The notes under the pieces: generated by a model | What the model was told of the DNA's origin: nothing | What the model saw: only the letters and a program-made list of their open reading frames with translations | Database searches by the model: none | Shown here: positions 1 to 64,000 of the stretch, in pieces | Position numbering within the stretch: position 1 is the stretch's first letter | How the letters are laid out: each line of letters starts with the position of its first letter | Source: an uncultured Bacteroides sp. | GTDB lineage: Bacteria > Bacteroidota > Bacteroidia > Bacteroidales > GCA-2748055 | Assembly: GCA_964453785.1 (NCBI GenBank) | Contig: CAYVRK010000007.1 | Span: forward strand, 57,511-121,510 | Direction: 5' to 3' | DNA length: 64,000 nucleotides | Position numbers and translations under genes: made by a program

Positions 1-372
1 ATCGTTTCCCGGAAATTTGGCGAGAAAATTGGTGTCCAGATGGCCCCTACCTTCGTCTATTACAATGCGGTCCCTGAAGGATACCGCAATGATAACTACT
101 CCCTGAATTTTGGAGGACGTTTCCAGGTGTTTGGCTTTCATTCCATCATATTTGAATATGACCAGCCACTGGTTCAGCCCACTGGGGATAATGCCAAAAC
201 CATCTACCCCAACATGGCACTGGGCATAGAAATCGGAACCAGTACACACGCATTCAGGATATTCGCATCCAATTACAACGCCATCGTCAAGAACAGGAGC
301 GTCGCTTTCAACGACAGAGACCCATTTGAAGGAGATTTCCAGTTCGGATTTAACATCTCGATCAGGTTTTAA
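1..372 (+). CDS. outer-membrane beta-barrel protein, C-terminal part (5' end lies outside window)
   Basis: Frame 1 is open from base 1 (IVSRKFGEKIGVQ precedes the tracked Met at 40). Alternating beta-strand-like pattern (FRIFASNY, FQFGFNISIRF) and a terminal Phe typical of OM barrels. The stop lies 2 nt before the next ATG. Confidence 0.55.
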   Translation: MVSRKFGEKIGVQMAPTFVYYNAVPEGYRNDNYSLNFGGRFQVFGFHSIIFEYDQPLVQPTGDNAKTIYPNMALGIEIGTSTHAFRIFASNYNAIVKNRSVAFNDRDPFEGDFQFGFNISIRF

Positions 373-374
373 CC

Positions 375-1340
375 ATGAGAAACCCAACAATCGCATTATC
401 CGGAATACTGCTGACTTGTGCATTTTCGCTTTGCGCCCAGTCAGTTGATACCACAAAGATCAAACCCGCCTTCCGCGAGGTCAATGAGTATGTGGATGAC
501 AATGAAAACTGTCTCAGATGCCATGGTGAGTTGAAGTATATCATCGAAAACCAGGGCAGGGTCATGACCGAACTGATGTGTCCTGACAGGGTCATCAATA
601 GGGATGCTTACTATTCGGGGGTCCATAAGGCATTTTCATGTTTGGATTGCCATTCGTATGAATTTGAGGTTTTCCCTCATTCGGTGGAAGCCAGGGTAAC
701 TGAGATGCTCTTGTGCATGGATTGTCATGGATACGACGAGACCTTTTCAAAATACCATTTTGAAGACATCGAAATGGAGTTTGCTGAAAGTACCCACAAC
801 ATGCCTGAATTCACTTGCTGGAAATGTCATGATCCCCATTCCTATAAGGCGTTCATGAGAAATGCCGATGATATCGAAGAAGCCGTGCTTTATGACAACA
901 GCATGTGCCTGAGCTGCCATGCGGATTTCAGTCGCTTTATGTTGCTGACCGACAGGAAGGAGATCAATGTGGTAGAGAGCCATAGCTGGTTGCCTAACCA
1001 GGTGGCCCATTTCAGAGCCGTCCGTTGCATTGAGTGTCATACGGAGATCAACGATTCCATCCTGATCGCTCATAAAATCCTGCCAAAATCAGAAGCGGTT
1101 AGAAACTGTACGGAATGTCATGCCAAAGACTCCAGGCTCATGCATACCCTCTACAAATTCGAGAGCCTTGAAAAACGAAAGGTTGGTTTTGTGAACAGCA
1201 TCATGATCAATAACTCCTACGTCATTGGTGCAAACCAAAACGTGCACCTCAACCGCTTAAGTTTGATCGTCTTCGGAATGACCTTACTGGTCATTGGGTT
1301 TCATACCTATTTGAGAATTAAAAAACAGAAAAAAAGCTGA
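375..1340 (+). CDS. heptaheme c-type cytochrome, C-terminally membrane anchored
   Basis: 321 aa with a signal peptide (ILLTCAFSLCAQS). Seven CXXCH motifs: CLRCH, CLDCH, CMDCH, CWKCH, CLSCH, CIECH, CTECH. C-terminal hydrophobic helix LSLIVFGMTLLVIGFHTYL followed by KKQKK. Confidence 0.85.
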   Translation: MRNPTIALSGILLTCAFSLCAQSVDTTKIKPAFREVNEYVDDNENCLRCHGELKYIIENQGRVMTELMCPDRVINRDAYYSGVHKAFSCLDCHSYEFEVFPHSVEARVTEMLLCMDCHGYDETFSKYHFEDIEMEFAESTHNMPEFTCWKCHDPHSYKAFMRNADDIEEAVLYDNSMCLSCHADFSRFMLLTDRKEINVVESHSWLPNQVAHFRAVRCIECHTEINDSILIAHKILPKSEAVRNCTECHAKDSRLMHTLYKFESLEKRKVGFVNSIMINNSYVIGANQNVHLNRLSLIVFGMTLLVIGFHTYLRIKKQKKS

Positions 1341-1341
1341 C

Positions 1342-1965
1342 ATGGCAACTAAAAAAATATATCTCTACCCAATATGGATCCGTCTCTGGCATGTCATCAA
1401 TGCCATGACGTTCCTTTTACTGGTAGCAACCGGGATTTGCCTGCATTATGCCTCTGCTGACAATAGCCTGATCCCTTTTCAGATTTCGGTGGGGATTCAT
1501 AACATTTGTGCCATTGTCCTTTCGGTCAACTATGGTGTTTTTGTCATCGGCAATGTGGTTACAGGAAATGGAAGGTATTACCGGAAGTGGAGAAAAAACC
1601 TTTGGCCCAAACTCTGGAAACAATTCCTTTTCTATGCCGTTGGAATTTTCAAGGGTGAGCCCCATCCCTTCCCCATTACCAAGAAACAAAAGTTCAATCC
1701 ACTGCAGAAAATTTCCTATGTATTTGCCATGTATCTTGGAATGCCTTTGCTGATTATCTCAGGGATTGGGCTCATGTTCCCGGAGAGGATCTCCAATACC
1801 ATATTTAAAATCAGTGGCCTCCTCTTTTATGATGTGCTCCACATCATTGTAGGCTTTGTGCTTTCCCTCTTCCTTTTGATTCATCTCTATACCTGTACTT
1901 TGGGCGATAAACCGGGTACTTTGTTTAAGAGCATGATCAACGGATACCACGAGGAACATGAATAA
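1342..1965 (+). CDS. membrane cytochrome b (FdnI/PhsC/HydC-like diheme b subunit)
   Basis: 207 aa with 4-5 hydrophobic helices carrying conserved His (WHVINAMTF, GIHNICAIV, VLHIIVGF, LLIHLY). No CXXCH. The ATG lies 1 nt after the upstream stop, suggesting translational coupling. Confidence 0.75.
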   Translation: MATKKIYLYPIWIRLWHVINAMTFLLLVATGICLHYASADNSLIPFQISVGIHNICAIVLSVNYGVFVIGNVVTGNGRYYRKWRKNLWPKLWKQFLFYAVGIFKGEPHPFPITKKQKFNPLQKISYVFAMYLGMPLLIISGIGLMFPERISNTIFKISGLLFYDVLHIIVGFVLSLFLLIHLYTCTLGDKPGTLFKSMINGYHEEHE

Positions 1966-2095
1966 GTCCTTTTTTTCAAAGTGACTTATATTCAGACTAG
2001 TTATAAATAGATCCTACAATTGGAGATATGTTAATAGTTGCATATAAAAATCACTATTTTAACGTGCTCTTAACAACCAAGAACCTGATCACTGA

Positions 2096-4894
2096 ATGGG
2101 TCATAAAACCGATATTTCCTCTCGGGCAATAAAATTTCTGGGGCTATTGCTGCTGTCAGCATCCCTTCCACAGGTCTCCCTTTTCTCCCAATCCAATGAG
2201 GATTGCATGATGTGCCATGAGGATATTGAACTGGAAGGCATGTTGCGTGGAAGGAATGTATCCATGTTTGTGGATACCACGGTTTTTGAACGATCAGTCC
2301 ATCACGGCAACAGCTGCCTCTCCTGCCATGCGGATGCCGCAGATGAAGGCTTCCCCCACGCCGATGATCTGAAACCCGTCAACTGTGGCAATTGCCATAC
2401 CCAACAAATGGCAGATAACACCAAGGGTATTCACGGACAGGCACTCCTGTTGAATGATCCCAATGCGCCCAGCTGTAAAGAGTGCCATGGTCACCACGAT
2501 ATCCTGTATTATACCGATCCCAAATCCAGGACCTATAAAATGAACATTCCCATTTTATGCGGGACCTGTCATCGTGAAGGGGAAGTGGTTGCAAGGGCAT
2601 ACAACGTATCCGAACACAATATCGTTGAGAATTATACCCAGGGCATCCATGGAAGGGGCTTATTCGAAGCAGGGCTCATTGTAACAGCAACATGCAATGA
2701 TTGCCATGGCAACCACCTGGTGCTTCCGCATACAAGTCCTAATTCATCCATTTCACCCAACAGGATCGCTGGGACCTGCATGAAGTGCCATACCCGTATT
2801 GAAGAGGCTCACAAGAAGGTCATCAAAGGTGAATTATGGGAAAAGAATCCATCGGTCATCCCCTCCTGCTCACAGTGTCATCCTCCTCATAAAATTGATG
2901 TTCCCCAAATCCAGGCAAGGGTTTCGGATAACAAATGCATGAAGTGCCATAAGGAAGCAGATGTACATAAAATGGTTGACGGTGAACGTGTTTCTCTCCA
3001 GGTGGATGACAATATACTACCCAACTCGGTCCATAAAAATATACAATGCACCAAATGCCATACAGAGGTCACTGATCACCTCCCACGCCCCTGTTCCACC
3101 AACAAACCAGTGGACTGTTCTTCGTGTCACGCCGAAGTTTTTGATAATTATTTTAAAAGTGGCCACGGGCAGGCCCATTATAACAATGTGGAGAATGCCC
3201 CTTATTGTACCGACTGTCACGGTACCCATGCCACCAAATCCAGGTATGACGATACATCACCAGTATACCGGACAGCTATTCCATCGCTTTGTGGAGAGTG
3301 CCATAAGGAGGATGGTAAGGCACCCCGGTCCACTGAGTTGAAAGAGGTGGATGCCTTTGCCGATTATTCCATGAGTGTTCATGGTCAGGGACTCACAAGC
3401 AAGGGACTGACCGTTAGTGCAGTTTGTACAGACTGCCATACCACCCACCTCATGCTGAAGGAATCCAATCCCGAATCATCAGTACACCCTTCCAATGTCC
3501 AGCAAACCTGTGGAAATTGTCACAAAGGGATCCTTGAACAGTACCTGAAGAGTGACCATTCCTTTACCGAAGAGTTTCCAAAAAAGGAGTATCCAACCTG
3601 CGTGAGGTGCCACACTGCTCACGGGATCTCGACTGTGAGTCAGGACAAATTCATGAATGAGGTCACCACCCAGTGCGGATCCTGCCATGAAGAAACTGCA
3701 AAGACTTTTCTGAAAACCTATCATGGCAAAGCGTACCAGCTGGGTTACTACGAAACGGCCCGATGTTCTAATTGTCACGGTTCCCATAACATCTTAAAGG
3801 CTGAGAATCCCGAATCAATGATTGCAGAACAGAATCTTGTCACCACATGCGGAGCATGTCACCCGGGAGCGAACAAACGTTTTACAGGCTATTTAAGTCA
3901 CGCTACCTATAAGGACGATCCCAAATTGCATGTCGCTTATATCTTTATGACTGCCCTGTTGCTGGGTGTATTTTTCTTCTTCGGCATTCACCTGCTCATG
4001 TGGCTTCCGCGTTCAGTTTCAGAAAGGAGAAAGAAAAGAAAAGAGGAACCCAGGGAGATCGGGAACCAATACATCAAACGCTTCTCCCGCAATCAACGGA
4101 TCACCCACGTCTTTGTAATCATCAGTTTCATCCTGCTAGCACTGACCGGAATGATGCTTAAGTTTGCCAATATGGAATGGGCCAAATTTCTGGCAAGACT
4201 CATGGGTGGGGTGCAAAACGCCGGAGTTCTGCACCGTATGGGAGCTGTCATTACATTCGGTTACTTTTCCTTTCACATCCTCAACCTGGTGAGAATGAAG
4301 AGAAGGAAAAGGCTCTCCATGACCAAATTTATTTTCGGGAAGAATTCGCTCTGGTTTAATAAGCAGGATATTCTTGATTTCGTGGCCACCATCAAATGGT
4401 TTGTGGGCAAAGGACCAAGGCCCAATTATGGCAGATGGACCTACTGGGAGAAGTTCGACTACCTGGCTGTTTTCTGGGGGGTAGCCATCATTGGTTTCAG
4501 TGGCCTGATACTATGGTTTCCTGTACTCTTTACAAAGTTCTTTCCCGGCTGGGTGATCAATTTTTCACAGATCATCCACAGTGACGAGGCCCTGTTGGCC
4601 GTTGGTTTCATCTTTACAATTCACTTCTTTAACACCCATTTCCGGCCGGAAGCATTTCCGATGGATACAGTCATATTCACCGGCCATATGCCCCTGGAGC
4701 ATTTCAAACATGAAAGGCCGCGTGAATATCAGGAATTGAAAGATTCAGGAAAGCTGGAAGAAGCCATCGTGGAAAAACACTATTCAAAGGAGAACATGAG
4801 GTTGATCCGGCTCTTCGGATTCCTTGCCCTGGCCATTGGTGTGATCCTGATTGGGTTCATCGTCTTCACCTTCATTTCAGGAGGTGGACACTAG
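2096..4894 (+). CDS. 19-heme c-type cytochrome fused to a six-helix cytochrome-b-like membrane domain
   Basis: 932 aa with a signal peptide. Nineteen CXXCH motifs between residues ~37 and ~590 (CMMCH ... CGACH). Six hydrophobic helices follow, with His-rich helices ITHVFVIISF, VLHRMGAVITFGYFSFH and IIHSDEALLAVGFIFTIHFFNTHF. Confidence 0.85.
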   Translation: MGHKTDISSRAIKFLGLLLLSASLPQVSLFSQSNEDCMMCHEDIELEGMLRGRNVSMFVDTTVFERSVHHGNSCLSCHADAADEGFPHADDLKPVNCGNCHTQQMADNTKGIHGQALLLNDPNAPSCKECHGHHDILYYTDPKSRTYKMNIPILCGTCHREGEVVARAYNVSEHNIVENYTQGIHGRGLFEAGLIVTATCNDCHGNHLVLPHTSPNSSISPNRIAGTCMKCHTRIEEAHKKVIKGELWEKNPSVIPSCSQCHPPHKIDVPQIQARVSDNKCMKCHKEADVHKMVDGERVSLQVDDNILPNSVHKNIQCTKCHTEVTDHLPRPCSTNKPVDCSSCHAEVFDNYFKSGHGQAHYNNVENAPYCTDCHGTHATKSRYDDTSPVYRTAIPSLCGECHKEDGKAPRSTELKEVDAFADYSMSVHGQGLTSKGLTVSAVCTDCHTTHLMLKESNPESSVHPSNVQQTCGNCHKGILEQYLKSDHSFTEEFPKKEYPTCVRCHTAHGISTVSQDKFMNEVTTQCGSCHEETAKTFLKTYHGKAYQLGYYETARCSNCHGSHNILKAENPESMIAEQNLVTTCGACHPGANKRFTGYLSHATYKDDPKLHVAYIFMTALLLGVFFFFGIHLLMWLPRSVSERRKKRKEEPREIGNQYIKRFSRNQRITHVFVIISFILLALTGMMLKFANMEWAKFLARLMGGVQNAGVLHRMGAVITFGYFSFHILNLVRMKRRKRLSMTKFIFGKNSLWFNKQDILDFVATIKWFVGKGPRPNYGRWTYWEKFDYLAVFWGVAIIGFSGLILWFPVLFTKFFPGWVINFSQIIHSDEALLAVGFIFTIHFFNTHFRPEAFPMDTVIFTGHMPLEHFKHERPREYQELKDSGKLEEAIVEKHYSKENMRLIRLFGFLALAIGVILIGFIVFTFISGGGH

Positions 4895-4895
4895 T

Positions 4896-5585
4896 CTATT
4901 GGACCACAGTGGAATTCTCCAGCAGAACTTCGTAGCTGTAGCCGTATCCGAAATCCAGGTTCAAAGCCAGGATGCCTTCAAGGATTACCACTGTGCCCAC
5001 TTCCAATGACTCCATGGAAGTGGCTGTGAGGTCGAATTTGCCTTCAAATTCGGTCCCGTCCTGCAGATGTACCCAGTTTCGCTCCATAATGGCCGGATTA
5101 TACTTGGTGACCTCTCCTTTTACACGAACTGTTTTCCCTTCATAAGCCTCCGGATCAGCATAGATCTCTGCAATTGTAACCGTACCTTCAACCCTTTCCA
5201 CTGCGACCTTAACCTTCTCTTTGGGGGCCATGCTGCCAGGAGTCATCTCCTGTACAGGCATCACTTTGGAATCATCACCCATAAAAAGAGCCTCCACGAA
5301 AAGAACCTCATCAAATGTACGGTCGAGCTCTTTGCTGTAAAAATCCTTCATAAGCATCCCTCCCTGATAATGATAGGTCTCTCCAGGACTGGCCTGCATG
5401 GTGGGTACGGCAATCCAGAATTCAGTTTTCTTACTTTTGACCAGCAGGTAGGTATAATCGCTCACCTGCTCGACTGCCTGTACTTTAACGGTGTTATCAG
5501 TGTTTTCTGCTTTGTTCCCGCAGGAGGATGCAGTGAGTATCAATAAGAGGATGATCAGGTGGTTCAGTTTCGCTTTCATTTTCAT
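4896..5585 (-). CDS. lipoprotein of unknown function with OB-fold-like C-terminal domain
   Basis: 229 aa with a lipobox (LLILTASSC followed by GNK). The segment GKTVRVKGEVTKYNPAIMERNWVHLQDGT resembles periplasmic bacterial OB-fold proteins. The gene abuts the convergent 19-heme gene with a 1-nt gap. Confidence 0.6.
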   Translation of the reverse strand: MKMKAKLNHLIILLLILTASSCGNKAENTDNTVKVQAVEQVSDYTYLLVKSKKTEFWIAVPTMQASPGETYHYQGGMLMKDFYSKELDRTFDEVLFVEALFMGDDSKVMPVQEMTPGSMAPKEKVKVAVERVEGTVTIAEIYADPEAYEGKTVRVKGEVTKYNPAIMERNWVHLQDGTEFEGKFDLTATSMESLEVGTVVILEGILALNLDFGYGYSYEVLLENSTVVQ

Positions 5586-5663
5586 TCAATTTTATAAGTA
5601 CCTTTTTCAAATATATTTTGCGCGAAGATACAACAAACGGGAGAATAGATTGACAATTCTTTT

Positions 5664-7163
5664 CTAATACAGGGCTCTGTGACAATCCGAACAAGCCATC
5701 TCCTTCCACGCCTCCCCAATGTCTACCGGGTGCCTGAAATCCAGAGCGTTATCAATGGTTGTGGATTCATAATTGTCTGGCCCGCCCTGAGCAAGGATTG
5801 TATGGCACAGATTACAATCCCTTGAAATGATGCGTCCATCTTCACTTTGATGATTCCCGTTATGGCATCTGAAGCACCCGTTGAACTCCATGTGGCCAAT
5901 ATGAATCGGATAGGCGTTCCAGTTCACTTTCATTTCAGGAAAGATGTTTTTTGAATATCCTTCAAGCAACCCGTCAATTGTCATTTGGATCAGGTCCTGG
6001 TTTTTTTCATCAATTTCCGGATAAGCAGACTTGTAAAACGCTTCAACGCTCTCCCTGATCTGGACCTTGCCCGAATCCCGGTCCGTAAACTCCTGGTTGA
6101 ACACCTGCATGGCAAGAAATTTCACCTCGGGAAGTTCAGCGGGAATGCTTCCTGCAGCGATCAGGTCGTCGGTAAACTTCTGAGGTGCCTGGTAATTGTG
6201 TGAGGGCCGGTTGTGGCAATCCAGACAGTCCATCTCCCTGATTTCTAAAGTATCAAAAGCTTCGGGACCAACAGTTTCATAGATATCCTGGTAAATTACA
6301 GTGTCCCCGGTAGCCTTATCAATATAGCGTACCCAGGGTATATATTCTCTCTTTTCAGAAGAAGCCAGGTAATCTATTTTAACATCGCTGTGTATATGCC
6401 AATGAATTCCTTCCTGCAAACCCAGGGCACTGCTCTTGGATCCGATTTTCATTTTAAGCTGGATATCCCACTCCGTATTTGCTGAATCGGCCAGATAATT
6501 TCTTTCGTTTCTTAACCGGTAGGAGTAAAATTTCTCCGGCCAGTGGCACTCTTCACAGGTCTCACGTGCTGGTCTCAGGTTATGGATGGGCGTTTTTATG
6601 GGTGTAGGATATTTATGAAAGAGAACAGAATATACCTGGTACATTCCCGACAATTTGCTTTTTACGTACCAGCTTGCTCCGGTCCCCACATGGCATTCCA
6701 CACATGCGACCCGGGAGTGTGCCGACTCCTGATAGGCCACATACTCGGGTTCCATGACCTGGTGACACAGGGTTCCGCAGAACTCGTTTGATTCCGTATA
6801 ATGAAAGGCCTGGTAACTGCCTATTCCGGTTAACATGAGAAAGACAATGGTGACGAAGATAAAGACCGCCACAGCATTCCATTGCCTCGAGTCCCTCAGG
6901 TCAATGACCATCCATCTCCTGGTACCCTCTTCACCTTCGCGCCTGATTCTCTTAGCCCTCCTGGACATACCAACCGGGATCAGAATGAGGCCTATAATCA
7001 AAAATACCGGAAGCACAATATAAGTGATGATTCCCGTATACGAACCCCCCTCATGAAACAACCAATTGGTAAGCATCAAAAAAATAACACTCAGGATGCT
7101 CACGGCTGCAATGATGCTGCCGAGCATTGAAAGCGGATTGTAAAAAGTCTTCGGGAATTTCAT
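5664..7163 (-). CDS. membrane-anchored NapC/NirT-type multiheme cytochrome (ImcH-like)
   Basis: 499 aa with two N-terminal TM helices (LGSIIAAVSILSVIFLMLTNWLF, IITYIVLPVFLIIGLILIPVG) and a third (AVAVFIFVTIVFLMLTGIG). One CX3CH (FCGTLCH) plus six CXXCH: CVECH, CEECH, CLDCH, CFRCH, CNLCH, CSDCH. Confidence 0.8.
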   Translation of the reverse strand: MKFPKTFYNPLSMLGSIIAAVSILSVIFLMLTNWLFHEGGSYTGIITYIVLPVFLIIGLILIPVGMSRRAKRIRREGEEGTRRWMVIDLRDSRQWNAVAVFIFVTIVFLMLTGIGSYQAFHYTESNEFCGTLCHQVMEPEYVAYQESAHSRVACVECHVGTGASWYVKSKLSGMYQVYSVLFHKYPTPIKTPIHNLRPARETCEECHWPEKFYSYRLRNERNYLADSANTEWDIQLKMKIGSKSSALGLQEGIHWHIHSDVKIDYLASSEKREYIPWVRYIDKATGDTVIYQDIYETVGPEAFDTLEIREMDCLDCHNRPSHNYQAPQKFTDDLIAAGSIPAELPEVKFLAMQVFNQEFTDRDSGKVQIRESVEAFYKSAYPEIDEKNQDLIQMTIDGLLEGYSKNIFPEMKVNWNAYPIHIGHMEFNGCFRCHNGNHQSEDGRIISRDCNLCHTILAQGGPDNYESTTIDNALDFRHPVDIGEAWKEMACSDCHRALY

Positions 7164-7293
7164 CAGGATTAGGTCTTTAAATGCAGCATGTCATCAAAAA
7201 GTTATCAGTAAAAATTACGGAATTCATCTTCAACATCAAAGGAAGTTAAAGGACGGTTGGCTTATCTGGAATAATTCTTGGCAGAGGAACCAT

Positions 7294-7323
7294 TAAAAAA
7301 CCTCCGGCAAACCAGACCGGAGG
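7294..7323 (-). terminator. rho-independent terminator after tetraheme cytochrome gene
   Basis: Stem CCTCCGG (7301-7307) / CCGGAGG (7317-7323) with a 9-nt loop. A-run 7295-7300 on plus gives a U-run after the stem on the minus strand. About 40 nt past the stop. Confidence 0.7.
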
Positions 7324-7363
7324 TTCTTTGATTAGCTACAGACCTGCCATTCAGGTATGTTGG

Positions 7364-7894
7364 CTAGTTCGCAGCAGGATTAGGATGGGCAATCTTTGCT
7401 GAAAACTCGGCATAATTAAATGCCTTATAGGTTGGGCTCCCTGAATTATGGCAGCTCTTGCATACCTCTTCTGTAGGCAGAATCATTCCTTTTTGCAAAG
7501 CCAATTCCTGGTTTTTCATGATTGAGGCTCCCTTATACATACTTCCCGGACCATGACACGACTCACATGAAACGCCTTCAGACATCACAATTCCGGCCAC
7601 CAGGCTTTTGTCAATATGACCAACTGTGGAGTGGCATTTAACACAGGCCGCATCGGTGGTCGGATCAGCAATTCCCTTTGCAGTGGCAATTTTCTTTGCT
7701 TCATCCGTGGCTAGGGTCTTCATGGCATTGGCATGGGGTCCCTTGAGCCAGACATTATACTGATCACCTGTAGCCGGCTTCATATGGCACATTTTACACT
7801 TTGCTGAACCGATGTATTTGAAATCCTGGGCTTGCAGAAACGTGCCAGCAAAAAAGGCCAGAACAACGAGGAATAATAATTTCTTTGATAACAT
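7364..7894 (-). CDS. periplasmic tetraheme cytochrome c (cytochrome c554-like small multiheme)
   Basis: 176 aa with a signal peptide ending FLQAQ. Four CXXCH: CKMCH, CVKCH, CESCH, CKSCH. The N-terminal pattern YIGSAKCKMCH..W..GPHANA is typical of the c554-type family. Confidence 0.85.
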   Translation of the reverse strand: MLSKKLLFLVVLAFFAGTFLQAQDFKYIGSAKCKMCHMKPATGDQYNVWLKGPHANAMKTLATDEAKKIATAKGIADPTTDAACVKCHSTVGHIDKSLVAGIVMSEGVSCESCHGPGSMYKGASIMKNQELALQKGMILPTEEVCKSCHNSGSPTYKAFNYAEFSAKIAHPNPAAN

Positions 7895-8024
7895 AGCGAT
7901 AAGATTTTAGTTAACTATAAAGTTCTTTGATAAAAATATTTATTTCTTAAGAGAATAACTTCAAACTTCGGGCCATATATTGAAAATAGGCCACTATTCA
8001 GAATCATCCTAAATTCCGAACACT

Positions 8025-8063
8025 AAAAAAAACCAGGCCGCCCCATACCCATGAGACGGCCTG
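8025..8063 (-). terminator. rho-independent terminator after rhodanese gene
   Basis: Stem CAGGCCG (8034-8040) / CGGCCTG (8057-8063). The A8 run at 8025-8032 on plus gives a U-run on the minus strand. About 25 nt past the stop. Confidence 0.7.
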
Positions 8064-8087
8064 ATTAATGAGGGTTCTAAGGAATCT

Positions 8088-9059
8088 TTAGTCAACTACA
8101 TAATCGTAACCCATGATGGAACTTGCACTCCATTTGTGGCTGGACAGATCGCTGTAGATCATTCCATTGGCTCCGAAAAGCAATGTTTTTGCATCGTAGC
8201 CGATTACACGAAGGTAGGCAGCCATGTTGGCACTGGTCTGCCCGGTCCAGCAATAAACAACCACAGCCTTATCGGTGGGAAGGGTTTTCAGATCACCATC
8301 AAGGCTCATGCCCACTTTGGGGGTATATTGCATGGCTCCCGGAATATGCCCGATTTCTGTGTAATCTGCTTCGGCCCAGTAATTGGCAATGTAGTAGCTT
8401 TCCAGGGCTCCGAATACCGTGGCATTGGTAATCTTTGCAGGATCGAATCCTTCTGCAAAAACTTCTTCAATCCGCGCATCCAAAATCTCTTTTCCGGTTT
8501 TAAATCCCGTATTCAATACGGGGAGTTCTCCTTCCGGACCCTTCTCAGTAGCGTCTTTTGTAAATTCTGAGGTATACATACTTTTGGTATTGTTGTTCCA
8601 GCTACCGGCAAAGTCAGTATTCCATGAACACATTCCGAATCCCATGGAATAGGCATTGTCATACCCGGCTAGTCTCAAAAGGCAGGTTGCCCAGGCTGCT
8701 GTCTGGCCGGAATAACATACAATAATGATCTCATCTTTGCTGTCATCGTCAGTTGTGCCTTCAAGATGAGTAAGCACATCTTTGGAAGAAACATTCACAG
8801 CATTCTCGATATGTCCAAGTGCATAATCAGCAGCTGAACGGATATCAATGATGTAGTTGGCTCCCGTGGTATTCAGTGTTTTTACATGCTCTGCGCTTAC
8901 AATGGCAGGCATGGCTGTGGCAGCATAGTTGCCTCCATCGGCTGACTCAAGATACTCCACAAGGACCTGCGCTTCGTTGACATCTTCTTCTTTATTACAA
9001 GATACAGCGAACAAAGCAAGGAACAGGATGGCTACCATCCAGATTTTTGTCATTTTCAT
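8088..9059 (-). CDS. tandem-rhodanese (sulfurtransferase) lipoprotein
   Basis: 323 aa with lipobox LFAVSC followed by NKEEDV. Two rhodanese-like domains, each with a candidate active-site Cys loop (VCYSGQTAAW and YCWTGQTSAN). Confidence 0.8.
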   Translation of the reverse strand: MKMTKIWMVAILFLALFAVSCNKEEDVNEAQVLVEYLESADGGNYAATAMPAIVSAEHVKTLNTTGANYIIDIRSAADYALGHIENAVNVSSKDVLTHLEGTTDDDSKDEIIIVCYSGQTAAWATCLLRLAGYDNAYSMGFGMCSWNTDFAGSWNNNTKSMYTSEFTKDATEKGPEGELPVLNTGFKTGKEILDARIEEVFAEGFDPAKITNATVFGALESYYIANYWAEADYTEIGHIPGAMQYTPKVGMSLDGDLKTLPTDKAVVVYCWTGQTSANMAAYLRVIGYDAKTLLFGANGMIYSDLSSHKWSASSIMGYDYVVD

Positions 9060-9110
9060 AATCGTTTTATTTCTTTTTTTGGTTTAACATCTAGATATAT
9101 AACATTCAAT

Positions 9111-10478
9111 TTATTTAGTCCATGAAGACGGCAACTTTCCATCTACGGTCATAAATTCGGAAGAAGACAATTCCCAGTCCTCCAGCAAATCAGACTTGAA
9201 AAGGAAAAGATTTCTATTGACCATTGAATCGCCTTCCATGCGGATGTGGCAGTTGAAAGAACATCCTTGTCCTGGTTCAACATGGGTCCGTGAGGTCCAC
9301 TTCAGAATATTATGTGGTGAAGTGTAGTTGTAGATTGGTAATGCATCGAAGTCCGCATATTCATCAACGCCGTACATCTCCCAGTTATCTGGAGCTCCAA
9401 GTGTCCGCCTGACCACTGTAAAATCAGAATTAAATCCATTTTTAACTTCAGGAATGGGATTGATGGCGATTTTAAAATCCATATAAGAAGGGACCCGTGC
9501 ACCCTCGCCGTGCACATGACAGCTTCCACAGTTGTTGTAATCCTGTGAATGGCAAACATAACAGCTGAAATCTCCGTAGTGCATTGAATGGTAGTTATTT
9601 GCAGTTTCGACACCATCATGACAATCCTCACATTCGGGTAGTTCACTGTAGGCGTACCGCTGCTCCACAGGCTGACCGTCTCCGTGAAGTTCATGACCAT
9701 CATGACAACTGAGGCATTCAAATTTCAGTTTTTTCTGATGCACATCGGGCTCGGTACCGGGAGCAACACCCAGGAAGGCATGTCCTCCCCTGGATACATG
9801 ACAGGTCACACATACATTGAGCATATGCGGGGTCTTGTTGAAATTATGCCCCTTGGACAACCCGCCCCCACCGGAAGCCGGGCGAACCACATGGCAATTC
9901 CCGCAGGTACCATGGCAATGTGCACAGTTGTCGTTATAACCCTCAATCTGATGCGCTGGCAGCTGGTCAAAATCCTGGGAACCATTCAGGCCGCTTCTGA
10001 TGGCCACTTTCCTTTTCTGGCCTGTACCATTATGGATGCTTGTGGTAAAATTATCCGCAATGTCCTTGTGGCAGGTTCCACACTTTTCTTCATAATAGAG
10101 TGATGGGTGCTTGATGAAATCGCCTGTATGGGCCAGCTCTTTTTCCCCGGTATTACCTACTCCGTTGTGGCATCCTGTACATCCGACGGAATAGTGCCCT
10201 GAGCTTTTAAAGGATTCATATCCTTCTCCCCCCATATATACCCTGTCATAGGGCTCATAATGGGGAGCCTCTCCGCCACATCCGCCAACAGGAGCATCTG
10301 TATCTGGCGTGTAGACTGCAATCAGCCTTTCGTAATCCGTATGGCATCCTTCGCAGGAATTTGCCTTGACTTCTCCGTTGCCTTTTCCCGGAATGGTATA
10401 ATTGGTACATGCGATGCCGGTAAAAACAAACACCACAAATAACAATAGCAGACCAGATCCAAACTTAATTCCTTTCAT
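9111..10478 (-). CDS. decaheme c-type cytochrome lipoprotein
   Basis: 455 aa with lipobox FTGIAC. Ten CXXCH: CEGCH, CTGCH, CGTCH, CAHCH, CGNCH, CVTCH, CLSCH, CEDCH, CYVCH, CGSCH. One additional CX3CH (CSFNCH) near the C-terminus. Confidence 0.85.
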   Translation of the reverse strand: MKGIKFGSGLLLLFVVFVFTGIACTNYTIPGKGNGEVKANSCEGCHTDYERLIAVYTPDTDAPVGGCGGEAPHYEPYDRVYMGGEGYESFKSSGHYSVGCTGCHNGVGNTGEKELAHTGDFIKHPSLYYEEKCGTCHKDIADNFTTSIHNGTGQKRKVAIRSGLNGSQDFDQLPAHQIEGYNDNCAHCHGTCGNCHVVRPASGGGGLSKGHNFNKTPHMLNVCVTCHVSRGGHAFLGVAPGTEPDVHQKKLKFECLSCHDGHELHGDGQPVEQRYAYSELPECEDCHDGVETANNYHSMHYGDFSCYVCHSQDYNNCGSCHVHGEGARVPSYMDFKIAINPIPEVKNGFNSDFTVVRRTLGAPDNWEMYGVDEYADFDALPIYNYTSPHNILKWTSRTHVEPGQGCSFNCHIRMEGDSMVNRNLFLFKSDLLEDWELSSSEFMTVDGKLPSSWTK

Positions 10479-10655
10479 AGCTAATCCTTCTTCTGATAAT
10501 TTTCGTTAAGTATTGAACTCTTTCTGTACTTGGCACTTAAACTAATACATGATGTGGGGTGATTCTGCCTGTAAAGATTGGTGTTTTGGCTCAGAAGTAA
10601 AAGGAAACGGTATAGGAATATTTATATGTTTGAGTTGATCTAAACGGACTTATCG

Positions 10656-10671
10656 ACTGATACAGATCAGT
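10656..10671. promoter_or_regulatory. perfect 6-4-6 palindrome ACTGAT-ACAG-ATCAGT, Fnr/Crp-box-like
   Basis: Read directly from the sequence. The core TGAT-N4-ATCA matches the FNR consensus TTGAT-N4-ATCAA in 8 of 10 positions. Lies in the divergent region between the decaheme gene and the Crp/Fnr gene, about 41 nt upstream of the crp ATG. Confidence 0.5.
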
Positions 10672-10690
10672 GTTTTTCATGATTCTTTTG

Positions 10691-10698
10691 TATATTTG
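10691..10698 (+). promoter_or_regulatory. Bacteroidota-type -7 promoter element (TATATTTG) for Crp/Fnr gene
   Basis: Matches the TAnnTTTG consensus, 14 nt upstream of the ATG at 10712. Confidence 0.4.
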
Positions 10699-10711
10699 CT
10701 ACCTGAAGTAA

Positions 10712-11416
10712 ATGACTAACATGGACAATTTGGAAAGATTTTCAGGTTGCACCCTAAGCTTTCACCAGTGTAGATGCTTTGAAACACTGACGGTGGAACA
10801 GAAGGAATTTCTGGATGCCCACTCTGTAAGGATCAAATACCGCAAAGGTGAAATGATTTGCAAGCAGGGTGGCTTTGTTTCACATGTCATGTATATGGAA
10901 CAGGGCCTTGCAAAAGTCTTTTTGGAAAACGGATCCAATTCCCTGGTTTTGAGGGTTATTCCGGACGGAAACTTCCTCGGTCTTGCTTCTATTTCCGAAG
11001 AGCATTCCACTTTCCCTTATTCAGCCATGGCTTACGTGGATTCGGATATAAGGCAGATCGACATCCATGCTTTCCGTAAATTGATGGAACTGAATAACCA
11101 ATTTGTAAAGGAGATTATCAATATCCTCAGCGCAAACAGTCTCCAGATTTACGGCAGGTTCTTCTGTCTCACTTACAAACAGGCTTTCGGCAGACTGGCA
11201 GATATCCTGCTATGCCTTGCCGACAGAATATTCAAGAATACGGAATTTGACCTGCCCCTTTCCCGAAAAGAGCTGGCAGAACTTTCCGGTATGAGTTCGG
11301 AGACTGTGATCCGGATGCTGAAAGAATTTAAAGAGGAAGGCCTGATCAGGATGGATGGAAAAGCAATCCAGGTGATGGATTATGAAAGGCTGAAACAGAT
11401 CAGTGATACCGGGTAA
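10712..11416 (+). CDS. Crp/Fnr family transcriptional regulator
   Basis: 234 aa with a cNMP-binding-like beta-roll (YRKGEMICKQGG...) and a C-terminal HTH (SRKELAELSGMSSETVIRMLKEFKEEGLI). N-terminal Cys cluster C13-X6-C20-X-C22. Confidence 0.85.
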   Translation: MTNMDNLERFSGCTLSFHQCRCFETLTVEQKEFLDAHSVRIKYRKGEMICKQGGFVSHVMYMEQGLAKVFLENGSNSLVLRVIPDGNFLGLASISEEHSTFPYSAMAYVDSDIRQIDIHAFRKLMELNNQFVKEIINILSANSLQIYGRFFCLTYKQAFGRLADILLCLADRIFKNTEFDLPLSRKELAELSGMSSETVIRMLKEFKEEGLIRMDGKAIQVMDYERLKQISDTG

Positions 11417-11484
11417 AAAACAAAAGGATGCCCTTTTGAGACACCCTTTTGCAATTTCATAGTCAATTTGAGCAAATCTCTCCC

Positions 11485-12609
11485 CTACTTTTCCGATAAG
11501 GCTTCAATTGTATTTTCAAGAACAGCTGCTATATAGGCCGGATTGTGAAATCCATGACTCCTGTCTTCCTTGATTGCACTATAGTTAACATGAGCCGCTG
11601 TCAGTGATGTACTGAATACACCAGGCTTCATCAGGTACGCATCGCCACCAGCATCAGAAGGATACATAATTCCTGCATCCACCAGAAGGGTATATAACTG
11701 ATCCAACAGTCCATCGGTTTCTGCCATGACTTCCTCAACTTTATCATCAAGGTTTTCGGCGATACCACCATCCGAATGGCACTCCAGGCAGGATGCAGGC
11801 CAGTTATAGGTCTCACTCCCATGGAATTCCCAGGTCATGGCCATGGAGTGTCCTGTGAGGTCACCAAATCCATCATTCATATGACAGGTAACACATCCAT
11901 TCTCAACTTTTCCCAGAACATGATGACTGGTTGGATAGGCAGTACTTCCCGTGAACTCAAAAAGATCCATTCCCGTAAGTAAATTATACTGTGGACCATG
12001 ATGAACACCAGTGCGGTTCATTGCTGCAGTGATGGTAACTGTCGTTGTGCCAGCGTCAAAATTTGCCCACAATGAATCTACCACAAGGGAAGAAGCTACC
12101 ATTTGGTGACATGAAGCGCACTGATTTCCGGTACCTATATCCACACCCATAGAGCCAGTCGCCGGCTCTGGCATACCTGCATTGGTCAGCCCCCAATCTG
12201 CCTCGGTATAAGTGTCATGAATGTTATGGCATGTGTAACAATTTGGTTGTGTAACATTCGCATAAGGTGTATTACTGGCACCAACCAGATTATCAAGAAA
12301 ACCCTGGCTGGTATGACATCCGGCACAATTGTAAAGTGGCCCAAAGGTCCTGTTTGTATACCCGGAGACATCTCCCGTTGAATGCCCTGAGTTTGCATAT
12401 TGCCTGGACTTTGTGACAATCACTTGATCATCACTATGACATACAGTACAGGTTGCATTGGCATCTATACCATCAATACCATCCGTACCATTTTCACCAT
12501 CGAGGCCAGGAGGCCCTGCCGGACCTTCGCAACTGCTCAGGATAAATGCGCCTGCAAGGAGGATCGCAAAACCACTAAGCAGACTGATCATAGAAATATT
12601 CTTTTTCAT
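11485..12609 (-). CDS. hexaheme c-type cytochrome lipoprotein with N-terminal collagen-like (GXY)7 segment
   Basis: 374 aa with lipobox ILSSC. This is followed directly by E-GPA-GPP-GLD-GEN-GTD-GID-GID. Six CXXCH: CTVCH, CAGCH, CYTCH, CASCH, CVTCH, CLECH. The C-terminal helix contains SHGFHNPAY. Confidence 0.85.
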   Translation of the reverse strand: MKKNISMISLLSGFAILLAGAFILSSCEGPAGPPGLDGENGTDGIDGIDANATCTVCHSDDQVIVTKSRQYANSGHSTGDVSGYTNRTFGPLYNCAGCHTSQGFLDNLVGASNTPYANVTQPNCYTCHNIHDTYTEADWGLTNAGMPEPATGSMGVDIGTGNQCASCHQMVASSLVVDSLWANFDAGTTTVTITAAMNRTGVHHGPQYNLLTGMDLFEFTGSTAYPTSHHVLGKVENGCVTCHMNDGFGDLTGHSMAMTWEFHGSETYNWPASCLECHSDGGIAENLDDKVEEVMAETDGLLDQLYTLLVDAGIMYPSDAGGDAYLMKPGVFSTSLTAAHVNYSAIKEDRSHGFHNPAYIAAVLENTIEALSEK

Positions 12610-12940
12610 AGCTATAAGATTTTGCTTAAAGATATCTGTGCAATTTTACCTGTTCAACTTTTCACAATAGAGATATCCCGATACCGAAACGGCATCACAC
12701 TGACATCCCGTCGACATATATCGATTCATTCACCGTTTCCGCCCCGGAACCATGAGCACAGTTTACCTTATTGCTCTCTCTGCCTGAATGTTATTCTGAT
12801 GGTACCGGAAAAAAATGCAATGGTTAACTTTGACCAAAAACAATCAACGGGTTATAAACATGCGCTGCAGTACGTCATATTTTAACATTTGATTGCCACA
12901 CACCGGTCTTTTTCGGGGCGGTTATTTGAAATACCTTTGC

Positions 12941-14662
12941 ATGAAGCGAATGAAAAAGAATATGAGATATGTTATCATTTTCGGGGTAGTACTCATCTGT
13001 ATTACGTCATGCCGGAAATCCGATACGGTTGTGCGGTTGGCGGTTACCACCGACGTGCACGGGATGATCTTTCCATACGATTTTACAGACCGACATCAGT
13101 CTGATCACTCCCTCTCCCATATATACAATTATGTTACACTGAATCAAAACAGGGAGGACACCCTCTTTTTTCTGCTGGATAACGGCGATTTTCTTCAGGG
13201 GCAACCCACTGTTTATTATTACAACTTCATCGATACGGAGTCGGTGCACTTAGCGGCCCGTGTCATGAATTTCATGGCTTATTCGGCAGGCACAGTGGGC
13301 AACCACGACATTGAAGCAGGGCCGGAAGTATATAACAGGGTCAGGGAAGAGCTGGATTTCCCATGGCTGGCTGCCAACGCCGTGAACCCAGAATCCGGAC
13401 ATCCATACTTTAAGACCTACACCATTCTGAAAGCAAATGGGAGACGCATTGCCGTGTTTGGACTAACTACCCCCGGAATTCCACATTGGCTGCCCAAAAA
13501 CCTGTGGCCGGAGATGGAGTTTCATGACATGGTGGAAACTGCCCGGAAATGGGTGCCGATCCTATTAAAAAAAGAGAAACCCGATCTGCTGGTCGGACTG
13601 TTCCATTCCGGAACGGATGCCAGCTATGGGGGCAATCCGGAACCATATCTCAACGAGAATGCTGTACTGCATGTGGCCGAGGAGGTTCCTGGATTTGATG
13701 TGATTTTTGCGGGGCATGATCACAGGGTTTCCATCCAGTGGATCGTAAATCACAAGGGTGACAGTGTGCTTGTGGTGGACCCGGGAAGCCATGCCAGGTA
13801 TGCCGGCGAGGTAACCATCACATTCGGGCCCAAAGGAACCAGGCATATTTCAGCACAGAATGTGCCTATGGCGGAATATGGACCCTCGCCCGGGTTTGAA
13901 AAGGCATTTGCAATGGAGCGAGAAGCGCTTACCCGGTACCTGGGGGATACCATCACATGGCTTTCTGAAACAATGGATGGAGTTGATGCACTTTTCGGCC
14001 CGTCGGCCATGATGTCACTGATACACCAGGTTCAGCTTGAACTATCAGGAGCCGACCTCTCATTCACCGCACCACTTACCCTGACCGCGAAACTGGATAA
14101 AGGGCCGCTTCTTGTATCGGATATGTTTAAACTCTACCGTTTTGAGAACATGCTGTATACCATGGAGCTATCCGGAAAAGAGGTGGACGGGTTTCTTGAG
14201 CATGCAGCCGGCCTCTGGTTCAACACCATGAGCTCTCCAGGGGATCACCTTTTGCAGTTTAAAAGTGATACACCCGGACGGTTGAATCATCCCTATTATA
14301 ACTTCTCTTCTGCAGCCGGAATCGACTATTGGGTGGATGTGACCAAGCCTCCCGGGGAACGGGTGAATATCATTGGATTCTCCAACGGAAACAGTTTCAA
14401 TCCGGAAGAGAAATACCTTGTGGCTATCAATTCCTACAGGGGGAATGGCGGAGGGGGCCATCTGACCAGCGGTGCCGGAATTCCTGCAGGGGATCTCGCC
14501 GCCCGGATTCGATGGTCCACCGACGTCGATCTCCGCTATTACCTGATGCAATATCTTGCCAACCAGGATACCCTGGATCTGCCGTCATTGAACAACTGGA
14601 AATGCGTCCCTGCTAAATGGGTCTCAGGGGCCTCCGCAGCGGACCGTAAATACTTCCACTGA
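12941..14662 (+). CDS. bifunctional metallophosphatase/5'-nucleotidase (UshA-like) lipoprotein
   Basis: Calcineurin-like motifs TTDVHG, DNGDFLQG and GNHD, plus a C-terminal 5'-nucleotidase domain. Lipoprotein signal VLICITSC. The start is moved from the tracked 12893 to the ATG at 12941; 12950 or 12962 are also possible. Confidence 0.85.
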   Translation: MKRMKKNMRYVIIFGVVLICITSCRKSDTVVRLAVTTDVHGMIFPYDFTDRHQSDHSLSHIYNYVTLNQNREDTLFFLLDNGDFLQGQPTVYYYNFIDTESVHLAARVMNFMAYSAGTVGNHDIEAGPEVYNRVREELDFPWLAANAVNPESGHPYFKTYTILKANGRRIAVFGLTTPGIPHWLPKNLWPEMEFHDMVETARKWVPILLKKEKPDLLVGLFHSGTDASYGGNPEPYLNENAVLHVAEEVPGFDVIFAGHDHRVSIQWIVNHKGDSVLVVDPGSHARYAGEVTITFGPKGTRHISAQNVPMAEYGPSPGFEKAFAMEREALTRYLGDTITWLSETMDGVDALFGPSAMMSLIHQVQLELSGADLSFTAPLTLTAKLDKGPLLVSDMFKLYRFENMLYTMELSGKEVDGFLEHAAGLWFNTMSSPGDHLLQFKSDTPGRLNHPYYNFSSAAGIDYWVDVTKPPGERVNIIGFSNGNSFNPEEKYLVAINSYRGNGGGGHLTSGAGIPAGDLAARIRWSTDVDLRYYLMQYLANQDTLDLPSLNNWKCVPAKWVSGASAADRKYFH

Positions 14663-14758
14663 ATTGATTTTTATTTATAGTTTTGCAACCGTATTTGTGT
14701 GGCCTGTAAAACTTTTTTTACCTTGACGGGTCATATCTTAAGCAACTTGATCTGGCCT

Positions 14759-16318
14759 ATGGATATAAAAGGAAGAAATTTCACCCGGTTCCTTGAGAGG
14801 CAAGCAGTTTACAATTCCCAGCAAGACACCAAAGCTGAAGAGAAACAACATGCCAAAGGTAAACTGACTGCCTGGGAAAGGATCGATATCCTTTTCGATG
14901 AAGATACTTTTGAAGAGATTGATGCCTATGTCACAGCCGATAAGTCCGATACCGGGTTTGGCATAGTCACGCAGGCTTATGGCGACGGAGTGATCATCGG
15001 CCACGGGCTGATCCGGGGCCGCCTTGCCTTTGCCTATGCACAGGATTTTACTGTGATGGGCGGATCTCTGGGTTCGGTGCATGCTGCAAAAATCATGAAG
15101 ATCCAGGACATGGCCTCCAAGATGGGTGCCCCCATGATAGGCCTTATCGATTCGGGAGGCGCCAGGATTCAGGAAGGGGTGGCCAGTTTGGCAGGTTATG
15201 CAGGGATTTTTTACAGAAATGTGCAATCCTCCGGAGTCATCCCTCAGATCTCTGTGATCATGGGCCCTGCAGCCGGAGGAGCAGTATACTCCCCTTCCAT
15301 TACAGATTTTGTATTCATGACCAACCAGACCAGCTACATGTTCGTTACGGGTCCCAATGTGGTGAAAGAAGTTCTGAATGAGGATGTCACATTCAATGAT
15401 CTGGGGGGTGCAGGCGTCCATTCAAGGAAAAGCGGGGTGGCACACATGGTTTACGAGGATGAGGAGAACACCCTGCTGGGTGTGCGGCAACTCCTCTCTT
15501 ACCTTCCCTCCAATAACATGGAAAACCCGCCGGAAATGGAACTTTCCGAGGATGAAACCAGTGATGTTGAAGAGAAAATGCGTGGCATTGTTCCCGATGA
15601 TGCAAACAAACCCTACGATATTAAGGAAGTAATCCATCTCCTGGTTGATAAAAGATCCTTTTATGAGATCGCCGAGAATTACGCCCAGAACATTGTCATC
15701 GGTTTTGCCAGGCTGGATGGAAAAGTGATCGGAATTATCGGCAATCAGCCCAAAGTGCTGGCCGGAACCCTGGACATCAACTCATCCAGCAAGGGTGCCA
15801 GGTTCATCAGGTTCTGTGATGCTTTTAACATTCCTCTCCTGGTCCTTGAAGATGTTCCCGGATTTCTGCCCGGGATCGACCAGGAGCACGGCGGAATCAT
15901 CCGCCACGGGGCCAAAATGCTCTATGCCTTTGCCGACTCTACGGTTCCCAGGATCACCGTCATATTAAGGAAGTCTTACGGAGGAGCTTATTGTGTGATG
16001 AACAGTAAAAATCTGGGAGGAGACTTTAATTTTGCATGGCCCACAGCAGAAATTGCAGTAATGGGGCCCGAGGGAGCGGTGGCCATCATTTACAGAAAAG
16101 AACTGGAATCCTCCGATGACCCTGTTGCCCTGAAGAAAGAACTGACTTCCAAATACCGACAGGAGATAGCCAATCCTTACGTAGCCGATGAACGGGGCTT
16201 CATTGATGAGGTTATTGACCCTGCAGAGACACGTAAGAAACTGATCAGAGCCTTTGAAGCACTTGAGACCAAATATATGAGTAACCCTGCCCGGAAACAT
16301 GGCAACATTCCCCTTTAG
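14759..16318 (+). CDS. acyl-CoA carboxylase carboxyltransferase subunit (propionyl-CoA carboxylase beta / methylmalonyl-CoA carboxyltransferase family)
   Basis: Full-length resemblance to the PccB/MmdA family (GKLTAWERIDILFDE, GGARIQEG, PQISVIMGPAAGGAVYSP, RKSYGGAYCVM). The ATG at 14759 is preferred over the tracked GTG at 14699. Confidence 0.9.
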   Translation: MDIKGRNFTRFLERQAVYNSQQDTKAEEKQHAKGKLTAWERIDILFDEDTFEEIDAYVTADKSDTGFGIVTQAYGDGVIIGHGLIRGRLAFAYAQDFTVMGGSLGSVHAAKIMKIQDMASKMGAPMIGLIDSGGARIQEGVASLAGYAGIFYRNVQSSGVIPQISVIMGPAAGGAVYSPSITDFVFMTNQTSYMFVTGPNVVKEVLNEDVTFNDLGGAGVHSRKSGVAHMVYEDEENTLLGVRQLLSYLPSNNMENPPEMELSEDETSDVEEKMRGIVPDDANKPYDIKEVIHLLVDKRSFYEIAENYAQNIVIGFARLDGKVIGIIGNQPKVLAGTLDINSSSKGARFIRFCDAFNIPLLVLEDVPGFLPGIDQEHGGIIRHGAKMLYAFADSTVPRITVILRKSYGGAYCVMNSKNLGGDFNFAWPTAEIAVMGPEGAVAIIYRKELESSDDPVALKKELTSKYRQEIANPYVADERGFIDEVIDPAETRKKLIRAFEALETKYMSNPARKHGNIPL

Positions 16319-16327
16319 TTTTCTCCG

Positions 16328-17830
16328 ATGAAAATTAAGAGCATACTGATAGCCAACCGCGGCGAGATCGCTCTGCGCATTATGCGCACTGCGAAAAAGA
16401 TGGGAATTAAAATATTCGCCATCAAAACTTTCAAGGAACCAAATGCATGGTATCTTGATGAGGCAGATGAGATCATTGACTTTTCAGAGTGTTTTGATGA
16501 CAATAAACCCGAATTCCTCGATATCGAGCGAATCATACACGCTGCCAAAAAACACAGGGTCGATTCCATCCATCCCGGTTACGGATTTCTTTCTGAAAAT
16601 CCGGAATTCGCAAGGCGATGCGAGGAGGAAGGCATTGTTTTCATTGGTCCTTCCCATGACGCCATCTACCGGATGGGAAACAAAACCATCGCCAAAAAAC
16701 TGGCCAAATCCCATAATGTTCCCCTGCTCGAGGGAAGCAAAGGGGCTGTGGCCAATGCCCTGGAGGCCGCGGAGATTGCAGGCAAAATTGGTTATCCGGT
16801 GATCCTGAAAGCAGCCGCAGGAGGCGGTGGAAGAGGAATGCGCGTTGTGGAGAAGGAAAAGGATGTTGAAAGAATGTTCACACTGGCCACCAATGAGGCC
16901 GAGAAAGCCTTTAACAATCCGGCTGTCTTCATTGAGAAATTCGTAAGGGAACCAAGACATATCGAATTCCAGATCCTTGCTGACAAGCATGGCAATGTGG
17001 TTCACCTGGGTGAAAGGGAGTGTTCGATACAGCGAAAACACCAGAAATTATTGGAGGAATCCCCCTCCCCTGCCTTGAATGAGAAACTCCGTAAGGAGAT
17101 GGGTGAGGCAGCCATCCGAATCGCCAAATCGGTAAACTATTACTCTGCTGGTACCGTGGAGTTCCTTCTCGATGCCAAGAACCACTACTCCTTCATGGAG
17201 ATGAATACCCGTATCCAGGTGGAGCACCCGGTTACGGAAATGGTCACCGGAATTGACCTTATCGAGCAGATGATCCTGATTGCAGAAGGAGAAAAACTGG
17301 CATTTACGCAGAAAGAGATCAAGCTGAAAGGGTGGGCCATCGAATGGCGGATCAATGCTGAAGACGTCCAGTCAGGATTCTCTCCCAGCCTCGGGACCAT
17401 TGAAAAGATTTCATGGCCGGAAGAGGATTACATCCGGGTAGATACAGGAGTCAGGGATGGATCGGTCATCACGCCTTACTATGACTCCATGATTGCCAAA
17501 CTGATTGTGTATGGAGAGGATCGGGACCAGGCCCTTCAACGCTCCAGTGCAGCCATCCGTAAATTCTGGATCAAAGGGACCAACACCACCCTGGCATTTT
17601 GCAGGGCAGTCCTTCAGAACAATAATTTCAGAAAAGGGAAGTTCAACACATCCTTTCTGAGTACGGAACTGAAGATCCATTACCACCATGAACCGGACGA
17701 GGAGATGTTGGCGGCTTTCTTTGCAACCTATGATTACGCACGGGAACTGAATGATATGGAAGACAAACCTCTCTACGTGGAAAAAGGGAAAGACATCGCT
17801 CCCTGGGTAATGAACAAGCGCTTACGTTAA
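16328..17830 (+). CDS. accC: biotin carboxylase subunit (ATP-grasp)
   Basis: Begins MKIKSILIANRGEIALRI. Contains GYPVILKAAAGGGGRGMRVV and EMNTRIQVEHPVTE, classic biotin carboxylase motifs. Confidence 0.93.
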   Translation: MKIKSILIANRGEIALRIMRTAKKMGIKIFAIKTFKEPNAWYLDEADEIIDFSECFDDNKPEFLDIERIIHAAKKHRVDSIHPGYGFLSENPEFARRCEEEGIVFIGPSHDAIYRMGNKTIAKKLAKSHNVPLLEGSKGAVANALEAAEIAGKIGYPVILKAAAGGGGRGMRVVEKEKDVERMFTLATNEAEKAFNNPAVFIEKFVREPRHIEFQILADKHGNVVHLGERECSIQRKHQKLLEESPSPALNEKLRKEMGEAAIRIAKSVNYYSAGTVEFLLDAKNHYSFMEMNTRIQVEHPVTEMVTGIDLIEQMILIAEGEKLAFTQKEIKLKGWAIEWRINAEDVQSGFSPSLGTIEKISWPEEDYIRVDTGVRDGSVITPYYDSMIAKLIVYGEDRDQALQRSSAAIRKFWIKGTNTTLAFCRAVLQNNNFRKGKFNTSFLSTELKIHYHHEPDEEMLAAFFATYDYARELNDMEDKPLYVEKGKDIAPWVMNKRLR

Positions 17831-17844
17831 AACCAGATCCACCC

Positions 17845-18381
17845 ATGGCCCGAGAATCAAAGAAAAAGAGACCATCCAGGCTCATCGCACTGAGTAGTGC
17901 CAATAAGACTTTTGAGTTCAGAAATCCCCTTGAGAAAAGCATTAAATACCAGGGAAAACAGGTGGAGGTGAAGCTGAGGGAAGATCCCGACGGGTTCTCC
18001 TATATTGTTTGGAAGAACAAGAAGTACATGCTGGACGTGATTGAGAAGAATCAGAACCGGTATACGGTGATGATCAACGGCGTATGGTACTCTTTCAGTG
18101 TGGAAACACCCATTTCCCTGAAGCGCAGAAGGTACCTGGAAACGCAGGGGAACACCTCCGCCCGGGTGTCCATAGAGGCCCCCATGCCGGGAAAGATCAT
18201 CGATATCATGGTGGAAGTGGGATCGGAAGTAAAAGAGGGAGAATCCATCATCATCCTGGAAGCTATGAAAATGCAGAATGAAATTGCCAGTCATGTGACC
18301 GGTACGGTTCAATCGGTATCTGTGAAAAAGAATGAAACGGTGATGAAGGATGATGTGATGATTGAAATCCTCAGGGCCTAA
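17845..18381 (+). CDS. biotin carboxyl carrier protein (biotin/lipoyl attachment domain)
   Basis: C-terminal biotinyl domain with the EAMKMQNEI motif. Follows accC by 14 nt. Confidence 0.85.
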   Translation: MARESKKKRPSRLIALSSANKTFEFRNPLEKSIKYQGKQVEVKLREDPDGFSYIVWKNKKYMLDVIEKNQNRYTVMINGVWYSFSVETPISLKRRRYLETQGNTSARVSIEAPMPGKIIDIMVEVGSEVKEGESIIILEAMKMQNEIASHVTGTVQSVSVKKNETVMKDDVMIEILRA

Positions 18382-18944
18382 CCTTCAAAATGGAGCACCT
18401 CCAGAGGTGTATAAACAGGCCCGCCCTTCGCCAGTTCGCTTCGGTACAATATCAACTTTTCCAGCAAAACCCTTCCTGTGAACCAGACTTTCATTTCCCC
18501 AATGGTCCGGTAGAACAACCCAGAATCCCTCAGACTTCGCACCCTCCCAAGGGTAAGATGGGCCCTGAATTCCTGATCCGGAACAGAGATCCCACTGGTT
18601 TCCAGCGCCCTGTCAACTTCATGTTTCATTGAAGCAAGAATTTCATTTTCTTCAAATCCAACATAGACCACCCTGGGATTTTTACGGGGGCCAAAACATC
18701 CAGCCTGGCCGAATGCTGTTTCAGTTTTTCGGGGAATGGTCACCTGCTCCCTGAGTGCTGCTCCAATGGTCTTCACAAGACCCGGATCCGTATCACCGAT
18801 GAACCTGAGGGTCACATGGTAGTTTTCCGGGTTCACCCAGCTAATCCGTTCCCCGCCCAGTAGTACCTTCAGCCTGTCCCGGGCTTTCAGGAAGTTTCCG
18901 TCAACTTTGACGGGGATACCGACAAATGTTCTGTAGTTTTCCAT
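18378..18944 (-). CDS. thpR: RNA 2',3'-cyclic phosphodiesterase (2H phosphoesterase, ThpR/LigT)
   Basis: Two HxT/S motifs (HVTLRF and HLTLGR) at the typical spacing; 188 aa. Confidence 0.85.
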   Translation of the reverse strand: MENYRTFVGIPVKVDGNFLKARDRLKVLLGGERISWVNPENYHVTLRFIGDTDPGLVKTIGAALREQVTIPRKTETAFGQAGCFGPRKNPRVVYVGFEENEILASMKHEVDRALETSGISVPDQEFRAHLTLGRVRSLRDSGLFYRTIGEMKVWFTGRVLLEKLILYRSELAKGGPVYTPLEVLHFEG

Positions 18945-18980
18945 AAATTAGTCTCTGTAAATGTAATTCATCTGACAATC

Positions 18981-19631
18981 ATGAAAAAGTTTGCCGTTGT
19001 TTTATCAGGCTGCGGGGTTTTTGACGGAGCCGAGATACATGAAGCCACACTCAGCCTTCTGGCTATCGCAAAAAAAGGATGTTCCTACCGGATTTTTGCC
19101 CCTGATATCAATCAGCACCACGTCATCAACCACCTCAATGGCGAGGAGATGCAGGAATCCCGGAATGTACTGGTTGAATCGGCACGCATTGCCCGCGGGA
19201 ACATTAGCGATCTGAAAAATTTCGATCCGGGAGAATTCGACGGATTGCTCTTTCCGGGCGGGTTCGGCGCTGCCAAGAACCTGTCCAACTGGGCATTTGA
19301 AGGAGCAAACTCCACTGTATTACCGCTGGTAGAAAAAGCCATTCAAGGCATGGTTGGAATGGGTAAACCCATTGGTGCCCTCTGCATCTCCCCCGTGATC
19401 CTGGCCAAAGTGTTGGGAGCCGTAAATCTGACCATCGGTAATGATAAGGGAACTGCCGGGGCCATGGAATCACTTGGAGCCACCCATGTGCATGCGACTC
19501 ACGGAGAGGTGGTTGTGGATAAGAAACACAAGCTGGTAACCACGCCCTGCTATATGCTGGATGCCACCATTGTGCAGATCGCTGAAGGCGCTGATAATGT
19601 TGTGAAAACCATGCTCCGTCTGATGGAATAA
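18981..19631 (+). CDS. elbB: isoprenoid biosynthesis glyoxalase ElbB (DJ-1/PfpI family)
   Basis: N-terminus MKKFAVVLSGCGVFDGAEIHEATLSLLAI, and the CISPV nucleophile-elbow Cys typical of ElbB. Confidence 0.85.
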   Translation: MKKFAVVLSGCGVFDGAEIHEATLSLLAIAKKGCSYRIFAPDINQHHVINHLNGEEMQESRNVLVESARIARGNISDLKNFDPGEFDGLLFPGGFGAAKNLSNWAFEGANSTVLPLVEKAIQGMVGMGKPIGALCISPVILAKVLGAVNLTIGNDKGTAGAMESLGATHVHATHGEVVVDKKHKLVTTPCYMLDATIVQIAEGADNVVKTMLRLME

Positions 19632-19648
19632 CAACCATCCCGCTTCCT

Positions 19649-20467
19649 CTAGTAGCGGATCCTGGTATTGGGGAGTGCTTTCACAAGCCAATCAATCTCT
19701 CCGGCGGGAATTTTATTGCCCTGTAGATGGAGTTCTTCCAGGTGCCCCGAAAGGGTGCTGATCTCCCTGGGAAGGGTGCTGATCTGGTTCTGTGATAAGT
19801 CCAGTTTCTTCAGTTTCGACAGTTTGCTGATTCCTTCCGGGATGATACTGAGTCCGTTCCCTGACAATTCAAGTATTTCAAGATTACCCAGCTCATATAA
19901 TTCTACAGGTATGGATGTCAGTAAATTGTTATCCATGGATAACCTGGTCAACTGGTCCATTCGAAGAATTTCCACCGGCACGAGATTGATCTGGTTATCA
20001 GACAGATCAATACTCTTCAGTATGGGCAGAAGGATAAGCTGAACCGGGAAAGTGGTCAGGCGGTTTCCATTGGCGTAGAAACCCTGAAGATAATGAAGAT
20101 CCGCCAGCTCGCCGGGCAGGTCTGCAAGTTCATTGTGAGCCACATCCAGGGTCTGAAGGTATACAAGCTTCCCGATGTCTGAGGAAATCTGGCCCATCTT
20201 CCTGCCATACAGAACCAATTTATATCCATGTTCCACCCCGTCAATCAGAGCTTCCTGGATCTCCTCGTAACGCTTGGCACGGTACAATTCCAGAGTCTCC
20301 AGCACCCGGGTCGTATCAATGGATGGTTTTTCCGCATTGATGATTTCACTGCCGGTCCCAGGGGTACTGTTTTTTGCCAAACAACCCGATAGTACCCCCA
20401 CTACAAGACCAATGCCACATACCCAAACCGTATTTCTGATGCTCTTCTTCATTTTCTTCTGTAACAA
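19649..20467 (-). CDS. leucine-rich repeat (LRR) lipoprotein
   Basis: Lipobox VLSGC. Roughly 8 consecutive LxxLxLxxNxL repeats, e.g. LQTLDVAHNELADLP, LKSIDLSDNQINLVP and LEILELSGNGLSIIP. Confidence 0.8.
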   Translation of the reverse strand: MLQKKMKKSIRNTVWVCGIGLVVGVLSGCLAKNSTPGTGSEIINAEKPSIDTTRVLETLELYRAKRYEEIQEALIDGVEHGYKLVLYGRKMGQISSDIGKLVYLQTLDVAHNELADLPGELADLHYLQGFYANGNRLTTFPVQLILLPILKSIDLSDNQINLVPVEILRMDQLTRLSMDNNLLTSIPVELYELGNLEILELSGNGLSIIPEGISKLSKLKKLDLSQNQISTLPREISTLSGHLEELHLQGNKIPAGEIDWLVKALPNTRIRY

Positions 20468-20515
20468 TAATGCTTTATTCGCGTTAATATAAGCCCTGAG
20501 ATCTGAAGTTTAGGT

Positions 20516-21175
20516 ATGATTTTTGATTACACTAAAATAGGTATAATTTGGGATAAAATTGAGGTTTTCATATTGAATAAAACACTGATATACAGCCTGT
20601 GGATTGGACTCATATTCTGCTTCCAATCAACTGTTTCAGCGCAGTATAAGCACGTTGACAGCATCACAGTTACCAAAGGTGTGATTGAGGGCAATGATAC
20701 CATTGCCATGGTCGAACTGGAAGAGGTATGGATCTACCGGCGGCAGGATTTTGACTACCTCTCCCAAAAGAGGAGAGACAGGCGGCTGGTGCGGAATGTG
20801 AAAATAGCCTATCCCTATTCAAAAATTGCAGGAGAAAGCTTGCACGAACTCGACCGGCAACTGGCAATGTTAAAAGGCGAAAAGGAGAGAAAGGAGTTTG
20901 TTGATCAGGCCGAAAAGAAGATCATGGATAAGTTTGAAAAAGATGTAAAAAAGCTCACCATCACACAGGGAATCATCCTGGTTAAACTCATTGACCGGGA
21001 GACGGGACGAACATCATATGAGGTAATCAAAGACCTGAAGGGAGGGTTTACGGCCTTTTTTTGGCAGGGTATTGCACGCATTTTCGGGAACAATCTGAAA
21101 GCTGATTATGATCCTGACGGAGAAGATTTTATGATAGAAGATATCGTGCGTGGTATCGAAGCCGGGTTTATATAA
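20516..21175 (+). CDS. DUF4294 family protein
   Basis: Motifs recalled from Bacteroidota DUF4294 proteins (RLVRNVKIAYPYSKIA, LTITQGIILVKLIDRETGRTSYEVIKDLKG, FFWQGIARIFGNNLKADYDP). The start is uncertain; the TTG at 20576 would give a cleaner signal peptide. Confidence 0.75.
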   Translation: MIFDYTKIGIIWDKIEVFILNKTLIYSLWIGLIFCFQSTVSAQYKHVDSITVTKGVIEGNDTIAMVELEEVWIYRRQDFDYLSQKRRDRRLVRNVKIAYPYSKIAGESLHELDRQLAMLKGEKERKEFVDQAEKKIMDKFEKDVKKLTITQGIILVKLIDRETGRTSYEVIKDLKGGFTAFFWQGIARIFGNNLKADYDPDGEDFMIEDIVRGIEAGFI

Positions 21176-21176
21176 G

Positions 21177-21208
21177 AATAGGCTGTCCACCGAAGCGGAC
21201 AGCCTATT
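21177..21208. terminator. bidirectional terminator hairpin between convergent genes
   Basis: Perfect 12-bp stem AATAGGCTGTCC / GGACAGCCTATT with an 8-nt loop, immediately after the DUF4294 stop and before the T9SS cargo stop. There are no long U-runs. Confidence 0.6.
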
Positions 21209-21229
21209 ACTAACCTTACTTAACTACTA

Positions 21230-22879
21230 CTACTTCAGGATCAGCTTGCCCTGAGCAACTGCACCCTTCTCATTAGAGAGTATATAGACATAAATCCCAT
21301 CCATCAGATTGTCTCTGTCCATTTGGTAACTATTTCCATGGATCTCATAGATCATCCTTACGGTACGACCGGCCATATCAACCAGGGTAAAGCTATGAGC
21401 CAAACCATTCGGATTCTCAAAAACTACGGTAATCAGGTCAACAGCAGGATTCGGGAAAACATTCACCTTTGCTTCGAAAACTCCCTGTTCATCAAGCCCC
21501 GTGTAATTGTTGACTTTTGGGACAACCTCTCCCAGTGAGAGAGACCAACCTGAAGCCCAGTTTTCGTTGGGTTTAAATGCACCCTTGAAACCAACAGGAG
21601 TAAACCAAGCATCCATATCGGTGAAGACTGCACCCAGTATGTTGCCGCTGGCGGTTGGATTGGTTGCATCAACACCCACATCACTTGCCTCGTTGCCTGC
21701 TGTGGCAAAGTAGTCTGCAAAGGCTGTGCTGGCTGCTGCGGGAACAGTGAACAGGGGGATATCGTTGTCATCCTTGGGTGATTCCACCTTGAAGATTCCG
21801 GCTCTTGTTCCGTCGGCTATATGCTGGAAGATGTTGTTCTCGACCTTCAGGATACCCTCATCGGCCCACTGGCTGTAGGAGCACTGGCCCAGGGACGATC
21901 CTCCGCCGTCTTCGCGGTATTCGATATCGATACCCTTGGCCTGCTCGGCAAAGATCGAGTTGTGGTACTCACCGCCTGCATTGTCACGAAAGGTCACCAC
22001 GCGTTTGCCTGCTGCTGCTCCGCGTCCCACATAGGTAACATTGGAGAAGACCGGATGTGAGTAAGGCATCCCCAGCTGGTTGGAGCTCGGTCCGCCGTCG
22101 TGCTCGCCCAGACGGTCACCGGCATCGGTACTCTGGATGGCTGCCAGGAACTGGAGCTTACCTGAGAAGCCTTCATCATAGTCAAATGAGTCATCACCAA
22201 CCCAGGCCACCACAATGTGGTCACATTTGGGTGCTCCTCCGAAAAATTCCACGCCATCATCTTTGTTGGCTGCTATCTCGATGTATGAAAAAGTGGTGGC
22301 TGATCCAACCGCCCCCAGGGTGAGGCCATTGATCTCGTTTCCTTCCCCGATGTCGGTACCACCGTGGCGGATGGACACATACTTCATCACTCCTGAGTTG
22401 TCATCTTCAATCGCAGGATCCGATCCGTAAAGACCGCGGGTCTCCGAAGTGGGGATCCCTTCAATGGCCTTCTCGGCAGTGGAGTTGCTGGTGGCTCCCT
22501 TGCCAAGAACAATCACCCCACCCCACTGTCCATTGGCCTGATCGGGCACTGATCCTGCCAGGTCATCAGCCTCGGAGGTGAAGATGATGGGCTCAGCAGC
22601 CGTACCGTTGGCCATGATCTTGCCGCCCTTGGCGATGATCAGCGCTGAGGCATTGGCCTCCTGGCCGGGCTTTCCTTTGATCACTGTCCCGGCCTCAATG
22701 GTCAGGGTCTGTCCGTCGTTCACGAACACAAATCCCTCTAATATATACACGTTGTCAGCTGTCCACCTCACCTCATTTCCTGCTGCATCCATGGTAGAAC
22801 TGCTCCACACTTCTTCAGCAGCAAAAAGGCCGGTTGACCATGCCATCAATCCTGCAATAAGGGTAAAAATCTTTCTCAT
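21230..22879 (-). CDS. secreted protein with T9SS type-A C-terminal sorting domain, function unknown
   Basis: 549 aa with a signal peptide (GLMAWSTGLFAAEE). The C-terminal ~80 aa match the Por secretion tail pattern (VNVFPNPAVDLITVVF...GIYVYILSNEKGAVAQGKLILK). Lies 33 nt downstream of the TonB-dependent receptor. Confidence 0.8.
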   Translation of the reverse strand: MRKIFTLIAGLMAWSTGLFAAEEVWSSSTMDAAGNEVRWTADNVYILEGFVFVNDGQTLTIEAGTVIKGKPGQEANASALIIAKGGKIMANGTAAEPIIFTSEADDLAGSVPDQANGQWGGVIVLGKGATSNSTAEKAIEGIPTSETRGLYGSDPAIEDDNSGVMKYVSIRHGGTDIGEGNEINGLTLGAVGSATTFSYIEIAANKDDGVEFFGGAPKCDHIVVAWVGDDSFDYDEGFSGKLQFLAAIQSTDAGDRLGEHDGGPSSNQLGMPYSHPVFSNVTYVGRGAAAGKRVVTFRDNAGGEYHNSIFAEQAKGIDIEYREDGGGSSLGQCSYSQWADEGILKVENNIFQHIADGTRAGIFKVESPKDDNDIPLFTVPAAASTAFADYFATAGNEASDVGVDATNPTASGNILGAVFTDMDAWFTPVGFKGAFKPNENWASGWSLSLGEVVPKVNNYTGLDEQGVFEAKVNVFPNPAVDLITVVFENPNGLAHSFTLVDMAGRTVRMIYEIHGNSYQMDRDNLMDGIYVYILSNEKGAVAQGKLILK

Positions 22880-22912
22880 TTTGGTTTTGTTTTTTTTAAA
22901 TATTTTACGAGA

Positions 22913-25819
22913 TCAATCAATCAGGTAGGTCAGCCCGATGGAGATGCTTCTTCCCATTTTAAACTGTCTGAAATAGCCTGTGGAACTAGCAAAAGAATAG
23001 GTTTGCTCAAAGGTAGGATTGAGTAGATTATCGGCCGACAATTTGATATTGATCCCGTTCCTGAACTGTTTGCTGACATTGAAATCAAGCATGGGAAACG
23101 GTTGCTCATACACATCAGGTGTTGCTGCCTTATTCACAAGGACAAGCTTCTCTCCCGACACATTGAATCCCAGGTTCACATCCCATCCCTTTTCAAAATG
23201 ATGGTAATTCAGAAAGGTATTCACCACGTAGGGCGACTGGCCGAACATGGCCCTGGTCTCAGCCCAGTTGGGATCCACTATCCTGGCTGATGCCAGTCTG
23301 GTCGAATCCTCATGTACAATGGATTTAACCAGGGTCACATTGGCACCCAGTGAGAAATTCCTGAGGGCCTCAACAAAATCGAGCCTTTTCCGCAATTCAA
23401 ACTCCAGTCCGTAAAGCTTCGAATCATCAATATTTTCGAAATGAATCTCCGGATTGGCAGCCTGCTCCTTGTCTCTCAATTCGATGGGATTCTTGAAATA
23501 TTTATAGAAGGCGCTGAAAGAGAGGATCTCCCCCGGACGCAGGAACCATTCCCATCTCAAATCTACATTGTCGATGTTGGTTTTCTTCAGGTCGGGATTC
23601 CCGATCTTCCTCAAACCGGCTTTATAATCATATGAGGCATAGGGAGCCAGCTCCCTGAAAACAGGCCGTGCAATAGTCTTGTTATATCCAAGCCGAAGGT
23701 TCATATCTTCAGTTATACTGTAGACCAGGTTGAACGAAGGCAGCAGATCTCCCTCACTGAATCCGCCGAAATCGTATTCGTCTGTTTCATGGGGATTGGC
23801 GAGGGTGTCTACCATGTTTTCAATGAAAATAACTGAATACTCATAGCGTGCACCTGCAACAAGCCTGATCTTGTCAGTGACAGGCAGATCCAACATACCA
23901 TATCCGGCCATCACCGTTTCAGTACCCTGATAACTGTTGATGTCATCAGTAAGCAATGAATTCTCATAATATACTACATTCCAGTTCCCGGGATAGAGGA
24001 TGTTTTCCTCCTTCAGATAATCTGTACTGGTTCCGTCGAACGCAACACCGCCCTGCCTGGAAATCACAAATTTGTTCTCATGAGAGTTGCGCCCCTTGTC
24101 AATAGTTGACCCTCCAAACTTCACTTTCGCACCCCTGCCGGCCAGATTGAAGGGCTGACTGTAATTCAGTTTCAGGTCCAGATTGGTTTCATTCATCTCC
24201 CGGTAAAACCGGGCCGGAAGCTTATTCAGACGGACCGTGTAGTTGGTGTATTCCCCGTTGATCGGGTCTGTAGAGTAATCCATGAAGAAAAACCTGAGAT
24301 CCGGTTCATCCTGGGAAGCCAGGGTATAAGAGCCCATCCAGTCAATGGAAGCATTCCCGGTTCCCGGAAATACATGCTTGCCTTTGGCCTGGATGGCAGT
24401 GATGGATCTTTCCAGCCATCCCAGCCTCTCCTCAATAATGTTTTCAGCATCAGAATAGTTTTCAATACCATCCACATATTCAGAGTTCTTCACGCCACTC
24501 TGGTTCCTCATGGCAGTGATACCGATCATATGGTTGTTATTCAGTTTATAGGAGACGTTGGCCAATCCGGACCAGATTACATTCTCTGTTCCCTGGTCAC
24601 GGCTTAACAACCTTTTGGCGTCTGGAGAATCGGGGGTGACCACTGTATATTTCTCATCCCTGCCACCCTGGTACATGTCGTAATCCTTTGAATAATTGGC
24701 AGAGAGATTGAATCCAAGGTCTCTTCCAAATAATTTCACCCTGTTCCCCATGGAAAATGAATAGGACTGGTCCAGGAAAGAACTGGTCCGGGTATTGTCC
24801 ATGAACTTGCCAAAGCCACGGCTGACCATCCCCAGCGTATCGTCACTACCAGTATAGATATAAGGTAGCTGTCCATCCTGAGTCAACGCATCTACTTCCC
24901 CGGGAATGGCCCTGGTACCGTCATCCATACCCAGCCAGTCTTTCTTACCCCCTTCATAGGAGAGGAAATCATTCCTCAAATTGGATTGCGGGTTGTAACC
25001 CAGACCTGCGGAAAATTGCATCGTAAATTTCTCGGGGAAATCTTTGGTCACAATATTCACCAATCCTCCTGTTGCATTTCCTGGCAGATCAGGAGAAAAG
25101 GTTTTAAAAACCATCAGGTTCTCAATAATATTTGAGGGAAACAGATCCATCTGAACCGTGTTCTTTTCAGGATCAAGTCCGGGAATTTGCGCTCCGTTCA
25201 ATGTGCTTGTAGTATAACGGTCACTCAGTCCCCTCACGTAAATGTATTTTCCACCTTCCACAGAAACGCCGGTCACCCGCTTGAGCGCAGAAGCTGCATT
25301 GCTGTCCCCCAAACGGGAAATCTGTTGGGAGGATATACCGTCAAGTACCGATGGCATCTTCTTCTTCATAATGAGAACAGCTGCCTCGGTTTGCTCCCGC
25401 TGCCGTGCAGTGACCACAACCTCTTCTATATCCTGGGAGGAGATGTTCAGGTTTGCATTCAATATGACAACATCACCGGGTACTACCTCCACATCCTCAA
25501 AAACCCTGGTCTCATAAGAAACATAGGAGGTGGTAACACTTACCCTTCCCTTTGGAAGATCAGGCAGGAAGAAATTTCCGTCATAATCGGTAATGGTTCC
25601 TGTGGTTGTACCTGTCAGAAAGACATTGGCTCCAATCAGGCCTTCGCCGGTGGTGGCATCAATGACCCGCCCCCGGATCATCCCGGTAGTCAAGGAACCT
25701 TTGACATCTGGGGTGGCCCCAGGCTCTCCAAATGACAACAAGGATTCATCTGCATCTGCCTGTGCTGAAAGGGTGAAAGCACTAAAACCAACTGCCAGGA
25801 AAAGTATGATTCTTTTCAT
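22913..25819 (-). CDS. TonB-dependent receptor with N-terminal CarboxypepD_reg-like domain
   Basis: 968 aa with a signal peptide. CarboxypepD_reg segment (GRVIDATTGEGLIGANVFLTGTTTGTITDYDGNFFLPDLPKG), a plug domain (GISSQQISRLGDSNAASALKRVTGVSV) and a barrel ending in an aromatic-rich strand. Confidence 0.9.
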   Translation of the reverse strand: MKRIILFLAVGFSAFTLSAQADADESLLSFGEPGATPDVKGSLTTGMIRGRVIDATTGEGLIGANVFLTGTTTGTITDYDGNFFLPDLPKGRVSVTTSYVSYETRVFEDVEVVPGDVVILNANLNISSQDIEEVVVTARQREQTEAAVLIMKKKMPSVLDGISSQQISRLGDSNAASALKRVTGVSVEGGKYIYVRGLSDRYTTSTLNGAQIPGLDPEKNTVQMDLFPSNIIENLMVFKTFSPDLPGNATGGLVNIVTKDFPEKFTMQFSAGLGYNPQSNLRNDFLSYEGGKKDWLGMDDGTRAIPGEVDALTQDGQLPYIYTGSDDTLGMVSRGFGKFMDNTRTSSFLDQSYSFSMGNRVKLFGRDLGFNLSANYSKDYDMYQGGRDEKYTVVTPDSPDAKRLLSRDQGTENVIWSGLANVSYKLNNNHMIGITAMRNQSGVKNSEYVDGIENYSDAENIIEERLGWLERSITAIQAKGKHVFPGTGNASIDWMGSYTLASQDEPDLRFFFMDYSTDPINGEYTNYTVRLNKLPARFYREMNETNLDLKLNYSQPFNLAGRGAKVKFGGSTIDKGRNSHENKFVISRQGGVAFDGTSTDYLKEENILYPGNWNVVYYENSLLTDDINSYQGTETVMAGYGMLDLPVTDKIRLVAGARYEYSVIFIENMVDTLANPHETDEYDFGGFSEGDLLPSFNLVYSITEDMNLRLGYNKTIARPVFRELAPYASYDYKAGLRKIGNPDLKKTNIDNVDLRWEWFLRPGEILSFSAFYKYFKNPIELRDKEQAANPEIHFENIDDSKLYGLEFELRKRLDFVEALRNFSLGANVTLVKSIVHEDSTRLASARIVDPNWAETRAMFGQSPYVVNTFLNYHHFEKGWDVNLGFNVSGEKLVLVNKAATPDVYEQPFPMLDFNVSKQFRNGINIKLSADNLLNPTFEQTYSFASSTGYFRQFKMGRSISIGLTYLID

Positions 25820-26036
25820 TAAAACTTCGTTTTAACTGGTTCGTTACAAATTCTGCCACAAAGGAAGAGTTCAACTATTACTCTACAGTAAATCCAATGT
25901 TATATGAGTATTAAGTTTTTTGTCCTTTGACCGGGAATATTTAATGTTTATTTAACATGGGGCAGTGGAAGGATTCCTGTGAACATTCATTCATTAAGTT
26001 TGTTTTTACTTGCTGAACAACAAAACCAAAGTGCCC

Positions 26037-26543
26037 ATGAGTGATCCCAGGAACAGACAATATACCAACGGGGAGATAACAGTCTTCTGGATCCCCTCCA
26101 AGTGTATTCATGCCACCACCTGTTTCCGGGAGTTGATCGAAGTGTTCAATCCGGGCAGGCGGCCCTGGGTGAACATGGAAGGAGCCCCCACCCGGAGGAT
26201 TTCCGAAGTGGTCAACAAATGCCCCACCCAGGCCATTGTCTGGAAGCATAACAAAGACCTGACTGAAGAGGAGAAGCTGGGAAACAGGCGGGAAGCCAGG
26301 GAGGAAGAGAATCCGGAGACATTAACCGAAGCAGAAGAAAAAAAACGGGTTAAACCTGCAAGTGTCAGGATCATGAAGGACGGACCCATTGTGGTGGAAG
26401 GAAGTTTTAAAATTATCGGGGCCAATGATGAGACCTTGAAGCCAGCATTGATGACCTCTTTTTGCAGGTGCGGAAACTCCAAAAGCATGCCATACTGTGA
26501 TGGTACCCACCGGAAAACGGGTTTTACAGATGAATCAATCTGA
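26037..26543 (+). CDS. divergent (4Fe-4S) mono-cluster domain protein fused to a CDGSH iron-sulfur domain
   Basis: The N-terminal domain (GEITVFWIPSKCIHATTCFRELIEVFNPGRRPWV...KCPTQAIVW) matches my recollection of the DUF1271-type family. An acidic linker follows, then a C-terminal CRCGNSKSMPYCDGTH. The ATG at 26037 is preferred over the tracked TTG at 26010. Confidence 0.75.
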   Translation: MSDPRNRQYTNGEITVFWIPSKCIHATTCFRELIEVFNPGRRPWVNMEGAPTRRISEVVNKCPTQAIVWKHNKDLTEEEKLGNRREAREEENPETLTEAEEKKRVKPASVRIMKDGPIVVEGSFKIIGANDETLKPALMTSFCRCGNSKSMPYCDGTHRKTGFTDESI

Positions 26544-26545
26544 CC

Positions 26546-26737
26546 ATGGAAGAGAGCAATGCACGGTTTAAGGTAATTACCGGCGGCCCGCTGGAAATAA
26601 CCGGTCATTTCCGGGTGGTGAACGCCAACGGAAAGATTATTGAAAAGGAAGGCCCGGTTTTTCTTTGCAGGTGCGGGGGATCGTCAAACAAACCTTACTG
26701 TGACGGGAGCCATAAGCGCAATGGTTTTTCGGAATGA
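26546..26737 (+). CDS. CDGSH iron-sulfur domain protein
   Basis: 63 aa with CRCGGSSNKPYCDGSH. Starts 2 nt after the upstream stop. Confidence 0.8.
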   Translation: MEESNARFKVITGGPLEITGHFRVVNANGKIIEKEGPVFLCRCGGSSNKPYCDGSHKRNGFSE

Positions 26738-26765
26738 TGATGATTAAATCTATTACCTTTGGGGC

Positions 26766-28013
26766 ATGTCAGCCATACAGGTAGATTCAGAAATTGGTGA
26801 TTTGCAGGGAGTGATCCTTCACCCTCCGGGACCCGAGGTGGAAAACATGACACCCAAAAATGCAGAACGTGCCCTGTACAGCGACATTCTTAACCTGTCT
26901 GTTGCAAGAAGGGAGTATAACCAGCTGGAATGCCTTTTACAGAAACTGGTCCCCACCTACCGGGTCATGGACCTGTTGAAAGATATTCTGCGTTCCACAG
27001 AGATCAGGGAGAAAATCATCAAAAAAGCATGCTACAATGAGGGGCACCCGGACCTCATTGATAAGCTTCTGAATCTCAATGAAAAACAAATAGCCAAACA
27101 ACTTGTACAGGGCGTTCCGCTTGAACGAAACACACTAATCGGCTACCTGTGCAATGAACATTTCTCTCTGCGTCCCCTTCACAATTTCTTTTTTACGAGG
27201 GATTCCTCAGTGGTCATGGGGGACCGGGTCCTGATTGGAAGGATGGCCAACCGGATTCGTGACAGGGAAGCCATGATCATGCAGGCTATTTTTGACTACC
27301 ACCCTATGTTTCGCGTCAAGACCATCAATCCGGCAGAAACCGGTGCTGAGAGAACCATCGTCTCCATCGAGGGCGGAGACCTGCTCATTGCATCCGATCA
27401 AATTACATTGGTGGGATTGGGTACCCGGACCACAGCAGCAGGGATAGATTTCCTTATAAAGATGTTGGCAGGAAGAGAGAAAAAGCAACACATCCTTGTC
27501 CAGGAGTTGCCCGCTTTGCCTGAATCATTCATCCACCTGGACATGGTTTTCACCTTGCTTGATCACGATTCGTGCATGATTTTTGAACCCCTGATCCTGC
27601 ATTCCAATAAATACCAGACCATCCGGATAGACCTGGAAAACGGAAAGGTGGTCTCCATCAATAACGCAGCAAATCTTGTGAATGCGCTGGCCGACCTGGG
27701 AATGGACCTGAAACCTTCCTTCTGTGGTGGCACCAATGATACAATGGTCCAGGAAAGGGAGCAATGGCACAGCGGAGCCAATTTCTTCGCCATCGGACCG
27801 GGAAAACTGATCGGCTACAACAGGAACATCCATACACTGGAGAACCTCAGCCAGTCAGGGTATGAGATTATCAAATCCAAAGATGTGACCGGGGGACAAG
27901 TCGATCTTTCCGGATACCGGAAATACGTTCTTACCGTCGATGGGGCTGAACTCTCACGAGGTGGAGGCGGGGTACGGTGTATGACCATGCCTTTTAAGAG
28001 GGAAAAGGTCTAA
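26766..28013 (+). CDS. arcA: arginine deiminase family protein
   Basis: 415 aa. N-terminus VDSEIGDLQGVILHPPGPE and C-terminal catalytic Cys context GGGGVRCMTMP, typical of the guanidino-group modifying enzyme fold. Confidence 0.75.
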   Translation: MSAIQVDSEIGDLQGVILHPPGPEVENMTPKNAERALYSDILNLSVARREYNQLECLLQKLVPTYRVMDLLKDILRSTEIREKIIKKACYNEGHPDLIDKLLNLNEKQIAKQLVQGVPLERNTLIGYLCNEHFSLRPLHNFFFTRDSSVVMGDRVLIGRMANRIRDREAMIMQAIFDYHPMFRVKTINPAETGAERTIVSIEGGDLLIASDQITLVGLGTRTTAAGIDFLIKMLAGREKKQHILVQELPALPESFIHLDMVFTLLDHDSCMIFEPLILHSNKYQTIRIDLENGKVVSINNAANLVNALADLGMDLKPSFCGGTNDTMVQEREQWHSGANFFAIGPGKLIGYNRNIHTLENLSQSGYEIIKSKDVTGGQVDLSGYRKYVLTVDGAELSRGGGGVRCMTMPFKREKV

Positions 28014-28047
28014 TTGAGATAGTTTTTCTATTTTTAATGGAAATTGC

Positions 28048-28773
28048 ATGGAGATGAGAAGATTTGGATGGATCATTATATTTTTTACAGGCCTTCCGGT
28101 CTTTGCACAACAGAACTTTGCAAGTATTTCATTCGGCGCCAGTATCCCGCTGGGTGAATACGCCTCAACCGGTAACCTGGCCTCAAGCGGTTATGCAAAA
28201 ACAGGAGGAGCCATTAAATTTGATGCCGGATATTTCCCGGGGTCATACCTGGGAATAGGCGGCTCATTCTCATTCGGCTCCAATTATGCAATTCGTGACT
28301 CAATCCTTCAGGATATGATCACCTATATTGAAGAGAATGCATCCTCCATCATCGATATCCCACCGGGAGTAGCCGAGTACGGATCAGGGTTTTGGAACTA
28401 CATCAACATTTTCCTCGGCCCGCACTTCTCCGTCCGGGCCACCCAGAGGCTTTACCTGGATGTAAGGGTGCTGGCGGGGATCAGTGTACTCAGGCCACCT
28501 GACCAGGAGCTTTACATACCACTGGACGATGGGACAGAGATTTTTACCACAGTGAGCAACAGCAAGATCGCCTTAGGTTTCACAGCCGGCGGTGGTCTCA
28601 GGTTCAAATTAAATGAAAACCTGGCGCTCAAGCTTGGTGCTGATTTTACCCAGAGTCGGGCAAAATTTAACTACTTCGAACTGTTCCAGGGTGTGGCAGA
28701 TGTACCACCCGTCCATTCGGAGTTTTTCGTCAGAACCCTCGAAGCATCGGTGGGACTCGCTTATGCATTTTAA
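28048..28773 (+). CDS. outer-membrane beta-barrel (porin-family/OmpW-like) protein
   Basis: 241 aa with a signal peptide ending PVFAQQ. Alternating beta-strand pattern and a C-terminal LAYAF. Confidence 0.7.
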   Translation: MEMRRFGWIIIFFTGLPVFAQQNFASISFGASIPLGEYASTGNLASSGYAKTGGAIKFDAGYFPGSYLGIGGSFSFGSNYAIRDSILQDMITYIEENASSIIDIPPGVAEYGSGFWNYINIFLGPHFSVRATQRLYLDVRVLAGISVLRPPDQELYIPLDDGTEIFTTVSNSKIALGFTAGGGLRFKLNENLALKLGADFTQSRAKFNYFELFQGVADVPPVHSEFFVRTLEASVGLAYAF

Positions 28774-29549
28774 TGCCTGTAGGTTCTTAACTTCTCTTTA
28801 TTTAGCGAGCGTGTCTTTTCCGGGGATTCGCTTCGAAAAGGTTTCTCCCAGCTTCCATACATGGGATTCGGGAGGATAATGAAGGTAGTTCCAAACAAAT
28901 CCTTGTTTTCATCGACACGTTCATTTGCAAGTCCATCCGACCTCTCATCGAATATTCCGCTGAAATCGCCCAGGTTGTCCCCAATCAGCAAAGCAATCTC
29001 ATGGGTTTCTTTCACCTTTTCACGCCTCAGATCTTTGACGGAAGTACTGGTTTTAAGCAAGACATGGCTGCTATCTGCAAAAGGGAACCCCGCTGCCCTG
29101 AGGTTTTCAAGAGTAACACCCAACAAATGGTTTCCACGGTTGGAGATATAGAATAGTTCCACACCCTTTTCTGCAGCACTTTTTGTGAAGTCCAGGGCTC
29201 CCGGCAAAGGTTGAGCCTGCGCCAGAGAACACCATTCATCCCACATTGCATCGGTGAAAGGCACGCCCTCAACGATCTGCTGTGCAGTCTGTGGAGAATT
29301 ATCAAGTATCGTTTCATCAATATCAAGCACCACTGCCAAAGGCTTTTCAGAACCTTCTGAAACCTTTTGGTCAAGTTCCCGTCCGGCCCAATGATAAGAC
29401 TGGTAGTAAAGAGCCCTCATTTCTGCAGAATGCTGGAACCAGATGGTGGCCTGAATGAGTTGATCCTGCTGCCCGGTCAATTGATCCCGGCTACATCCCA
29501 AAATAAGGATGGTCATCATGCAAGTCAGAACCATCAGAAAATTTTTCAT
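28770..29549 (-). CDS. 5'-nucleotidase, lipoprotein e(P4)/class B acid phosphatase family (HAD)
   Basis: Lipobox ILILGC and the HAD motif VVLDIDETILDN. The ATG at 29549 (MKNFLMVL) is preferred over the tracked upstream start. Confidence 0.85.
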   Translation of the reverse strand: MKNFLMVLTCMMTILILGCSRDQLTGQQDQLIQATIWFQHSAEMRALYYQSYHWAGRELDQKVSEGSEKPLAVVLDIDETILDNSPQTAQQIVEGVPFTDAMWDEWCSLAQAQPLPGALDFTKSAAEKGVELFYISNRGNHLLGVTLENLRAAGFPFADSSHVLLKTSTSVKDLRREKVKETHEIALLIGDNLGDFSGIFDERSDGLANERVDENKDLFGTTFIILPNPMYGSWEKPFRSESPEKTRSLNKEKLRTYRH

Positions 29550-29625
29550 GCTGTAAAAATAGCAAAAGCAAAATCGATAAACCACCCCTTCATCACATGA
29601 ATAAAAGAATTTGCTCCATCAAAAA

Positions 29626-30906
29626 ATGCCAGGGGAATCGTTTCTTTACTTTATCTGGAAATACAGATTATTTAATCAACAGGACTTAAAAACCACCTGC
29701 GGAAGGAGTCTTGGTGTCATTACCCCCGGAGAAATGAACCTCCATGCAGGCCCTGATTTTTTTAATGCAAAAATCAGGATTGATGGAATCATCTGGGCCG
29801 GAAATGTTGAAATTCACCTTCGTGCATCGGACTGGGAAGAACATGGACACCATCATGATCCTGCTTACAACAATGTGATCCTGCATGTGGTAACACATGA
29901 TGACAGGCCGGTTTTAAACCACCTGGGAAAAAGGATCCCCACCCTTTTACTTGACTATCCGAAAGAACTTCAAAGCTGTTATCAGGCTCTGCTTAAGGCT
30001 GACTCATGGTTGCCCTGCCATCCTTTTATTCATCACATGTCCACCGTGGTGATCCGGAAATGGCTCACTACCCTTCAATCGGAACGGCTGGTTCAAAAAA
30101 GCCTTATGATCGATACCATGATCAGCCGGAATGGACCTGACTGGGATATCTCCCTGTATAAAATCCTGGCATCCGGTTTTGGACTGCCCATCAACAGCCT
30201 TCCCTTTGAAATGACAGCTGCAGGCATCCCCTATGAGTTGCTGATCGGGTGCAGGGACAGCGTGGCTGACCTGGAGGGAATCCTGTTTGGTCAGGCAGGG
30301 TTTTTATATGATGGTATTCCACTAGGGCCCTATGCATCGGACCTCTACCAGCGATACCTCCACTATTCGAAAAAGCTATCCGGACCCAGTGTTAACAGGT
30401 ATCTGTGGAAATTCCTGCGTTTACGCCCGGCATCCTTCCCCACCCTTCGGATCTCACAATTTGCCTCGCTGGTCAACCTTCGTTTTCCGCTGTTGCAAAC
30501 ACTCCTGGATACTTCCTCACTTGCCGAGGTCGAACAGCTGTTGAAAGTTTGTGCCAGTGAATATTGGAACACCCATTATACAATGGGAAAAGACTCTTCC
30601 GAAATCCCCAAATACCTGGGACATGAATCCATCAGGACACTGATCATCAACGCCATTGTTCCTTTTCTTTTCACATTTGGAAACAGAAAGCAACATATCC
30701 ATGCCATAAACCTGGGAACATCCATGCTTTCAGAACTTAAGGCAGAATCTAACAGTATCACAAAAAAATGGATTAATTTTGGATTGGTCCCAAAAGGAGC
30801 GTTTGAGAGTCAGGCCCTGATCCAGCTTCACAATGCGTATTGTAAACCAAAGCGATGTCTTGAATGTAAGATAGGAGCGGAATTGATAAAAAAATACAAG
30901 GGATGA
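29626..30906 (+). CDS. DUF2851 family protein
   Basis: N-terminal signature FLYFIWKYRLF...AGPDFFNAKIRIDGIIWAGNVEIHLRASDWEEHGHHHDPAYNNVILHVV, recalled from Bacteroidota DUF2851 proteins. The ATG at 29626 is preferred over the TTG at 29611. Confidence 0.8.
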   Translation: MPGESFLYFIWKYRLFNQQDLKTTCGRSLGVITPGEMNLHAGPDFFNAKIRIDGIIWAGNVEIHLRASDWEEHGHHHDPAYNNVILHVVTHDDRPVLNHLGKRIPTLLLDYPKELQSCYQALLKADSWLPCHPFIHHMSTVVIRKWLTTLQSERLVQKSLMIDTMISRNGPDWDISLYKILASGFGLPINSLPFEMTAAGIPYELLIGCRDSVADLEGILFGQAGFLYDGIPLGPYASDLYQRYLHYSKKLSGPSVNRYLWKFLRLRPASFPTLRISQFASLVNLRFPLLQTLLDTSSLAEVEQLLKVCASEYWNTHYTMGKDSSEIPKYLGHESIRTLIINAIVPFLFTFGNRKQHIHAINLGTSMLSELKAESNSITKKWINFGLVPKGAFESQALIQLHNAYCKPKRCLECKIGAELIKKYKG

Positions 30907-31916
30907 GAAACAAAAGTCTGAAACATGCATATTATACAGTGGGATTGCTGTTTTTTATTCTGGTGGTAGGATCCACCGGGTACAGACTGCTGGGATTTAC
31001 GCTTTCAGAAGCCATCTATCAGACCATCATTACCGTCGCCACAGTTGGATTTGAAGAGGTTCATCAACTTGACAATACAGGTATGTGGTTCACTTCCATT
31101 CTTGTGGTTGTCTCGATAGGAATTTTTGCATATGCGGTAACAACCCTGACACGTTTCATTGTGGAGGGCGTTTTCAGAAATACATATAAAGACACCAAAG
31201 TGAAAAGAAAGATGAACAGACTAAGCGATCACGTAGTGATTTGTGGATATGGGCGGAATGGGAAACAGGCAACAGCCGAGCTCCTGGAGCACAAGGTGCC
31301 CACCATCGTTATTGAAAAGGATGTTGAATTGGTCCGGGCATTAAGGGAAATTCCCGGTATGCTCTATATTGAAGGTGATGCAGCCGACGAAGATATCCTT
31401 AAACAGGCCAACCTGAACGACGCCAGGGCCCTGATCACCACACTTCCACAGGATGCTGACAATCTGTTTGTTGTGCTAACTGCCAAAGAGATCAATCCGG
31501 ATCTCACGATCATCTCCCGTGCATCTGTGGATAATTCAGATCGAAAACTAAAGCGGGCCGGTGCCACCAATGTGATCATGCCGGATAAAATCGGAGGACA
31601 AAGGATGGCCAAGTTGGTGGCTCAACCCGACATCGTTGAATTTGTGGATTTCATGCTTCTTCAAAGTGTCGAAAATGTGGTTCTGGAACAGATTTCATGT
31701 GAAAAACTTGCCTCCTGCTTTGCGGGAAAATCTATCAGGGAACTGGACATCCGAAATGAATCCGGAGCCAACATCATCGGGATGAAAAGAGAAGACAATT
31801 CGTTTCTGATCAACCCGGTTCCGGAAACCACCCTTACCCCCACCGATAAACTTTTTGCCCTTGGGACAAGGAAACAGATCAATAACCTCCTGCAAAATAT
31901 TACCACAGAGAGATAG
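30903..31916 (+). CDS. two-TM ion channel with RCK (TrkA-N/TrkA-C) domains, potassium-channel family
   Basis: Two TM helices flank a pore loop TVATVGFEEV. Rossmann motif VICGYGRNG, and a TrkA-C-like C-terminus. The ATG overlaps the upstream stop (ATGA). Confidence 0.8.
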   Translation: MRNKSLKHAYYTVGLLFFILVVGSTGYRLLGFTLSEAIYQTIITVATVGFEEVHQLDNTGMWFTSILVVVSIGIFAYAVTTLTRFIVEGVFRNTYKDTKVKRKMNRLSDHVVICGYGRNGKQATAELLEHKVPTIVIEKDVELVRALREIPGMLYIEGDAADEDILKQANLNDARALITTLPQDADNLFVVLTAKEINPDLTIISRASVDNSDRKLKRAGATNVIMPDKIGGQRMAKLVAQPDIVEFVDFMLLQSVENVVLEQISCEKLASCFAGKSIRELDIRNESGANIIGMKREDNSFLINPVPETTLTPTDKLFALGTRKQINNLLQNITTER

Positions 31917-31997
31917 GATAGGAATACACCCTTTGAGAGCAGCACAAACATTTGATTTTCTGCACAGTGGCATACGTTAATTTCTTACTTTGCCTTA

Positions 31998-32027
31998 TTG
32001 GTAATTCAAAATAAATAAATACCTTTG
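31998..32027 (+). promoter_or_regulatory. Bacteroidota-type promoter (TTG-N19-TACCTTTG) for rpsO
   Basis: TTG at 31998-32000 and TACCTTTG at 32020-32027, with a 19-nt spacer. Lies 44 nt upstream of the rpsO ATG. Confidence 0.5.
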
Positions 32028-32070
32028 CAACTCAATTTTTGAAACAGGTTTTAAAAGCAGAAAAAACAGG

Positions 32071-32340
32071 ATGTATTTAACAACTGAGAAGAAGAAGGAA
32101 ATCTTCAAGACGTATGGAAAATCCGAAGCTGATACGGGTTCAGCCGAAGGCCAGATCGCTATTTTCACTACCAGGATCAACCACCTTACACAACACCTTC
32201 TGATCAGCAAGAAAGACTACAGTACCCAGAGGGCACTTCTTAAACTTGTTGGTAAGCGGAGGAAATTACTCGATTATCTCAAGGAGAAAGACATCGAGCG
32301 TTATCGCGCTATTATCAAGTCCTTGAAAATCAGAAAGTAA
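32071..32340 (+). CDS. rpsO: 30S ribosomal protein S15
   Basis: 89 aa; contains GSAEGQIAIFTTRINHLTQHL and LLKLVGKRRKLLDYL. Confidence 0.97.
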   Translation: MYLTTEKKKEIFKTYGKSEADTGSAEGQIAIFTTRINHLTQHLLISKKDYSTQRALLKLVGKRRKLLDYLKEKDIERYRAIIKSLKIRK

Positions 32341-32356
32341 AAATATTCGTTACGAA

Positions 32357-32386
32357 GAAAAGGCAATTTACAAATTGCCTTTTTTC
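32357..32386 (+). terminator. rpsO terminator/attenuator hairpin in rpsO-pnp intergenic region
   Basis: Stem AAGGCAATT / AATTGCCTT followed by TTTTT. Lies 17 nt after the rpsO stop and 30 nt before the pnp ATG. Confidence 0.7.
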
Positions 32387-32416
32387 GTATTCAACCATTG
32401 CATTTAATCAAATCTT

Positions 32417-34561
32417 ATGTCAAAACCAGAAGCAATAAAAGAGATCATCGATCTTGGTGATGGTCGGTCCATTAGCATAGAAACCGGTGTACTGGCAAAA
32501 CAAGCCGACGGCGCTGTGATGGTTCGCCTGGGCGATACCATGTTGCTGGCCACAGTGGTCAGTTCAAAAGAGGCCAAAGAGGATGTGGATTTCATGCCTC
32601 TTTCAGTAGATTATAAAGAAAAATATGCGGCCCTTGGGAAATTTCCGGGGGGATTCCTCAAAAGGGAAGCCAGGCCTTCAGATTATGAAATCCTTGTAGC
32701 CAGATTGGTTGACAGGGCCTTGCGTCCCCTCTTCCCTGATGATTATCATGCTGAGACTTTTGTGAATGTCACATTGATGTCAGCCGAAAGTGATACACCT
32801 CCCGATGCGCTTGCCGGACTGGCTGCCTCAGCTGCACTTGCTGTATCAGATGTACCTTTCCATGGCCCGATTGCAGAGGCCCGCGTGGCCCGCGTGGAAG
32901 GGAAAATGGTAATCAATCCCACCTTTTCCCAGCTGGAAAATGCCGACATTGAAATTATCGTGGGTGCAACCTATGACAACATCCTGATGGTTGAAGGCGA
33001 AATGAAGGAGGTCTCCGAAGCAGAGATGCTCGAAGCCATTAAATTCGCTCACGAGGCCATCAAACCCATGTGTAAAGCACAGCTTGCACTTTCGAAGAAG
33101 GTTGGTAAAGAGGTGAAACGCGAATATTGCCACGATGTCAATGATGAGGAACTCAGTAAAAGGGTCTGGAAAGAGACCTACGATGCTGCCTATAAAATTG
33201 CCAAATCGGGCAATGATGACAAGCATGCAAGAAGCGAAGCTTTCCATAAAATAAAGGAAGATTTGCTCGTAAAACTTTTGGAAGAGGCTGGAGAAGAAGG
33301 TGAAGTGAATGAGAATCTGGTAAGTAAATATTACCACGATGTGGAGAAAGAGGCAGTTCGGCGTGCAATCCTGGACGACGCAATCCGGCTTGATGGAAGA
33401 AAGACTGATCAGATCCGTCCCATTTGGAGTGAAGTGGATTACCTGCCTTCGGCACATGGTTCAGCAGTTTTCACCAGGGGTGAAACCCAATCCATTACCA
33501 CAGTTACACTGGGTACGAAGATGGATGCGAAACTTATCGACGATGTAATGAAGAAAGGGAATGATAAATTCCTTCTCCACTATAATTTCCCTGCTTTCTC
33601 AACCGGCGAAGCGCGTCCCAACAGGGGGACAAGCCGAAGGGAAGTCGGACATGGGAACCTGGCCCACAGGGCCCTGAAAGGAATTCTGCCCTCTGCTGAC
33701 GAGATGCCTTATACGCTCAGAATTGTTTCCGATATTCTGGAATCCAACGGTTCCTCTTCTATGGCTACAGTTTGTGCCGGGACACTTGCATTAATGGATG
33801 CCGGGGTACAGATTAAAAAGCCGGTTTCCGGTATTGCCATGGGACTGATCACCGACAAAGGTTCGTCCAAATTTGCAATCCTTTCCGATATACTTGGCGA
33901 TGAAGACCACCTGGGTGATATGGACTTCAAAGTAACCGGAACCCGTGACGGAATTACTGCCACGCAAATGGATATCAAAGTGGAAGGACTTTCCTATGAG
34001 ATTTTATCCCAGGCACTGGACCAGGCAAAAAAAGGCCGGCTCCATATCCTGGATAAGATGAGCGAGACCATTGCCAAACCTAATGCAGATTACAAACCTC
34101 ATACACCGCGAATCGAAAGAATCGAGATTCCCAAGGATATGATTGGCGCTGTCATAGGACCCGGAGGCAAAGTGATCCAGGAGATCCAGGCCCAAACCAA
34201 CAGCACAATCACCATTGAGGAGATTGACAGTGTGGGAATTGTTGATGTTTTTGCAGTTGATAAAGCGTCCATTGATGCCGCCATGAACTGGATCAAGGGA
34301 ATCGTTGCTGTACCTGAAGCAGGTACTGTATATAAAGGCAAAGTCAAAACCATCACTCCTTACGGAGCATTTGTTGAGATTCTTCCAGGCAAGGACGGAC
34401 TGCTGCACATCTCTGAAATTGAGCACAGAAGGCTCGAGAAAGTTGAAGAGGTTCTCACGGAAGGACAGGAAATCGAAGTGAAGCTTATCGCCGTGGACGA
34501 AAAGAGCGGCAAACTGAAGCTTTCCCGGAAAGCCCTTCTACCCAAACCGGAAAAGAACTAA
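32417..34561 (+). CDS. pnp: polyribonucleotide nucleotidyltransferase (PNPase)
   Basis: 714 aa with two RNase PH domains, KH ([15 protein letters not shown]) and S1 ([32 protein letters not shown]). Lies downstream of rpsO as in most bacteria. Confidence 0.97.
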
Positions 34562-34574
34562 AATTCACAATCAC

Positions 34575-34608
34575 AAAAAAACCCGTTCCATGCCGAGCGG
34601 GTTTTTTT
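34575..34608 (+). terminator. rho-independent terminator after pnp
   Basis: AAAAAAACCCG...CGGGTTTTTTT: a 5-6-bp GC stem, a 12-nt loop and a T7 run. Confidence 0.7.
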
Positions 34609-34700
34609 ATTTCAATTTAAAAATATGCTCCCGGGAATTGCACACTATTTTGAAACCATGTATTTTCAATCCCGGAATGATAAGAATTTACTCCTGAACT

Positions 34701-35336
34701 TTGAAATACAACTATCTGGTTATTGAAGGTAACATCGGAGCCGGGAAAACCACATTGGCCTCCATGCTGGCTCAGGAGACAGGAAGCAGGCTGATCCTGG
34801 AGCAATTCAGCGACAATCCGTTTCTGGCCAAGTTTTATGAAGATCCTGAGCGGTATGCATTTCAGCTGGAGTTGTCTTTCCTGTCGGAGCGGTACCAGCA
34901 GATCAAATCAGAACTTGGGCATCCCGACCTTTTCGGGCAGACCGTAATAAGCGACTATTTCCTTTCCAAATCCTTCATTTTCAGCAAATACAATTTAAAG
35001 GATGATGAAATGAAGCTCTTCGAAAAACTCTTTTCCATCATCAACCTCCAGGCACCCAGGCCTGATCTCTACGTCTATCTGCATGTCCCGGTGGAGAGGC
35101 TCCTGGATAACATCCGGATCAGGGGGCGTTCATACGAACAAAACATCAAGGCTGACTACCTGAAGGAGGTTCAGGATGGCTATTTTGGCTTCTTCAAATC
35201 ACAGACCGACCTGAAGATTGTTGTGATTGATGCAAGTAATCTGGAATTTGTTAATAATCGTTCAGATTATGAGCGTCTTAAGAAGCATATCTATGAGGGG
35301 GACTTCAGACAGGGGATGAATATGCTAATTTTATAA
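34701..35336 (+). CDS. deoxynucleoside kinase
   Basis: P-loop IEGNIGAGKTTL sits 8 residues from the start, and a dNK-family ERS-like segment (LSFLSERYQQ) is present. A TTG start is inferred because the upstream in-frame ATG is followed by a stop. Confidence 0.85.
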   Translation: MKYNYLVIEGNIGAGKTTLASMLAQETGSRLILEQFSDNPFLAKFYEDPERYAFQLELSFLSERYQQIKSELGHPDLFGQTVISDYFLSKSFIFSKYNLKDDEMKLFEKLFSIINLQAPRPDLYVYLHVPVERLLDNIRIRGRSYEQNIKADYLKEVQDGYFGFFKSQTDLKIVVIDASNLEFVNNRSDYERLKKHIYEGDFRQGMNMLIL

Positions 35337-35451
35337 CAAATGCTGACATTCGACATATAAATGTTTAATTTTGACAAAATATTGTTAAGTTTGTAATAGG
35401 AATAACTAAGCTCCGAAAACATTAAGTATTAAACAAATAACCAGAATTGAC

Positions 35452-37170
35452 ATGAAAAACCTTAAAACCTTAGCGATTTTCATACTTGTAGCAGCTGTTC
35501 TCAGCAGCTGTGGAGGAGTGAATAAAATGATTAAGGACTCTGATTTGGTAAGTTACAGCGTCGCACCTGAAGTATTGGAAATGCATGGGGGTGATGTGAA
35601 TGCAACCATCAGCGTCAAATACCCGGCAAAATATTTCAATAAAAAGGCCGTTGTAACGCTCACTCCCGTTCTCAAGTATGAAGGTGGTGAAAAAACACTT
35701 GATCCTCTCGTATTGCAGGGACAGGACGTTTCAGCAAACAACAAGCCCGTCAGTTTCGACAATGGGGGCTCAGCTACACATCCCGTTTCTTTTACCTACG
35801 AAGATCCCATGATGATGTCAGAACTGTCATTCAATATTTCAGCTGCAGTGAAAGACAAATCCACTGACATTGGAACGGTCAAGCTCGCAGATGGAATCAT
35901 TACAACCCCCTTGCTGGTTTCAAAAAAGGCCAAGTTGCTTTCCTTCAGTGACAATTATAAGCAGATTGTGCCCGAATCCTATGAAGCTGACATTAAGTAT
36001 GTGATCAACAGGGCTGATGTCCGCAGATCAGAAATGGGAAAAGAAGAGATCAGCAAATTGAATGCTACCCTGCAGGAAGCCAATGCAAACGATAGGCTTG
36101 ATTTGAAAGGAATTGAGATTTCAGCATATGCATCTCCCGATGGAGCACTGGATCTGAATACAAAACTGGCTGAACAACGAAAGAAAACTGCTGATAAATA
36201 CCTGGAAGGGCAGCTCAAGAAAGCCAAAATCCAGGTGGCTGATGAATTAATGAGCCTGCTTTCCACCCCCGAAGACTGGGAAGGATTCAAGAAATTACTT
36301 GAAGCTTCAAACATTCAGGATAAAGAGATGATCCTCAGGGTTCTGAGTATGCATTCTGATCCGGTTGTCCGCGAACAGGAGATCAGAAACCTTTCTGCAG
36401 CTTTTGAAGTATTAGCTGAACAGATTCTTCCCCAGCTCAGGAGGTCCAAATTCACTGTGAACATGGAGAAGATCGGATGGAGTGACCAGGAGCTGAAGGA
36501 ACTATGGACCAGCAATCCTGACACACTGGTTCTTGAAGAATTGCTCTATACAGCAACACTCTTTGATGACAACGAAACCAAACTGGCCATTTATTCCAAA
36601 GCTGCTCAAGTAGCCCCCAATTGCGTTCGTGCCCATAACAACAAAGGTGTCGCCCTCTTTGAGTTGGGAAAAGTTGATGAAGCTGCTGCTTCCTTCAAAA
36701 CCGCCAAAGGCCTGAAGGATCATGACAATATCAACAACAACCTGGGTGTCGTGGCATTGGCCAAAGGTGATATTGCTGGTGCTAAAGAAGCCTTTACTGC
36801 TTCACTGGGTGCCGGGGAAAAAGTCAACTATAACCTGGGAATTATCAATATCATTGAAGGAGACTATAAATCCGCTTTGAACTACTTCGGAAGTGCTCCT
36901 TCCTTCAACGCTGCACTTGCCATGTACCTGAACGGAGATTCAGAAGGAGCATGGAGAGTTGCTGCAAACCTTGATCAGGAGTCACCATACCGTTCATACC
37001 TGCTGGCAGTAATTGCTGCAAACCAGGACAAACCTGAGGTGGCAATAGAAAATCTGAAAAATGCAGTCGCAAATTGCAAGTCACCTCAGATGATGAAGGA
37101 CCACGCCAAGAAAGACCTTGAGTTCGCTAAACTGTTCGAAACAGCTGAATTCAAAGCCGTGGTTGAATAG
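35452..37170 (+). CDS. TPR-repeat lipoprotein, function unknown
   Basis: 572 aa with lipobox VLSSC. The C-terminal half has TPR-like repeats (AHNNKGVALFELGKVDEAAASFKTA, YNLGIINIIEGDYKSALNYF). Confidence 0.7.
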   Translation: MKNLKTLAIFILVAAVLSSCGGVNKMIKDSDLVSYSVAPEVLEMHGGDVNATISVKYPAKYFNKKAVVTLTPVLKYEGGEKTLDPLVLQGQDVSANNKPVSFDNGGSATHPVSFTYEDPMMMSELSFNISAAVKDKSTDIGTVKLADGIITTPLLVSKKAKLLSFSDNYKQIVPESYEADIKYVINRADVRRSEMGKEEISKLNATLQEANANDRLDLKGIEISAYASPDGALDLNTKLAEQRKKTADKYLEGQLKKAKIQVADELMSLLSTPEDWEGFKKLLEASNIQDKEMILRVLSMHSDPVVREQEIRNLSAAFEVLAEQILPQLRRSKFTVNMEKIGWSDQELKELWTSNPDTLVLEELLYTATLFDDNETKLAIYSKAAQVAPNCVRAHNNKGVALFELGKVDEAAASFKTAKGLKDHDNINNNLGVVALAKGDIAGAKEAFTASLGAGEKVNYNLGIINIIEGDYKSALNYFGSAPSFNAALAMYLNGDSEGAWRVAANLDQESPYRSYLLAVIAANQDKPEVAIENLKNAVANCKSPQMMKDHAKKDLEFAKLFETAEFKAVVE

Positions 37171-37197
37171 GTCAATAAGGTGTTTTATCATATGGAA

Positions 37198-37233
37198 GGA
37201 GGCTGTCTCAGAAGGGGTAGCCTCTTCTATTTT
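37198..37233 (+). terminator. terminator hairpin after TPR lipoprotein gene
   Basis: Stem GAGGCT (37199-37204) / AGCCTC (37219-37224) followed by a T-rich tract TTCTATTTT. Confidence 0.5.
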
Positions 37234-37265
37234 CTAAGGGATGCTTATTCGTAAGCATCCCTTAG
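37234..37265. terminator. strong hairpin (14-bp perfect stem, TTCG loop) between convergent genes
   Basis: CTAAGGGATGCTTA-TTCG-TAAGCATCCCTTAG read directly from the sequence. Lies between the stop at 37170 (+) and the stop at 37314 (-). Confidence 0.6.
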
Positions 37266-37313
37266 AATTGAATAAAAAGGGACTTTTGAGTCAGTCTCTT
37301 TTCTATACAAGAC

Positions 37314-37856
37314 TCACTTTTGGATTTTCATTGGAAACTGCCTGGATAGTTCCCAGATGACGATACCGGCTGCAACCGAGATATTCAGGGAGTGTTTTGT
37401 CCCGAACTGGGGAATCTCAATGGTCATGTCACTCATATCAACCACCTTCTGATCTACGCCTCGTATTTCATGCCCAAATACAAGAGCAATCTTCTCCTGC
37501 CCGGAGAGCCTGAGTTCATTCAAAGGGATTGCACCCTCGGTCTGTTCCACAGACAGGATCATGTAACCCTTTCGCTTCAGTTCACCGATGGCCATGGTAG
37601 TCTCCTCCCGGTATTCCCATGGTACAGATTCGGTCGCGCCAAGGGCAGTCTTATGAATCTCCCTGTGTGGAGGAGTGGCTGTAATTCCACAAAGAAAGAT
37701 GCCTTCCAGACGGAAGGCGTCTGCGGTCCGGAACACTGAACCAATGTTGTTCTGGCTTCTCACGTTGTCCAGCACAGCAACCACAGGTATCTTCCTGGAC
37801 TTCTTATACTCCTCCACACTGATTCGTTCAAGTTCATCATTCTGAAGCTTCCTCAT
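37314..37856 (-). CDS. TrmH/SpoU family RNA 2'-O-methyltransferase
   Basis: SPOUT motifs NIGSVFRTADAF, LVFGHEIRGV and LNISVAAGIVIWEL. Confidence 0.88.
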   Translation of the reverse strand: MRKLQNDELERISVEEYKKSRKIPVVAVLDNVRSQNNIGSVFRTADAFRLEGIFLCGITATPPHREIHKTALGATESVPWEYREETTMAIGELKRKGYMILSVEQTEGAIPLNELRLSGQEKIALVFGHEIRGVDQKVVDMSDMTIEIPQFGTKHSLNISVAAGIVIWELSRQFPMKIQK

Positions 37857-37927
37857 TTCTGCAACTTTTGCATGAATTTAAAGATTTTTCCTTTTTCCTT
37901 TTCCCTTTCTCCTGTCCGTTGTTTTAC

Positions 37928-37935
37928 TAAATTTG
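37928..37935 (+). promoter_or_regulatory. candidate -7 element (TAAATTTG) for sucC
   Basis: Matches TAnnTTTG, 56 nt upstream of the ATG at 37991. Confidence 0.35.
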
Positions 37936-37990
37936 TAAAATTACAACGGAATATTCAATCCCATTGAGTTAGAATAAATATCGTTTCAAT

Positions 37991-39181
37991 ATGAATATAC
38001 ATGAATTCCAGGGCAAGAAGATCCTGAAAGGCTTTGGTGTGGCAGTCCCCTTAGGTGCTGTAGCCTATACACCTGAAGAAGCCATTGAAGCAGCAAAGCG
38101 GATCAAGACTGAGACCGGAACAGAGACGTGGGCTGTAAAGGCTCAAATCCATGCAGGTGGCCGTGGTAAAGGAGGAGGTGTTAAAATAGCCAGATCCCTG
38201 GAGGAAGTGAAGTCCTATGCCCGGGAAATTCTCGGAATGAACCTGGTAACCCATCAGACGGGTCCCGAAGGCAAGATCGTCCACAAGATCCTCATTGAGC
38301 AAGGCATCTTTTACCCCGGTGAATCCAAACCCCAGGAGTTCTACATGAGTGTGCTCCTCAACAGGGAAACGGGAAGAAACATCATCATGTACTCCACCGA
38401 AGGAGGTATGGATATCGAAACGGTTGCTGAAAAGACCCCGCACCTGATATTCAAGGAAGAGATCGATCCCCGGGTGGGGATCATGCCTTACCAGGCCAGG
38501 CGAATTGCCTTTAATCTTGGTTTGTCGGGGCAGGCCTTCAAAGAGATGGTAAAATTCACAGAAGCCCTTTACAAGGCCTATGAAAAGTCAGATGCATCAC
38601 TGTTCGAGATCAACCCGGTGTTTAAAACATCCGATAACAAGATTATGGCAGCCGACGCCAAAGTAAACATTGATGACAATGCCCTTTACAGGCACCCTGA
38701 TTACGGTGTCATGCGTGACCTGAACGAGGAGGATCCCACAGAGGTTGAAGCCGGGAAATTCAATCTCAATTTCATTAAGCTTGAAGGGAATGTAGGTTGT
38801 ATGGTGAATGGTGCCGGTCTGGCCATGGCCACCATGGACATCATTAAGCTTTCAGGAGGTGAACCCGCCAACTTCCTCGATGTGGGGGGTACTGCCAATG
38901 CGCAAACCGTGGAAGCGGGATTCAGGATCATCCTCAAGGATCCCAGCGTAAAGGCCATTCTGATCAATATTTTTGGTGGAATTGTCAGGTGTGACCGGGT
39001 GGCACAGGGCGTGGTGGAGGCTTACAGGTCCATCGGTCAGATCAATATCCCGGTCATTGTCAGGCTCCAGGGAACCAACGCAGAAGAAGCAAAAGTGTTG
39101 ATTGACAATTCGGGGCTTGAGGTACATTCAGCCATTACCCTTGAGGAAGCAGCCGGAAAAGTGAAAGAGCTGGTTCGTTAA
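37991..39181 (+). CDS. sucC: ADP-forming succinate--CoA ligase subunit beta
   Basis: Begins [20 protein letters not shown]. Contains [16 protein letters not shown] and [18 protein letters not shown]. Confidence 0.95.
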
Positions 39182-40008
39182 AGCAGATTCCGGTTTTTCA
39201 ATGCAACCTCCATTTGTTTCTGGAGAATGGAAGCCTGATCCCGGGCTGCCCGCTCAAATTTATTGGTTCCGTCGGCATAGATAATTGACCTGCTGGCATT
39301 GACGAGTAACCCGCAGCGATCGTTCATCCCGTATTCAGCTACATCATAGAGGCTGCCGCCCTGGCTTCCCACTCCGGGTACAAGCAGAAAATGTTCAGGT
39401 ATCAGTGTTCTGATGTGCTGCAGTTCGGTGGCTTTGGTAGCTCCAACCACATACATGGTGTTGTTTACAGTTCCCCAGCCTGCCGAAGTAATAATCACCT
39501 GTTCATACAACTGGAGACCATTTTTTGTCTCAATCTGCTGAAAATCCGCGGAACCCTCATTGGAGGTAAGTGCAAGAAGCACGGCCCACCTGTCCTCTAC
39601 CTCCAGAAATGGAGCAATGCTGTCGTATCCCATATAAGGAGAGAGCGTGATGGCGTCGCAATCAAGGGTATTAAAATATGCCCTGGCATACAGGCGTGAC
39701 GTGTTCCCGATATCTCCCCGTTTTGCATCTGCAATCACGAATACATCCGGATAGGTCTGCCTGAGATATGAAATGGTCATTTCAAGGCTGATGTATCCGG
39801 CAGCTCCCATGCTTTCATAAAAGGCAAGATTGGGTTTGTAGGCCACTGCCAACTCTGCGGTGGCATCAATGATGTGTTTGTTGAACTCAAAAATGGGGTA
39901 CTCCAGATCCAGCAGCATCCTGGGGATTTTCTTATAATCAGTATCGAGACCCACGCAGAGGAAACTCTTTTTACGTTGTATATTCCTGAATAACTCTTCT
40001 GCGTTCAT
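39178..40008 (-). CDS. pyrF: orotidine-5'-phosphate decarboxylase (type 2)
   Basis: 276 aa; contains FLCVGLDTD and [12 protein letters not shown]. Its stop codon overlaps the sucC stop (TTAA at 39178-39181). Confidence 0.9.
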
Positions 40009-40037
40009 GTTTTCCTTTTATTAAATGTCCTACCCGT

Positions 40038-41126
40038 TTACTCCATTCCGCTCTCCTTCAAGCGCTCTGCATTTTCTGCCATCTGGAGTTTTTCAATCAC
40101 CTCCTGCAGGTCTCCGTTGATGATGGCCTGGAGGTTGTACAGGGTCAGGTTGATCCTGTGGTCGGTAACCCTCCCCTGAGGATAATTGTAAGTCCGAATT
40201 TTGGCTGACCGGTCCCCCGAGGAGACCATGGTTTTCCGTTTGGAAGAGATTTCATCAATGCGTTTCTGATATTCCAGGTTATAGAGCCTTGACCGCAATT
40301 CCTTCATGGCTTTATCCAGGTTCTTCAACTGTGACTTTTCATCCTGGCAGGTAACTACAATCCCCGTGGGCATGTGGGTCAGTCGGATGGCCGAATAGGT
40401 GGTATTCACAGACTGGCCACCCGGTCCGGATGAACAGTATGTGTCTTTCCGGATATCCGACTGGTTTACCTGAACTTCGAAATCCTCGGCTTCCGGAAGA
40501 ACAGCCACCGTGGCAGCAGAAGTATGTACCCTTCCCTGTGTTTCTGTCTGGGGAACCCGCTGCACCCTGTGAACACCAGATTCGTATTTCATGATACCGT
40601 ACACACCCTCCCCTGTCACGTTCATGATGATTTCTTTAAATCCTCCTACAGTTCCTTCTGTAAAACTTGTAGTGGAGGCCTTCCATCCCTTTATTTCAAA
40701 ATACTTGGAATACATGCGGTAGAGGTCACCGGCAAATATGCTGGCCTCATCACCTCCTGTTCCTGCCCGGATCTCTACAATAGCCGATTTCTCATCCTCC
40801 GGATCTTTGGGCAAAAGGAGCAGCTTGATCTCCTCCTCAAGCGGGAGTAGCTGATGCTGGCAAAGATCCAATTCCTCCTTTGCCATTTCACGGAGTTCTT
40901 CATCCTTCTCTTCTGCCAGGATCTCCCTGGCGCTTTGAATGTTGCTTAGAAGGTTGCTGAAGGCATCATATGCCTCTACAAGTGGTTCCAGATGCTTGTA
41001 CTCCCTGTTTAGCTTCACATACTTTTTCATGTCAGAGATCACCGAAGGATCATTAATCAGCTGGCCCACTTCGTCGAACCTGGCTTTCACCCCCTCCAAC
41101 CGGCTTAATATCATATTCTCTCCCAT
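40038..41126 (-). CDS. prfA: peptide chain release factor 1
   Basis: GGQ motif ([11 protein letters not shown]) and tripeptide region [14 protein letters not shown]. The start is set at [12 protein letters not shown] (41126), which avoids overlap with purM. Confidence 0.93.
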
Positions 41127-41136
41127 CCCATGAATT

Positions 41137-42309
41137 TTAATCGCTGTATACAAACTCTCCGTATTCACTCCGGATGGTCAGTTTTTTATGATCCAGGGCT
41201 TCACACCTTCCTACCATCCTGGCCTCTATGTTATATTTCCCGGCAATGGCAATCATCTCTTCAGCCGCTTTCTCATCCGTGTAGATCTCGAAGCGATGCC
41301 CCATGTTAAACACCTGGTACATTTCTTTCCAGGGTGTTCCGGACTCCTGCCGGATCATTCCGAACAGAGGCGGTACGGGAAACAGATTATCCTTGATGAT
41401 GTGCACATGGCCTGCAAAATGCAATACCTTGGTCTGGGCTCCTCCCGAACAATGAATCATGCCGCTGATCCTGTCTCTCAGCTTTGCAACCACTTCACGG
41501 ATCACCGGTGCATATGTCCGGGTTGGCGAAAGTACCAGCTTCCCGGCATCCACCCCCACATCTTCTATCAACTCGGTAAGGGACCGGCTGCCGGAATAGA
41601 CAAGGGAACCGGGCAGCTCGGGATCATAGCTCTCTTTGTATTTTTCAGCCAAAAATCCACCAAAAACATCATGCCGGGCAGAAGTGAGCCCGTTGCTTCC
41701 CATGCCCCCGTTATAGGAGTCCTCATAGGAGGCCTGTCCGGAGGAAGAGAGGCCTACAATCACATTCCCGGGTTTGATGTTGTTCTCGATGATTTGGTCC
41801 CTTCTCATGCGGGCAACAACGGTTGAATCCACGATAATGGTCCTGACCAGGTCACCCACATCTGCAGTTTCACCGCCTGTGCTGTAGATGGGAACCCCCT
41901 GATTTCGCAACGCTTCAAGAATCTCTTCAGTACCATGAATGATAGCATAAATGACCTCACCCGGGATCTTGTTCTTATTTCTTCCAATGGTGGAAGAAAT
42001 AAGTATATCACCTGTCACACCCACACAAAGCAGATCATCCAGGTTCATCACAATGGCATCCTGGGCAATTCCCTTCCAGACTGAAAGATCACCTGTCTCT
42101 TTCCAGTACACATAGGCCAGTGAAGATTTGGTCCCGGCTCCATCCGCATGCATGACCAGGCAATAATCAGGATCACCTGTAAGTGTATCGGGGATTACCT
42201 TGCAAAAGGCGTTGGGGAATAACCCTTTATCCACATTCCTGATGGCATGATGCACATCCTCCTTTCCGGATGAAACACCTCGCTGCAAATAACGGGAAGA
42301 TGGACTCAT
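41137..42309 (-). CDS. purM: phosphoribosylformylglycinamidine cyclo-ligase (AIR synthase, long Bacteroidota form)
   Basis: 390 aa with AIR synthase N and C domains ([37 protein letters not shown]). Confidence 0.85.
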
Positions 42310-42314
42310 TCAAC

Positions 42315-44297
42315 CTAATTTTGCGGAATGTAATCAGTCGACAATACCTTGAACTCGGTCCGCCTGTTCACCTGGTGCGCTTTCTCCTGGAGATCCGGAC
42401 TTGGCAGCTGGTTAATGAATTCATCCGTAAGAACCTCATTCAGTTCAAGGAAATCAAGGGATGCTTTGATCTTCTCATCCACTACCTTGGGCTGAGATTC
42501 CCCATAACCCACAGCCACAAGCCGGTCTGCAGCGATCCCTTTGGATATCAGGTAATCCACCACAGACTGTGCCCTCTTCTGAGACAATTCCTGGTTGTCA
42601 GCCGGTGTACCCCTTGAGTCGGTATGGGACATCAGCTCGATGGTCACGTTGGGGTTATCATTCAAGGTCTCCACCAGGTTATCCAGTGAAACCATGGACT
42701 CTGGCCTGAGGTCCCACCTCGCAAAATCGTAGAAGATATTCGGAAGTTCAATGACCCGTCTGGTTGATGCAAGGTAGATGGTTACTTCGAACACCTTGCT
42801 TTGATCAAGACCCCGTGTGGACTCACGAACTTTTCCATTCAGGTAACCTGGCTGACTGGCAATGAATACATAATCCGTCCCGGGTTTCAACATAAACCTG
42901 AAGGAACCTTCATCACCCGTAGTGCTCTCCACGGTAATCCCGTCGCTTCCAACTGACCTGACAACAGATCCGGGCAGGATCTGGTCAGTACGCTCATCTT
43001 TTACTACACCGTTCACATCAAATTCAAGGGGTGGCAAAACAAAGGAGAATATCTCATCATTTCCATGCCCTTTCCTGGATGAACTAAAAAATCCCTTTTC
43101 CACTTTACCTTCAAAGACAATCCCGAAATCATCCTCAGGGGAGTTGATGGGCGGCCTCATGTTTTCCAGCTTCCAGGCTCCTGTTTCATCCTCAACGGCT
43201 TTATAGATATCCAATCCACCCAGTCCAACCCTGCTGTCGGATGAAAAATAGAGGGTCCCGTCAGCGTGTACATAAGGATATAGTTCATTTCCGGGTGTAT
43301 TAATCTCTTCACCCATGTTGACCGGATCACCCCAGCTGCCTCCGTCACTTGTCACCTTCCAGATATCATTCTCCCCAAGGCCCCCCGGCATATCGGATAC
43401 AAAATAGAGGATTTTCCCATCCGGGGAAATGGCAGGATGCGCTGTGGTAATGCTGTCTCCCAGAGCTTCAAACTCCATCACGGGCTCAGACCACTCACCA
43501 CCCGCTGCCGTTGTTTTGTAAATCTGGCAACCCAACTGCTGATTTTTGCCCTTCTTACAACGGGTAAAATAGAGTTCTGTAAAATCTGGCGATATACAGG
43601 GCGTCCCTTCCTCAAACTCAGTATTGAGACTTTCCACCGGAACAGGTACACTCCATTTCCCCTTGCGGTCCATGCTGGATGCAAATATATCCGCGAAATT
43701 CTGGCCGGTAGCCCCGTGGGTTTCATTGCCCATGGATTCTTCCCGTGTAGAGGTAAATAGCACCTCCGTATATGCTTCATTGATATAGGCGGGGCTGAAA
43801 TCCCGCTGCCTTGAGTTAAAAATCCTCATATTCTCAACAATGTAACCGGTTGGATTCTCATTCCAGACGATGGCTGCCTCGCATGATTCAATCCCAATAC
43901 CACCCCTGGGGTCATCCGGAACCAGTTCCACATACTTTTTAAACTCCTCCCCCGCCTCTTCATACTGCTCATTCTCCAGCAACATCTGCCCGTATCTCAG
44001 AAATATAATCGGATCCTGGTACTCTTCCCGTACCGCCTTCTTATACCACAATACAGCCGATCTGGCATCTCCTAGTATCCGGTAACACTCCCCGATCTTG
44101 AAAAAAATGGCTGTCTTCTGATCCTTGCTTACCTTGTTGTAGGCATCTTTATAGAGATCTATGGCTGAAAAATATTCACCCGCCTCAAATGCGGCCTGTG
44201 CTCTTGAATCCTTCTGCTTCTTCTGTGCATCAGCCGGGAGGGTAAATATAATGACAGCCACAAGGGCCAGAAAGATGAATCTGATATTGTTATGCAT
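42315..44297 (-). CDS. OmpA family protein with TPR, TolB-like beta-propeller repeats and CarboxypepD_reg-like domain
   Basis: 660 aa with an N-terminal signal and TPR. Repeated WSxP..xxxxN motifs, and a C-terminal OmpA domain (ELMSHTDSRGTPADNQELSQKRAQSVVDYL...NRRTEFKVL). Confidence 0.88.
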   Translation of the reverse strand: MHNNIRFIFLALVAVIIFTLPADAQKKQKDSRAQAAFEAGEYFSAIDLYKDAYNKVSKDQKTAIFFKIGECYRILGDARSAVLWYKKAVREEYQDPIIFLRYGQMLLENEQYEEAGEEFKKYVELVPDDPRGGIGIESCEAAIVWNENPTGYIVENMRIFNSRQRDFSPAYINEAYTEVLFTSTREESMGNETHGATGQNFADIFASSMDRKGKWSVPVPVESLNTEFEEGTPCISPDFTELYFTRCKKGKNQQLGCQIYKTTAAGGEWSEPVMEFEALGDSITTAHPAISPDGKILYFVSDMPGGLGENDIWKVTSDGGSWGDPVNMGEEINTPGNELYPYVHADGTLYFSSDSRVGLGGLDIYKAVEDETGAWKLENMRPPINSPEDDFGIVFEGKVEKGFFSSSRKGHGNDEIFSFVLPPLEFDVNGVVKDERTDQILPGSVVRSVGSDGITVESTTGDEGSFRFMLKPGTDYVFIASQPGYLNGKVRESTRGLDQSKVFEVTIYLASTRRVIELPNIFYDFARWDLRPESMVSLDNLVETLNDNPNVTIELMSHTDSRGTPADNQELSQKRAQSVVDYLISKGIAADRLVAVGYGESQPKVVDEKIKASLDFLELNEVLTDEFINQLPSPDLQEKAHQVNRRTEFKVLSTDYIPQN

Positions 44298-44389
44298 AGT
44301 CGTGCCCGTTTTTACAATTCGATAAAATTACCTTTTTTTTCGATGAATATGAAACGTAATTAAACGGCTCTTTATTTGCGTGCTGAATG

Positions 44390-44418
44390 AAAAAAAGCCC
44401 CCTGTTTTCGCAGAGGGC
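44390..44418 (-). terminator. rho-independent terminator after glutamine synthetase III gene
   Basis: On the minus strand, GCCCTCTG-CGAAAA-CAGGGGGC (one G-U pair) followed by T7. About 25 nt past the stop. Confidence 0.65.
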
Positions 44419-44443
44419 CTTGGATTATGGAATTTAGGCAGGG

Positions 44444-46630
44444 TTAACTTGAGAATAACAACTCCCTGTACTTGGGAAGAGGCCAGATCTCATCATCCAC
44501 AACAAGCTCCAGCTTATCGATATGATAGCGAATCTTTTCAAGGTAGGGTATCACAGACTTTGAATACTCCTTGGCTTTCTCCTTCTCATCTCCCAGCTTG
44601 TTGGCCACTTTTCTTGCCTCCACCATGTCATTCACGCCCATTTTAATCGTAGTCACATGGTCTGAGATCTCTTTGATCAGCTCCATCCGGTTGCCGGCAA
44701 GCTGTTCGTACTCATCACCATAGATCTGCTTCAGCCCCAGCACATTCTCAACGAGTCTGTTCTGGTATTTTACAGCCGTGGGCACAATATGATTGATGGA
44801 AAGGTCTCCAAGGACCCTGGCCTCAATCTGTATCTTCTTGGTGTACTCTTCAAACATAACCTCCACACGTCCTTCAAGCTCGGACTCAGTAAAAATACCC
44901 AGGTCAAAGAAGAGCTTTTTGGCTTTCTCGCTCAGGTATGCCGCTAGCATTTTGGGTACATCCATTTCATTGGTGAGCCCCCGCTTTGCAGCCTCCTTCA
45001 CCCAGTCCTGGCTGTAGTTATCTCCTTCAAAACGAATGGCTTTTGAAGCGATAATATTTTCGCGGAGCACCTGGAAAATAGCCTCATCCTTTTTCACGCC
45101 CTTCTCCACCAGCGCTTCAACCTCTTGCGTAAACGCCTTCAACTGTGCTGCCACTGCTGCGTTAAGAACGGTCATCGGTACAGCAGGGTTGCAACTGCCA
45201 CCTACCGCACGGAATTCAAACCTGTTCCCTGTAAAAGCAAAGGGTGAAGTCCGGTTCCTGTCCGTATTGTCAAGTAGGATCTCAGGGATCTTACCAATAT
45301 CAAGCTTCAGGGCAGTCTTCTCATCCGGCGACATCTTCTTATTAGTCACCTGTTCTTCAAGTTGATCCAGCATGGCAGAAACCTCTGTGCCCAGGAAGCA
45401 GGAGAGAATAGCAGGCGGAGCCTCATTGGCACCAAGCCGGTGGGCATTGGATGCTGATGCCACGCTTGCCAGCAACAGGTCCTGATGGTCATAGACTGCT
45501 TTAATGGTATTCACCACGAAAGTCAGAAACTGCAGATTTGATTTTGGATTTTTTCCAGGTTTGTGCAGAATCACACCCGTATCTGTAGAAAGTGACCAGT
45601 TGTTGTGCTTTCCTGTTCCGTTGATTCCCTGGAAGGGCTTCTCGTGGAACAATACACGGAAACCATGATGCCTGGATACTTTCTTCATCAGATCCATCAA
45701 CAGGACATTATGGTCTACAGCCAGGTTGCATTCCTCAAAAACCGGTGCCAGTTCATATTGGTTGGGAGCAACCTCGTTATGGCGGGTTTTAACCGGGATA
45801 CCCAGTTTATATGCTTCAGATTCCAGGTCATGCATGAATGCAGTCACCCTTTCAGGAATGGACCCGAAGTAGTGGTCATCCAACTGCTGGTCTTTGGGTG
45901 AAGCATGTCCCATCAGGGTACGCCCTGTTAATGAAAGATCGGGACGGGCATAATACAGGGCTTCATCGATCAGGAAATACTCCTGTTCCCAGCCCAGATT
46001 TGCATTTACCTTGGCAACATTCTTATCGAACAACTGGCAAACCGCTGTGGCGGCCTTGTCAACCTCATTCAGCGCCTTTAACAAGGGCGTCTTATGGTCA
46101 AGTGCTTCGCCTGTATAGGATATAAACACGGTGGGGATACTCAGGGTATTATCAATGATAAAAGCCGGTGAGGCTGGGTCCCAAGCGGTATATCCACGAG
46201 CTTCAAAAGTGTTCCGGATCCCGCCACTGGGGAAAGAAGAAGCATCAGGCTCCTGCTGGGCAAGTGCATTACCTGAGAATGCCTCGACCACGCCGCCATA
46301 ACTATTGGGCTGTATAAAAGCATCATGCTTTTCTGCAGTTCCGCCGGTAAGGGGCTGAAACCAGTGGGTATAATGCGTAGCGCCTCTTTCCGTGGCCCAG
46401 GCCTTCATACCTGAAGCAACTGAATCGGCTTTTCTCCTGTCAATGGGTGTGCCTTTTTCAATAGCATCCATCACATGATTGAAGGCATCTCTGGCAAGAT
46501 ATTTCTGCATCTTTACCTTGTCAAACACATTGATCGCATAGTAATCCGATGTCTTGTCCGAAGGAGGGGTTACGTGGACAGGTTTCCTGTCAAAAACCTT
46601 TTCCAGTGCTTTAAATCTGATAACCGCCAT
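44444..46630 (-). CDS. glnA: glutamine synthetase type III
   Basis: 728 aa, a length typical of GSIII. Contains THWFQPLTG, NVAKVNANLGWEQEYFLID and HNEVAPNQYELAPVFE. Confidence 0.93.
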   Translation of the reverse strand: MAVIRFKALEKVFDRKPVHVTPPSDKTSDYYAINVFDKVKMQKYLARDAFNHVMDAIEKGTPIDRRKADSVASGMKAWATERGATHYTHWFQPLTGGTAEKHDAFIQPNSYGGVVEAFSGNALAQQEPDASSFPSGGIRNTFEARGYTAWDPASPAFIIDNTLSIPTVFISYTGEALDHKTPLLKALNEVDKAATAVCQLFDKNVAKVNANLGWEQEYFLIDEALYYARPDLSLTGRTLMGHASPKDQQLDDHYFGSIPERVTAFMHDLESEAYKLGIPVKTRHNEVAPNQYELAPVFEECNLAVDHNVLLMDLMKKVSRHHGFRVLFHEKPFQGINGTGKHNNWSLSTDTGVILHKPGKNPKSNLQFLTFVVNTIKAVYDHQDLLLASVASASNAHRLGANEAPPAILSCFLGTEVSAMLDQLEEQVTNKKMSPDEKTALKLDIGKIPEILLDNTDRNRTSPFAFTGNRFEFRAVGGSCNPAVPMTVLNAAVAAQLKAFTQEVEALVEKGVKKDEAIFQVLRENIIASKAIRFEGDNYSQDWVKEAAKRGLTNEMDVPKMLAAYLSEKAKKLFFDLGIFTESELEGRVEVMFEEYTKKIQIEARVLGDLSINHIVPTAVKYQNRLVENVLGLKQIYGDEYEQLAGNRMELIKEISDHVTTIKMGVNDMVEARKVANKLGDEKEKAKEYSKSVIPYLEKIRYHIDKLELVVDDEIWPLPKYRELLFSS

Positions 46631-46673
46631 AACGAATGATTTAAGTTAATTTGCTAAATAGGATTTATTGCTG

Positions 46674-46681
46674 CAAATATA
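46674..46681 (-). promoter_or_regulatory. candidate -7 element (TATATTTG on minus strand) for glutamine synthetase III
   Basis: The plus strand reads CAAATATA. Lies 44 nt upstream of the start at 46630. Confidence 0.35.
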
Positions 46682-46850
46682 TATAATATTTAATTATACC
46701 CCCGTATTTTTATACTTAAAGAAAATATTTTTGCTTTTTTTCTTACAATAACCCCTTTTTAACAACCTTTTAGTGCGAATTATACGTTTTTTAATAAAAA
46801 AGCTGCCGGAAAAATCCTGCGGCTTCATACCCTATCGGTTCCTGGGATTG

Positions 46851-48221
46851 TTATTTCATTTCCTCCACATAGTATTTGTAGAAAAGCGGTATGGTCTCAA
46901 TCCCCTTATAAAAGTTGAACAAGGGATAATTCTCATTGGGAGAATGAATGGCATCCGAATCCAACCCAAAACCCATGAGGATTGATTTGATCCCCAGCAC
47001 CTCTTCAAAATCTGACACAATGGGAATACTTCCCCCACTCCTGACCGGAATAGGGGTTTTGCCAAAACTCTGTTCAATGGCTTTGCTTGCTGCACGGTAT
47101 GCCGGAAAATCGATGGGGGTTACATAGCCCTGTCCTCCATGAAGGCTTTTCACATTCACACTGGTCCCTGCTGGGGCCATGTTGTTAAAATGATCGATGA
47201 AAAGTTCATCGATCTTCTTTGAATCCTGGTTGGGCACAAGGCGCATGGAGATCTTGGCAAATGCCTTGGATGGAAGCACGGTTTTTGCCCCTTCTCCTAT
47301 ATAACCTGACCAGATCCCATTCACATCCAGACTGGGACGAATTCCCGTACGCTCGTTGGTGGTATAGCCTTCTTCACCCACAACCTCATCAATCTCCAGT
47401 GCCTTTTTATAGGCATTGAGGTCGAAAGGCACCTTGGCCATTTCTGCCCGTTCCTGGTCAGACACATCCTGGACATCATCATAAAATCCGGGAATGGTGA
47501 TGTGATTGTTCTCATCGGTCAGGGAAGCGATCATTTTGGCAAGAAGGTTGGCAGGATTGCCTACAGCGCCACCGTACAAACCTGAATGGAGATCCCTGTT
47601 TGGTCCAGTGATTTCAACTTCCATATAACTGAGTCCTCTCAGACCAACTGTAATGGAAGGGATGTCCTGGGCAATCATGGTGGTATCCGAGATTAAAATA
47701 ATATCGGCCTTCAGCAGTTCCTTGTTCTCTTTACAGAATTGTTTCAGGCTTGGAGATCCAATCTCTTCCTCCCCTTCAATCATGAACTTTACATTACAGG
47801 TCAGGGTTCCGGTCCTGTTCATCAACTCGAAAGCTTTCACATGCATAAAAAGCTGCCCCTTGTCATCATCAGCTCCACGAGCATAAATTTTCCCGTCTCT
47901 TACCTCAGGCTCGAAAGGTGGTGAATCCCAGAGATCGAAGGGTTCCGCTGGCTGAACATCGTAATGCCCGTATACCAGTACAGTAGGAAGGGAATCATCC
48001 ACCATTTTGTGTCCGTAGACTACCGGCCAGCCATCGGTCTCCTTTACCTCTGCATGGTCAGCCCCGGCTTCCAGCAGGCTTTTCCTGATGAATTCAGCGG
48101 CACGGTGCATATCCTCTCTGGCTTCATCTTTGGCACTGATGGAGGGAATCCGGATCAGGTTAAAAAGCTCATCAAGGAACCGGTCCCTGTTTGAATCTAC
48201 ATAACGCTTAATCTCTTTCAT
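46851..48221 (-). CDS. M20 family dipeptidase
   Basis: 456 aa; contains LVYGHYDVQPA, GADDDKGQ and IEGEEEIGS metal-site motifs. Confidence 0.88.
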   Translation of the reverse strand: MKEIKRYVDSNRDRFLDELFNLIRIPSISAKDEAREDMHRAAEFIRKSLLEAGADHAEVKETDGWPVVYGHKMVDDSLPTVLVYGHYDVQPAEPFDLWDSPPFEPEVRDGKIYARGADDDKGQLFMHVKAFELMNRTGTLTCNVKFMIEGEEEIGSPSLKQFCKENKELLKADIILISDTTMIAQDIPSITVGLRGLSYMEVEITGPNRDLHSGLYGGAVGNPANLLAKMIASLTDENNHITIPGFYDDVQDVSDQERAEMAKVPFDLNAYKKALEIDEVVGEEGYTTNERTGIRPSLDVNGIWSGYIGEGAKTVLPSKAFAKISMRLVPNQDSKKIDELFIDHFNNMAPAGTSVNVKSLHGGQGYVTPIDFPAYRAASKAIEQSFGKTPIPVRSGGSIPIVSDFEEVLGIKSILMGFGLDSDAIHSPNENYPLFNFYKGIETIPLFYKYYVEEMK

Positions 48222-48801
48222 TGGTATCTGTATTTGCTTGTATCAATTCACGGTATACTATTTCCATTTCATTGTAAAAGTCAGGCCCGTAAACCCTGGT
48301 GATGGAATCCTTCAAGAACCTGAATACCGGTTCACCCATTTTTTCGCCTAGGATCCTGGCAGGTTCACAAATGCCCCAACGGTGGTAGTTCAGGGCTATG
48401 GCGTTCTTCAGTTTGTTCACCCTGATGGGATAGAGATGACAGGAAGCCGGCTTTTGAAATGAGATGGATCCGTCTTCATATGCTTTTTCGATGGCACACT
48501 TTGCGATCCCATCCTCAAACACCACATAGATGCACTCCTCCCTGCCCACCAGGGGGGTCACCTGATCTCCATCATTGTCCACCACCCAGCTCCCCTGTTC
48601 ACTGACCTCACGAATACCCTCAGCCCTCATGTAGGGTTTTATCTCCGAGATATGCTTTTCAAGCATCTTTGCTTCATCATCTTCCAGAGGAGCTCCCGAA
48701 TCTCCAATTACGCAGCAATTCCCCTCACATATTTCAAGATGACAGATGAACTTTTGATCGAACAGATCCCTGCTTACAATCTTATCTCCTATCTGTATCA
48801 T
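48208..48801 (-). CDS. DUF3109 family protein
   Basis: The start is set at MIQIGDKIVSRDLFDQKFICHLEICEGNCCVIGDSGAPLE, the N-terminal signature I recall for DUF3109. The tracked longer start would overlap the divergent gene. Confidence 0.8.
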   Translation of the reverse strand: MIQIGDKIVSRDLFDQKFICHLEICEGNCCVIGDSGAPLEDDEAKMLEKHISEIKPYMRAEGIREVSEQGSWVVDNDGDQVTPLVGREECIYVVFEDGIAKCAIEKAYEDGSISFQKPASCHLYPIRVNKLKNAIALNYHRWGICEPARILGEKMGEPVFRFLKDSITRVYGPDFYNEMEIVYRELIQANTDTNERD

Positions 48802-48873
48802 GTCATTTCCGGTAAAACACAAAAATGCAAAAAATGTGGTAATGGCAGTAGAATATGTATATATCTTTACCTC

Positions 48874-49977
48874 ATGTGGCGGCATTCAGTAATACTGGTG
48901 GTCCTGGCCTGTTGCTTTTCATCTCTTCAGGCCCAATCGACATACATCAACAGGACTGACCTGATGGCTTTGGCAGATAGCTGCCTGAAGCATACCTACA
49001 ATTTCTCCTTTGTCAAGGCTCGTCATTTCCAGCAGATTCTGGATGTCAAAACACCGAACCACCCGGCCCCCCCATTCCTGGAAGCGTTGATCATCTACTG
49101 GGAACACTTTCCACTGACTCCTGATGAGCCCGAATCGGAACTATTCACTTCCATGATGGATATGAGTATAGCCCGGGCCAAAGGGATGATGGAACATGAT
49201 GCCACCCGTTTGGAGGGTATCTTTTTTGATCTGTTCAGCAGGGCCTTCAAGGCCATGTTCTGGGCCGATAATGGAAAATCCGGTAAAGTGGTCCCTGATC
49301 TCCGTACCATGTACAACCATACCAGGGAGGGCTTTGCTCTGATGGATGAATTCCCGGAATTTTACTTTTCAACCGGTCTATACAATTATTATATAGAAGC
49401 GTATCCTGTGGCTCACCCCATATACAAACCCCTTGTCTCATTCATGCAGGATGGTGACCGGGAACTGGGACTGGCCCAACTGAATCATGCCATTCAAAAC
49501 ACGGTATACCTCAGGGTGGAATCCATGTTGTTCATGTCGTTGATCCAGCTTCATTATGAAAATGACCTGAACACTGCGGCCATTTATGCCGAAAGGTTGC
49601 ACATGGAGTACCCGGCAAACATTTATTACCAGGGACTCCTGGTGACCATCCTTCTTCATCAACACCGTTACCGGCGCGTTAGGGAAATCTTGGAACGTAC
49701 CGGGAACCAGGAGGGAAATTACAATGAAATGATCAGTCAGCTGGCCAATGGATTCATGACTGAAAAAGAAACCGGAGATGACCTGACTGCAGGAAAAATG
49801 TATCAGAATGTCATTGAGCTTGCAGAAATTATTGGTCCGTTCGCAAACAGTTACAAGGCCATGGGATATATGGGTTTGTCCCGGCTTCATGAAAAAAAAG
49901 GGCTGACTGTAGAGGCAAGGAGATATGCCAGAAAGGCTTCAAATTATACAGAATACAGCTTTATTCTTGATGAGTAG
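48874..49977 (+). CDS. secreted hypothetical protein (helical/TPR-like)
   Basis: The ATG at 48874 gives a signal peptide (MWRHSVILVVLACCFSSLQAQ). The tracked start at 48652 would overlap the DUF3109 gene. No recognisable catalytic motif. Confidence 0.6.
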   Translation: MWRHSVILVVLACCFSSLQAQSTYINRTDLMALADSCLKHTYNFSFVKARHFQQILDVKTPNHPAPPFLEALIIYWEHFPLTPDEPESELFTSMMDMSIARAKGMMEHDATRLEGIFFDLFSRAFKAMFWADNGKSGKVVPDLRTMYNHTREGFALMDEFPEFYFSTGLYNYYIEAYPVAHPIYKPLVSFMQDGDRELGLAQLNHAIQNTVYLRVESMLFMSLIQLHYENDLNTAAIYAERLHMEYPANIYYQGLLVTILLHQHRYRRVREILERTGNQEGNYNEMISQLANGFMTEKETGDDLTAGKMYQNVIELAEIIGPFANSYKAMGYMGLSRLHEKKGLTVEARRYARKASNYTEYSFILDE

Positions 49978-50857
49978 ATGGCCGCCACGCAATCAGCCAC
50001 ACCCCCGCCAGGGTCATGATCCCTCCCACCAGTTGAACCCCGGAAGGGATTACCCCCAGAAATATCCAGGCAAGAATGAGGGTCCACACCCCTTTTGAAC
50101 TAATGATCAGGGAGGTTCTTGTGGCCTCAATCATTTTCAATGCCTGGTAAGCAAAGACAATGACAATCATGGTTTCAAGAAAGGATCCCAGAAGCAGGTT
50201 TCTCCATATCAGCAAGGAGATATCAAAAATTCCTGATTCCCCTCCGATCATGAACAGAATGGCCATGGCAATGGCCAGGAGCGTTGATCTGATCAGGGAC
50301 ATGTAGGCTGGATTCAAATGTTGTCTGTATTTCCTGCCTGCAATGGTCGCCAGTGCAAAGAAGAATGAGGCTGCGATCACATACAAAGCACCGGAATCCA
50401 GGAACCCGGCAAATCCTCCCTCACGGTAATTGATTACAAACACACCCAGTATGGTAACCAGGATACCTGCCATCTGAGAACCTTTGAATCTCTCCCTTAG
50501 CAGGGTCAGACCCATGATCGTTACAAATACAGGACCAATATTACCGATAAAGGAAACCACGGCGGGGTTCTCCATGGACTTTATGGACATGTAAAATAGT
50601 CCGGTTGCAGCGCCTTCCAATGCAGCAATAGCCAGTGCCACCCTGGTTTTCAATCCAAATGATGGAAAGAGGCTTTTATACTCCCTTCGAAACACGAACC
50701 ATATTCCGTTCCAAAGGACTCCCATAGAGAACCAGAGAAGCCCGAAATGGATCATGGTTACCTGGTTCAGAACCGACTTGCTGAAAACAAATGAACCTGC
50801 CAGTGCGATGGATGCACCAAATGCAAAAAGGGTGCCTGTTGCCTGGTTCCTGTTCAT
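49961..50857 (-). CDS. DMT superfamily (EamA-like) transporter
   Basis: 298 aa with ~10 hydrophobic helices in two EamA-like halves. Confidence 0.8.
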   Translation of the reverse strand: MNRNQATGTLFAFGASIALAGSFVFSKSVLNQVTMIHFGLLWFSMGVLWNGIWFVFRREYKSLFPSFGLKTRVALAIAALEGAATGLFYMSIKSMENPAVVSFIGNIGPVFVTIMGLTLLRERFKGSQMAGILVTILGVFVINYREGGFAGFLDSGALYVIAASFFFALATIAGRKYRQHLNPAYMSLIRSTLLAIAMAILFMIGGESGIFDISLLIWRNLLLGSFLETMIVIVFAYQALKMIEATRTSLIISSKGVWTLILAWIFLGVIPSGVQLVGGIMTLAGVWLIAWRPSTHQE

Positions 50858-50920
50858 TTGCTAAATTCAAGCGGAAATTGATGTTCAAAAATAGTAATTC
50901 CGTCGATACAAGAATCCTCC

Positions 50921-51562
50921 ATGATACAAATCAGGAACCCGGGCGTTGAGTCCCTCAGATCGAATCCGGCTTATCGCCTGGTCCTTGAGATCGGCTTCCA
51001 GGATATGATCCCTTTTGTGCTTAAAAATATCAGGGCAAAAGGAATTATGTCACTGGCTTACCTCATTGTGAACATAGCCATGCTCGGATTCATTGCATTT
51101 CAGATCTTCTCGGGAGTGTGGAATCACACGCTCACCCTTGGGAGTTTTCTATCTCAATCCATCACCGGGATTCTGGGGGGTAGCATTCTTGTGATCCCGT
51201 TGCACGAGAGCATACATGGTTTGGCCTATAAACTCCTGGGTGCAAAAAAGATCATCTTCGGGGCGGATCTTCAACAGTTTATCTTTTTTGTTACGGCAGA
51301 CAGGCACCCGGTATCGGGATTGCAGATCCATTTCCTGGCGCTTTTGCCATTCGTTGCTATCAATCTCACTACTTTCTCATTCATCCTGCTTCTGTTTCCA
51401 AACAACCTCCTTTTTTGTGGCTTCTTTTTGCTGAGTCATAACCTCATGTGTATCGGTGATTTTGCCATTTCCAATTACGTACAGAGGGCTAAAAACAGGC
51501 TATACTCCTTTGATGAACCTAAAGAGAAGAAGAGTTATTTCTATGAAAAGGTAAAGAATTAG
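50921..51562 (+). CDS. DUF3267 (putative zincin peptidase) membrane protein
   Basis: 213 aa with multiple TM helices and the motif PLHESIHGLAY. Confidence 0.65.
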   Translation: MIQIRNPGVESLRSNPAYRLVLEIGFQDMIPFVLKNIRAKGIMSLAYLIVNIAMLGFIAFQIFSGVWNHTLTLGSFLSQSITGILGGSILVIPLHESIHGLAYKLLGAKKIIFGADLQQFIFFVTADRHPVSGLQIHFLALLPFVAINLTTFSFILLLFPNNLLFCGFFLLSHNLMCIGDFAISNYVQRAKNRLYSFDEPKEKKSYFYEKVKN

Positions 51563-51563
51563 C

Positions 51564-52343
51564 CTACGGTTTCTCTGAATTCTCCAGAAGATACATTGCC
51601 TTTTGGGCCTTCTTTTCACTGATTCTAAAACCGGAGTCCAGCGCATACGCTTTCTTATAGCTTTCATATGCCTCTTCATAACGGCCGGTGCTCATAAAGA
51701 AATCACCCTTGGAATCATAGGGATTGGCAACATCCGGAGAGAGCCTGATGTATGTATTGAAAGCTTCCTCGGCCCGGTCATACTTTCCAAGGTTCATCAT
51801 GGCATATCCCAGCTGATTATAGGTAATTGCATAATCGGGTAGTGCTTCGATGGCCCTGTTCATGGACTCTACCGCACCCTCAACATCTTTCATGTACAGG
51901 AACTGATAATTGTACAGAATCTTATGAATATAAGGATCCATGGGATAGAGGTCAACAGCTTTCTTCAGATGTATGACCGCTTCATCCTCCTGCCCGTCCA
52001 GCATATATTTAAAAGCTGTTTTAATCTCTTTCTCCCCGTCATTCAGATCCGCTTCGGATTGAAAGGCCTTCTCCGCTACTTTTACCGGACTCTTGCCCGA
52101 CATAAAATAGATCCAGAAATAGGCCATAAAAAAATCCGGATCTTCTTTTACAGCCATTTCAAGATTATAGAAAGCAAGCTCAAACTTGACCTGATCAAAA
52201 GCCAGCATTCCGGTTTCATACAACTCAAGTGCAAGATCCGAATCAGTGGTAACAGTCATCCTGGATGCTGATTCGTTTTTTGTGCAGGAAGAAATGACAA
52301 GAAAGGACATAAAAATCACCGAGGCTAAAATTACTATCCTCAT
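51564..52343 (-). CDS. TPR-repeat lipoprotein
   Basis: The start is set at MRIVILASVIFMSFLVISSC (lipobox). TPR-like repeats (YNQLGYAMMNLGKYDRAEEAFNTYIRL, YDSKGDFFMSTGRYEEAYESYKKAYAL). Confidence 0.7.
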   Translation of the reverse strand: MRIVILASVIFMSFLVISSCTKNESASRMTVTTDSDLALELYETGMLAFDQVKFELAFYNLEMAVKEDPDFFMAYFWIYFMSGKSPVKVAEKAFQSEADLNDGEKEIKTAFKYMLDGQEDEAVIHLKKAVDLYPMDPYIHKILYNYQFLYMKDVEGAVESMNRAIEALPDYAITYNQLGYAMMNLGKYDRAEEAFNTYIRLSPDVANPYDSKGDFFMSTGRYEEAYESYKKAYALDSGFRISEKKAQKAMYLLENSEKP

Positions 52344-52458
52344 AACAAATAAATTTTCCAATCTTACGTCCGATTCAAAAATAGCACTTTTCCCAACCAA
52401 AGGCAAATTAGCTAAGTGCAGGTTCCGGTTTTAACCGGGAGGAGTGTTTTTTGGACAG

Positions 52459-52947
52459 TCAAAGGCGTTCATATTCAGCAATGATCTCTTTTACATCATC
52501 CGGGGCAACCCTTCCATATGTTTTGTCGCCTACCTGAACCACAGGGGCCAGTCCGCATGCACCGACACAACGAAGACAACTCAATGAAAACCTTCCATCT
52601 GTGCTGGTTTCACCCACCTCAATTTCCAGCTGTTTTTTAAATTCACTGAGGACCTTCTCCGCACCCCTTACGTAGCACGCAGTACCGGTACAAATTGATA
52701 TGGGATGTTCACCCCTTGGGGTCATGGTGAAGAAGGAGTAAAAGGTAACCACACCATACACTTTTGCAGCCGGAATCTTCATTTTTTCTGAAATGACCTC
52801 CTGAACCTCGGCAGGTAGATAACCGAAGGTCTCCTGGCACTTGTGCAACACGCTGATCAAATTTCCTGGCTGGTTGTCAAAGGAATCACATATGGCATGG
52901 ATCTTATCAACCTGGTCCTGTCTGAGTTCTATCTTAACACTTGACAT
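52459..52947 (-). CDS. NuoE-like [2Fe-2S] subunit of [FeFe]-hydrogenase complex (HydC/HndA-type)
   Basis: Thioredoxin-like 2Fe-2S Cys pattern (ICTGTACYVRG ... SCLRCVGACGLAP). The start is set at MSSVKIEL (52947). Confidence 0.88.
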   Translation of the reverse strand: MSSVKIELRQDQVDKIHAICDSFDNQPGNLISVLHKCQETFGYLPAEVQEVISEKMKIPAAKVYGVVTFYSFFTMTPRGEHPISICTGTACYVRGAEKVLSEFKKQLEIEVGETSTDGRFSLSCLRCVGACGLAPVVQVGDKTYGRVAPDDVKEIIAEYERL

Positions 52948-52969
52948 AACTATATGATCTTGAAAACAA

Positions 52970-54754
52970 TTAAATCTGGAAAATCTTTTTACGCTTATCG
53001 AAATAGTGGGTGTGCAAAAGTACATGTGCCTTTTCGCTCAATGGTTCGCCCAGGAATTCATCGTATAGCTTCACGATGTATGGATTCTCATGGGATTTCC
53101 TGATGGTTTTTCCTTCATCCTCCCTGTAGATGGCTCTGGTCCTGGCCTGAAGAATGGAGGAATCTCCATGGTGGAGGGGCTGGCCACCACCTCCAATGCA
53201 CCCCCCGGGGCAGGCCATCACCTCAATGGCGTGGTACTGGGATCTCCCTGCTTTCACATCATCCAGTAATTTTCGTGCATTACCCAATCCATGTGCTATG
53301 CCTATTTTGATATTCAATCCGTCAAAATCAACAGTCGCAGACCGGATCCCATCCATTCCCCTGAGCTGTTCAAAGTCAACTTTTTCGAGCGTTTTCCCGG
53401 TATAAAGTTCATAGGCTGTCCGGGTGGCCGCTTCAATGACACCACCGGTGGCCCCAAAGATCACTGCTGCGCCTGAAGACTCTCCCAGCGGGGCATCAAA
53501 CTCATCCTCCTCCAGTTTATTGAGATCCATGTTGGCCTGCTTGATCAGGTGGGCCAGTTCGCGGGTAGAGATGCTGTAGTCCACATCCGGGTTTCCATCC
53601 ACCGAAAACTCTTCACGCTGGCATTCATATTTTTTGGCGAGGCAGGGCATGATGGAAATAACCACCAAATCTTTCCTGTTCACCTTGATCTTATCAGCAA
53701 AATAGGTTTTGGCTATGGCACCGAACATCTGCTGGGGAGAACGGGCAGTGGAAGGCACGTCCTTCAATTCGGGATAATTGTGCTCAAAGAAGTTCACCCA
53801 TCCCGGGCAGCAGGATGTAAGGATGGGAAGTTTCACACGCTCATCACCCTCCAGGTGCCTTTTTAAACGTCCCAGCAGTTCGGTTCCCTCCTCCATGATG
53901 GTCAGGTCGGCAGCAAAATCGGTATCAAACACATAATCAAATCCAAGCTGTTTGAGAGCTGTAACCATCTGGCCGGTTACCCTTGTTCCGGGCTCCATTC
54001 CAAACTCTTCTCCAAGAGCTGCCCTGACTGCCGGAGCTGTCTGTACAATTACTGTTTTAGAGGGATCATTCAATGCTGCAATAACTTTGCCTGTATGATC
54101 CACTTCAGTCAGTGCCCCTGTGGGACAAACAGCCACACACTGTCCGCAATAAGTACAGGGCGAATGCTCCAGGTTCATCTCAAAGGCCGGAGCGACCACG
54201 GCATTGAAACCCCGGTTCACTGCGTGCAAGGCCCCCACGGTCTGGAAATCATTACACATGGTTTCACACCTCCGGCACATGATGCATTTATCCAGATCCC
54301 TGATAATGGAAGGGGAAGTGTCGAGACGGTAAGTTGACATCTCAGCATATTCCTGTCCCGGAATTTCCCTGATTCCAAGCTTTATTGCCATGTTCTGCAG
54401 GTCGCAGCTACCAGATTTTGGACAAGAGAGGCAATCCTTGGGGTGATCCGACAGGATCAGTTCCATCACCGTTCTGCGCGCATTGATCACCCGCATGCTG
54501 TTGGTTCTTACGACCATGCCTTGGGCCACATCTGTGGAACATGAAGGAGCCAGATTTTTCCTGCCCTCTACCTCCACTGAACATATTCTGCAGCCGCCGG
54601 GTTTATTCTCTATATTCAAATCTTTCAGATCCATGTAGCAAAGGATGGGTATCTCTATGCCCAACTCTTTTGCTGCTTTGTAGATGGTGGTTCCAGCCGG
54701 AACCTCCAGTTGATGACCATCTATGGTTATTTTTACAGGACTCATTGCTTTCAT
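52970..54754 (-). CDS. hydA: [FeFe]-hydrogenase catalytic subunit (group A, HydA/HndD-type)
   Basis: N-terminal 2Fe-2S ferredoxin-like domain and two 4Fe-4S motifs (CIMCRRCETMC, CTYCGQCVAVCP). H-cluster motifs TSCCPGW, MPCLAKKYE and EVMACPGGCIGGGGQP. Confidence 0.95.
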   Translation of the reverse strand: MKAMSPVKITIDGHQLEVPAGTTIYKAAKELGIEIPILCYMDLKDLNIENKPGGCRICSVEVEGRKNLAPSCSTDVAQGMVVRTNSMRVINARRTVMELILSDHPKDCLSCPKSGSCDLQNMAIKLGIREIPGQEYAEMSTYRLDTSPSIIRDLDKCIMCRRCETMCNDFQTVGALHAVNRGFNAVVAPAFEMNLEHSPCTYCGQCVAVCPTGALTEVDHTGKVIAALNDPSKTVIVQTAPAVRAALGEEFGMEPGTRVTGQMVTALKQLGFDYVFDTDFAADLTIMEEGTELLGRLKRHLEGDERVKLPILTSCCPGWVNFFEHNYPELKDVPSTARSPQQMFGAIAKTYFADKIKVNRKDLVVISIMPCLAKKYECQREEFSVDGNPDVDYSISTRELAHLIKQANMDLNKLEEDEFDAPLGESSGAAVIFGATGGVIEAATRTAYELYTGKTLEKVDFEQLRGMDGIRSATVDFDGLNIKIGIAHGLGNARKLLDDVKAGRSQYHAIEVMACPGGCIGGGGQPLHHGDSSILQARTRAIYREDEGKTIRKSHENPYIVKLYDEFLGEPLSEKAHVLLHTHYFDKRKKIFQI

Positions 54755-54756
54755 TG

Positions 54757-56520
54757 TTATATCAAAATCACAGCATCGAATTTACATTTCTCCAGGCAGG
54801 CTCCGCACTTGATACAGGTATCAGGGTTGATCAAATGCGGTTCCTTGCGTTCACCGGAAATGGCTCCCACAGGACATGCCCTTGCACAGGCCGTACAGCC
54901 GGTGCAGTTTTCCTCTATGATGAAATACTCCAGCAGGCCGGTACAAACCCCGGAAGGGCATTTTTTGTCCACCACGTGGGCCAGGTATTCATCAAGGAAA
55001 TTATCCATGGTGGAGAGTACCGGGTTGGGTGAACTTTGTCCAAGTCCGCACAGGGAAGTATCCTTGATCACTTCTCCCAGGTTGCGCAGGCGCACCAGGT
55101 CGCTCTCCTCACCCTTTCCTTCACAGATTCTTTCCAGCAGTTCGTGCAGTCTCTTGTTCCCAATCCGGCAGGGCGCACATTTTCCGCAGGACTCTTCCAC
55201 AGTAAAGTCTAGATAATACTTGGCAATGGATACCATGCAATCGTCCTCATCCATGATAATCATACCTCCCGAACCCATCATGGAACCATTGGCCACCAGA
55301 TTTTCATAATCAATGGGTGTATCCAGGTGCTTTTCTGTCAGGCATCCTCCTGACGGTCCTCCGGTCTGCACTGCCTTGAATTTCTTTCCATTCCTGATCC
55401 CGCCGCCAATCTCAAAAATCACTTCACGGAGGGTGGTTCCCATGGGTACCTCGATGAGCCCCACGTTGTTGATCTTGCCTGCCAGTGCAAATACCTTGGT
55501 CCCTTTGGAGGTCTTTGTTCCAATGCTGCTGAACCACGCTGCACCTTTCAGAATAATCACCGGTACATTGGCCAGGGTCTCCACATTGTTCACATTGGTA
55601 GGCTTGCCCAAATATCCGCTCTCTGCCGGGAATGGGGGTTTCAGTGTGGGCTCCCCCCTTTCACCCTCCATGGAGTGGATCAGGGCAGTCTCTTCACCAC
55701 ACACAAAAGCTCCGGCACCGTATTTCAGATCAATATCAAAATTAAATCCGGTACCCATGATATCCTTTCCAAGCAGACCATACGCTCTTGCCTGTGAGAT
55801 AGCAATCTTTAAACGTTCGATGGCCAGCGGGTACTCAGCCCGGATATAGATATATCCCATATCTGCTCCGATACACCGGCCCACAATGGCCATGGCTTCA
55901 AGGACCGAATGGGGGTCTCCTTCCAAAATGGACCGGTCCATAAAGGCCCCCGGGTCTCCCTCATCAGCATTACAGACTACATATTTCTGATCGGCTTCAT
56001 TTTTCCTTGCCAAATCCCACTTCAAACCGGTTGGGAAACCGGCACCTCCGCGACCCCTGAGCCCTGATGCCTTCATCAGTTCAATGGTCTCCTCAGGTAT
56101 CTGATTTGTCAGGACCTCCCCCAATGCCTGATAACCATCCCTGGCGATATACTCATCGATCGCTTCCGGATCAATCATTCCGCAATTGCGCAGGGCAATC
56201 CTGATCTGCTTTTTGTGTAAACGGGTTTCCGGTTCGGTATAGAGCAGGTGTTTTACCTTTCTTCCTTTGATTACATGCTCCTCCACGATCTCTTCTGCAT
56301 CCTCCGGTTTTACCTGTGTATAAAATGTATTATCCGGCATTACCTTCACAATGGGGCCTTTTTCGCAAAACCCGAAACAACCGGTCATGATGACCTGTAC
56401 AGTCTCCTCCAGTCCCTGTTTGGACAGCTCTTTGGTCAGCCTTTGGGCGATAAGATCGCTTTGCCGGGACTTACAGCCTGTACCTCCACAAACAAGCAAA
56501 TGCATGCTGTATTTTGACAT
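54757..56520 (-). CDS. NuoF-like flavoprotein subunit of [FeFe]-hydrogenase complex (HydB/HndC-type)
   Basis: 587 aa with an N-terminal thioredoxin-like 2Fe-2S region. NADH/FMN site (GLRGRGGAGFPTGLKW, NADEGDPGAF) and SLBB. N3 cluster (ESCGKCAPCR) and two C-terminal 4Fe-4S motifs (CTGCTACARACP, CIKCGACLEKC). Confidence 0.93.
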   Translation of the reverse strand: MSKYSMHLLVCGGTGCKSRQSDLIAQRLTKELSKQGLEETVQVIMTGCFGFCEKGPIVKVMPDNTFYTQVKPEDAEEIVEEHVIKGRKVKHLLYTEPETRLHKKQIRIALRNCGMIDPEAIDEYIARDGYQALGEVLTNQIPEETIELMKASGLRGRGGAGFPTGLKWDLARKNEADQKYVVCNADEGDPGAFMDRSILEGDPHSVLEAMAIVGRCIGADMGYIYIRAEYPLAIERLKIAISQARAYGLLGKDIMGTGFNFDIDLKYGAGAFVCGEETALIHSMEGERGEPTLKPPFPAESGYLGKPTNVNNVETLANVPVIILKGAAWFSSIGTKTSKGTKVFALAGKINNVGLIEVPMGTTLREVIFEIGGGIRNGKKFKAVQTGGPSGGCLTEKHLDTPIDYENLVANGSMMGSGGMIIMDEDDCMVSIAKYYLDFTVEESCGKCAPCRIGNKRLHELLERICEGKGEESDLVRLRNLGEVIKDTSLCGLGQSSPNPVLSTMDNFLDEYLAHVVDKKCPSGVCTGLLEYFIIEENCTGCTACARACPVGAISGERKEPHLINPDTCIKCGACLEKCKFDAVILI

Positions 56521-56533
56521 TTCAGTTCCTCCT

Positions 56534-56935
56534 TTATTCCTTTGATTCGATGGTTTCGTAGTTTACCGGGATGATTCCATTCACCAGTTCACCACCTTTG
56601 ATATATTTCTCAATGATCTCATCGGCTTTCGCCGGGTTCACCCCGCCGAAAACCACTGGTTCACTATCCGGCAGAGTCACCTCAATGGTAGGCTCAGCAT
56701 AACAATAGCCCATGCATCCTGTCCGGGTAACCAGGGCATCCACGCCGCGCTTTTCCAGTTCCTCAATCATAAATTCCATGGTATCCTTGGCACCCGATGC
56801 AATGCCGCATGTGGCCATAGCCACCTTCACAAGCACCAGATTTTCGGATGATTCACCCTTTTCCCGGGCCTGCAATCCTGTGATTTTTTCATCACGGATC
56901 TTTTTCAGATCAACCAGTGATTTGATTTTTTCCAT
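56534..56935 (-). CDS. thioredoxin-like [2Fe-2S] ferredoxin domain protein (HndB-like)
   Basis: 133 aa with Cys in MATCGIASGA and TGCMGYCYAEP. It is the first gene of the hydrogenase operon. Confidence 0.75.
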   Translation of the reverse strand: MEKIKSLVDLKKIRDEKITGLQAREKGESSENLVLVKVAMATCGIASGAKDTMEFMIEELEKRGVDALVTRTGCMGYCYAEPTIEVTLPDSEPVVFGGVNPAKADEIIEKYIKGGELVNGIIPVNYETIESKE

Positions 56936-57094
56936 CTTGGTTTAAAATTGATTTCCTGTTTCTAAATTTCCAATGAAATATCCATTTATTGTTATTCGTT
57001 TCACAGTAATAAGGCAAAAAAATTTTCAAGCTGTGATACAAAGATACAATAAACTTTATTTTCCCATTCTGGAAACTGGTTACAGGCATTAATG

Positions 57095-57102
57095 TATATT
57101 TG
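57095..57102 (+). promoter_or_regulatory. candidate -7 element (TATATTTG) for tag
   Basis: Matches TAnnTTTG, 39 nt upstream of the ATG at 57141. Confidence 0.35.
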
Positions 57103-57140
57103 TTCTAAATAACTTCGGAACGAAGCTTAACCGTGCCAAC

Positions 57141-57713
57141 ATGTGTGATGTGAATCGTTGTGAATGGAGCAAAACCCACCCTATCTATGTGGAATATCAC
57201 GACAAAGAATGGGGAGTCCCGGTCCAGAACGACAGAATACAGTTCGAATTCCTGGTACTGGAATCGGCCCAGGCCGGTTTAAGCTGGCTCACTATCCTGA
57301 AACGAAGAGAGGGATACCGGAGACTTTATGATAATTTCGATGCAGAAAAGGTGGCCCGCTATGATGAGGAACGAATCATGAAGATGCTATCCGATCCCGG
57401 CATCATCAGGAACCGAAAGAAAATCGAGGCATCCATCAACAATGCGCAACGCTTTCTGGAGATCAGGGAGGCGTTTGGAAGTTTCCGCAACTACCTGTGG
57501 GGATTCAACCAAGGCAGGCAGGTGGTGAATCAATTTACGCTACTCTCTCAGATTCCTGCCACATCCCCCTTGTCAGATTCCATCAGCAAAGACATGAAGA
57601 AGCGGGGATTCAAGTTCCTGGGCTCAACCATCCTTTATGCCCACCTCCAGGCCACCGGACTCATCAACGACCACCTTACCTCCTGTTTCCGCTACAGGGA
57701 ATGCATTGAGTAA
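57141..57713 (+). CDS. tag: DNA-3-methyladenine glycosylase I
   Basis: Begins RCEWSKTHPIYVEYHDKEWGVP. Contains FEFLVLESAQAGLSW and TGLINDHLTSCF. Confidence 0.93.
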   Translation: MCDVNRCEWSKTHPIYVEYHDKEWGVPVQNDRIQFEFLVLESAQAGLSWLTILKRREGYRRLYDNFDAEKVARYDEERIMKMLSDPGIIRNRKKIEASINNAQRFLEIREAFGSFRNYLWGFNQGRQVVNQFTLLSQIPATSPLSDSISKDMKKRGFKFLGSTILYAHLQATGLINDHLTSCFRYRECIE

Positions 57714-57747
57714 CGCTTGCAAAGCAAGCTACTAACTGCGAGCACAG

Positions 57748-58131
57748 CTATTTAAACAAATCTTCATCCCGGATCAGCATCAGTATGGCAGAATGAGGAA
57801 TGATCACATATTTTTCATTATTGAACTCTAGTTCATATCCACTGTTCTGAAGGTAGACAGCCAGATCTCCTTCCCTGGCTTGCAGTGGGACATATTTAAC
57901 CGCATCACCCTGATCTTTCCATGGCTCATCCTCATCCTGGATGGCAGGAATGGGATATCCGGGACCGACCTTTACCACATAACCGCTGTGGATCTTCTCC
58001 TTCTCCTGTACTCCCTGAGGAAGATATAAACCCGATTTGGTCCTGTCCTGTTGATTCTTTGGTTTGATCAACACCCGGTCACCCACCACAATGAACCTGT
58101 CAATGTTTTTCTCATCTATCTGCAAACCCAT
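57748..58131 (-). CDS. GroES (Cpn10) family protein, stand-alone long form
   Basis: 127 aa; contains VGDRVLIKP...KSGLYLPQG...GYVVKVGPG. Carries an acidic insertion (IQDEDEPWKDQGD). No groEL gene is adjacent. Confidence 0.65.
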   Translation of the reverse strand: MGLQIDEKNIDRFIVVGDRVLIKPKNQQDRTKSGLYLPQGVQEKEKIHSGYVVKVGPGYPIPAIQDEDEPWKDQGDAVKYVPLQAREGDLAVYLQNSGYELEFNNEKYVIIPHSAILMLIRDEDLFK

Positions 58132-58149
58132 GGCATATTGTCTTTCCTG

Positions 58150-58911
58150 TCAGAAATCAAGGTTACTCTTCAAGGCCTGCATTCCGCTCCTGCTCACGGG
58201 GACCTTATTCCCGTCCTTGAGAATCAAAATGAAATTGGTCTTTTCATAAGGTTCAATACGCTCAATGCAGCTAATATTTACTATGTACGAGCGGTGCACC
58301 CTCACAAACTGCTCCGAATCCAGGTGATTCTCAAAGTACTTCATGGTTTGCTGCTTCAGGTACTTTCCTTCATCCGCATAGATCATCACATAATCATCCT
58401 GGGCCTCCACGAAATTAATGTCATTTGTGGATATCACATGTATCTTTCCTGACTTTTTAATCACTACCCTGTGCAGTTTTTCCTCCCCTTCAGCCAGATG
58501 AATTCTAATCTTTTCTATTGCTGATTTACCCCCTGGTGAACCGGAGGTTTTATCAAGTCGGGACCTCAGCTTTGACAAGGCCTCCCCGAATCTTTCCCTG
58601 GAAAACGGCTTCAGAAGGTAATCCACTGCATTCTGCTCAAAAGCCTGAATGGCATACTGGTCAAATGCAGTTGTAAAGATCACCTCCGGTTGATGATCCA
58701 GAACCTCAAGCAACTCAAACCCGGTCAGCTTGGGCATCTGAACATCCAGAAAGATTGCATCGGGTTTCGCTTCATTGATCGCCTTTAATCCGTCAAAACC
58801 ATTGTCATACTCTCCCACTATTTCGATGGCAGGAAAGTCGGTCAGGTAAGCCTTCAGCAGGTCCCTGGCAGGTTTTTCATCTTCTACAATAATGGTGCGA
58901 ATTGTATTCAT
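58150..58911 (-). CDS. LytTR family response regulator
   Basis: Receiver domain (IIVEDEKPARDLL...DAIFLDVQMPKLTGFELL) plus a LytTR DNA-binding domain (FVRVHRSYIVNISCIERIE). The ATG overlaps the kinase stop (ATGA at 58908-58911). Confidence 0.9.
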   Translation of the reverse strand: MNTIRTIIVEDEKPARDLLKAYLTDFPAIEIVGEYDNGFDGLKAINEAKPDAIFLDVQMPKLTGFELLEVLDHQPEVIFTTAFDQYAIQAFEQNAVDYLLKPFSRERFGEALSKLRSRLDKTSGSPGGKSAIEKIRIHLAEGEEKLHRVVIKKSGKIHVISTNDINFVEAQDDYVMIYADEGKYLKQQTMKYFENHLDSEQFVRVHRSYIVNISCIERIEPYEKTNFILILKDGNKVPVSRSGMQALKSNLDF

Positions 58912-59969
58912 CGTTTTGTAAATATACGTGGAAATAAAATCGTTACCTCGAAATTCCCATCGGTTCCTTTCCAATGAACGGATCCCTGTCCCTCATATAC
59001 CAGGTCAATCCGTTGTTTGACATTCTGGAGCCCGACTCCGGTCCCCCGTCTGCTGGGTACAGAAGGGTCATAATTGTTGCTTATCACGGTTTTCATCACA
59101 TCATTTTCAGGGAAGCAGTCAAACTGGATGGTAACCGGCTCCGTGCTTTCATAAACACTGTGCTTGATGGCATTCTCAAACAGGGGCTGGAAGATCATGG
59201 TGGGAACAGGGAAAGATTCACAGGCCCCGTTGATACTGAATTCATAGCAGAGTTTCTCCCCAAATCTGATCTTCTCAATGGACAGGTAATCCTTCATATG
59301 GCCAATTTCCTCTTGAAGTGTGACAAACTCATTCTCCCTGTGCTTCAGGGAATATCTCAGAAAGTCGGAAAGCCTGATGATCATATCTCTTGCCTCATCT
59401 GGACTGGACATGGTCAGTGAAGAGATGGAATTCAAAGAATTGAACAGGAAATGGGGGTTGATCTGGGACTTCAACATGCTGAGTTCAGTTTCCCTCACCA
59501 GGTTTTTAAGCCTCTCCTCCTGTCGTGCCCGCTCCTGTAGTTTCTGGGCTGAAGAGGTAAGGTAGTAAACCAGAACCAGAACCAGGTAAACAAGGGCTCC
59601 AAGCATGCCCCTGAAGGCAAGTGACCTGTTGAGGAACGCAATGTAATCTACGTTTTGTGTGAATACCCCATTCAGGATTCCCACGCTCAGCAACAGCCAG
59701 GTAAACAATACCAGCATTGCAGCTGCTAAATGAGCTACAAGAGAATATACAGGCGTCTGCTTCTGAAAGGGGATATAACGGGTAGGATACCATGCCAGCA
59801 GCCCGAGAATTCCGAAAAGGAAATTTGAGATCAGGGGATCGGCGATGATCACCCCTATTGAGAACTCCTCGAAATACAAGTATATGACTCCTTGCAGGAC
59901 TGCAATCAACAGCCAAACAAAGGAGTAGATCAGAATTGACCTTCGTTTACCCGTAATTGGATGGCTCAT
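58908..59969 (-). CDS. sensor histidine kinase (LytS/YehU-type His_kinase domain)
   Basis: Four to five N-terminal TM helices, then the INPHFLFNSLNSI motif and a HATPase_c domain (GTGVGLQNVKQRIDLVY). Confidence 0.88.
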   Translation of the reverse strand: MSHPITGKRRSILIYSFVWLLIAVLQGVIYLYFEEFSIGVIIADPLISNFLFGILGLLAWYPTRYIPFQKQTPVYSLVAHLAAAMLVLFTWLLLSVGILNGVFTQNVDYIAFLNRSLAFRGMLGALVYLVLVLVYYLTSSAQKLQERARQEERLKNLVRETELSMLKSQINPHFLFNSLNSISSLTMSSPDEARDMIIRLSDFLRYSLKHRENEFVTLQEEIGHMKDYLSIEKIRFGEKLCYEFSINGACESFPVPTMIFQPLFENAIKHSVYESTEPVTIQFDCFPENDVMKTVISNNYDPSVPSRRGTGVGLQNVKQRIDLVYEGQGSVHWKGTDGNFEVTILFPRIFTKR

Positions 59970-59971
59970 CC

Positions 59972-60703
59972 TTAGAGAAAATTCACAATCTCACCGCCGC
60001 CAAATAGGGTTACTCCCGATATAACCAGCAACCTGTCCCGCTCTTTCTCTATCACCGACCTGGACCTTTTATCCGAGAATCCTCCAAATACAGAAGTCAG
60101 TTCGATTTTCACATCCCATCCGTCAGGAATGATGAATTTGGATCCACCGAAAATCATGATCACCTCCAGATACTGATTGCCTTGGGCCAGCCTGGCTTTG
60201 CTCATGTCATACTTTGACCCTCCGAAAATGTTGGTAATTTTACCGCCCTGGAAATTCTGGGAATGAATGACCCTGTCACCCCCTCCGAAAACGGCTACAT
60301 CGTCGAGGATGTCCTCACTCGATACTTTTTTTTTATGCCCGAAATAGGTACCGCTGCTTCCATGTCTTCTGGCCCCGAAAATGACAACCAGTCCCAGAAT
60401 AATTAGCATGCTAGGCCAGAAAAGTGAATGCCAGTAATAGGGCAGGTCAAGAACCTTGGGCAACAGGAAGAAGCCCCCGATGGCAATCAGGATTATTCCG
60501 GTTCCCTTGTTTTCCTTATTGGAAAGGAAAACCAGACCCAAAAAAATCAGCAGGGCCTGCCAGGTAAAAATAAAGTCTCTTAATCTCCACGGTACAATGT
60601 CCGCCATATCTGCAATCAGAAACAATCCCAGGAACATCAGTACAATGCCCAGCAAAAGGTGGGCTCTCCCTGACCTTTTGAAATTTTGTGTTTGCCTCTC
60701 CAT
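59972..60703 (-). CDS. LiaF-like membrane protein (DUF2154-type C-terminal domain)
   Basis: 243 aa with four TM helices. C-terminal repeated FGG(S/G) strands (IFGGSKYDM, MIFGGSKFIIP, SVFGGFSDK, TLFGGGEIVNF). Lies 2 nt upstream of the kinase gene. Confidence 0.7.
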   Translation of the reverse strand: MERQTQNFKRSGRAHLLLGIVLMFLGLFLIADMADIVPWRLRDFIFTWQALLIFLGLVFLSNKENKGTGIILIAIGGFFLLPKVLDLPYYWHSLFWPSMLIILGLVVIFGARRHGSSGTYFGHKKKVSSEDILDDVAVFGGGDRVIHSQNFQGGKITNIFGGSKYDMSKARLAQGNQYLEVIMIFGGSKFIIPDGWDVKIELTSVFGGFSDKRSRSVIEKERDRLLVISGVTLFGGGEIVNFL

Positions 60704-60726
60704 TTTCTTTAATGATTAATTTGGAT

Positions 60727-60734
60727 CAAATGTA
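60727..60734 (-). promoter_or_regulatory. candidate -7 element (TACATTTG on minus strand) for liaF-like/kinase/LytTR operon
   Basis: The plus strand reads CAAATGTA. Lies 24 nt upstream of the start at 60703. Confidence 0.35.
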
Positions 60735-60764
60735 AAACCGTTCAAGCAATATTGAAAAGGAAAT

Positions 60765-60787
60765 TCGGTAAACGGACTCATTTTACC
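60765..60787 (-). terminator. candidate terminator hairpin after porP/sprF
   Basis: Stem CGGTAAA / TTTACCG (7 bp, 9-nt loop). On the minus strand a T-rich tract follows. Confidence 0.4.
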
Positions 60788-60805
60788 GGCGAGTACCACA
60801 GACGA

Positions 60806-61780
60806 TTATCTTGTTAACCAGCGAAGCCTTCGTGTATGGTCACCCAGTTTGGCAATGAAGGTAAATTCATGGGTACCATAACTGCTTTTCATGATGCTGT
60901 TCAAACCGATGTCGAATGCGTACCCGAATACAAGCCGGTCCACACTTAGGCCGGCACCTACCACCAGCGTATTCCCGGTCCTGTAGGTAAGACCTCCCCA
61001 GAACATCTGCTTGTAATAAAATTTACCGCTGATATCTGCCTGTACTTTACCGTTCTCAGCTATTTTCAAATGGGTAGATGGAGTTATTGTATATTCATTT
61101 GTGACAAGGAAATCGTACCCGCCCATCAGGTGATAGTTTCGGCTCATGGTAAGCATATCATACCCGTCCCCGCCAAACTTAAGCGAGGACTCCAACAATT
61201 GATCCACAGAAAATCCGGCCCAGATAGTTCGTGAGGTGTAATATACTCCTACATCTGCATCCGGAATAAATACAGATTGATCCAGATTGTTAAACAGAGC
61301 ATCATCATCAGGAAATTCAAGTGAGATCCTCTCCTTATCAATCCTGTACTGATACCCAACCATTGAAAGTCCGAAGGAAAGCTGGGACTCATTAAGCTCC
61401 AGGTGATATGCATAGGTAATCCTGATCCCTGTGCGGTCCACTGCCCCGTTCCTGTGGTTAAAAATATAACCCCCCAGACCCACATGTCCGCCACTGAAAG
61501 GTGACTTGCTATTGCGCTTCACGTTTTTGGCTCTGGAAATATGACTTTCGCGCAAGAGTCTGGTCTGAAAACTTAAGGCATAGGTTGCAGGTCCATCCTG
61601 GAAGCCCACCCACTGCTCCCTGGCCGTCAGGTTAAAGGCAGAGTAACCTTCCGCACCTGCTACTGCCGGATTCATCAGAAAACCATTCAGTATGTACTGA
61701 CTGTATACGGGAGTTTGCTGGGAGTATCCCTTTGGCATAAATCCGCTTAAAATCAACGCTATATAAAAAAACCTCTTCAC
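60806..61780 (-). CDS. type IX secretion system membrane protein PorP/SprF
   Basis: 324 aa with a signal peptide. N-terminal signature QQTPVYSQYILNGFLMNPAVAGAEG. Beta-barrel-like protein that starts 3 nt after the upstream adhesin stop. Confidence 0.88.
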   Translation of the reverse strand: MKRFFYIALILSGFMPKGYSQQTPVYSQYILNGFLMNPAVAGAEGYSAFNLTAREQWVGFQDGPATYALSFQTRLLRESHISRAKNVKRNSKSPFSGGHVGLGGYIFNHRNGAVDRTGIRITYAYHLELNESQLSFGLSMVGYQYRIDKERISLEFPDDDALFNNLDQSVFIPDADVGVYYTSRTIWAGFSVDQLLESSLKFGGDGYDMLTMSRNYHLMGGYDFLVTNEYTITPSTHLKIAENGKVQADISGKFYYKQMFWGGLTYRTGNTLVVGAGLSVDRLVFGYAFDIGLNSIMKSSYGTHEFTFIAKLGDHTRRLRWLTR

Positions 61781-61783
61781 CCG

Positions 61784-64000
61784 TTATCTGATCACAGTTA
61801 TATAACCTATGTGACGTTTATCGCTTCCATCGTTATAGTGTATTACAAAATGGTATGAATCAACCGGAACCGGTTTCTCCTTCATATCGCGCCCATCCCA
61901 TGGTTCCGGATAACCGGGTGCAGACCTCCACACCAGTGTGCCCCATTGGTCAAAAATATCTACAACCGCATTTTCAAACTCCTTCAATGCCAAAATGTTC
62001 CACACGTCATTCACTCCATCATCGTTGGGTGTGATCCCTGTAGGAATATCGATCAAATGACTCAGATCACACTCCCAGATCAGAACAGTATCGCTCCCTG
62101 CACATCCATTACTGTTTTGCACCTCCACCCAGATTTCCCGTGTTCCCTCATTGAATACAGTAATTTGCTGGCTTTTATCCCCGGTGGACCATAAATACGC
62201 ATCCCCTTCATCGCCGGCATCCAGTATTATCCCCTCCATGGAACATACCGTAGTATCAGGGCCAAGGTCAACAAAAGGTGGTTCAACCTCTGATACATAC
62301 AGGCTGTCATATGTTGAACAACCATTAGAATCATCAACTTCCAAAACTACCCACCCTTCCTGGTCAGCTGTATACTGCGCACCCGTACTTCCATCATGCC
62401 ACAGGTATGAAGCGAATGCTCCTTCAGGTGAGATCGTGACAGACTCTCCAGCACAGAAAATTACATTTTCACCAAGGTCCAGGGAAGGTCCTCCAATATC
62501 AACGGACAAAGTGACCGGGACAGAAATACATCCTTCCATTGTGGTTTCTGTCAGTTCCAGGAAACCCGTTATGATCTGAGTTCCCCAATCTACAAAAATT
62601 GATTCATTGTCATTAATCACAATGGTTCCGTTTGTAATATTCCAGTTGAAAGTTGAACCTGTCTGGCCCCCCGCCGCATAATGGTAAAGCGGACCATTGA
62701 TACAGGCTGCATCTTCCATTTCAACGAAGATTGGAGCAGGTACATCGTAGGTTGAAACAGTTACCGAAGCTGCGGATGTGGTGTCGCAATCAGATTCAAA
62801 TCTGACGAAATAGGTTGTGGTTGTATCAGGGGCTGCAAGAACCAGAGCATTTCCGGTACCGACCGTCAATGCAAAGGAGCTATCTTTATACCAGACCGCA
62901 GTGGTACCTGCTCCTTCGGTTCCCCCACTATAACTCAGGGTAATGTTTCCATTACCAGGACAGACACTGTCATGATCAACGAATGCTTCATCAGGAGGAA
63001 GGGCTGATGTCAGGACGACAACCTGAAAGGAACATGAGTCCCCATTTCCCGTTAAATCCGCAATATTGTACCAAACAGTAGTGACACCGCTGTTAAAACT
63101 ACTTCCACTGGCATCATCAGAACCGTTGCCTGTTGTGGCCCCTTCCAGTCTGTAGGTTACCAAATGCACACCGCAATTATCCCCGGCAAATTGGGGGGCT
63201 ATTCCATTCACGACCATACTGCAATCGCCGGATTCCGCTGTCATCATTGCATCTCCCGAACAATTGATCTGGGGGTGAATCATATCTTGAACCGTAACGA
63301 TAGCTGAGCATTGGGACCAATTGCCATTTATATCGGTAGCTGTAAGGGTCACCATGTTATCTCCAATCTCGGAACAGGAAAAGCTATTGGGGGCAACAGT
63401 AAATGACGCAATTCCACAATTGTCGACAGAACCACCATCGATATCTGCAGCAACAATTGTGGCATTGCCTGTGGCATCAAGTTGTATGGTAATGTCCTTG
63501 CAAACAGCTACCGGACGGATGGTATCCATCAGAGTCACATCAAACGAGCAGGACTCAGTTGCGCCGTAGGCATTGTGAGCCGTAAGTGTAACAGTAAGAG
63601 CAGTCCCATGACCAGTAAAAACAGACCCGATGGCTGGCAACTGGGTAACTCCCGTTTCGCCTGAGACAATGGCCAGACTTCTGTAATCGGGAAGCATAAA
63701 TTCACAGTTCAGATCCACATATTCATTCAAGTTTCCCGGACAAGTAATTACCAGAGGATCCAATTCCTCAAGGGTTATATCAAATGAACATTGTGCACTG
63801 TTATCGCACCCATCATCCACTGTCATTGTTACAGTCTGTACAGTTCCAATCCCCGATATCACCGTTCCTGGAACTGGATTCTGTAAAATGGATGGTGAAG
63901 GATTGCAATTATCGGTTACCGTTAATAATCCAGAATAATCAGGAATTGTAAAGTTTTCACTTGGATCAACATTTTCTGTGGTGTTTGGTGCACAGACCGT
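61784..64000 (-). CDS. large cell-surface protein with HYR-like repeats and T9SS type-B (gliding-motility-associated) C-terminal domain; 5' end outside window
   Basis: The frame stays open to base 64000; I translated 63863-64000 as ...DNCNPSPSILQNPVPGTV. Repeated DNCG/CSFxVTL modules. The C-terminus is GITPNDDGVNDVWNI...PEPWDGRDMKEKPVPVDSYHFVIHYNDG...GYITVIR. Confidence 0.85.
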   Translation of the reverse strand, partial: TVCAPNTTENVDPSENFTIPDYSGLLTVTDNCNPSPSILQNPVPGTVISGIGTVQTVTMTVDDGCDNSAQCSFDITLEELDPLVITCPGNLNEYVDLNCEFMLPDYRSLAIVSGETGVTQLPAIGSVFTGHGTALTVTLTAHNAYGATESCSFDVTLMDTIRPVAVCKDITIQLDATGNATIVAADIDGGSVDNCGIASFTVAPNSFSCSEIGDNMVTLTATDINGNWSQCSAIVTVQDMIHPQINCSGDAMMTAESGDCSMVVNGIAPQFAGDNCGVHLVTYRLEGATTGNGSDDASGSSFNSGVTTVWYNIADLTGNGDSCSFQVVVLTSALPPDEAFVDHDSVCPGNGNITLSYSGGTEGAGTTAVWYKDSSFALTVGTGNALVLAAPDTTTTYFVRFESDCDTTSAASVTVSTYDVPAPIFVEMEDAACINGPLYHYAAGGQTGSTFNWNITNGTIVINDNESIFVDWGTQIITGFLELTETTMEGCISVPVTLSVDIGGPSLDLGENVIFCAGESVTISPEGAFASYLWHDGSTGAQYTADQEGWVVLEVDDSNGCSTYDSLYVSEVEPPFVDLGPDTTVCSMEGIILDAGDEGDAYLWSTGDKSQQITVFNEGTREIWVEVQNSNGCAGSDTVLIWECDLSHLIDIPTGITPNDDGVNDVWNILALKEFENAVVDIFDQWGTLVWRSAPGYPEPWDGRDMKEKPVPVDSYHFVIHYNDGSDKRHIGYITVIR

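Follow-up and report, generated by a model that had tools for sequence, protein, structure and literature searches.

Linkage of DUF5777 beta-barrels to c-type cytochromes in Bacteroidota suggests a minimal redox module of the outer membrane, so far undescribed, and not a classical cytochrome-threading porin

CbcBA of Geobacter sulfurreducens (Cbc5; GSU0593-GSU0594) is a low-potential menaquinol:cytochrome c oxidoreductase, and homologous clusters in Bacteroidetes have been reported in the paper on this complex (bioRxiv 10.1101/2021.04.15.440034). Our literature search for cbcBA in Bacteroid* returned a single-sentence mention in this preprint only. GSU0597 is described merely as a hypothetical protein. 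The architecture of ImcH and its presence in Bacteroidota have been described as well (bioRxiv 10.1101/2023.05.03.539133). Among outer-membrane barrels linked to electron transfer, those of MtrB-type conduits have 26 strands, while 16 strands form the barrel of Cyc2, an iron oxidase in which a monohaem cytochrome is fused to a porin and which occurs in both neutrophilic and acidophilic iron oxidisers. To our knowledge, homologues of CbcBA, CbcL and ImcH are all present in Bacteroidota, and we know of no outer-membrane route for electrons in this phylum.

The window, that is, the whole 64,000-nt stretch of DNA analysed here, starts inside an outer-membrane beta-barrel gene, followed by the genes of a heptahaem cytochrome c and a cytochrome b (Table 1). 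Frame 1 is open from the first base to a TAA codon at 370-372, the ATG at position 40 being internal to the barrel gene and not its start; the heptahaem frame (321 aa) ends with TGA at 1338-1340, and the cytochrome b frame (207 aa) ends at 1965. The intergenic gaps are 2 nt (barrel/heptahaem) and 1 nt (heptahaem/cytochrome b), in agreement with the preliminary description of this DNA, both in the spacing and in the stops and starts at 372/375 and 1340/1342. Among 32 relatives with the alignment starting at residue 1, the distance from the barrel stop to the heptahaem ATG is 2-5 nt in 23, and in 22 a single nucleotide separates the heptahaem stop from the cytochrome b ATG. As the gap sizes are conserved among relatives, the close packing of the three genes is not accidental.

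The adjacency of these genes, proposed earlier to form a tightly coupled unit, is retained in relatives when approached from either side. The heptahaem gene lies directly 3' of the barrel gene in 68 of 70 Bacteroidales genome loci (barrel-side search, barrels 47-96% identical), and the cytochrome-side search of metagenomes yields the barrel gene directly upstream of the heptahaem gene in 60 of 61 loci. In the latter search, a cytochrome b homologue is found downstream of the heptahaem gene in all 69 testable loci, and a gene encoding a 118-aa lipoprotein monohaem cytochrome c, here called lipoc, is found upstream in 37 of 39. The latter gene is located just upstream of the barrel gene in orthologous loci, outside the window. 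The operon order in Bacteroidales is lipoc, DUF5777 barrel, CbcA-like heptahaem cytochrome and CbcB-like cytochrome b, with a 19-haem CbcL-like gene next in most relatives. On comparative sequence grounds, the three genes of the window can be taken as the distal part of this widely conserved Bacteroidales operon. Since the reciprocal synteny is conserved and the tie to c-type cytochromes is systematic, the barrel is not a generic outer-membrane protein occurring in random contexts.

Table 1. Features at the start of the window, with the data supporting each assignment.
Feature	Coordinates	Strand	Basis
DUF5777 outer-membrane beta-barrel gene, 3' part (last 123 codons and stop)	1..372	+	PF19089; 5' end cut by window start
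Heptahaem cytochrome c, CbcA-like	375..1340	+	ORF; 7 CXXCH; C-terminal helix with conserved His; CbcA architecture per bioRxiv 10.1101/2021.04.15.440034
CbcB-like dihaem cytochrome b (HydC/FdnI/PhsC type)	1342..1965	+	PF01292; four hydrophobic segments; conserved His17/His53/His167/His181
CbcL-like fusion, 932 aa: 19-haem periplasmic cytochrome c and C-terminal cytochrome b membrane domain	2096..4894	+	19 CXXCH; PF01292 at residues 597-746 and multihaem domains
Conserved lipoprotein, 229 aa, no Pfam/NCBIfam family	4896..5585	-	Same position in most relatives; convergent with CbcL-like gene
ImcH-like NapC/NirT-family membrane cytochrome, 499 aa	5664..7163	-	PF03264; N-terminal membrane helices; 6 CXXCH and 1 CXXXCH
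Secreted tetrahaem cytochrome c554-like protein, 176 aa	7364..7894	-	PF13435, E 7.5e-17; 4 CXXCH; conserved in relatives
Rhodanese lipoprotein	8088-9059	-	Pfam Rhodanese, E 3e-26
10-11-haem lipoprotein cytochrome	9111-10478	-	10 CXXCH and 1 CXXXCH; lipobox
6-haem lipoprotein cytochrome with collagen-like Gly-X-Y linker	11485..12609	-	Motif count, architecture

The two cytochromes appear to be a pair of the quinol-dehydrogenase type, with an architecture like that of CbcBA, which supports the assignment made previously. The heptahaem protein, expected to have a signal and a C-terminal transmembrane helix, indeed has an N-terminus resembling a signal peptide (MRNPTIALSGILLTCAFSLCAQ, then S), exactly seven CXXCH motifs, and one C-terminal hydrophobic helix followed by KKQKKS. 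Seven CXXCH motifs are present in 58 of 59 homologues, and the histidine within the helix is conserved in all intact ones. The 207-aa partner is a PF01292 cytochrome b (E 4.5e-24) scoring 189 bits with the NCBIfam PhsC model, for which the cut-off is 204, and its four histidines are conserved in 57 homologues. Searches of PDB sequences with both proteins returned no useful relatives.

The 123-residue barrel fragment matches positions 126-247 of the 247-position Pfam profile DUF5777 (PF19089, "membrane bound beta barrel domain") with E 4e-31 and 108.5 bits, the gathering cut-off being 23.1, and its C-terminus is ...FGFNISIRF. It is 96% identical to the orthologue P0022 from locus L003, on contig JAZDPG010000117.1, a 296-aa protein matching the complete profile (1-247/247, 213 bits). 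The NCBI name of the full-length orthologue is "DUF5777 family beta-barrel protein"; full-length orthologues are approximately 296 aa long and have a signal peptide. Beyond the window edge, the genome is predicted to carry the remaining 5' part of the barrel gene, about half of it, and the gene for lipoc, both taken from orthologues (96% identical in L003). The DUF5777 family comprises about 1,400 clusters at 50% identity, and no description of it was found in the searched literature. Many barrel matches of the first protein search are truncated; an assembly-breaking repeat was considered as the cause and rejected, as the truncations come from short contigs, from a gap in a scaffold (L001) and from frameshifts in long reads (L002).

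Twelve strands are seen in two independent AlphaFold models, one of P0022 and one of a fused cytochrome c-DUF5777 protein (pLDDT 72 and 88, respectively). Based on these models, the signal peptide, the C-terminal ...RF motif and Foldseek matches, DUF5777 is predicted to be a secreted closed transmembrane beta-barrel. The nearest folds are the porins KdgM/NanC (TM-score up to 0.80, normalised to the target), FapF and COG4313, and further matches include the autotransporters EstA and AaaA as well as Tsx, VhGalP and LpxR. Among the conserved residues of the lumen, which is predicted to be polar, are six arginines and one lysine, and the conserved N-terminal segment of the barrel is PPFETLTLIDNQTT. 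Two histidines, in the motifs QHRF and THxF[R/Q], are invariant in the family; judging by strand alternation, H58 and H256 are predicted to face the lipid near strand ends. Binding of haem b inside the barrel by the two invariant histidines was also considered and is unsupported, as both are predicted to be lipid-facing and at opposite ends of the barrel.

The association with lipoc extends beyond Bacteroidales: the lipoc gene adjoins that of the DUF5777 barrel in about 80 of 84 loci across Bacteroidota, Maribacter included, and in distant loci (30-34% identical) it is adjacent or within about 1.5 kb in three of five. Lipoc has a Pro-rich linker of approximately 20 residues after the lipid-modified cysteine. 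Acidic residues are present just after this cysteine in the Flavobacteriia versions, and no obvious acidic export signal is seen there in the Bacteroidales ones. The lipoc-barrel pair is joined to three inner-membrane modules, that is, CbcAB; a CbcL-like protein alone, encoded directly after the barrel (L018); and NrfC/NrfD-like proteins with a 6-haem lipoprotein (Maribacter, L072-76). Moreover, DUF5777 carries a class I cytochrome c as an N-terminal fusion in about 68 protein clusters, with the cytochrome domain, a linker of about 35 aa and the C-terminal 12-strand barrel following in this order; P0254 and P0297 are examples of such fused proteins. In the three loci with fused genes that were examined, each fused gene is followed by a lipoc-like gene, and none is found beside respiratory genes. 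Gene order and gene fusion thus tie DUF5777 to c-type cytochromes, and, in one large clade, to cbcAB. Three loci of distant members (L078-L080) have Pfam-confirmed YceI (PF04264) neighbours, and a neighbour in L081 looks similar.

Downstream, the window continues with further cytochrome genes (Table 1). Scanning of the 130-nt gap preceding the CbcL-like gene (1966-2095) yielded no sigma-70 promoter, terminator or Bacteroidetes -7 motif TAnnTTTG. The c554-like protein is a candidate periplasmic carrier. The 6-haem lipoprotein resembles, in architecture and N-terminal sequence, the cytochrome encoded beside lipoc-DUF5777 in Maribacter arenosus CAU 1321 (L074, 7836-8978) and in L023. No other barrel has been identified among the scanned genes in the first 12.6 kb of the window. 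A larger barrel located elsewhere and serving as the real conduit was considered and rejected: a 527-aa OMP-like gene beside a multihaem cytochrome is found in one Maribacter metagenome-assembled genome (L075), and no homologue of it occurs in the other loci or in the window.

Taken together, the gene set points to a minimal redox module of the outer membrane, not described in the searched literature, rather than to a classical cytochrome-threading porin. In the mechanism we propose, CbcAB would oxidise menaquinol at the inner membrane and pass electrons to periplasmic cytochromes, while the barrel and lipoc would form a cytochrome-at-a-pore module in the outer membrane, with the haem positioned where a narrow and polar pore of the KdgM type opens. 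A small molecule diffusing into this pore might there accept electrons from the haem or donate them to it; chelated iron, sulfur compounds and quinone-like shuttles are conceivable examples, and no multihaem wire would run through the membrane. Since one haem located at a pore mouth is unable to span the membrane by itself, the proposal requires a substrate that diffuses, and this requirement weighs against it.

We favour this combination of CbcAB with a barrel/lipoc module functionally analogous to Cyc2, and hold it with slightly less than even confidence. It is supported by the strict pairing with lipoc, the reciprocal synteny, the joining of the pair to three inner-membrane modules, the fusions, the 12-strand models, the precedent of Cyc2 and the absence of a large barrel among the scanned genes of the island. 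Several further observations speak against it. The 12-strand lumen, about 10 Å wide, cannot hold a folded haem domain, and the lipid-facing position of the invariant histidines is left unexplained. Fused versions and those of Flavobacteriia are found in aerobes without known metal respiration, and the fused genes lack respiratory neighbours. The rhodanese and the PhsC-like b subunit hint at the chemistry of sulfur, not metal. A broader generalisation is more tentative and, as a whole, somewhat unlikely: DUF5777 with lipoc would be a previously unrecognised minimal electron-exchange module of the Bacteroidota outer membrane, a 12-strand analogue of Cyc2, either split or fused, supplemented in certain lineages by a class I cytochrome c that is itself fused or separate. 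Plugged into CbcAB, CbcL-like or NrfCD-like quinol dehydrogenases, it would supply the outer-membrane step that is missing from extracellular electron transfer as known in anaerobic Bacteroidales.

DUF5777 could also be a plain substrate porin, importing a soluble acceptor or donor for lipoc and other cytochromes, with no electron transfer by the barrel and no complex with lipoc. This would agree with the specific porins KdgM, NanC and VhGalP being the best structural matches and with the conserved basic residues in the predicted polar lumen, and the rhodanese and PhsC-like cytochrome b of the island would fit anionic sulfur substrates. However, if cytochrome and barrel need no contact, it is hard to see why they are covalently fused in about 68 clusters, and equally why lipoc is almost universally adjacent where the respiratory partners differ; we consider such a porin unlikely.

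Display or anchoring of the lipoprotein is a further reading, in which the barrel holds or exports its partner cytochrome, and the haem domain acts as a terminal reductase at the cell surface. The lumen might be traversed by the Pro-rich linker of lipoc, in the manner of RcsF-OmpA/C/F, or the fused cytochrome might be an autotransporter-like passenger preceding a C-terminal 12-strand barrel. The strict pairing of the lipoc and barrel genes, the linker itself, the acidic residues in Flavobacteriia, the order of passenger, linker and barrel in the fusions, and the Foldseek matches to the polypeptide transporter FapF and to EstA and AaaA all argue in this direction. We nevertheless regard it as distinctly unlikely: holo-cytochrome c folds with its haem in the periplasm, which makes passage through a 12-strand pore mechanistically difficult, a haem at the surface would still need an electron path across the membrane, and the acidic signal is not obvious in Bacteroidales.

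It seems improbable that DUF5777 is an outer-membrane enzyme or lipid-handling barrel linked to the cytochromes indirectly, e.g., by co-regulation under anoxia, with the invariant lipid-facing histidines serving in catalysis or ligand binding where barrel and membrane meet, as in OMPLA, PagL and LpxR. The predicted position of H58 and H256, the presence of LpxR and the hydrophobic-substrate channel COG4313 among the fold matches, and the pairing of distant members with YceI-like isoprenoid-binding proteins (L078-L080) are consistent with it, yet it leaves unexplained both the cytochrome fusions and the 2-5-nt coupling to a quinol dehydrogenase, which is kept down to 47% identity, and no catalytic Ser/Asn partner has been identified.

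A classical MtrAB/Pcc conduit, with a multihaem cytochrome inserted through the barrel, is highly improbable in spite of the tight operon linkage of an outer-membrane barrel with multihaem cytochromes and the richness of the island in multihaem lipoproteins, as both models have 12 strands as opposed to 26 in MtrB-type barrels and 16 in Cyc2, the heptahaem protein has an inner-membrane anchor, and the neighbours of the barrel are the monohaem lipoprotein upstream and the anchored heptahaem protein downstream, with no soluble 8-10-haem partner adjoining it. With only 12 strands, the barrel cannot house a multihaem cytochrome. The preliminary description, reading the locus as a porin-cytochrome conduit, had looked for more than 20 strands in a cytochrome-threading porin and had named a small barrel (8-14 strands) as evidence to the contrary; the barrel is a small one, which contradicts the threading in this reading, while the tie to electron transport stands, given the conserved linkage, lipoc and the fusions. 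It had also remarked that the usual periplasmic decahaem insert is not obvious, and indeed neither a deca- nor an octahaem insert is encoded beside the barrel.

Returning to the cytochrome-at-a-pore module, it makes DUF5777-lipoc a concrete and testable candidate for the missing outer-membrane step in Bacteroidota. If the proposal is true, Cyc2 would be joined by a second kind of small cytochrome-porin, one whose barrel is unrelated, and the gene pair could be used to mark an exchange of electrons with the surroundings in sediments and digesters and among marine Flavobacteriia. Even if DUF5777 is merely a substrate porin or an anchoring device, the family still gains its first functional context.

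Compared with known systems, the inner-membrane part is closest in architecture to CbcBA. As judged from the published description, both have a seven-haem cytochrome c anchored by a His-bearing C-terminal helix, and a c gene followed by a tightly coupled b gene. The b protein of CbcBA is a four-helix "thiosulfate-reductase-like" dihaem cytochrome, and that of the Bacteroidales pair is a putative counterpart with four hydrophobic segments and a PhsC score below the cut-off. They differ in the conserved histidines of the b subunit (four in the Bacteroidales pair, three in the description of CbcBA), in the upstream genes (lipoc and the DUF5777 barrel, as opposed to two uncharacterised hypothetical proteins and a response regulator in Geobacter), and in regulation: in place of the sigma-54 regulator BccR, Bacteroidales relatives have a divergent cNMP-binding/HTH_Crp_2 regulator of the Crp/FNR type upstream.

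As to the barrel, the monomeric 12-strand KdgM/NanC, FapF and COG4313 are the best structural matches, but their sequence identity to DUF5777 is 7-13%, and none of them is tied to cytochromes. The pairing of a small lipoprotein with a cognate barrel resembles RcsF-OmpA/C/F and LptE-LptD, and the fusions share with type Va autotransporters the order of an N-terminal passenger followed by a 12-strand barrel; these systems have no sequence relationship to that of DUF5777, in which the cargo is a haem protein and the topology is putative. The clustering of genes for an outer-membrane barrel and for c-type cytochromes in an island of the extracellular-electron-transfer type is shared with MtrAB, PioAB, MtoAB and Geobacter Pcc, but there a multihaem cytochrome is enclosed by a barrel of about 20-26 strands, whereas the DUF5777 barrel has 12 strands and a one-haem partner.

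In Cyc2, too, a small barrel of the outer membrane goes together with a single c-type haem, and in the fused DUF5777 relatives, as in Cyc2, the cytochrome is N-terminal (periplasmic) to the barrel. The two are compared here by description: Cyc2 is a single polypeptide with a minimal haem peptide and a 16-strand, OprO/OprP-like porin, whereas DUF5777 is a 12-strand, KdgM-like barrel, with the cytochrome encoded as a separate lipoprotein in the lineage of the window. In the fusions, the cytochrome is a complete class I domain, and each of the three loci examined encodes a second cytochrome of the lipoc type. The substrate of Cyc2 must enter the pore, and the same demand would be placed on the DUF5777 module as proposed.

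Three abutting genes occupy the start of the window, separated by gaps of 2 nt and 1 nt. The barrel fragment matches profile positions 126–247 of 247 of Pfam DUF5777 ("membrane bound beta barrel domain"; E 4e-31); the heptahaem protein carries seven CXXCH motifs, opens with what looks like a signal peptide and ends in one hydrophobic helix with a basic tail; the third protein belongs to PF01292, and with the NCBIfam model PhsC (thiosulfate reductase cytochrome b) it reaches 189 bits, the cut-off being 204. ORF coordinates, motifs and family matches agree, and therefore the gene arrangement, the gaps, and the signal and C-terminal membrane helix of the heptahaem protein, as given in the preliminary description, are indeed present in the sequence.

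Features in the window and YceI-like genes near distant DUF5777 members
Feature	Locus	Position	Strand	Remark
DUF5777 barrel gene fragment	window	1-372	+	frame 1 open from base 1, TAA at 370-372
Heptahaem cytochrome c, 321 aa	window	375-1340	+	ORF from ATG 375
Cytochrome b, 207 aa	window	1342-1965	+	ORF from ATG 1342
19-haem cytochrome c with C-terminal cytochrome b membrane domain, 932 aa	window	2096-4894	+	19 CXXCH; CbcL-like architecture
ImcH-like NapC/NirT cytochrome	window	first 12.6 kb
c554-like tetrahaem protein	window	first 12.6 kb
10-11-haem lipoprotein	window	first 12.6 kb
Second Crp regulator	window	first 12.6 kb
Double-rhodanese lipoprotein	window	8088-9059	-	inside cytochrome island
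6-haem lipoprotein cytochrome	window	11485-12609	-	collagen-like linker
5'-nucleotidase/metallophosphoesterase	window	12893-14662	+	SoxB fold family; beside cytochrome island
YceI-like	L078	8962-9507		PF04264, Pfam-confirmed
YceI-like	L079	7461-8024		PF04264, Pfam-confirmed
YceI-like	L080	10417-10986		PF04264, Pfam-confirmed
YceI-like	L081	8943-9479		candidate by resemblance

In Geobacter, CbcA is a seven-haem cytochrome whose C-terminal membrane anchor supplies a His, CbcB is a four-helix dihaem b usually annotated as thiosulfate-reductase-like, and homologous clusters are stated to occur in Bacteroidetes (bioRxiv 10.1101/2021.04.15.440034). The pair studied here resembles this layout: seven CXXCH motifs are found in 58 of 59 heptahaem homologues, the anchor-helix His is conserved, and the adjacent PhsC-like b subunit has four hydrophobic segments. 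However, the latter has four conserved His, compared to three in CbcB, and the regulator is of the Crp type, not the sigma-54 regulator BccR. Because of these differences, and as GSU0593/GSU0594 were compared by published description only, we use the name CbcBA-like for the pair, whose architecture has been described before.

The barrel and this pair are consistently found together. Scanning with the barrel (one genome per species; 80 closest loci kept, all Bacteroidota), we observe the heptahaem gene directly after the barrel, followed by cytochrome b, in 68 of 70 Bacteroidales loci (barrel 47–96% identical). The exceptions are L018, with a 19-haem CbcL-like gene directly after the barrel and its upstream lipoprotein monohaem cytochrome c gene (lipoc) and no CbcAB, and L023, with a class I cytochrome c and a 6-haem lipoprotein after the barrel. 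The barrel–heptahaem gap is 2–5 nt in 23 of 32 relatives, and the heptahaem–cytochrome b gap is 1 nt in 22 of 32. Conversely, in metagenomes scanned with the heptahaem alignment (80 closest loci kept, 48–77% identity), the barrel is immediately upstream in 60 of the 61 loci with enough DNA, lipoc upstream in 37/39 and cytochrome b downstream in 69/69. Each scan covers its 80 closest loci, more distant CbcA relatives lying beyond them, and within this clade the link is strong and reciprocal. The random genomic context that the preliminary description had named as one argument against a conduit is therefore not what we find. In two relatives cbcAB has apparently been lost, with lipoc–barrel and the CbcL-like gene retained: in L039 (10459-10657) the last ~35 heptahaem and ~25 cytochrome b codons survive between barrel and CbcL-like gene, and in L019 (10388-11362) both genes are partly missing, possibly remnants.

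The missing 5' part of the barrel is supplied by relatives, such as L003, whose protein shares 96% identity with the window fragment. The L003 barrel (P0022; 296 aa, signal peptide) spans the whole DUF5777 model, and its AlphaFold model (40-sequence alignment, pLDDT 72, pTM 0.66) has 12 strands, the best PDB matches being the 12-strand barrels FapF, COG4313, LpxR, Tsx, KdgM and NanC. Twelve strands also appear in an independently built model (pLDDT 88, pTM 0.69) for a distant, fused relative; this model matches KdgM/NanC at TM-scores of 0.68–0.80. The expectation of more than 20 strands thus fails; MtrB-type conduits have 26 and Cyc2 has 16. Strand alternation places six Arg, one Lys, three Glu and three Asp among the conserved residues that point into the lumen. 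Two His invariant across the whole family (P0022 58 and 256, in QHRF and THxF[R/Q]; window counterpart, fragment residue 83, bases 247–249) are placed by it on the lipid-facing side, at opposite barrel ends, and none of the models considered accounts for them. One protein (P0163, 615 aa) contains two complete DUF5777 barrels, a tandem duplication within one polypeptide.

Directly upstream of the barrel, outside the window, L003 encodes lipoc, a 118-aa lipoprotein with one CXXCH; farther upstream, on the opposite strand, lies a Crp/FNR-type regulator. Behind its lipobox, lipoc carries a short linker rich in Pro; its motifs are [FY]xxD[IV]QPIFxxxCxxCH and, at the C-terminus, WIxxGAxNN, and it matches the PccH, PSCyt1 and Cytochrome_CBB3 models weakly. 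In an HMM survey it adjoins the barrel in ~80 of 84 testable loci. Most lipoc-like proteins (alignment including L003 9104-9460, L074 9123-9503 and L083 7537-7947) keep MP(P/L)G, whose Met, as in PSCyt1, is probably an axial ligand; in the Bacteroidales subgroup linked to CbcAB, GTH(D/G)GRAT stands in its place, a replacement suggesting, at the sequence level, a switch to His/His ligation and lower potential.

Other partners occur farther away. In Maribacter (barrel 38–40% identical) lipoc–barrel lacks CbcAB and is flanked by a 6-haem lipoprotein cytochrome and by NrfC-like, NrfD-like and class I cytochrome c genes; more distant members (30–34%) adjoin YceI-like proteins, of an isoprenoid/quinone-binding fold, often also with a lipoc-like gene. 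A tRNA_anti-like OB-fold membrane protein is encoded nearby in L078 and L079. Searching 1.84 billion representatives with a profile yielded 1,434 DUF5777 clusters, nearly all of 275–320 aa; in the longer P0254 a class I cytochrome c is fused to the barrel N-terminus, and a follow-up search found ~68 clusters with this fusion (40–64% identical to P0254, e.g., Lutibacter), with a lipoc-like gene again after the fused gene in every such locus examined. Thus, what is conserved at the core is a barrel paired with a small cytochrome c, and this core is combined with three or more unrelated quinol-dehydrogenase modules. Immediately upstream of one fused gene, L083 (5457-6245) encodes a protein that combines a Reeler domain with a C-terminal sorting domain for type IX secretion; Reeler domains accompany the cytochrome b561 domain in eukaryotic FRRS1/SDR2-type ferric reductases. 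In one Maribacter MAG (L075, 53-2934), the 6-haem/lipoc/barrel cluster is closely preceded by a multihaem cytochrome fragment, an OMP-like protein of 527 aa with the C-terminus IIQRF, and a protein homologous to the 229-aa lipoprotein of the window; the cytochrome fragment and the OMP-like protein may be a genuine larger porin–cytochrome pair, found at no other locus.

Geobacter CbcL is reported to have nine haems; the CbcL-like protein of the window has about double that number. No large barrel was found among the scanned genes of the window's first 12.6 kb. The 6-haem lipoproteins of the window, L074 (7836-8978) and L023 (10944-11993) have, immediately behind the lipid-modified Cys, a collagen-like linker of Gly-X-Y/GIDG repeats; such proteins recur near lipoc–DUF5777 in Bacteroidales and Maribacter and are possible surface-exposed or long-reach partners. 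The rhodanese lipoprotein, the metallophosphoesterase and the PhsC-like cytochrome b hint at sulfur compounds as substrates.

We propose that CbcAB would oxidise menaquinol and that barrel and lipoc would together act as a redox module of the outer membrane: a small solute entering the narrow, polar pore may exchange electrons with haem located at the pore mouth. That a barrel so constantly paired with a cytochrome is a plain specific porin, as its KdgM/NanC-like fold might have it, is unlikely; an RcsF-like or autotransporter-like device displaying or anchoring a lipoprotein is rather doubtful, and an outer-membrane enzyme or lipid-handling barrel improbable. As a folded haem domain is too big for a 12-strand lumen, and haems at opposite pore mouths are too far apart for direct electron transfer, a threaded multihaem wire is excluded; of the porin–cytochrome conduit suggested initially, the functional link to cytochromes is supported (synteny, pairing, fusions), but the threading is not, and in its classical form it is hardly credible.

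The proposed redox module is, by analogy, similar to Cyc2, for which a substrate entering the pore and meeting haem at its mouth has been proposed. The CbcBA-like pair adds another member to an already described kind. In the literature searched, which excluded most subscription journals, neither DUF5777 nor a link between cbcBA and a barrel in Bacteroidetes is mentioned. If the module works as proposed, the cytochrome–porin idea would be realised on an unrelated, smaller barrel.

Follow-up and report, generated by a model that had tools for sequence, protein, structure and literature searches.

CbcL-type proteins are among the few recognisable points at which electrons from the quinone pool enter extracellular electron transfer, and finding one is used to predict that an uncultured bacterium respires metals or electrodes. 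CbcL itself (GSU0274) is a bc-type inner-membrane menaquinol oxidase that Geobacter sulfurreducens requires when the acceptor potential lies below about -0.1 V. [quoted passage not shown] MtoC/MtrH of Dechloromonas, Gallionella and Rhodoferax form a nine-heme branch of the same family that is tied to MtoAB/MtrAB clusters, and CbcBA of G. sulfurreducens is an unfused pair, the seven-heme CbcA with a C-terminal TM helix and the di-heme CbcB (described in 10.1101/2021.04.15.440034). CbcL/MtrH/MtoC homologs with 3-23 hemes have been surveyed across 15 phyla (Zhong and Shi, 2018; PMC6295460): most members have six TM helices, identities to GSU0274, Rfer_4073 or Daro_1404 range from 28.6 to 100%, and no feature was found to separate quinol oxidases from quinone reductases. 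Among the family homologs in the table of that survey are Marinilabiliales/Bacteroidetes proteins that have 19 motifs at almost the same spacing in 913-932 aa.

The 64,000-nucleotide stretch of DNA analysed here (the window) contains a well-conserved 19-heme member of this family in an anaerobic Bacteroidota genome. The complete gene (2096..4894, + strand) is open over 932 codons, and the first-pass annotation had described its product as a signal peptide, 19 CXXCH motifs and six C-terminal helices in a single ORF, all of which we recovered. The Sec-type signal peptide occupies residues 1-31 (2096..2188, + strand); residues 12-30 are hydrophobic, SQSNEDC comes next with the first heme motif directly after the signal peptide, the homolog consensus in this region reads ...AQSNEDCMMCH, and we infer a cleavage site after residue 31. 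Exactly 19 CXXCH motifs span residues 37-585 and account for 38 of the 39 cysteines, the sole exception being C333, while CX3CH and CX4CH variants are absent from the protein; such a density cannot be chance. The motifs are kept in 40 of 40 aligned homologs, one of them having 18 plus a variant. Helices modelled by AF2 after the heme region cover residues 609-646, 665-689, 706-738, 783-807, 819-848 and 898-928, and hydropathy together with K+R counts assigns loops 636-669, 732-788 and 847-905 to the cytoplasm, which fits a periplasmic c-domain. The 932-aa protein is an inner-membrane bc-type cytochrome, encoded by a real and intact gene.

[quoted passage not shown] GSU0274 was compared by way of proxies (P0160, P0325, P0365 and P0358), 9-heme proteins that share its motif spacing; the resulting identities fall within the published CbcL-MtrH/MtoC range (PMC6295460), and the MtoC-like representative P0220 shows 32.5% identity to the 932-aa protein. 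The cluster members of seven CbcL-/MtoC-like representatives included no Geobacter entries, and a homolog search seeded with P0160, which returned proteins of Syntrophaceae, Deferrisoma and 'Deltaproteobacteria', contained none with the exact GSU0274 motif positions. The six helices parallel those of GSU0274 at an offset of ~312-328 residues, and H632, H671, H713, H828 and H843 match the five-histidine pattern described for CbcL (10.1101/2021.04.15.440034). Two further statements of the annotation need correction. The domain order is not opposite to that of CbcL, since GSU0274 also has its hemes N-terminal and its six helices C-terminal (PMC6295460; 10.1101/2023.05.03.539133); in almost all of the heme-bearing family representatives the b-domain follows the hemes, P0245 being the one clear reversal among about 99. 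To call the protein an extreme version of CbcL is likewise an overstatement, given the published range of 3-23 hemes, the 19-heme Marinilabiliales/Bacteroidetes proteins already in print, and the 15-, 17-, 18-, 19- and 22-heme forms present in our own scan of the family. The 19-heme design has been known since the 2018 survey (PMC6295460), and the present protein is a good but ordinary example of it.

The membrane domain begins with an anchor helix, TM0 (residues 613-635; 3932..4000, + strand), which runs from periplasm to cytoplasm and carries H632, 97% conserved in the family; the 34-residue loop that follows contains 12 K+R, which places this loop in the cytoplasm. TM1-TM4 (residues 665-848; 4088..4639, + strand) make up a four-helix core of the FdnI/HydC di-heme-b type, and TM5 (residues 906-927; 4811..4876, + strand) is a sixth helix that leaves the C-terminus periplasmic, as judged by hydropathy, AF2 and the K+R pattern. 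The assignment of the core, which agrees with that of the annotation, relies on Pfam PF01292 (36.1 bits, cutoff 30.1) and on chain C of the Escherichia coli formate dehydrogenase-N structure (1kqf_C), the sole sequence relative found by phmmer against the PDB (E 8.6e-6) and the sole significant Foldseek match (TM-score 0.78). FdnI-type NCBIfam models (TIGR01583, NF007924, NF007558) match residues 658-885 with 35-41 bits, below their curated cutoffs of 116-341, so the protein is no FdnI equivalog, though fold and ligands are related. A membrane domain of the NarI/HdrE/DsrM kind was also considered and rejected, no such family appearing among the Pfam, NCBIfam and PDB matches.

In the phmmer alignment all four ligands of FdnI (H18, H57, H155 and H169) correspond to histidines of the 932-aa protein, namely the putative heme-b ligands H671 (4106-4108), H713 (4232-4234), H828 (4577-4579) and H843 (4622-4624), all on the + strand. 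The helices carry H632 (TM0), H671 (TM1), H713 and H727 (TM2), and H828, H843 and H848 (TM4). The annotation had seen paired histidines in three helices; the ITHVF stretch of TM1 holds a single one, H671, whereas the bis-His ligand positions as such are conserved. H632, H671, H713, H828 and H843 are present in 96-100% of 96 diverse family members and are invariant or found in 40 of 41 close homologs, which disposes of the concern that heme-b His pairs might lack conservation. In the bundle these four histidines occupy the canonical ligand positions of a stacked pair of b-hemes, putatively H671 with H843 on the cytoplasmic side and H713 with H828 on the periplasmic side.

The heme domain falls into two modules. 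Module B (residues 277-605, hemes 9-19; 2924..3910, + strand) is an 11-heme unit homologous to the 9-heme c-domain of CbcL, and module A (residues 32-276, hemes 1-8; 2189..2923, + strand) is an ancient tandem duplicate of the first eight hemes of that unit. Self-BLAST aligns residues 59-287 with 303-533 at 35% identity (E 2e-51), the motif spacing 37, 23, 30, 28, 45, 28, 30 occurs twice along the chain, and residues 277-928 are 48% identical to residues 38-687 of P0123, an 11-heme family member. These repeats indicate that an 11-heme unit gave rise to the 19-heme chain when its first eight hemes were duplicated in tandem, an 11 + 8 origin that we regard as a modest addition to what was known. 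Eighteen non-motif histidines of the c-domain are invariant, so that the hemes are apparently nearly all bis-His ligated; H602, just past the last heme, is invariant (100% of 96 family members). Pfam and NCBIfam searches found c7/NrfB/MtrA-like modules in the chain, with the c7 and nanowire_3heme models matching its last three hemes. The DmsE/MtrA decaheme model TIGR03508 gave partial matches only (77.7 bits, cutoff 192.2), and membership in that group was rejected on this score and on architecture, the protein being membrane-anchored with 19 hemes and not a soluble decaheme. Querying the PDB with the c-domain sequence alone and with a profile of it produced no close solved structure and only weak matches: 28pb_A ('Cytochrome c', E 2e-5) and 3oue_A ('Cytochrome c family protein', E 7.5e-4), which we take to be a fragment of GSU1996.

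The gene lies in a cytochrome island. Directly upstream are a CbcA-like 7-heme cytochrome c with a His-bearing C-terminal TM helix (375-1340, + strand) and a CbcB-like cytochrome b (1342-1965, + strand) that is PhsC-like, scoring 189 bits on the thiosulfate-reductase PhsC model (cutoff 204); this CbcBA-like pair (375..1965) is syntenic in 24-31 of 80 related loci. An ImcH-like cytochrome (5664..7163, - strand) has three TM helices, CX3CH at residue 129 and CXXCH at 154, 203, 313, 430, 450 and 491, positions that match GSU3259 (PMC6295460, Table S3), and it adjoins the 19-heme gene in 30 of the 80 loci. A small c554-like tetraheme periplasmic cytochrome (7364..7894, - strand), a candidate electron acceptor, is the commonest co-located neighbour (35/80). 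The window start cuts through a DUF5777 beta-barrel gene, leaving only its 3' end (40..372, + strand; PF19089, E 2e-25); the product is a candidate outer-membrane component whose full-length copy of 303 aa in Maribellus sp. YY47 scores 228 bits. The gene occurs in 22 of the 80 loci, and a literature search for 'DUF5777' found no papers. A tandem-rhodanese lipoprotein is encoded at 8088-9059 (- strand) beside a 10-heme protein. The Maribellus island also has a ResB-CcsA fusion. A Crp/Fnr regulator is encoded adjacent to the island of the window. Genes for molybdopterin or FeS subunits (FdnG/FdnH) are absent from positions 1-12609. A scan of 1-12800 for sigma-70 promoters and terminators did no better for promoters than on shuffled sequence and is uninformative for a Bacteroidota genome. 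Outside Bacteroidota the 19-heme gene is often without neighbouring cytochromes among the 80 loci, which suggests that its partners are not fixed. The rest of the window resembles a fermentative anaerobe with a HydABC-type [FeFe] hydrogenase.

By analogy with Geobacter, the most likely function is that of a menaquinol:periplasmic-cytochrome oxidoreductase; this function is carried over from a roughly 35%-identical protein, and the quinol site is one that we infer. Sec export and heme attachment would place ~580 residues with 19 c-type hemes in the periplasm, tethered through TM0 to the FdnI/HydC-type bundle (TM1-TM4) and the sixth helix. As proposed for CbcL, menaquinol would be oxidised within the membrane domain, and electrons would pass by way of the b-heme(s) into the 19-heme chain, entering it at the c-heme closest to the membrane (C585/H589, in the vicinity of H602). 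From the chain they might reach the nearby-encoded c554-like tetraheme, lipoprotein multihemes and DUF5777 barrel, and finally extracellular or other low-potential acceptors. We consider this reading as a whole, a CbcL/MtrH/MtoC-family bc-cytochrome conducting electrons from menaquinol through 19 hemes to periplasmic or outer-membrane cytochromes, to be probable.

Several alternatives must be weighed against it. That an error of assembly or annotation created the ORF by fusing a multiheme cytochrome gene with a cytochrome b gene, a possibility raised by the first-pass annotation itself, has a negligible probability: the fused gene occurs in hundreds of genomes, more than 120 protein clusters of ~930 aa come from independent sources, 73 of the best 80 species genomes contain an uninterrupted ORF with 19 CXXCH, full-length homologs reach 59-91% identity, and the C-terminal b-domain belongs to the same polypeptide across almost all of the representatives mentioned above. 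Nothing was found in favour of a fusion, and the unfused c and b pair just upstream (375-1965) illustrates that both arrangements occur. A second modest addition of this study is how widely the 19-heme form is spread, for it occurs in at least 73 species genomes with record labels covering about ten phyla. A different question concerns the direction of electron flow, as MtoC of Fe(II) oxidisers belongs to the family, which offers no sequence feature that tells the directions apart (PMC6295460). The protein could accordingly work in reverse, as a quinone reductase that passes electrons from Fe(II), a cathode or a syntrophic partner to menaquinone as proposed for MtoC, and its C-terminal spacing of 25, 30, 28 is closer to the MtoC/MtrH type than to the 28, 43, 28 of Geobacter CbcL. 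We nevertheless think this improbable: the reduction of menaquinone by Fe(II) is uphill, the appearance of a fermentative anaerobe with a HydABC-type hydrogenase fits electron disposal better than lithotrophic uptake, and the island includes an ImcH-like gene, ImcH homologs having been found in Fe(III) reducers alone in the survey (PMC6295460).

The fate of the electrons beyond the chain can also be read in other ways. The first-pass annotation saw in the protein a wire across much of the periplasm. Ten-heme MtrA spans about 8 nm and twelve-heme GSU1996 about 12 nm, so a linear chain of 19 hemes could reach about 15-19 nm. With c7/NrfB/MtrA-like modules along its length, and DUF5777 and lipoprotein multihemes co-located in Bacteroidota, the c-domain might form a rigid, periplasm-spanning wire that touches an outer-membrane module (the DUF5777 barrel and lipoprotein cytochromes) and needs no soluble shuttle. 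We find this doubtful, since the commonest neighbour is a small tetraheme of the periplasmic-shuttle kind, many phyla have no outer-membrane partner near the gene, and the AF2 model (mean pLDDT 64.9 at full length, 33-79 for c-domain blocks) is of too low confidence to provide a geometry supporting a straight chain; Geobacter CbcL, moreover, passes its electrons to soluble PpcA (10.1101/2023.05.03.539133). An evolutionary extension of the same idea, in which block duplication (9 or 11 to 19 to 22 hemes) tuned the length of a membrane-anchored wire so that a quinol oxidase reaches the DUF5777-barrel/lipoprotein-cytochrome module, is speculative and in our estimate unlikely, but if true it would mean Mtr-independent, largely shuttle-free extracellular electron transfer in Bacteroidota, Calditrichota, Ignavibacteriota and relatives. 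Finally, the protein might anchor, and donate electrons to, a reductase in the periplasm that acts on a soluble substrate such as sulfur compounds, and so have no part in extracellular electron transfer, as the rhodanese lipoprotein beside the 10-heme protein and the PhsC score of the upstream cytochrome b could suggest. This seems very improbable: that score is below cutoff, and CbcB homologs typically bear the same 'thiosulfate reductase-like' label (10.1101/2021.04.15.440034); no more than 3-4 of the 80 loci have the rhodanese and 10-heme genes together with the 19-heme gene; and the island has no catalytic subunit such as a molybdopterin enzyme, NrfA or an octaheme reductase.

If the preferred reading of a menaquinol-oxidising CbcL relative is followed, the position of the gene beside CbcBA-like and ImcH-like genes brings homologs of all three Geobacter inner-membrane oxidases together in one island, which strengthens the case for respiration of extracellular acceptors by Prolixibacteraceae/Marinilabiliales-type bacteria. 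Maribellus sp. YY47 is a cultured carrier of the 19-heme gene island.

Compared with the described systems, the protein shares with CbcL a signal peptide, an N-terminal multiheme c-domain, a segment of ~24 residues and six TM helices with an FdnI/HydC-type b-domain, and across its c- and b-domains it is ~35% identical to proteins whose motifs are spaced as in CbcL; it differs in heme number (19 against 9), in membrane-proximal motif spacing and in taxonomic setting (Bacteroidota against Desulfuromonadia), and is known from sequence only. MtoC/MtrH have the same architecture and the identical last three motif spacings but 9 hemes, and in place of mtrAB/mtoAB the 19-heme gene has CbcBA-, ImcH-, c554-like and DUF5777 neighbours. 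CbcBA represents a two-gene version of the same logic, with a homologous pair immediately upstream; the CbcA-like anchor helix and TM0 both have a histidine at the cytoplasmic end, whereas the b-subunits are distant (24% identity, E 1e-5), CbcB being PhsC-like with 4 TM helices and 3 His. FdnI, the cytochrome b556 subunit of formate dehydrogenase-N, shares the four-helix di-heme-b fold and aligned His ligands at 21% identity; the 932-aa protein adds TM0, TM5 and the fused multiheme domain, and while FdnI passes electrons of formate on to menaquinone, CbcL-type proteins are regarded as menaquinol oxidases. GSU1996-type c7-polymer 'nanowire' cytochromes resemble the chain in being built from duplicated small heme modules, but they are soluble, with 12 hemes and no membrane domain, and the similarity is weak. 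The closest counterparts are PLX00698.1 and PLX02355.1 (Marinilabiliales) and PKP08298.1 (Bacteroidetes HGW-4), with 913-932 aa, 19 CXXCH and six TM helices. Subtracting 4 from the motif positions of the 932-aa protein gives those of PLX00698.1, which recur exactly in homologs P0057 and P0109; only sequence divergence (about 60% identity) sets this group apart, and it represents the same kind of protein.

The open reading frame at 2096-4894 (+) comprises 932 open codons. In its product (the window protein) CXXCH occurs exactly 19 times, from residue 37 to residue 585, and these motifs hold 38 of the 39 cysteines; CX3CH or CX4CH variants are absent from this protein. A hydrophobic N-terminal stretch (residues 12-30) precedes the first motif, and the AF2 model places six long helices after the last, at 609-646, 665-689, 706-738, 783-807, 819-848 and 898-928. 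This confirms the first-pass annotation, which had noted 19 motifs followed by six helices, and the topology it supposed agrees with the AF2 helices, with hydropathy and with the positive-inside pattern: lysine and arginine number 12 and 14 in the loops at 636-669 and 732-788, as opposed to one or two in the short periplasmic loops. Loop charge and hydropathy thus place the c-type domain in the periplasm. Just before the anchor helix, residue 605 (window 3908-3910) is tyrosine in the window protein and histidine in 40 of 41 close homologs; the position is variable across the wider family (P, H or Y), and the difference is probably without consequence.

The proposed b-type nature of the membrane domain is borne out. 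PF01292 (Ni_hydr_CYTB) matches at 36.1 bits, above the Pfam gathering score of 30.1, residues 658-885 are matched by FdnI-type NCBIfam models far under their equivalog cutoffs, and families of the NarI, HdrE or DsrM type were absent from the matches in every search of the window protein. FdnI, the cytochrome b556 subunit of Escherichia coli formate dehydrogenase-N (PDB 1KQF chain C, 1kqf_C), is the only sequence relative in the PDB (E 8.6e-6). The membrane region of the full-length AF2 model has a pLDDT of 70-84, and 1kqf_C was again the only significant Foldseek match in the PDB (TM-score 0.78, rmsd 3.8 Å, 237 columns). In the sequence alignment H671 is paired with FdnI H18, and H713, H828 and H843 with three other histidines, which we take to be H57, H155 and H169 of the 1KQF structure. 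When the b-domains of 96 diverse family members are aligned with MAFFT, the putative b-heme ligands are conserved at 96% (H671), 100% (H713), 100% (H828) and 98% (H843), and the earlier reservation that conserved heme-b histidine pairs might be lacking falls away. High conservation is also seen for H632 in the anchor helix (97%), H848 (90%) and H602 (100%), and H727 (64%) is conserved in the close clade only. The helix segment ITHVF, previously listed among those with paired histidines, holds one histidine and no pair.

On sequence grounds, the window protein belongs to the previously described CbcL/MtrH/MtoC family of bc-type inner-membrane cytochromes, whose homologs (five of them Bacteroidetes proteins) occur in 15 phyla and range from 416 to 1034 aa with 3-23 motifs, mostly six TM helices and conserved histidines (Zhong and Shi, 2018; PMC6295460). 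CbcL of Geobacter sulfurreducens (GSU0274, 619 aa) has nine CXXCH motifs in its N-terminal half (34-257) and six TM helices in its C-terminal part (285-611) (PMC6295460; bioRxiv 10.1101/2023.05.03.539133). The window protein has the same layout and the same gap of ~24 residues between last heme and first helix; the domain order, earlier described as opposite to that of CbcL, is identical. The five candidate b-heme histidines of CbcL, one each in helices 1-3 and two in helix 5 (10.1101/2021.04.15.440034), likewise form the pattern of the window protein. For direct comparison, nine-heme proteins with GSU0274 motif spacing were used as proxies in place of GSU0274, and these share 34-36% identity with the window protein over its residues ~272-928 (E 1e-114 to 1e-128); an MtoC-like Magnetococcales protein is 32.5% identical, and all these values lie in the within-family range reported (PMC6295460). 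While the CbcL-type reading is upheld by the identities to the nine-heme proteins, the portrayal of the protein as an extreme case overstated its uniqueness, as a table published in 2018 already included the 19-heme subtype: the Marinilabiliales proteins PLX00698.1 (931 aa) and PLX02355.1 (932 aa) and PKP08298.1 of Bacteroidetes HGW-4 (913 aa) each have 19 motifs and six TM helices (Table S2, PMC6295460), and the motif positions listed for PLX00698.1 are uniformly 4 lower than in the window protein.

The motif spacing reads 37,23,30,28,45,28,30,23 and then 37,23,30,28,45,28,30,25,30,28; the second series is also the spacing of 11-heme family members, which are ~243 residues shorter. Residues 59-287 and 303-533 are 35% identical to each other (E 2e-51). 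Residues 277-928 align with residues 38-687 of P0123, an 11-heme representative, at 48% identity, and residues 6-345 give a secondary alignment to the same P0123 region. Together, the internal repeat, the spacing and these alignments indicate that the 19-heme protein consists of an 11-heme unit whose first eight hemes were duplicated in tandem long ago, the copy lying N-terminal to the unit. Another representative, P0135 (1005 aa), has 22 hemes in an exact 11+11 repeat. Among close homologs, 18 non-motif histidines of the c-domain are invariant and three nearly so, enough for a predicted, essentially all-bis-His ligation of the 19 hemes; measurements on the CbcL c-domain have shown such ligation (PMC9129911).

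Among 5.8 billion proteins searched, more than 120 clusters of ~930 aa match the window protein with 59-91% identity and the same Pfam set, mostly from Bacteroidota MAGs, and the 19 motifs are kept in 40 of 40 aligned homologs (one with 18 and a variant). Scanning one genome per GTDB species, we found relatives in at least 592 genomes, and 73 of the best 80 have a single uninterrupted ORF with exactly 19 CXXCH. These clusters and intact ORFs exclude an assembly fusion of two genes, which had been raised as a concern. By record title, 19-heme carriers include Bacteroidota (Prolixibacteraceae, Draconibacterium, the cultured Maribellus sp. YY47), Ignavibacteriales/Chlorobiota, Calditrichota, Aminicenantes/Acidobacteriota, Latescibacterota, Eisenbacteria, KSB1, Zixibacteria, Krumholzibacteria, Gemmatimonadota and Myxococcota. 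With the b-domain alone (residues 596-932) as query against 1.84 billion representatives, 2432 matches were obtained at E<=1e-3, of which 414 reach E<=1e-30. CXXCH motifs occur in 99 of the best 150 of these 2432, most often 11 (20 representatives) or nine (18), and ten of the 150 have at least 15: 15 (2), 17 (3), 18 (1), 19 (3) and 22 (1). The 19-heme form is thus in the upper tail of heme counts, yet is a conserved, widespread subtype. The c-domain is N-terminal in almost all of the ~99 heme-bearing representatives; the one clear reversal, P0245 (716 aa; b-domain at residues 11-254, then seven CXXCH), could be either a true variant or two genes fused in gene calling.

The gene lies in a cytochrome island spanning window 1-12609. 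Upstream are the 3' end of a DUF5777 barrel gene cut by the window start (40-372, +), a 7-heme cytochrome c with a C-terminal, histidine-bearing TM helix (IGFHTYL; 375-1340, +) and a PhsC-like cytochrome b of 207 aa (1342-1965, +; 189 bits to NF011582, cutoff 204). Downstream follow a lipoprotein (4896-5585, -), an ImcH-like cytochrome (5664-7163, -), a c554-like tetraheme (7364-7894, -), a tandem-rhodanese lipoprotein (8088-9059, -), a 10-heme lipoprotein with ten CXXCH and one CX3CH (9111-10478, -), a Crp/Fnr regulator (10712-11416) and a 6-heme lipoprotein (11485-12609, -). The core genes are co-directional in ~20 Prolixibacteraceae-type loci, including that of Maribellus sp. YY47 (L014 4804-18380) and L017, in the order Crp/Fnr, 6-heme lipoprotein, 1-heme lipoprotein, DUF5777, CbcA-like, CbcB-like, 19-heme CbcL-like, ImcH-like, c554-like tetraheme and a ~1030-aa ResB-CcsA fusion (System II cytochrome c biogenesis). 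In other phyla among the 80 loci compared, the 19-heme gene is often alone or accompanied by ImcH-like and c554-like genes only. DUF5777, a "membrane bound beta barrel" family on which our literature search returned no paper, is encoded immediately before the cytochrome genes in 22 of the 80 loci (L014 7196-8107 in Maribellus sp. YY47) and might supply the outer-membrane component of a conduit resembling porin-cytochrome systems. The rhodanese and 10-heme lipoprotein pair (8088-10478, -) occurs together with the 19-heme gene in no more than 3-4 of the 80 loci and hints at a sulfur-linked side function of the window's own island. The rest of the window, with a T9SS-tail protein, a TonB receptor, a type III glutamine synthetase and a HydABC-type [FeFe] hydrogenase, is typical of an anaerobic Bacteroidota genome; the hydrogenase (large subunit with NuoG-like N-terminus, Nuo51-like flavoprotein and small 133-aa ORF; 52970-56935, -) suggests a fermentative, H2-cycling anaerobe.

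In the predicted architecture, a chain of 19 hemes in the periplasm is joined through one tether helix to an FdnI-type bundle that offers ligands to two b-hemes. We suggest that menaquinol would most likely be oxidised in this bundle; the analogy of FdnI and the argument made for CbcL (10.1101/2023.05.03.539133) make a quinol site on the cytoplasmic side probable. Electrons from such a site would traverse the membrane by way of both b-hemes and add little or nothing to the proton motive force. The membrane-proximal c-heme (C585/H589, near H602) would receive them next, and periplasmic or outer-membrane cytochromes would take them up from the distal hemes. The heme count makes it plausible that the 19-heme domain instead spans the periplasm as a direct wire, but a small tetraheme is a conserved neighbour, which speaks against such a wire, and no reliable model backs it; we consider it unlikely. 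Reverse operation, as in MtoC, is compatible with the sequence but seems to us a slimmer prospect. Service to a soluble-substrate reductase is very improbable, since a rhodanese accompanies the gene in only 4 of 80 loci and the island (window 1-12609) lacks a catalytic subunit.

The genes at 375-1340 and 1342-1965 resemble the CbcBA pair (10.1101/2021.04.15.440034). The ImcH-like protein (499 aa; N-terminal TM helices 13-31, 44-62 and 97-115) has an atypical CX3CH at 129 and CXXCH at 154, 203, 313, 430, 450 and 491, almost superimposable on the motif positions of G. sulfurreducens ImcH (GSU3259; 132, 156, 205, 311, 428, 448 and 486; PMC6295460); an ImcH-like gene is absent from the corresponding position in the window's nearest relatives (loci L001, L002 and L047). 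New, if modest, are the origin of the 19-heme form by 8+11 duplication, the range of phyla in which it occurs, and the presence of CbcBA-, CbcL- and ImcH-like genes together in a single conserved island, where each of the three inner-membrane menaquinol oxidases of Geobacter has a homolog.

Follow-up and report, generated by a model that had tools for sequence, protein, structure and literature searches.

The window, a stretch of 64,000 nucleotides from an uncultured member of the Bacteroidota, carries on its reverse strand a gene for a membrane-bound multiheme cytochrome in which three instead of two residues separate the cysteines of the first heme motif. The preliminary description of this DNA likened the product to ImcH, an inner-membrane cytochrome of Geobacter sulfurreducens. 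This raises the question whether the gene belongs to the ImcH family or encodes an anchor for a periplasmic reductase, whether its first heme site is genuine, and which role the protein may play in electron transfer.

Architecture and relation to ImcH and NapC/NirT proteins

The reading frame is intact, starts with ATG and specifies a protein of 499 residues (Table 1). Hydropathy analysis locates three transmembrane (TM) segments, all N-terminal, which coincide with long helices at residues 10-36, 41-75 and 92-123 in an AlphaFold2 (AF2) model. On the basis of the positive-inside rule, the Arg/Lys-rich loop following TM helix 2 (residues 63-96) is predicted to be cytoplasmic. The protein contains 14 cysteines, every one of which lies within one of seven heme motifs, i.e., six CXXCH motifs and the CX3CH motif CGTLCH, with successive spacings of 25, 49, 110, 117, 20 and 41 residues. 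This pattern is far above chance, as the motif and its spacing recur in thousands of homologs. The three helices and the six CXXCH motifs plus FCGTLCH listed in the preliminary description are thus borne out by hydropathy, the AF2 model and the motif count.

Table 1. Positions of features of the ImcH-like gene and its neighbours in the window.
Feature	Position	Strand	Basis or remark
ImcH-family gene: three TM helices, then periplasmic domain with seven heme motifs	5664..7163	-	ORF, PF03264, ImcH alignment
TM helix 1, residues 13-31	7071..7127	-	Hydropathy; AF2 helix 10-36
TM helix 2, residues 44-62	6978..7034	-	Hydropathy; AF2 helix
TM helix 3, residues 97-115; counterpart of the single NrfH/NapC anchor helix	6819..6875	-	Hydropathy; AF2; PF03264 begins at residue 97
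Heme site 1, CGTLCH (CX3CH), residues 129-134	6762..6779	-	Invariance and family conservation
Met137, invariant; aligned with Met of the NrfH CXXCHXM motif	6753..6755	-	Alignments
Heme site 2, CVECH, residues 154-158	6690..6704	-	Motif
Lys170-Gln176 (KSKLSGMYQ region), counterparts of K173 and Q179 of G. sulfurreducens ImcH; proposed quinol/heme-1 pocket	6636..6656	-	
Heme site 3, CEECH, residues 203-207	6543..6557	-	Motif
Heme site 4, CLDCH, residues 313-317; within the conserved MDCxDCHNR block	6213..6227	-	Motif
Heme site 5, CFRCH, residues 430-434	5862..5876	-	Motif
Heme site 6, CNLCH, residues 450-454	5802..5816	-	Motif
Heme site 7, CSDCH, residues 491-495; missing in the six-heme branch of the ImcH family	5679..5693	-	Motif
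CbcA-like cytochrome (7 CXXCH and C-terminal TM helix), 375-1340, then CbcB-like diheme cytochrome b, 1342-1965	375..1965	+	
CbcL-like fusion, 932 aa: 19 CXXCH and C-terminal cytochrome b561 domain	2096..4894	+	Convergent with the ImcH-like gene
Lipoprotein-like ORF, 229 aa, without family assignment; 78 nt downstream of the ImcH-like gene	4896..5585	-	
Intrinsic-terminator-like hairpin CCTCCGG..CCGGAGG, then TTTTTT, between the c554-like and ImcH-like genes	7295..7323	-	
Secreted tetraheme cytochrome, c554-like, 176 aa	7364..7894	-	Candidate periplasmic electron acceptor for ImcH

The reference protein for comparison is G. sulfurreducens ImcH (GSU3259, NP_954300.1; Levar et al. 2014, PMC4251993; Pimenta et al. 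2023, bioRxiv 10.1101/2023.05.03.539133). BLASTP shows 43% identity (199 bits, E 4e-65, 275 columns) with the N-terminal 274 residues of GSU3259, the copy used being an incomplete OCR of the first 300 alignment columns in the supplement of the ImcH preprint (residues ~1-280). The similarity goes beyond the spacing of the CXXCH motifs, as the alignment runs through the TM helices and the non-heme blocks PIxTPIxNLRPAR, CHWPEKFYS and GIHWH. The C-terminal half was compared through the residue numbers and motif positions given in the literature. Each of the 13 axial histidines reported for G. sulfurreducens ImcH (137, 152, 161, 210, 256, 258, 316, 321, 423, 433, 453, 474 and 491) has a counterpart in the 499-residue protein, in the same order H134, 149, 158, 207, 254, 256, 317, 322, 424, 434, 454, 478 and 495. 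The pocket residues map as well, with Q179, E127, K173 and Y188 of GSU3259 corresponding to Q176, E124, K170 and Y185, respectively. The positions of the heme motifs and TM helices agree with the published ImcH table, in which the TM helices of GSU3259 are at residues 13-35, 45-67 and 100-122 and the motif spacing is 25, 49, 106, 117, 20 and 38. With six CXXCH motifs beyond site 1 the protein is of the Geobacter type, the range in the ImcH family being five to nine.

Homologs at 50-54% identity are found in genomes of Draconibacterium, Mangrovibacterium, Maribellus, Labilibaculum and Melioribacter, and the nearest relatives, at 61-100% identity, are proteins from uncultured Bacteroidota, Marinilabiliaceae and Bacteroidales MAGs, whose annotation goes no further than 'NapC/NirT family cytochrome c' or hypothetical. 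No family-specific NCBIfam model matched the 499-residue protein. ImcH homologs of the FCB group have been catalogued before, i.e., Draconibacterium sediminis WP_045033316.1, Melioribacter roseus WP_014855859.1 and Caldithrix abyssi Cabys_1801 (PMC6295460, Table S3). Geobacter ImcH itself is absent from the 150 best cluster representatives, as judged from N-terminus, residue numbering and motif fingerprint, and exact patterns from the published GSU3259 cloning primers gave 0 matches, GGAGGAGATGTATGACATTGCGCAA in genome_contigs and GATGTATGACATTGCGCAAAACC in metagenome_contigs. The alignment and the mapping of all published ligand and pocket residues support the ImcH likeness proposed at the outset, and the gene almost certainly encodes a member of the ImcH family.

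The protein is also related to the NapC/NirT/NrfH-type anchors, which raises the alternative that it passes quinol electrons to a dedicated soluble reductase in the periplasm, acting on nitrite, TMAO, DMSO or a sulfur compound, instead of to a chain for extracellular electron transfer (EET). The NapC/NirT N-terminal domain PF03264 matches residues 97-190 (E 5e-11, 43 bits against a cut-off of 24.1), the best curated-model matches are NrfH, TorC and NapC, and the sole structural match is NrfH (PDB 2j7a_C; sequence match E 0.004), which as best fold match is found with a probability of 1.00, a TM-score of 0.54 on the NrfH length and an rmsd of 3.6 Å. In addition, the authors of the Labilibaculum genomes interpreted a similar cytochrome as NrfHA. 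However, all curated models score far below their cut-offs: 54.1 against 134.2 for NrfH (TIGR03153, E 1.7e-14), 20.8 against 310.6 for NapC/NirT (TIGR02161), 27.5 against 455 for TorC and 17.1 against 349 for NapC. The architecture differs too, since the classical proteins have one TM helix, four CXXCH motifs (five in TorC/DorC) and 150-390 residues, whereas three TM helices, seven motifs and 499 residues are present here, and the full-length relatives are ImcH homologs. None of the partner reductase genes nrfA, napAB, torA and dorA occurs among the genes at 1-26 kb, and nrfA, napA, torA, dmsA and phsA are all absent within 12 kb. Service to a dedicated reductase is accordingly improbable. Identity as an NrfH anchor was rejected on the architecture, the sub-threshold scores and the lack of a partner reductase gene.

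The first heme site

HMMER aligns FCGTLCHQVMEP of the 499-residue protein to FC-TSCH-IMNP of NrfH, and the CX3CH site, which begins 14 residues past TM helix 3, therefore occupies, as had been suspected earlier, the position of the first NapC/NirT heme, with one residue inserted. The pattern C-G-x-x-C-H is present in 120 of 120 close homologs from independent assemblies, and CX3CH is found at site 1 in 253 of the 258 ImcH-family members examined. C129, C133 and H134 are invariant among 35 diverse homologs, and motif and spacing are kept across thousands of homologs. This conservation rules out a one-codon insertion artefact, the sequencing error that the preliminary description had considered. 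The motif stressed there as non-canonical is real, but it is not special to this gene: CX3CH was described as an ImcH feature by Levar et al. 2014 (PMC4251993) and by Zhong and Shi 2018 (PMC6295460), and is a known hallmark of the family, neither an error nor new.

In the other five of the 258 members site 1 is CXXCH, as it is for the Anaeromyxobacter ImcH homolog in the published alignment. The extra residue is thus not strictly required, since a few natural family members do without it. These same members are what speaks for a dead site that carries no heme, which would make the protein a six-heme cytochrome. Against this stand the invariance of both cysteines and the histidine, and the presence of the same motif in G. 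sulfurreducens ImcH, which as recombinant protein contained ~6.6 Fe per protein. With the artefact version already refuted, an artefactual or dead first site has a negligible probability.

The residues around the site are conserved to different degrees. Met137 is never replaced in the 258 homologs, Lys170 is kept in 256 of them and Gln176 in 243, the other 15 having R, E or K at the latter position. The published His/Gln ligation of ImcH heme 1 is based on an AlphaFold model; unlike that model, the invariant Met137 hints at an NrfH-like heme-1 site.

The gene island

The CbcL-like protein that had been placed about 800 nt away is real: its gene is convergent with the ImcH-like gene, and the distance between the two 3′ ends, which enclose the 229-residue ORF, is 770 nt. 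The CbcL-like protein shows the architecture of its family, in which a periplasmic multiheme c domain at the N-terminus is followed, in the same chain, by a HydC/FdnI-like diheme cytochrome b (PF01292 at residues 597-746). Its motif positions match those of the 19-heme homologs PKP08298.1 (offset 18-20) and KKN60529.1 (offset 8-9), and it belongs to the published 19-heme CbcL/MtrH/MtoC subgroup.

[quoted passage not shown] A homolog of the 229-residue ORF is located directly downstream of ImcH in two loci (L008 and L020). The hairpin between the c554-like and ImcH-like genes suggests, if it functions as a terminator, that the ImcH-like gene may have its own promoter. A scan for sigma-70-type promoters, which is ill-suited to Bacteroidota, found no more sites than in shuffled controls. 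In the neighbourhood there are also a rhodanese and a cytochrome b closest to the PhsC subunit of thiosulfate reductase. Because of these two genes, which are the genomic point in favour of a reductase anchor, a role in the respiration of sulfur compounds is possible.

A cluster of genes for ImcH, CbcBA-like and CbcL-like proteins, a c554-like cytochrome, an outer-membrane beta-barrel and a multiheme lipoprotein recurs in genomes of Marinilabiliales and in related ones. In its common form the cluster is collinear, whereas here the ImcH gene is opposite in strand to the CbcA-CbcB-CbcL genes. Two unrelated family representatives (P0149 and P0170) are natural fusions of cytochrome b and ImcH, and in five loci a CbcB-like gene lies within about 400 nt upstream of ImcH. 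These fusions and gene positions, together with the invariant Met137, support a partnership in which ImcH of Bacteroidota would work with a CbcB-like diheme cytochrome b, and not as a stand-alone NapC/NirT-type quinol dehydrogenase. The conserved island of which both would be part comprises three quinol-oxidase modules (CbcBA-like, CbcL-like and ImcH) together with multiheme lipoproteins, a DUF5777 outer-membrane barrel and, in many cases, a CcsBA heme lyase. Such a partnership is speculative and rather unlikely.

Proposed function and comparison with known systems

To the architecture, family membership and site conservation established above, the following scheme adds heme loading, quinol substrate, direction of electron flow, partner and terminal acceptor by analogy with what is known of NrfH and of G. 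sulfurreducens ImcH. The protein would be an inner-membrane c-type cytochrome with its N-terminus predicted in the cytoplasm and its C-terminal domain in the periplasm. A quinol dehydrogenase module of the NapC/NirT/NrfH kind would consist of TM helix 3 together with hemes 1 to 4. Next to heme 1, at the surface of the membrane, the CX3CH site would form a pocket for menaquinol oxidation with the conserved residues Glu124, Met137, Lys170, Gln176 and Tyr185, and the protons would be released into the periplasm. The electrons would pass from heme to heme, the seven lying close together, and reach soluble cytochromes in the periplasm, for which the adjacent c554-like tetraheme protein is the obvious candidate; from there they would move outward to extracellular acceptors, e.g., Mn(IV) or Fe(III). 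The most likely function is to oxidise menaquinol and thereby supply periplasmic cytochromes with electrons for reducing Mn(IV) or Fe(III) outside the cell. In G. sulfurreducens, menadiol partly reduces ImcH, ImcH reduces PpcA, and ImcH is needed to reduce acceptors outside the cell when their potential exceeds about -0.1 V vs SHE. Among the homologs, CGTLCH is present in that (L043) of Labilibaculum manganireducens 59.10-2M, which reduces manganese oxide. An ImcH-family inner-membrane quinol oxidase that feeds periplasmic cytochromes is very probably the correct explanation as a whole, and its role in supplying EET, by analogy with Geobacter, is likely.

The same chain could in principle run backwards, with the protein acting as a quinone reductase fed by extracellular or periplasmic donors, as in Fe(II) oxidation or cathodic growth. 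Metal oxidisers as well as metal reducers are known to possess NapC/NirT-type and CbcL/MtoC-type modules, and G. sulfurreducens ImcH has a redox window (-0.43 to -0.04 V) that overlaps with that of menaquinone. ImcH homologs, however, have been found only in Fe(III) reducers (Zhong and Shi, PMC6295460), the relatives in culture are anaerobes that ferment or reduce metals, and the cluster holds no Cyc2 or MtoA-type oxidation module. Reverse operation is thus very improbable, and quinol oxidation is the preferred direction.

Papers of 2014 and 2018 had already reported the family, with CX3CH as the first heme site, and its occurrence in Bacteroidetes. The value of the present analysis lies in annotation: thousands of such genes carry no label beyond 'NapC/NirT family cytochrome c' or 'hypothetical', while the family is reliably recognisable by three TM helices, CX3CH-x-x-M-x-P and a fixed motif spacing. 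The gene marks its uncultured Bacteroidota host as a likely extracellular metal or electrode reducer. The suggestion in the preliminary description that parallel quinol oxidases here may be tuned to different acceptor potentials draws on Geobacter by analogy; as a single island holding counterparts of all three quinol-oxidase types of Geobacter, the locus would offer a convenient test of whether such a potential-dependent division of labour is general.

The homology to NrfH, NapC, NirT and CymA, for which the structure of Desulfovibrio vulgaris NrfH (PDB 2J7A/2VR0) is available, extends over the last of the TM helices and hemes 1 to 4. As in NrfH, heme site 1 would, on the model, lie at the membrane surface beside the quinol pocket, and both the Met-x-Pro that follows site 1 and a Lys of the next helix are conserved between the protein and the NrfH group. 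Unlike that group, which has CXXCH-x-M, it has CX3CH-x-x-M, and it adds two N-terminal TM helices, ~290 C-terminal residues and three hemes to the NrfH type. The seven-motif architecture is common to the catalogued FCB-group ImcH homologs, and the motif spacing of the Draconibacterium sediminis homolog (25, 49, 110, 117, 20 and 41) is exactly the same. Like G. sulfurreducens ImcH, the protein has three N-terminal TM helices, a NapC/NirT-like region, CX3CH right after TM helix 3 and six further CXXCH motifs. The two differ in length (499 residues here, 507 in Geobacter), in two of the motif spacings (110/41 vs 106/38) and in the phylum of the host (Bacteroidota vs Desulfuromonadota), and the CbcL-like neighbour has 19 heme motifs whereas G. 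sulfurreducens CbcL has 9 hemes. Finally, the gene described here lies within a cytochrome island; in Geobacter, imcH is transcribed alone and is not linked to cbcL or cbcBA.

Topology, heme motifs and family assignment

The ImcH-like gene starts with ATG and forms an unbroken reading frame of 499 codons. By hydropathy, its product contains three strongly hydrophobic 19-residue segments (residues 13-31, 44-62 and 97-115), and in an AlphaFold2 model calculated from a 35-sequence alignment (mean pLDDT 85, pTM 0.77) long helices span residues 10-36, 41-75 and 92-123. Six CXXCH motifs start at residues 154, 203, 313, 430, 450 and 491 and a single CGTLCH motif occupies residues 129-134; the protein has exactly 14 cysteines, none of them outside these seven heme motifs. 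The loop between the second and third helices contains many Arg and Lys residues, and the positive-inside rule predicts a cytoplasmic N-terminus and a heme domain in the periplasm, the compartment of c-type heme attachment. In Pfam, residues 97-190 match the NapC/NirT N-terminal domain at E 5e-11, with a score that exceeds the gathering threshold, and HMMER pairs FCGTLCHQVMEP with FC-TSCH-IMNP of Desulfovibrio NrfH. The CX3CH motif thus coincides precisely with the first heme site of NapC/NirT proteins, lengthened by one residue. In every detail these analyses agree with the preliminary description, which had reported three N-terminal helices, six CXXCH motifs and FCGTLCH at the position of the first NapC/NirT motif.

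The ImcH family is explicitly defined by Levar et al. (PMC4251993) and by Zhong and Shi (2018, PMC6295460), whose survey comprises 71 homologs from 12 phyla and lists heme-motif and transmembrane positions in Table S3. This table was read as 0-based, its motif numbers being one lower than the residue numbering of Pimenta et al. (bioRxiv 10.1101/2023.05.03.539133). The motif spacing of the window protein (25, 49, 110, 117, 20, 41) is identical to that of the sole Bacteroidetes entry, the Draconibacterium sediminis homolog (490 aa), and differs from that of GSU3259, the 507-residue ImcH of Geobacter sulfurreducens (25, 49, 106, 117, 20, 38), by 110 and 41 in place of 106 and 38. Table S3 appears to enter the CX3CH site as CX2CH, which matters for residue numbers across the Zhong and Shi and Pimenta papers.

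For sequence comparison, a 274-residue string of G. sulfurreducens ImcH was machine-read, with the loss of some letters, from the supplementary alignment of Pimenta et al. The BLASTP alignment of the window protein to this string spans 275 columns at 43% identity (199 bits, E 4e-65) and takes in all three transmembrane helices and the non-heme blocks KLSGxxQV, PIxTPIxNLRPAR, CHWPEKFYS and GIHWH. All 13 axial histidines predicted for G. sulfurreducens ImcH (137, 152, 161, 210, 256, 258, 316, 321, 423, 433, 453, 474 and 491; bioRxiv 10.1101/2023.05.03.539133) have counterparts (H134, 149, 158, 207, 254, 256, 317, 322, 424, 434, 454, 478 and 495), and Gln179, Glu127, Lys173 and Tyr188, listed in the same work, correspond to Q176, E124, K170 and Y185. 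The similarity is clearly not limited to generic CXXCH spacing, the outcome that had been named as speaking against an ImcH assignment, and this assignment is supported.

The first heme site

The CX3CH spacing could have arisen from a sequencing error, in the form of a one-codon insertion, in which case orthologs would be expected to show CXXCH. The sequence C-G-x-x-C-H is, however, found at this site in 120 of the 120 closest database homologs (61-100% identity, many independent assemblies). When 1.84 billion cluster representatives were searched exhaustively with HMMER, 3395 relatives passed a threshold of E <= 1e-3, of which 702 reached E <= 1e-30. Of the 272 sequences fetched, comprising close homologs and cluster representatives, 258 contain the N-terminal site, the other 14 being N-terminally truncated or fusions with the site outside the scanned region. 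It has the form CX3CH-x-x-M-x-P in 244 sequences, CX3CH-x-M-x-P in 9 and canonical CXXCH-x-x-M-x-P in just 5. Conservation in all closest homologs and in 253 of the 258 family members rules out a sequencing error. Residues F128, C129, C133, H134, M137 and P139 are invariant in the 35-sequence alignment, in which identity goes down to 30%. The CX3CH first site is a published signature of a known, very large family with one Bacteroidetes member already catalogued, and the window protein is an uncharacterised member of this family.

Canonical CXXCH (FCGS-CH) occurs in the cluster representatives P0132, P0167, P0177, P0248 and P0255, and in the Anaeromyxobacter dehalogenans row of the published alignment, which shows that the family can dispense with the extra residue. 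These sequences contradict the statement of Zhong and Shi (2018, PMC6295460) that all ImcH homologs have CX3CH.

In the published ImcH model, heme 1 has a His/Gln ligand pair. Of the 258 sequences, 15 have Arg, Glu or Lys in place of Gln176, the counterpart of the distal ligand Q179. None lacks Met137 (CX3CH-x-x-M), whose counterpart in the alignment is the Met of the NrfH CXXCHXM motif. That Met serves as the proximal ligand to heme 1 of NrfH. These conservation patterns may have a bearing on the His/Gln model, a question that concerns the entire ImcH family and is not special to the window protein.

The cytochrome island and its counterparts

The ImcH-like gene belongs to a cytochrome island that fills the window up to 12.6 kb; past 12.9 kb housekeeping or Bacteroidota-typical genes follow (acyl-CoA carboxylase subunits, a T9SS-sorted protein, a TonB-dependent receptor).

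Features of the cytochrome island (window coordinates)
Feature	Position	Strand	Remarks
DUF5777 membrane beta-barrel	1-372	+	C-terminal part (3' end); gene cut by window start
CbcA-like cytochrome	375-1340	+	321 aa; 7 CXXCH, C-terminal TM helix
CbcB-like cytochrome b	1342-1965	+	207 aa; 1 nt past CbcA-like gene
CbcL-like fusion	2096-4894	+	932 aa; 19 CXXCH, cytochrome b561 domain
Lipoprotein-like ORF	4896-5585	-	229 aa
ImcH-like gene	5664-7163	-	499 aa
Gln176 codon	6636-6638		in ImcH-like gene
Met137 codon	6753-6755		in ImcH-like gene
Terminator-like hairpin	7295-7323		between ImcH-like and c554-like genes
c554-like tetraheme cytochrome	7364-7894	-	
Rhodanese lipoprotein	8088-9059	-	323 aa; two rhodanese domains; between c554-like and 455-aa cytochrome genes
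Multiheme lipoprotein	9111-10478	-	455 aa; 10 CXXCH, one CX3CH
CSFNCH (CX3CH)	9246-9263		residues 406-411 of 455-aa lipoprotein
CRP/FNR regulator	10712-11416	+	
Six-heme lipoprotein	11485-12609	-	collagen-like Gly-X-Y stretch

The closest family to the CbcB-like protein is the thiosulfate-reductase PhsC subunit (E 9e-56, slightly under the cut-off). In the CbcL-like protein, the heme motifs fall at positions that fit two published 19-heme CbcL/MtrH/MtoC homologs with nearly constant offsets. Since a CbcBA-like pair directly precedes the CbcL-like gene, all three Geobacter quinol-oxidase types have homologs within 7.2 kb; the earlier observation of a CbcL-like gene beside the ImcH-like gene was correct, and understated.

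Relatives with 43-63% identity are encoded in 80 fetched genome loci, among them loci from the cultured Mangrovibacterium lignilyticum, M. marinum, Maribellus sp., Ancylomarina sp., Marinifilum sp. and Labilibaculum manganireducens. Within 10 kb of the ImcH gene, CbcL-like neighbours occur in 25 loci, CbcA/CbcB-like in 24-25, c554-like in 24, DUF5777 barrels in 23 and fused CcsBA heme lyases in 16. The commonest order, found for example in Mangrovibacterium, is collinear: CRP, multiheme lipoprotein, DUF5777 barrel, CbcA, CbcB, CbcL, ImcH, c554, CcsBA. In the window, by contrast, the ImcH gene lies on the strand opposite CbcA-CbcB-CbcL. The fused CcsBA (ResB + CcsA), a system II cytochrome c synthase, is situated at the cluster end in its 16 loci (12285-15398 in locus L016); the 64-kb window lacks a CcsBA gene. 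The occurrence of ImcH and of CbcL in Bacteroidetes was noted by Zhong and Shi (2018, PMC6295460), and that of cbcBA in Prolixibacter, Marinilabiliales and Labilibaculum by Joshi et al.

The six-heme lipoprotein carries its collagen-like stretch GPAGPPGLDGENGTDGIDGID immediately past the lipobox and shows weak MtrC/MtrF domain matches. It is conserved in 26 of the 80 loci (at 2703-3737 in L016), adjoining the DUF5777 barrel, and may constitute a porin-cytochrome-like outer-membrane module. The 455-aa lipoprotein matches generic cytochrome domains alone in Pfam and no NCBIfam family, and has no detectable homolog in the 80 loci; for the rhodanese lipoprotein no homolog was found near ImcH in the other loci.

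Four Bacteroidota-like ImcH genes (48-54% identity; loci L023, L060, L022 and L061) come from MAGs binned as Heimdallarchaeota, a Gloeobacterales cyanobacterium, Syntrophomonadaceae and Oryzomonas; these contigs probably represent binning contamination and not true hosts.

Two family members, P0149 (734 aa) and P0170 (771 aa), have a cytochrome b561 domain (PF01292) fused N-terminally to a complete ImcH, and residues 2-205 of P0149 share 44% identity with the CbcB-like protein of the window. Further N-terminal fusions involve a PAS domain (P0246) and a Macro domain (P0235). All four are possibly gene-calling or assembly artefacts. There is a modest possibility that the conserved island, together with the cytochrome-b-ImcH fusions, points to a mode of action so far undescribed.

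Proposed mechanism and relation to known systems

By reference to G. sulfurreducens ImcH and NrfH, menaquinol would dock at the periplasmic membrane surface beside heme 1 and be oxidised there, with protons leaving on the periplasmic side. Such proton release would make the oxidation step electroneutral, in line with what has been reported for the G. sulfurreducens protein (bioRxiv 10.1101/2023.05.03.539133). Electrons would run along the seven hemes and be handed to soluble cytochromes in the periplasm. The c554-like tetraheme protein encoded in the cluster is the obvious candidate for the role of PpcA in Geobacter, where three quinol-oxidase modules split the redox-potential range. By analogy, extracellular Mn(IV) or Fe(III) is the probable terminal acceptor. 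The same CGTLCH motif is present in the homolog from Labilibaculum manganireducens 59.10-2M, a manganese oxide reducer described as a 'fermentative metal reducer'.

No ImcH structure was present in the PDB copy searched, and among solved structures NrfH alone is detectably similar to the window protein (sequence match E 0.004). Foldseek superimposes the model on NrfH with probability 1.00, a TM-score of 0.54 (NrfH-normalised) and an rmsd of 3.6 Å over 113 columns. The curated NCBIfam models match residues 89-210 alone, with scores far under their cut-offs (NrfH, 54 versus 134; TorC, 27 versus 455; NapC/NirT, 21 versus 311; NapC, 17 versus 349). No partner reductase gene was found among the neighbouring genes. 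Classical NapC/NirT/NrfH proteins have one transmembrane helix and four or five heme motifs, whereas the window protein has three helices and seven motifs. Taken together, these features indicate a protein that includes a NapC/NirT-like module without belonging to the classical members of that group.
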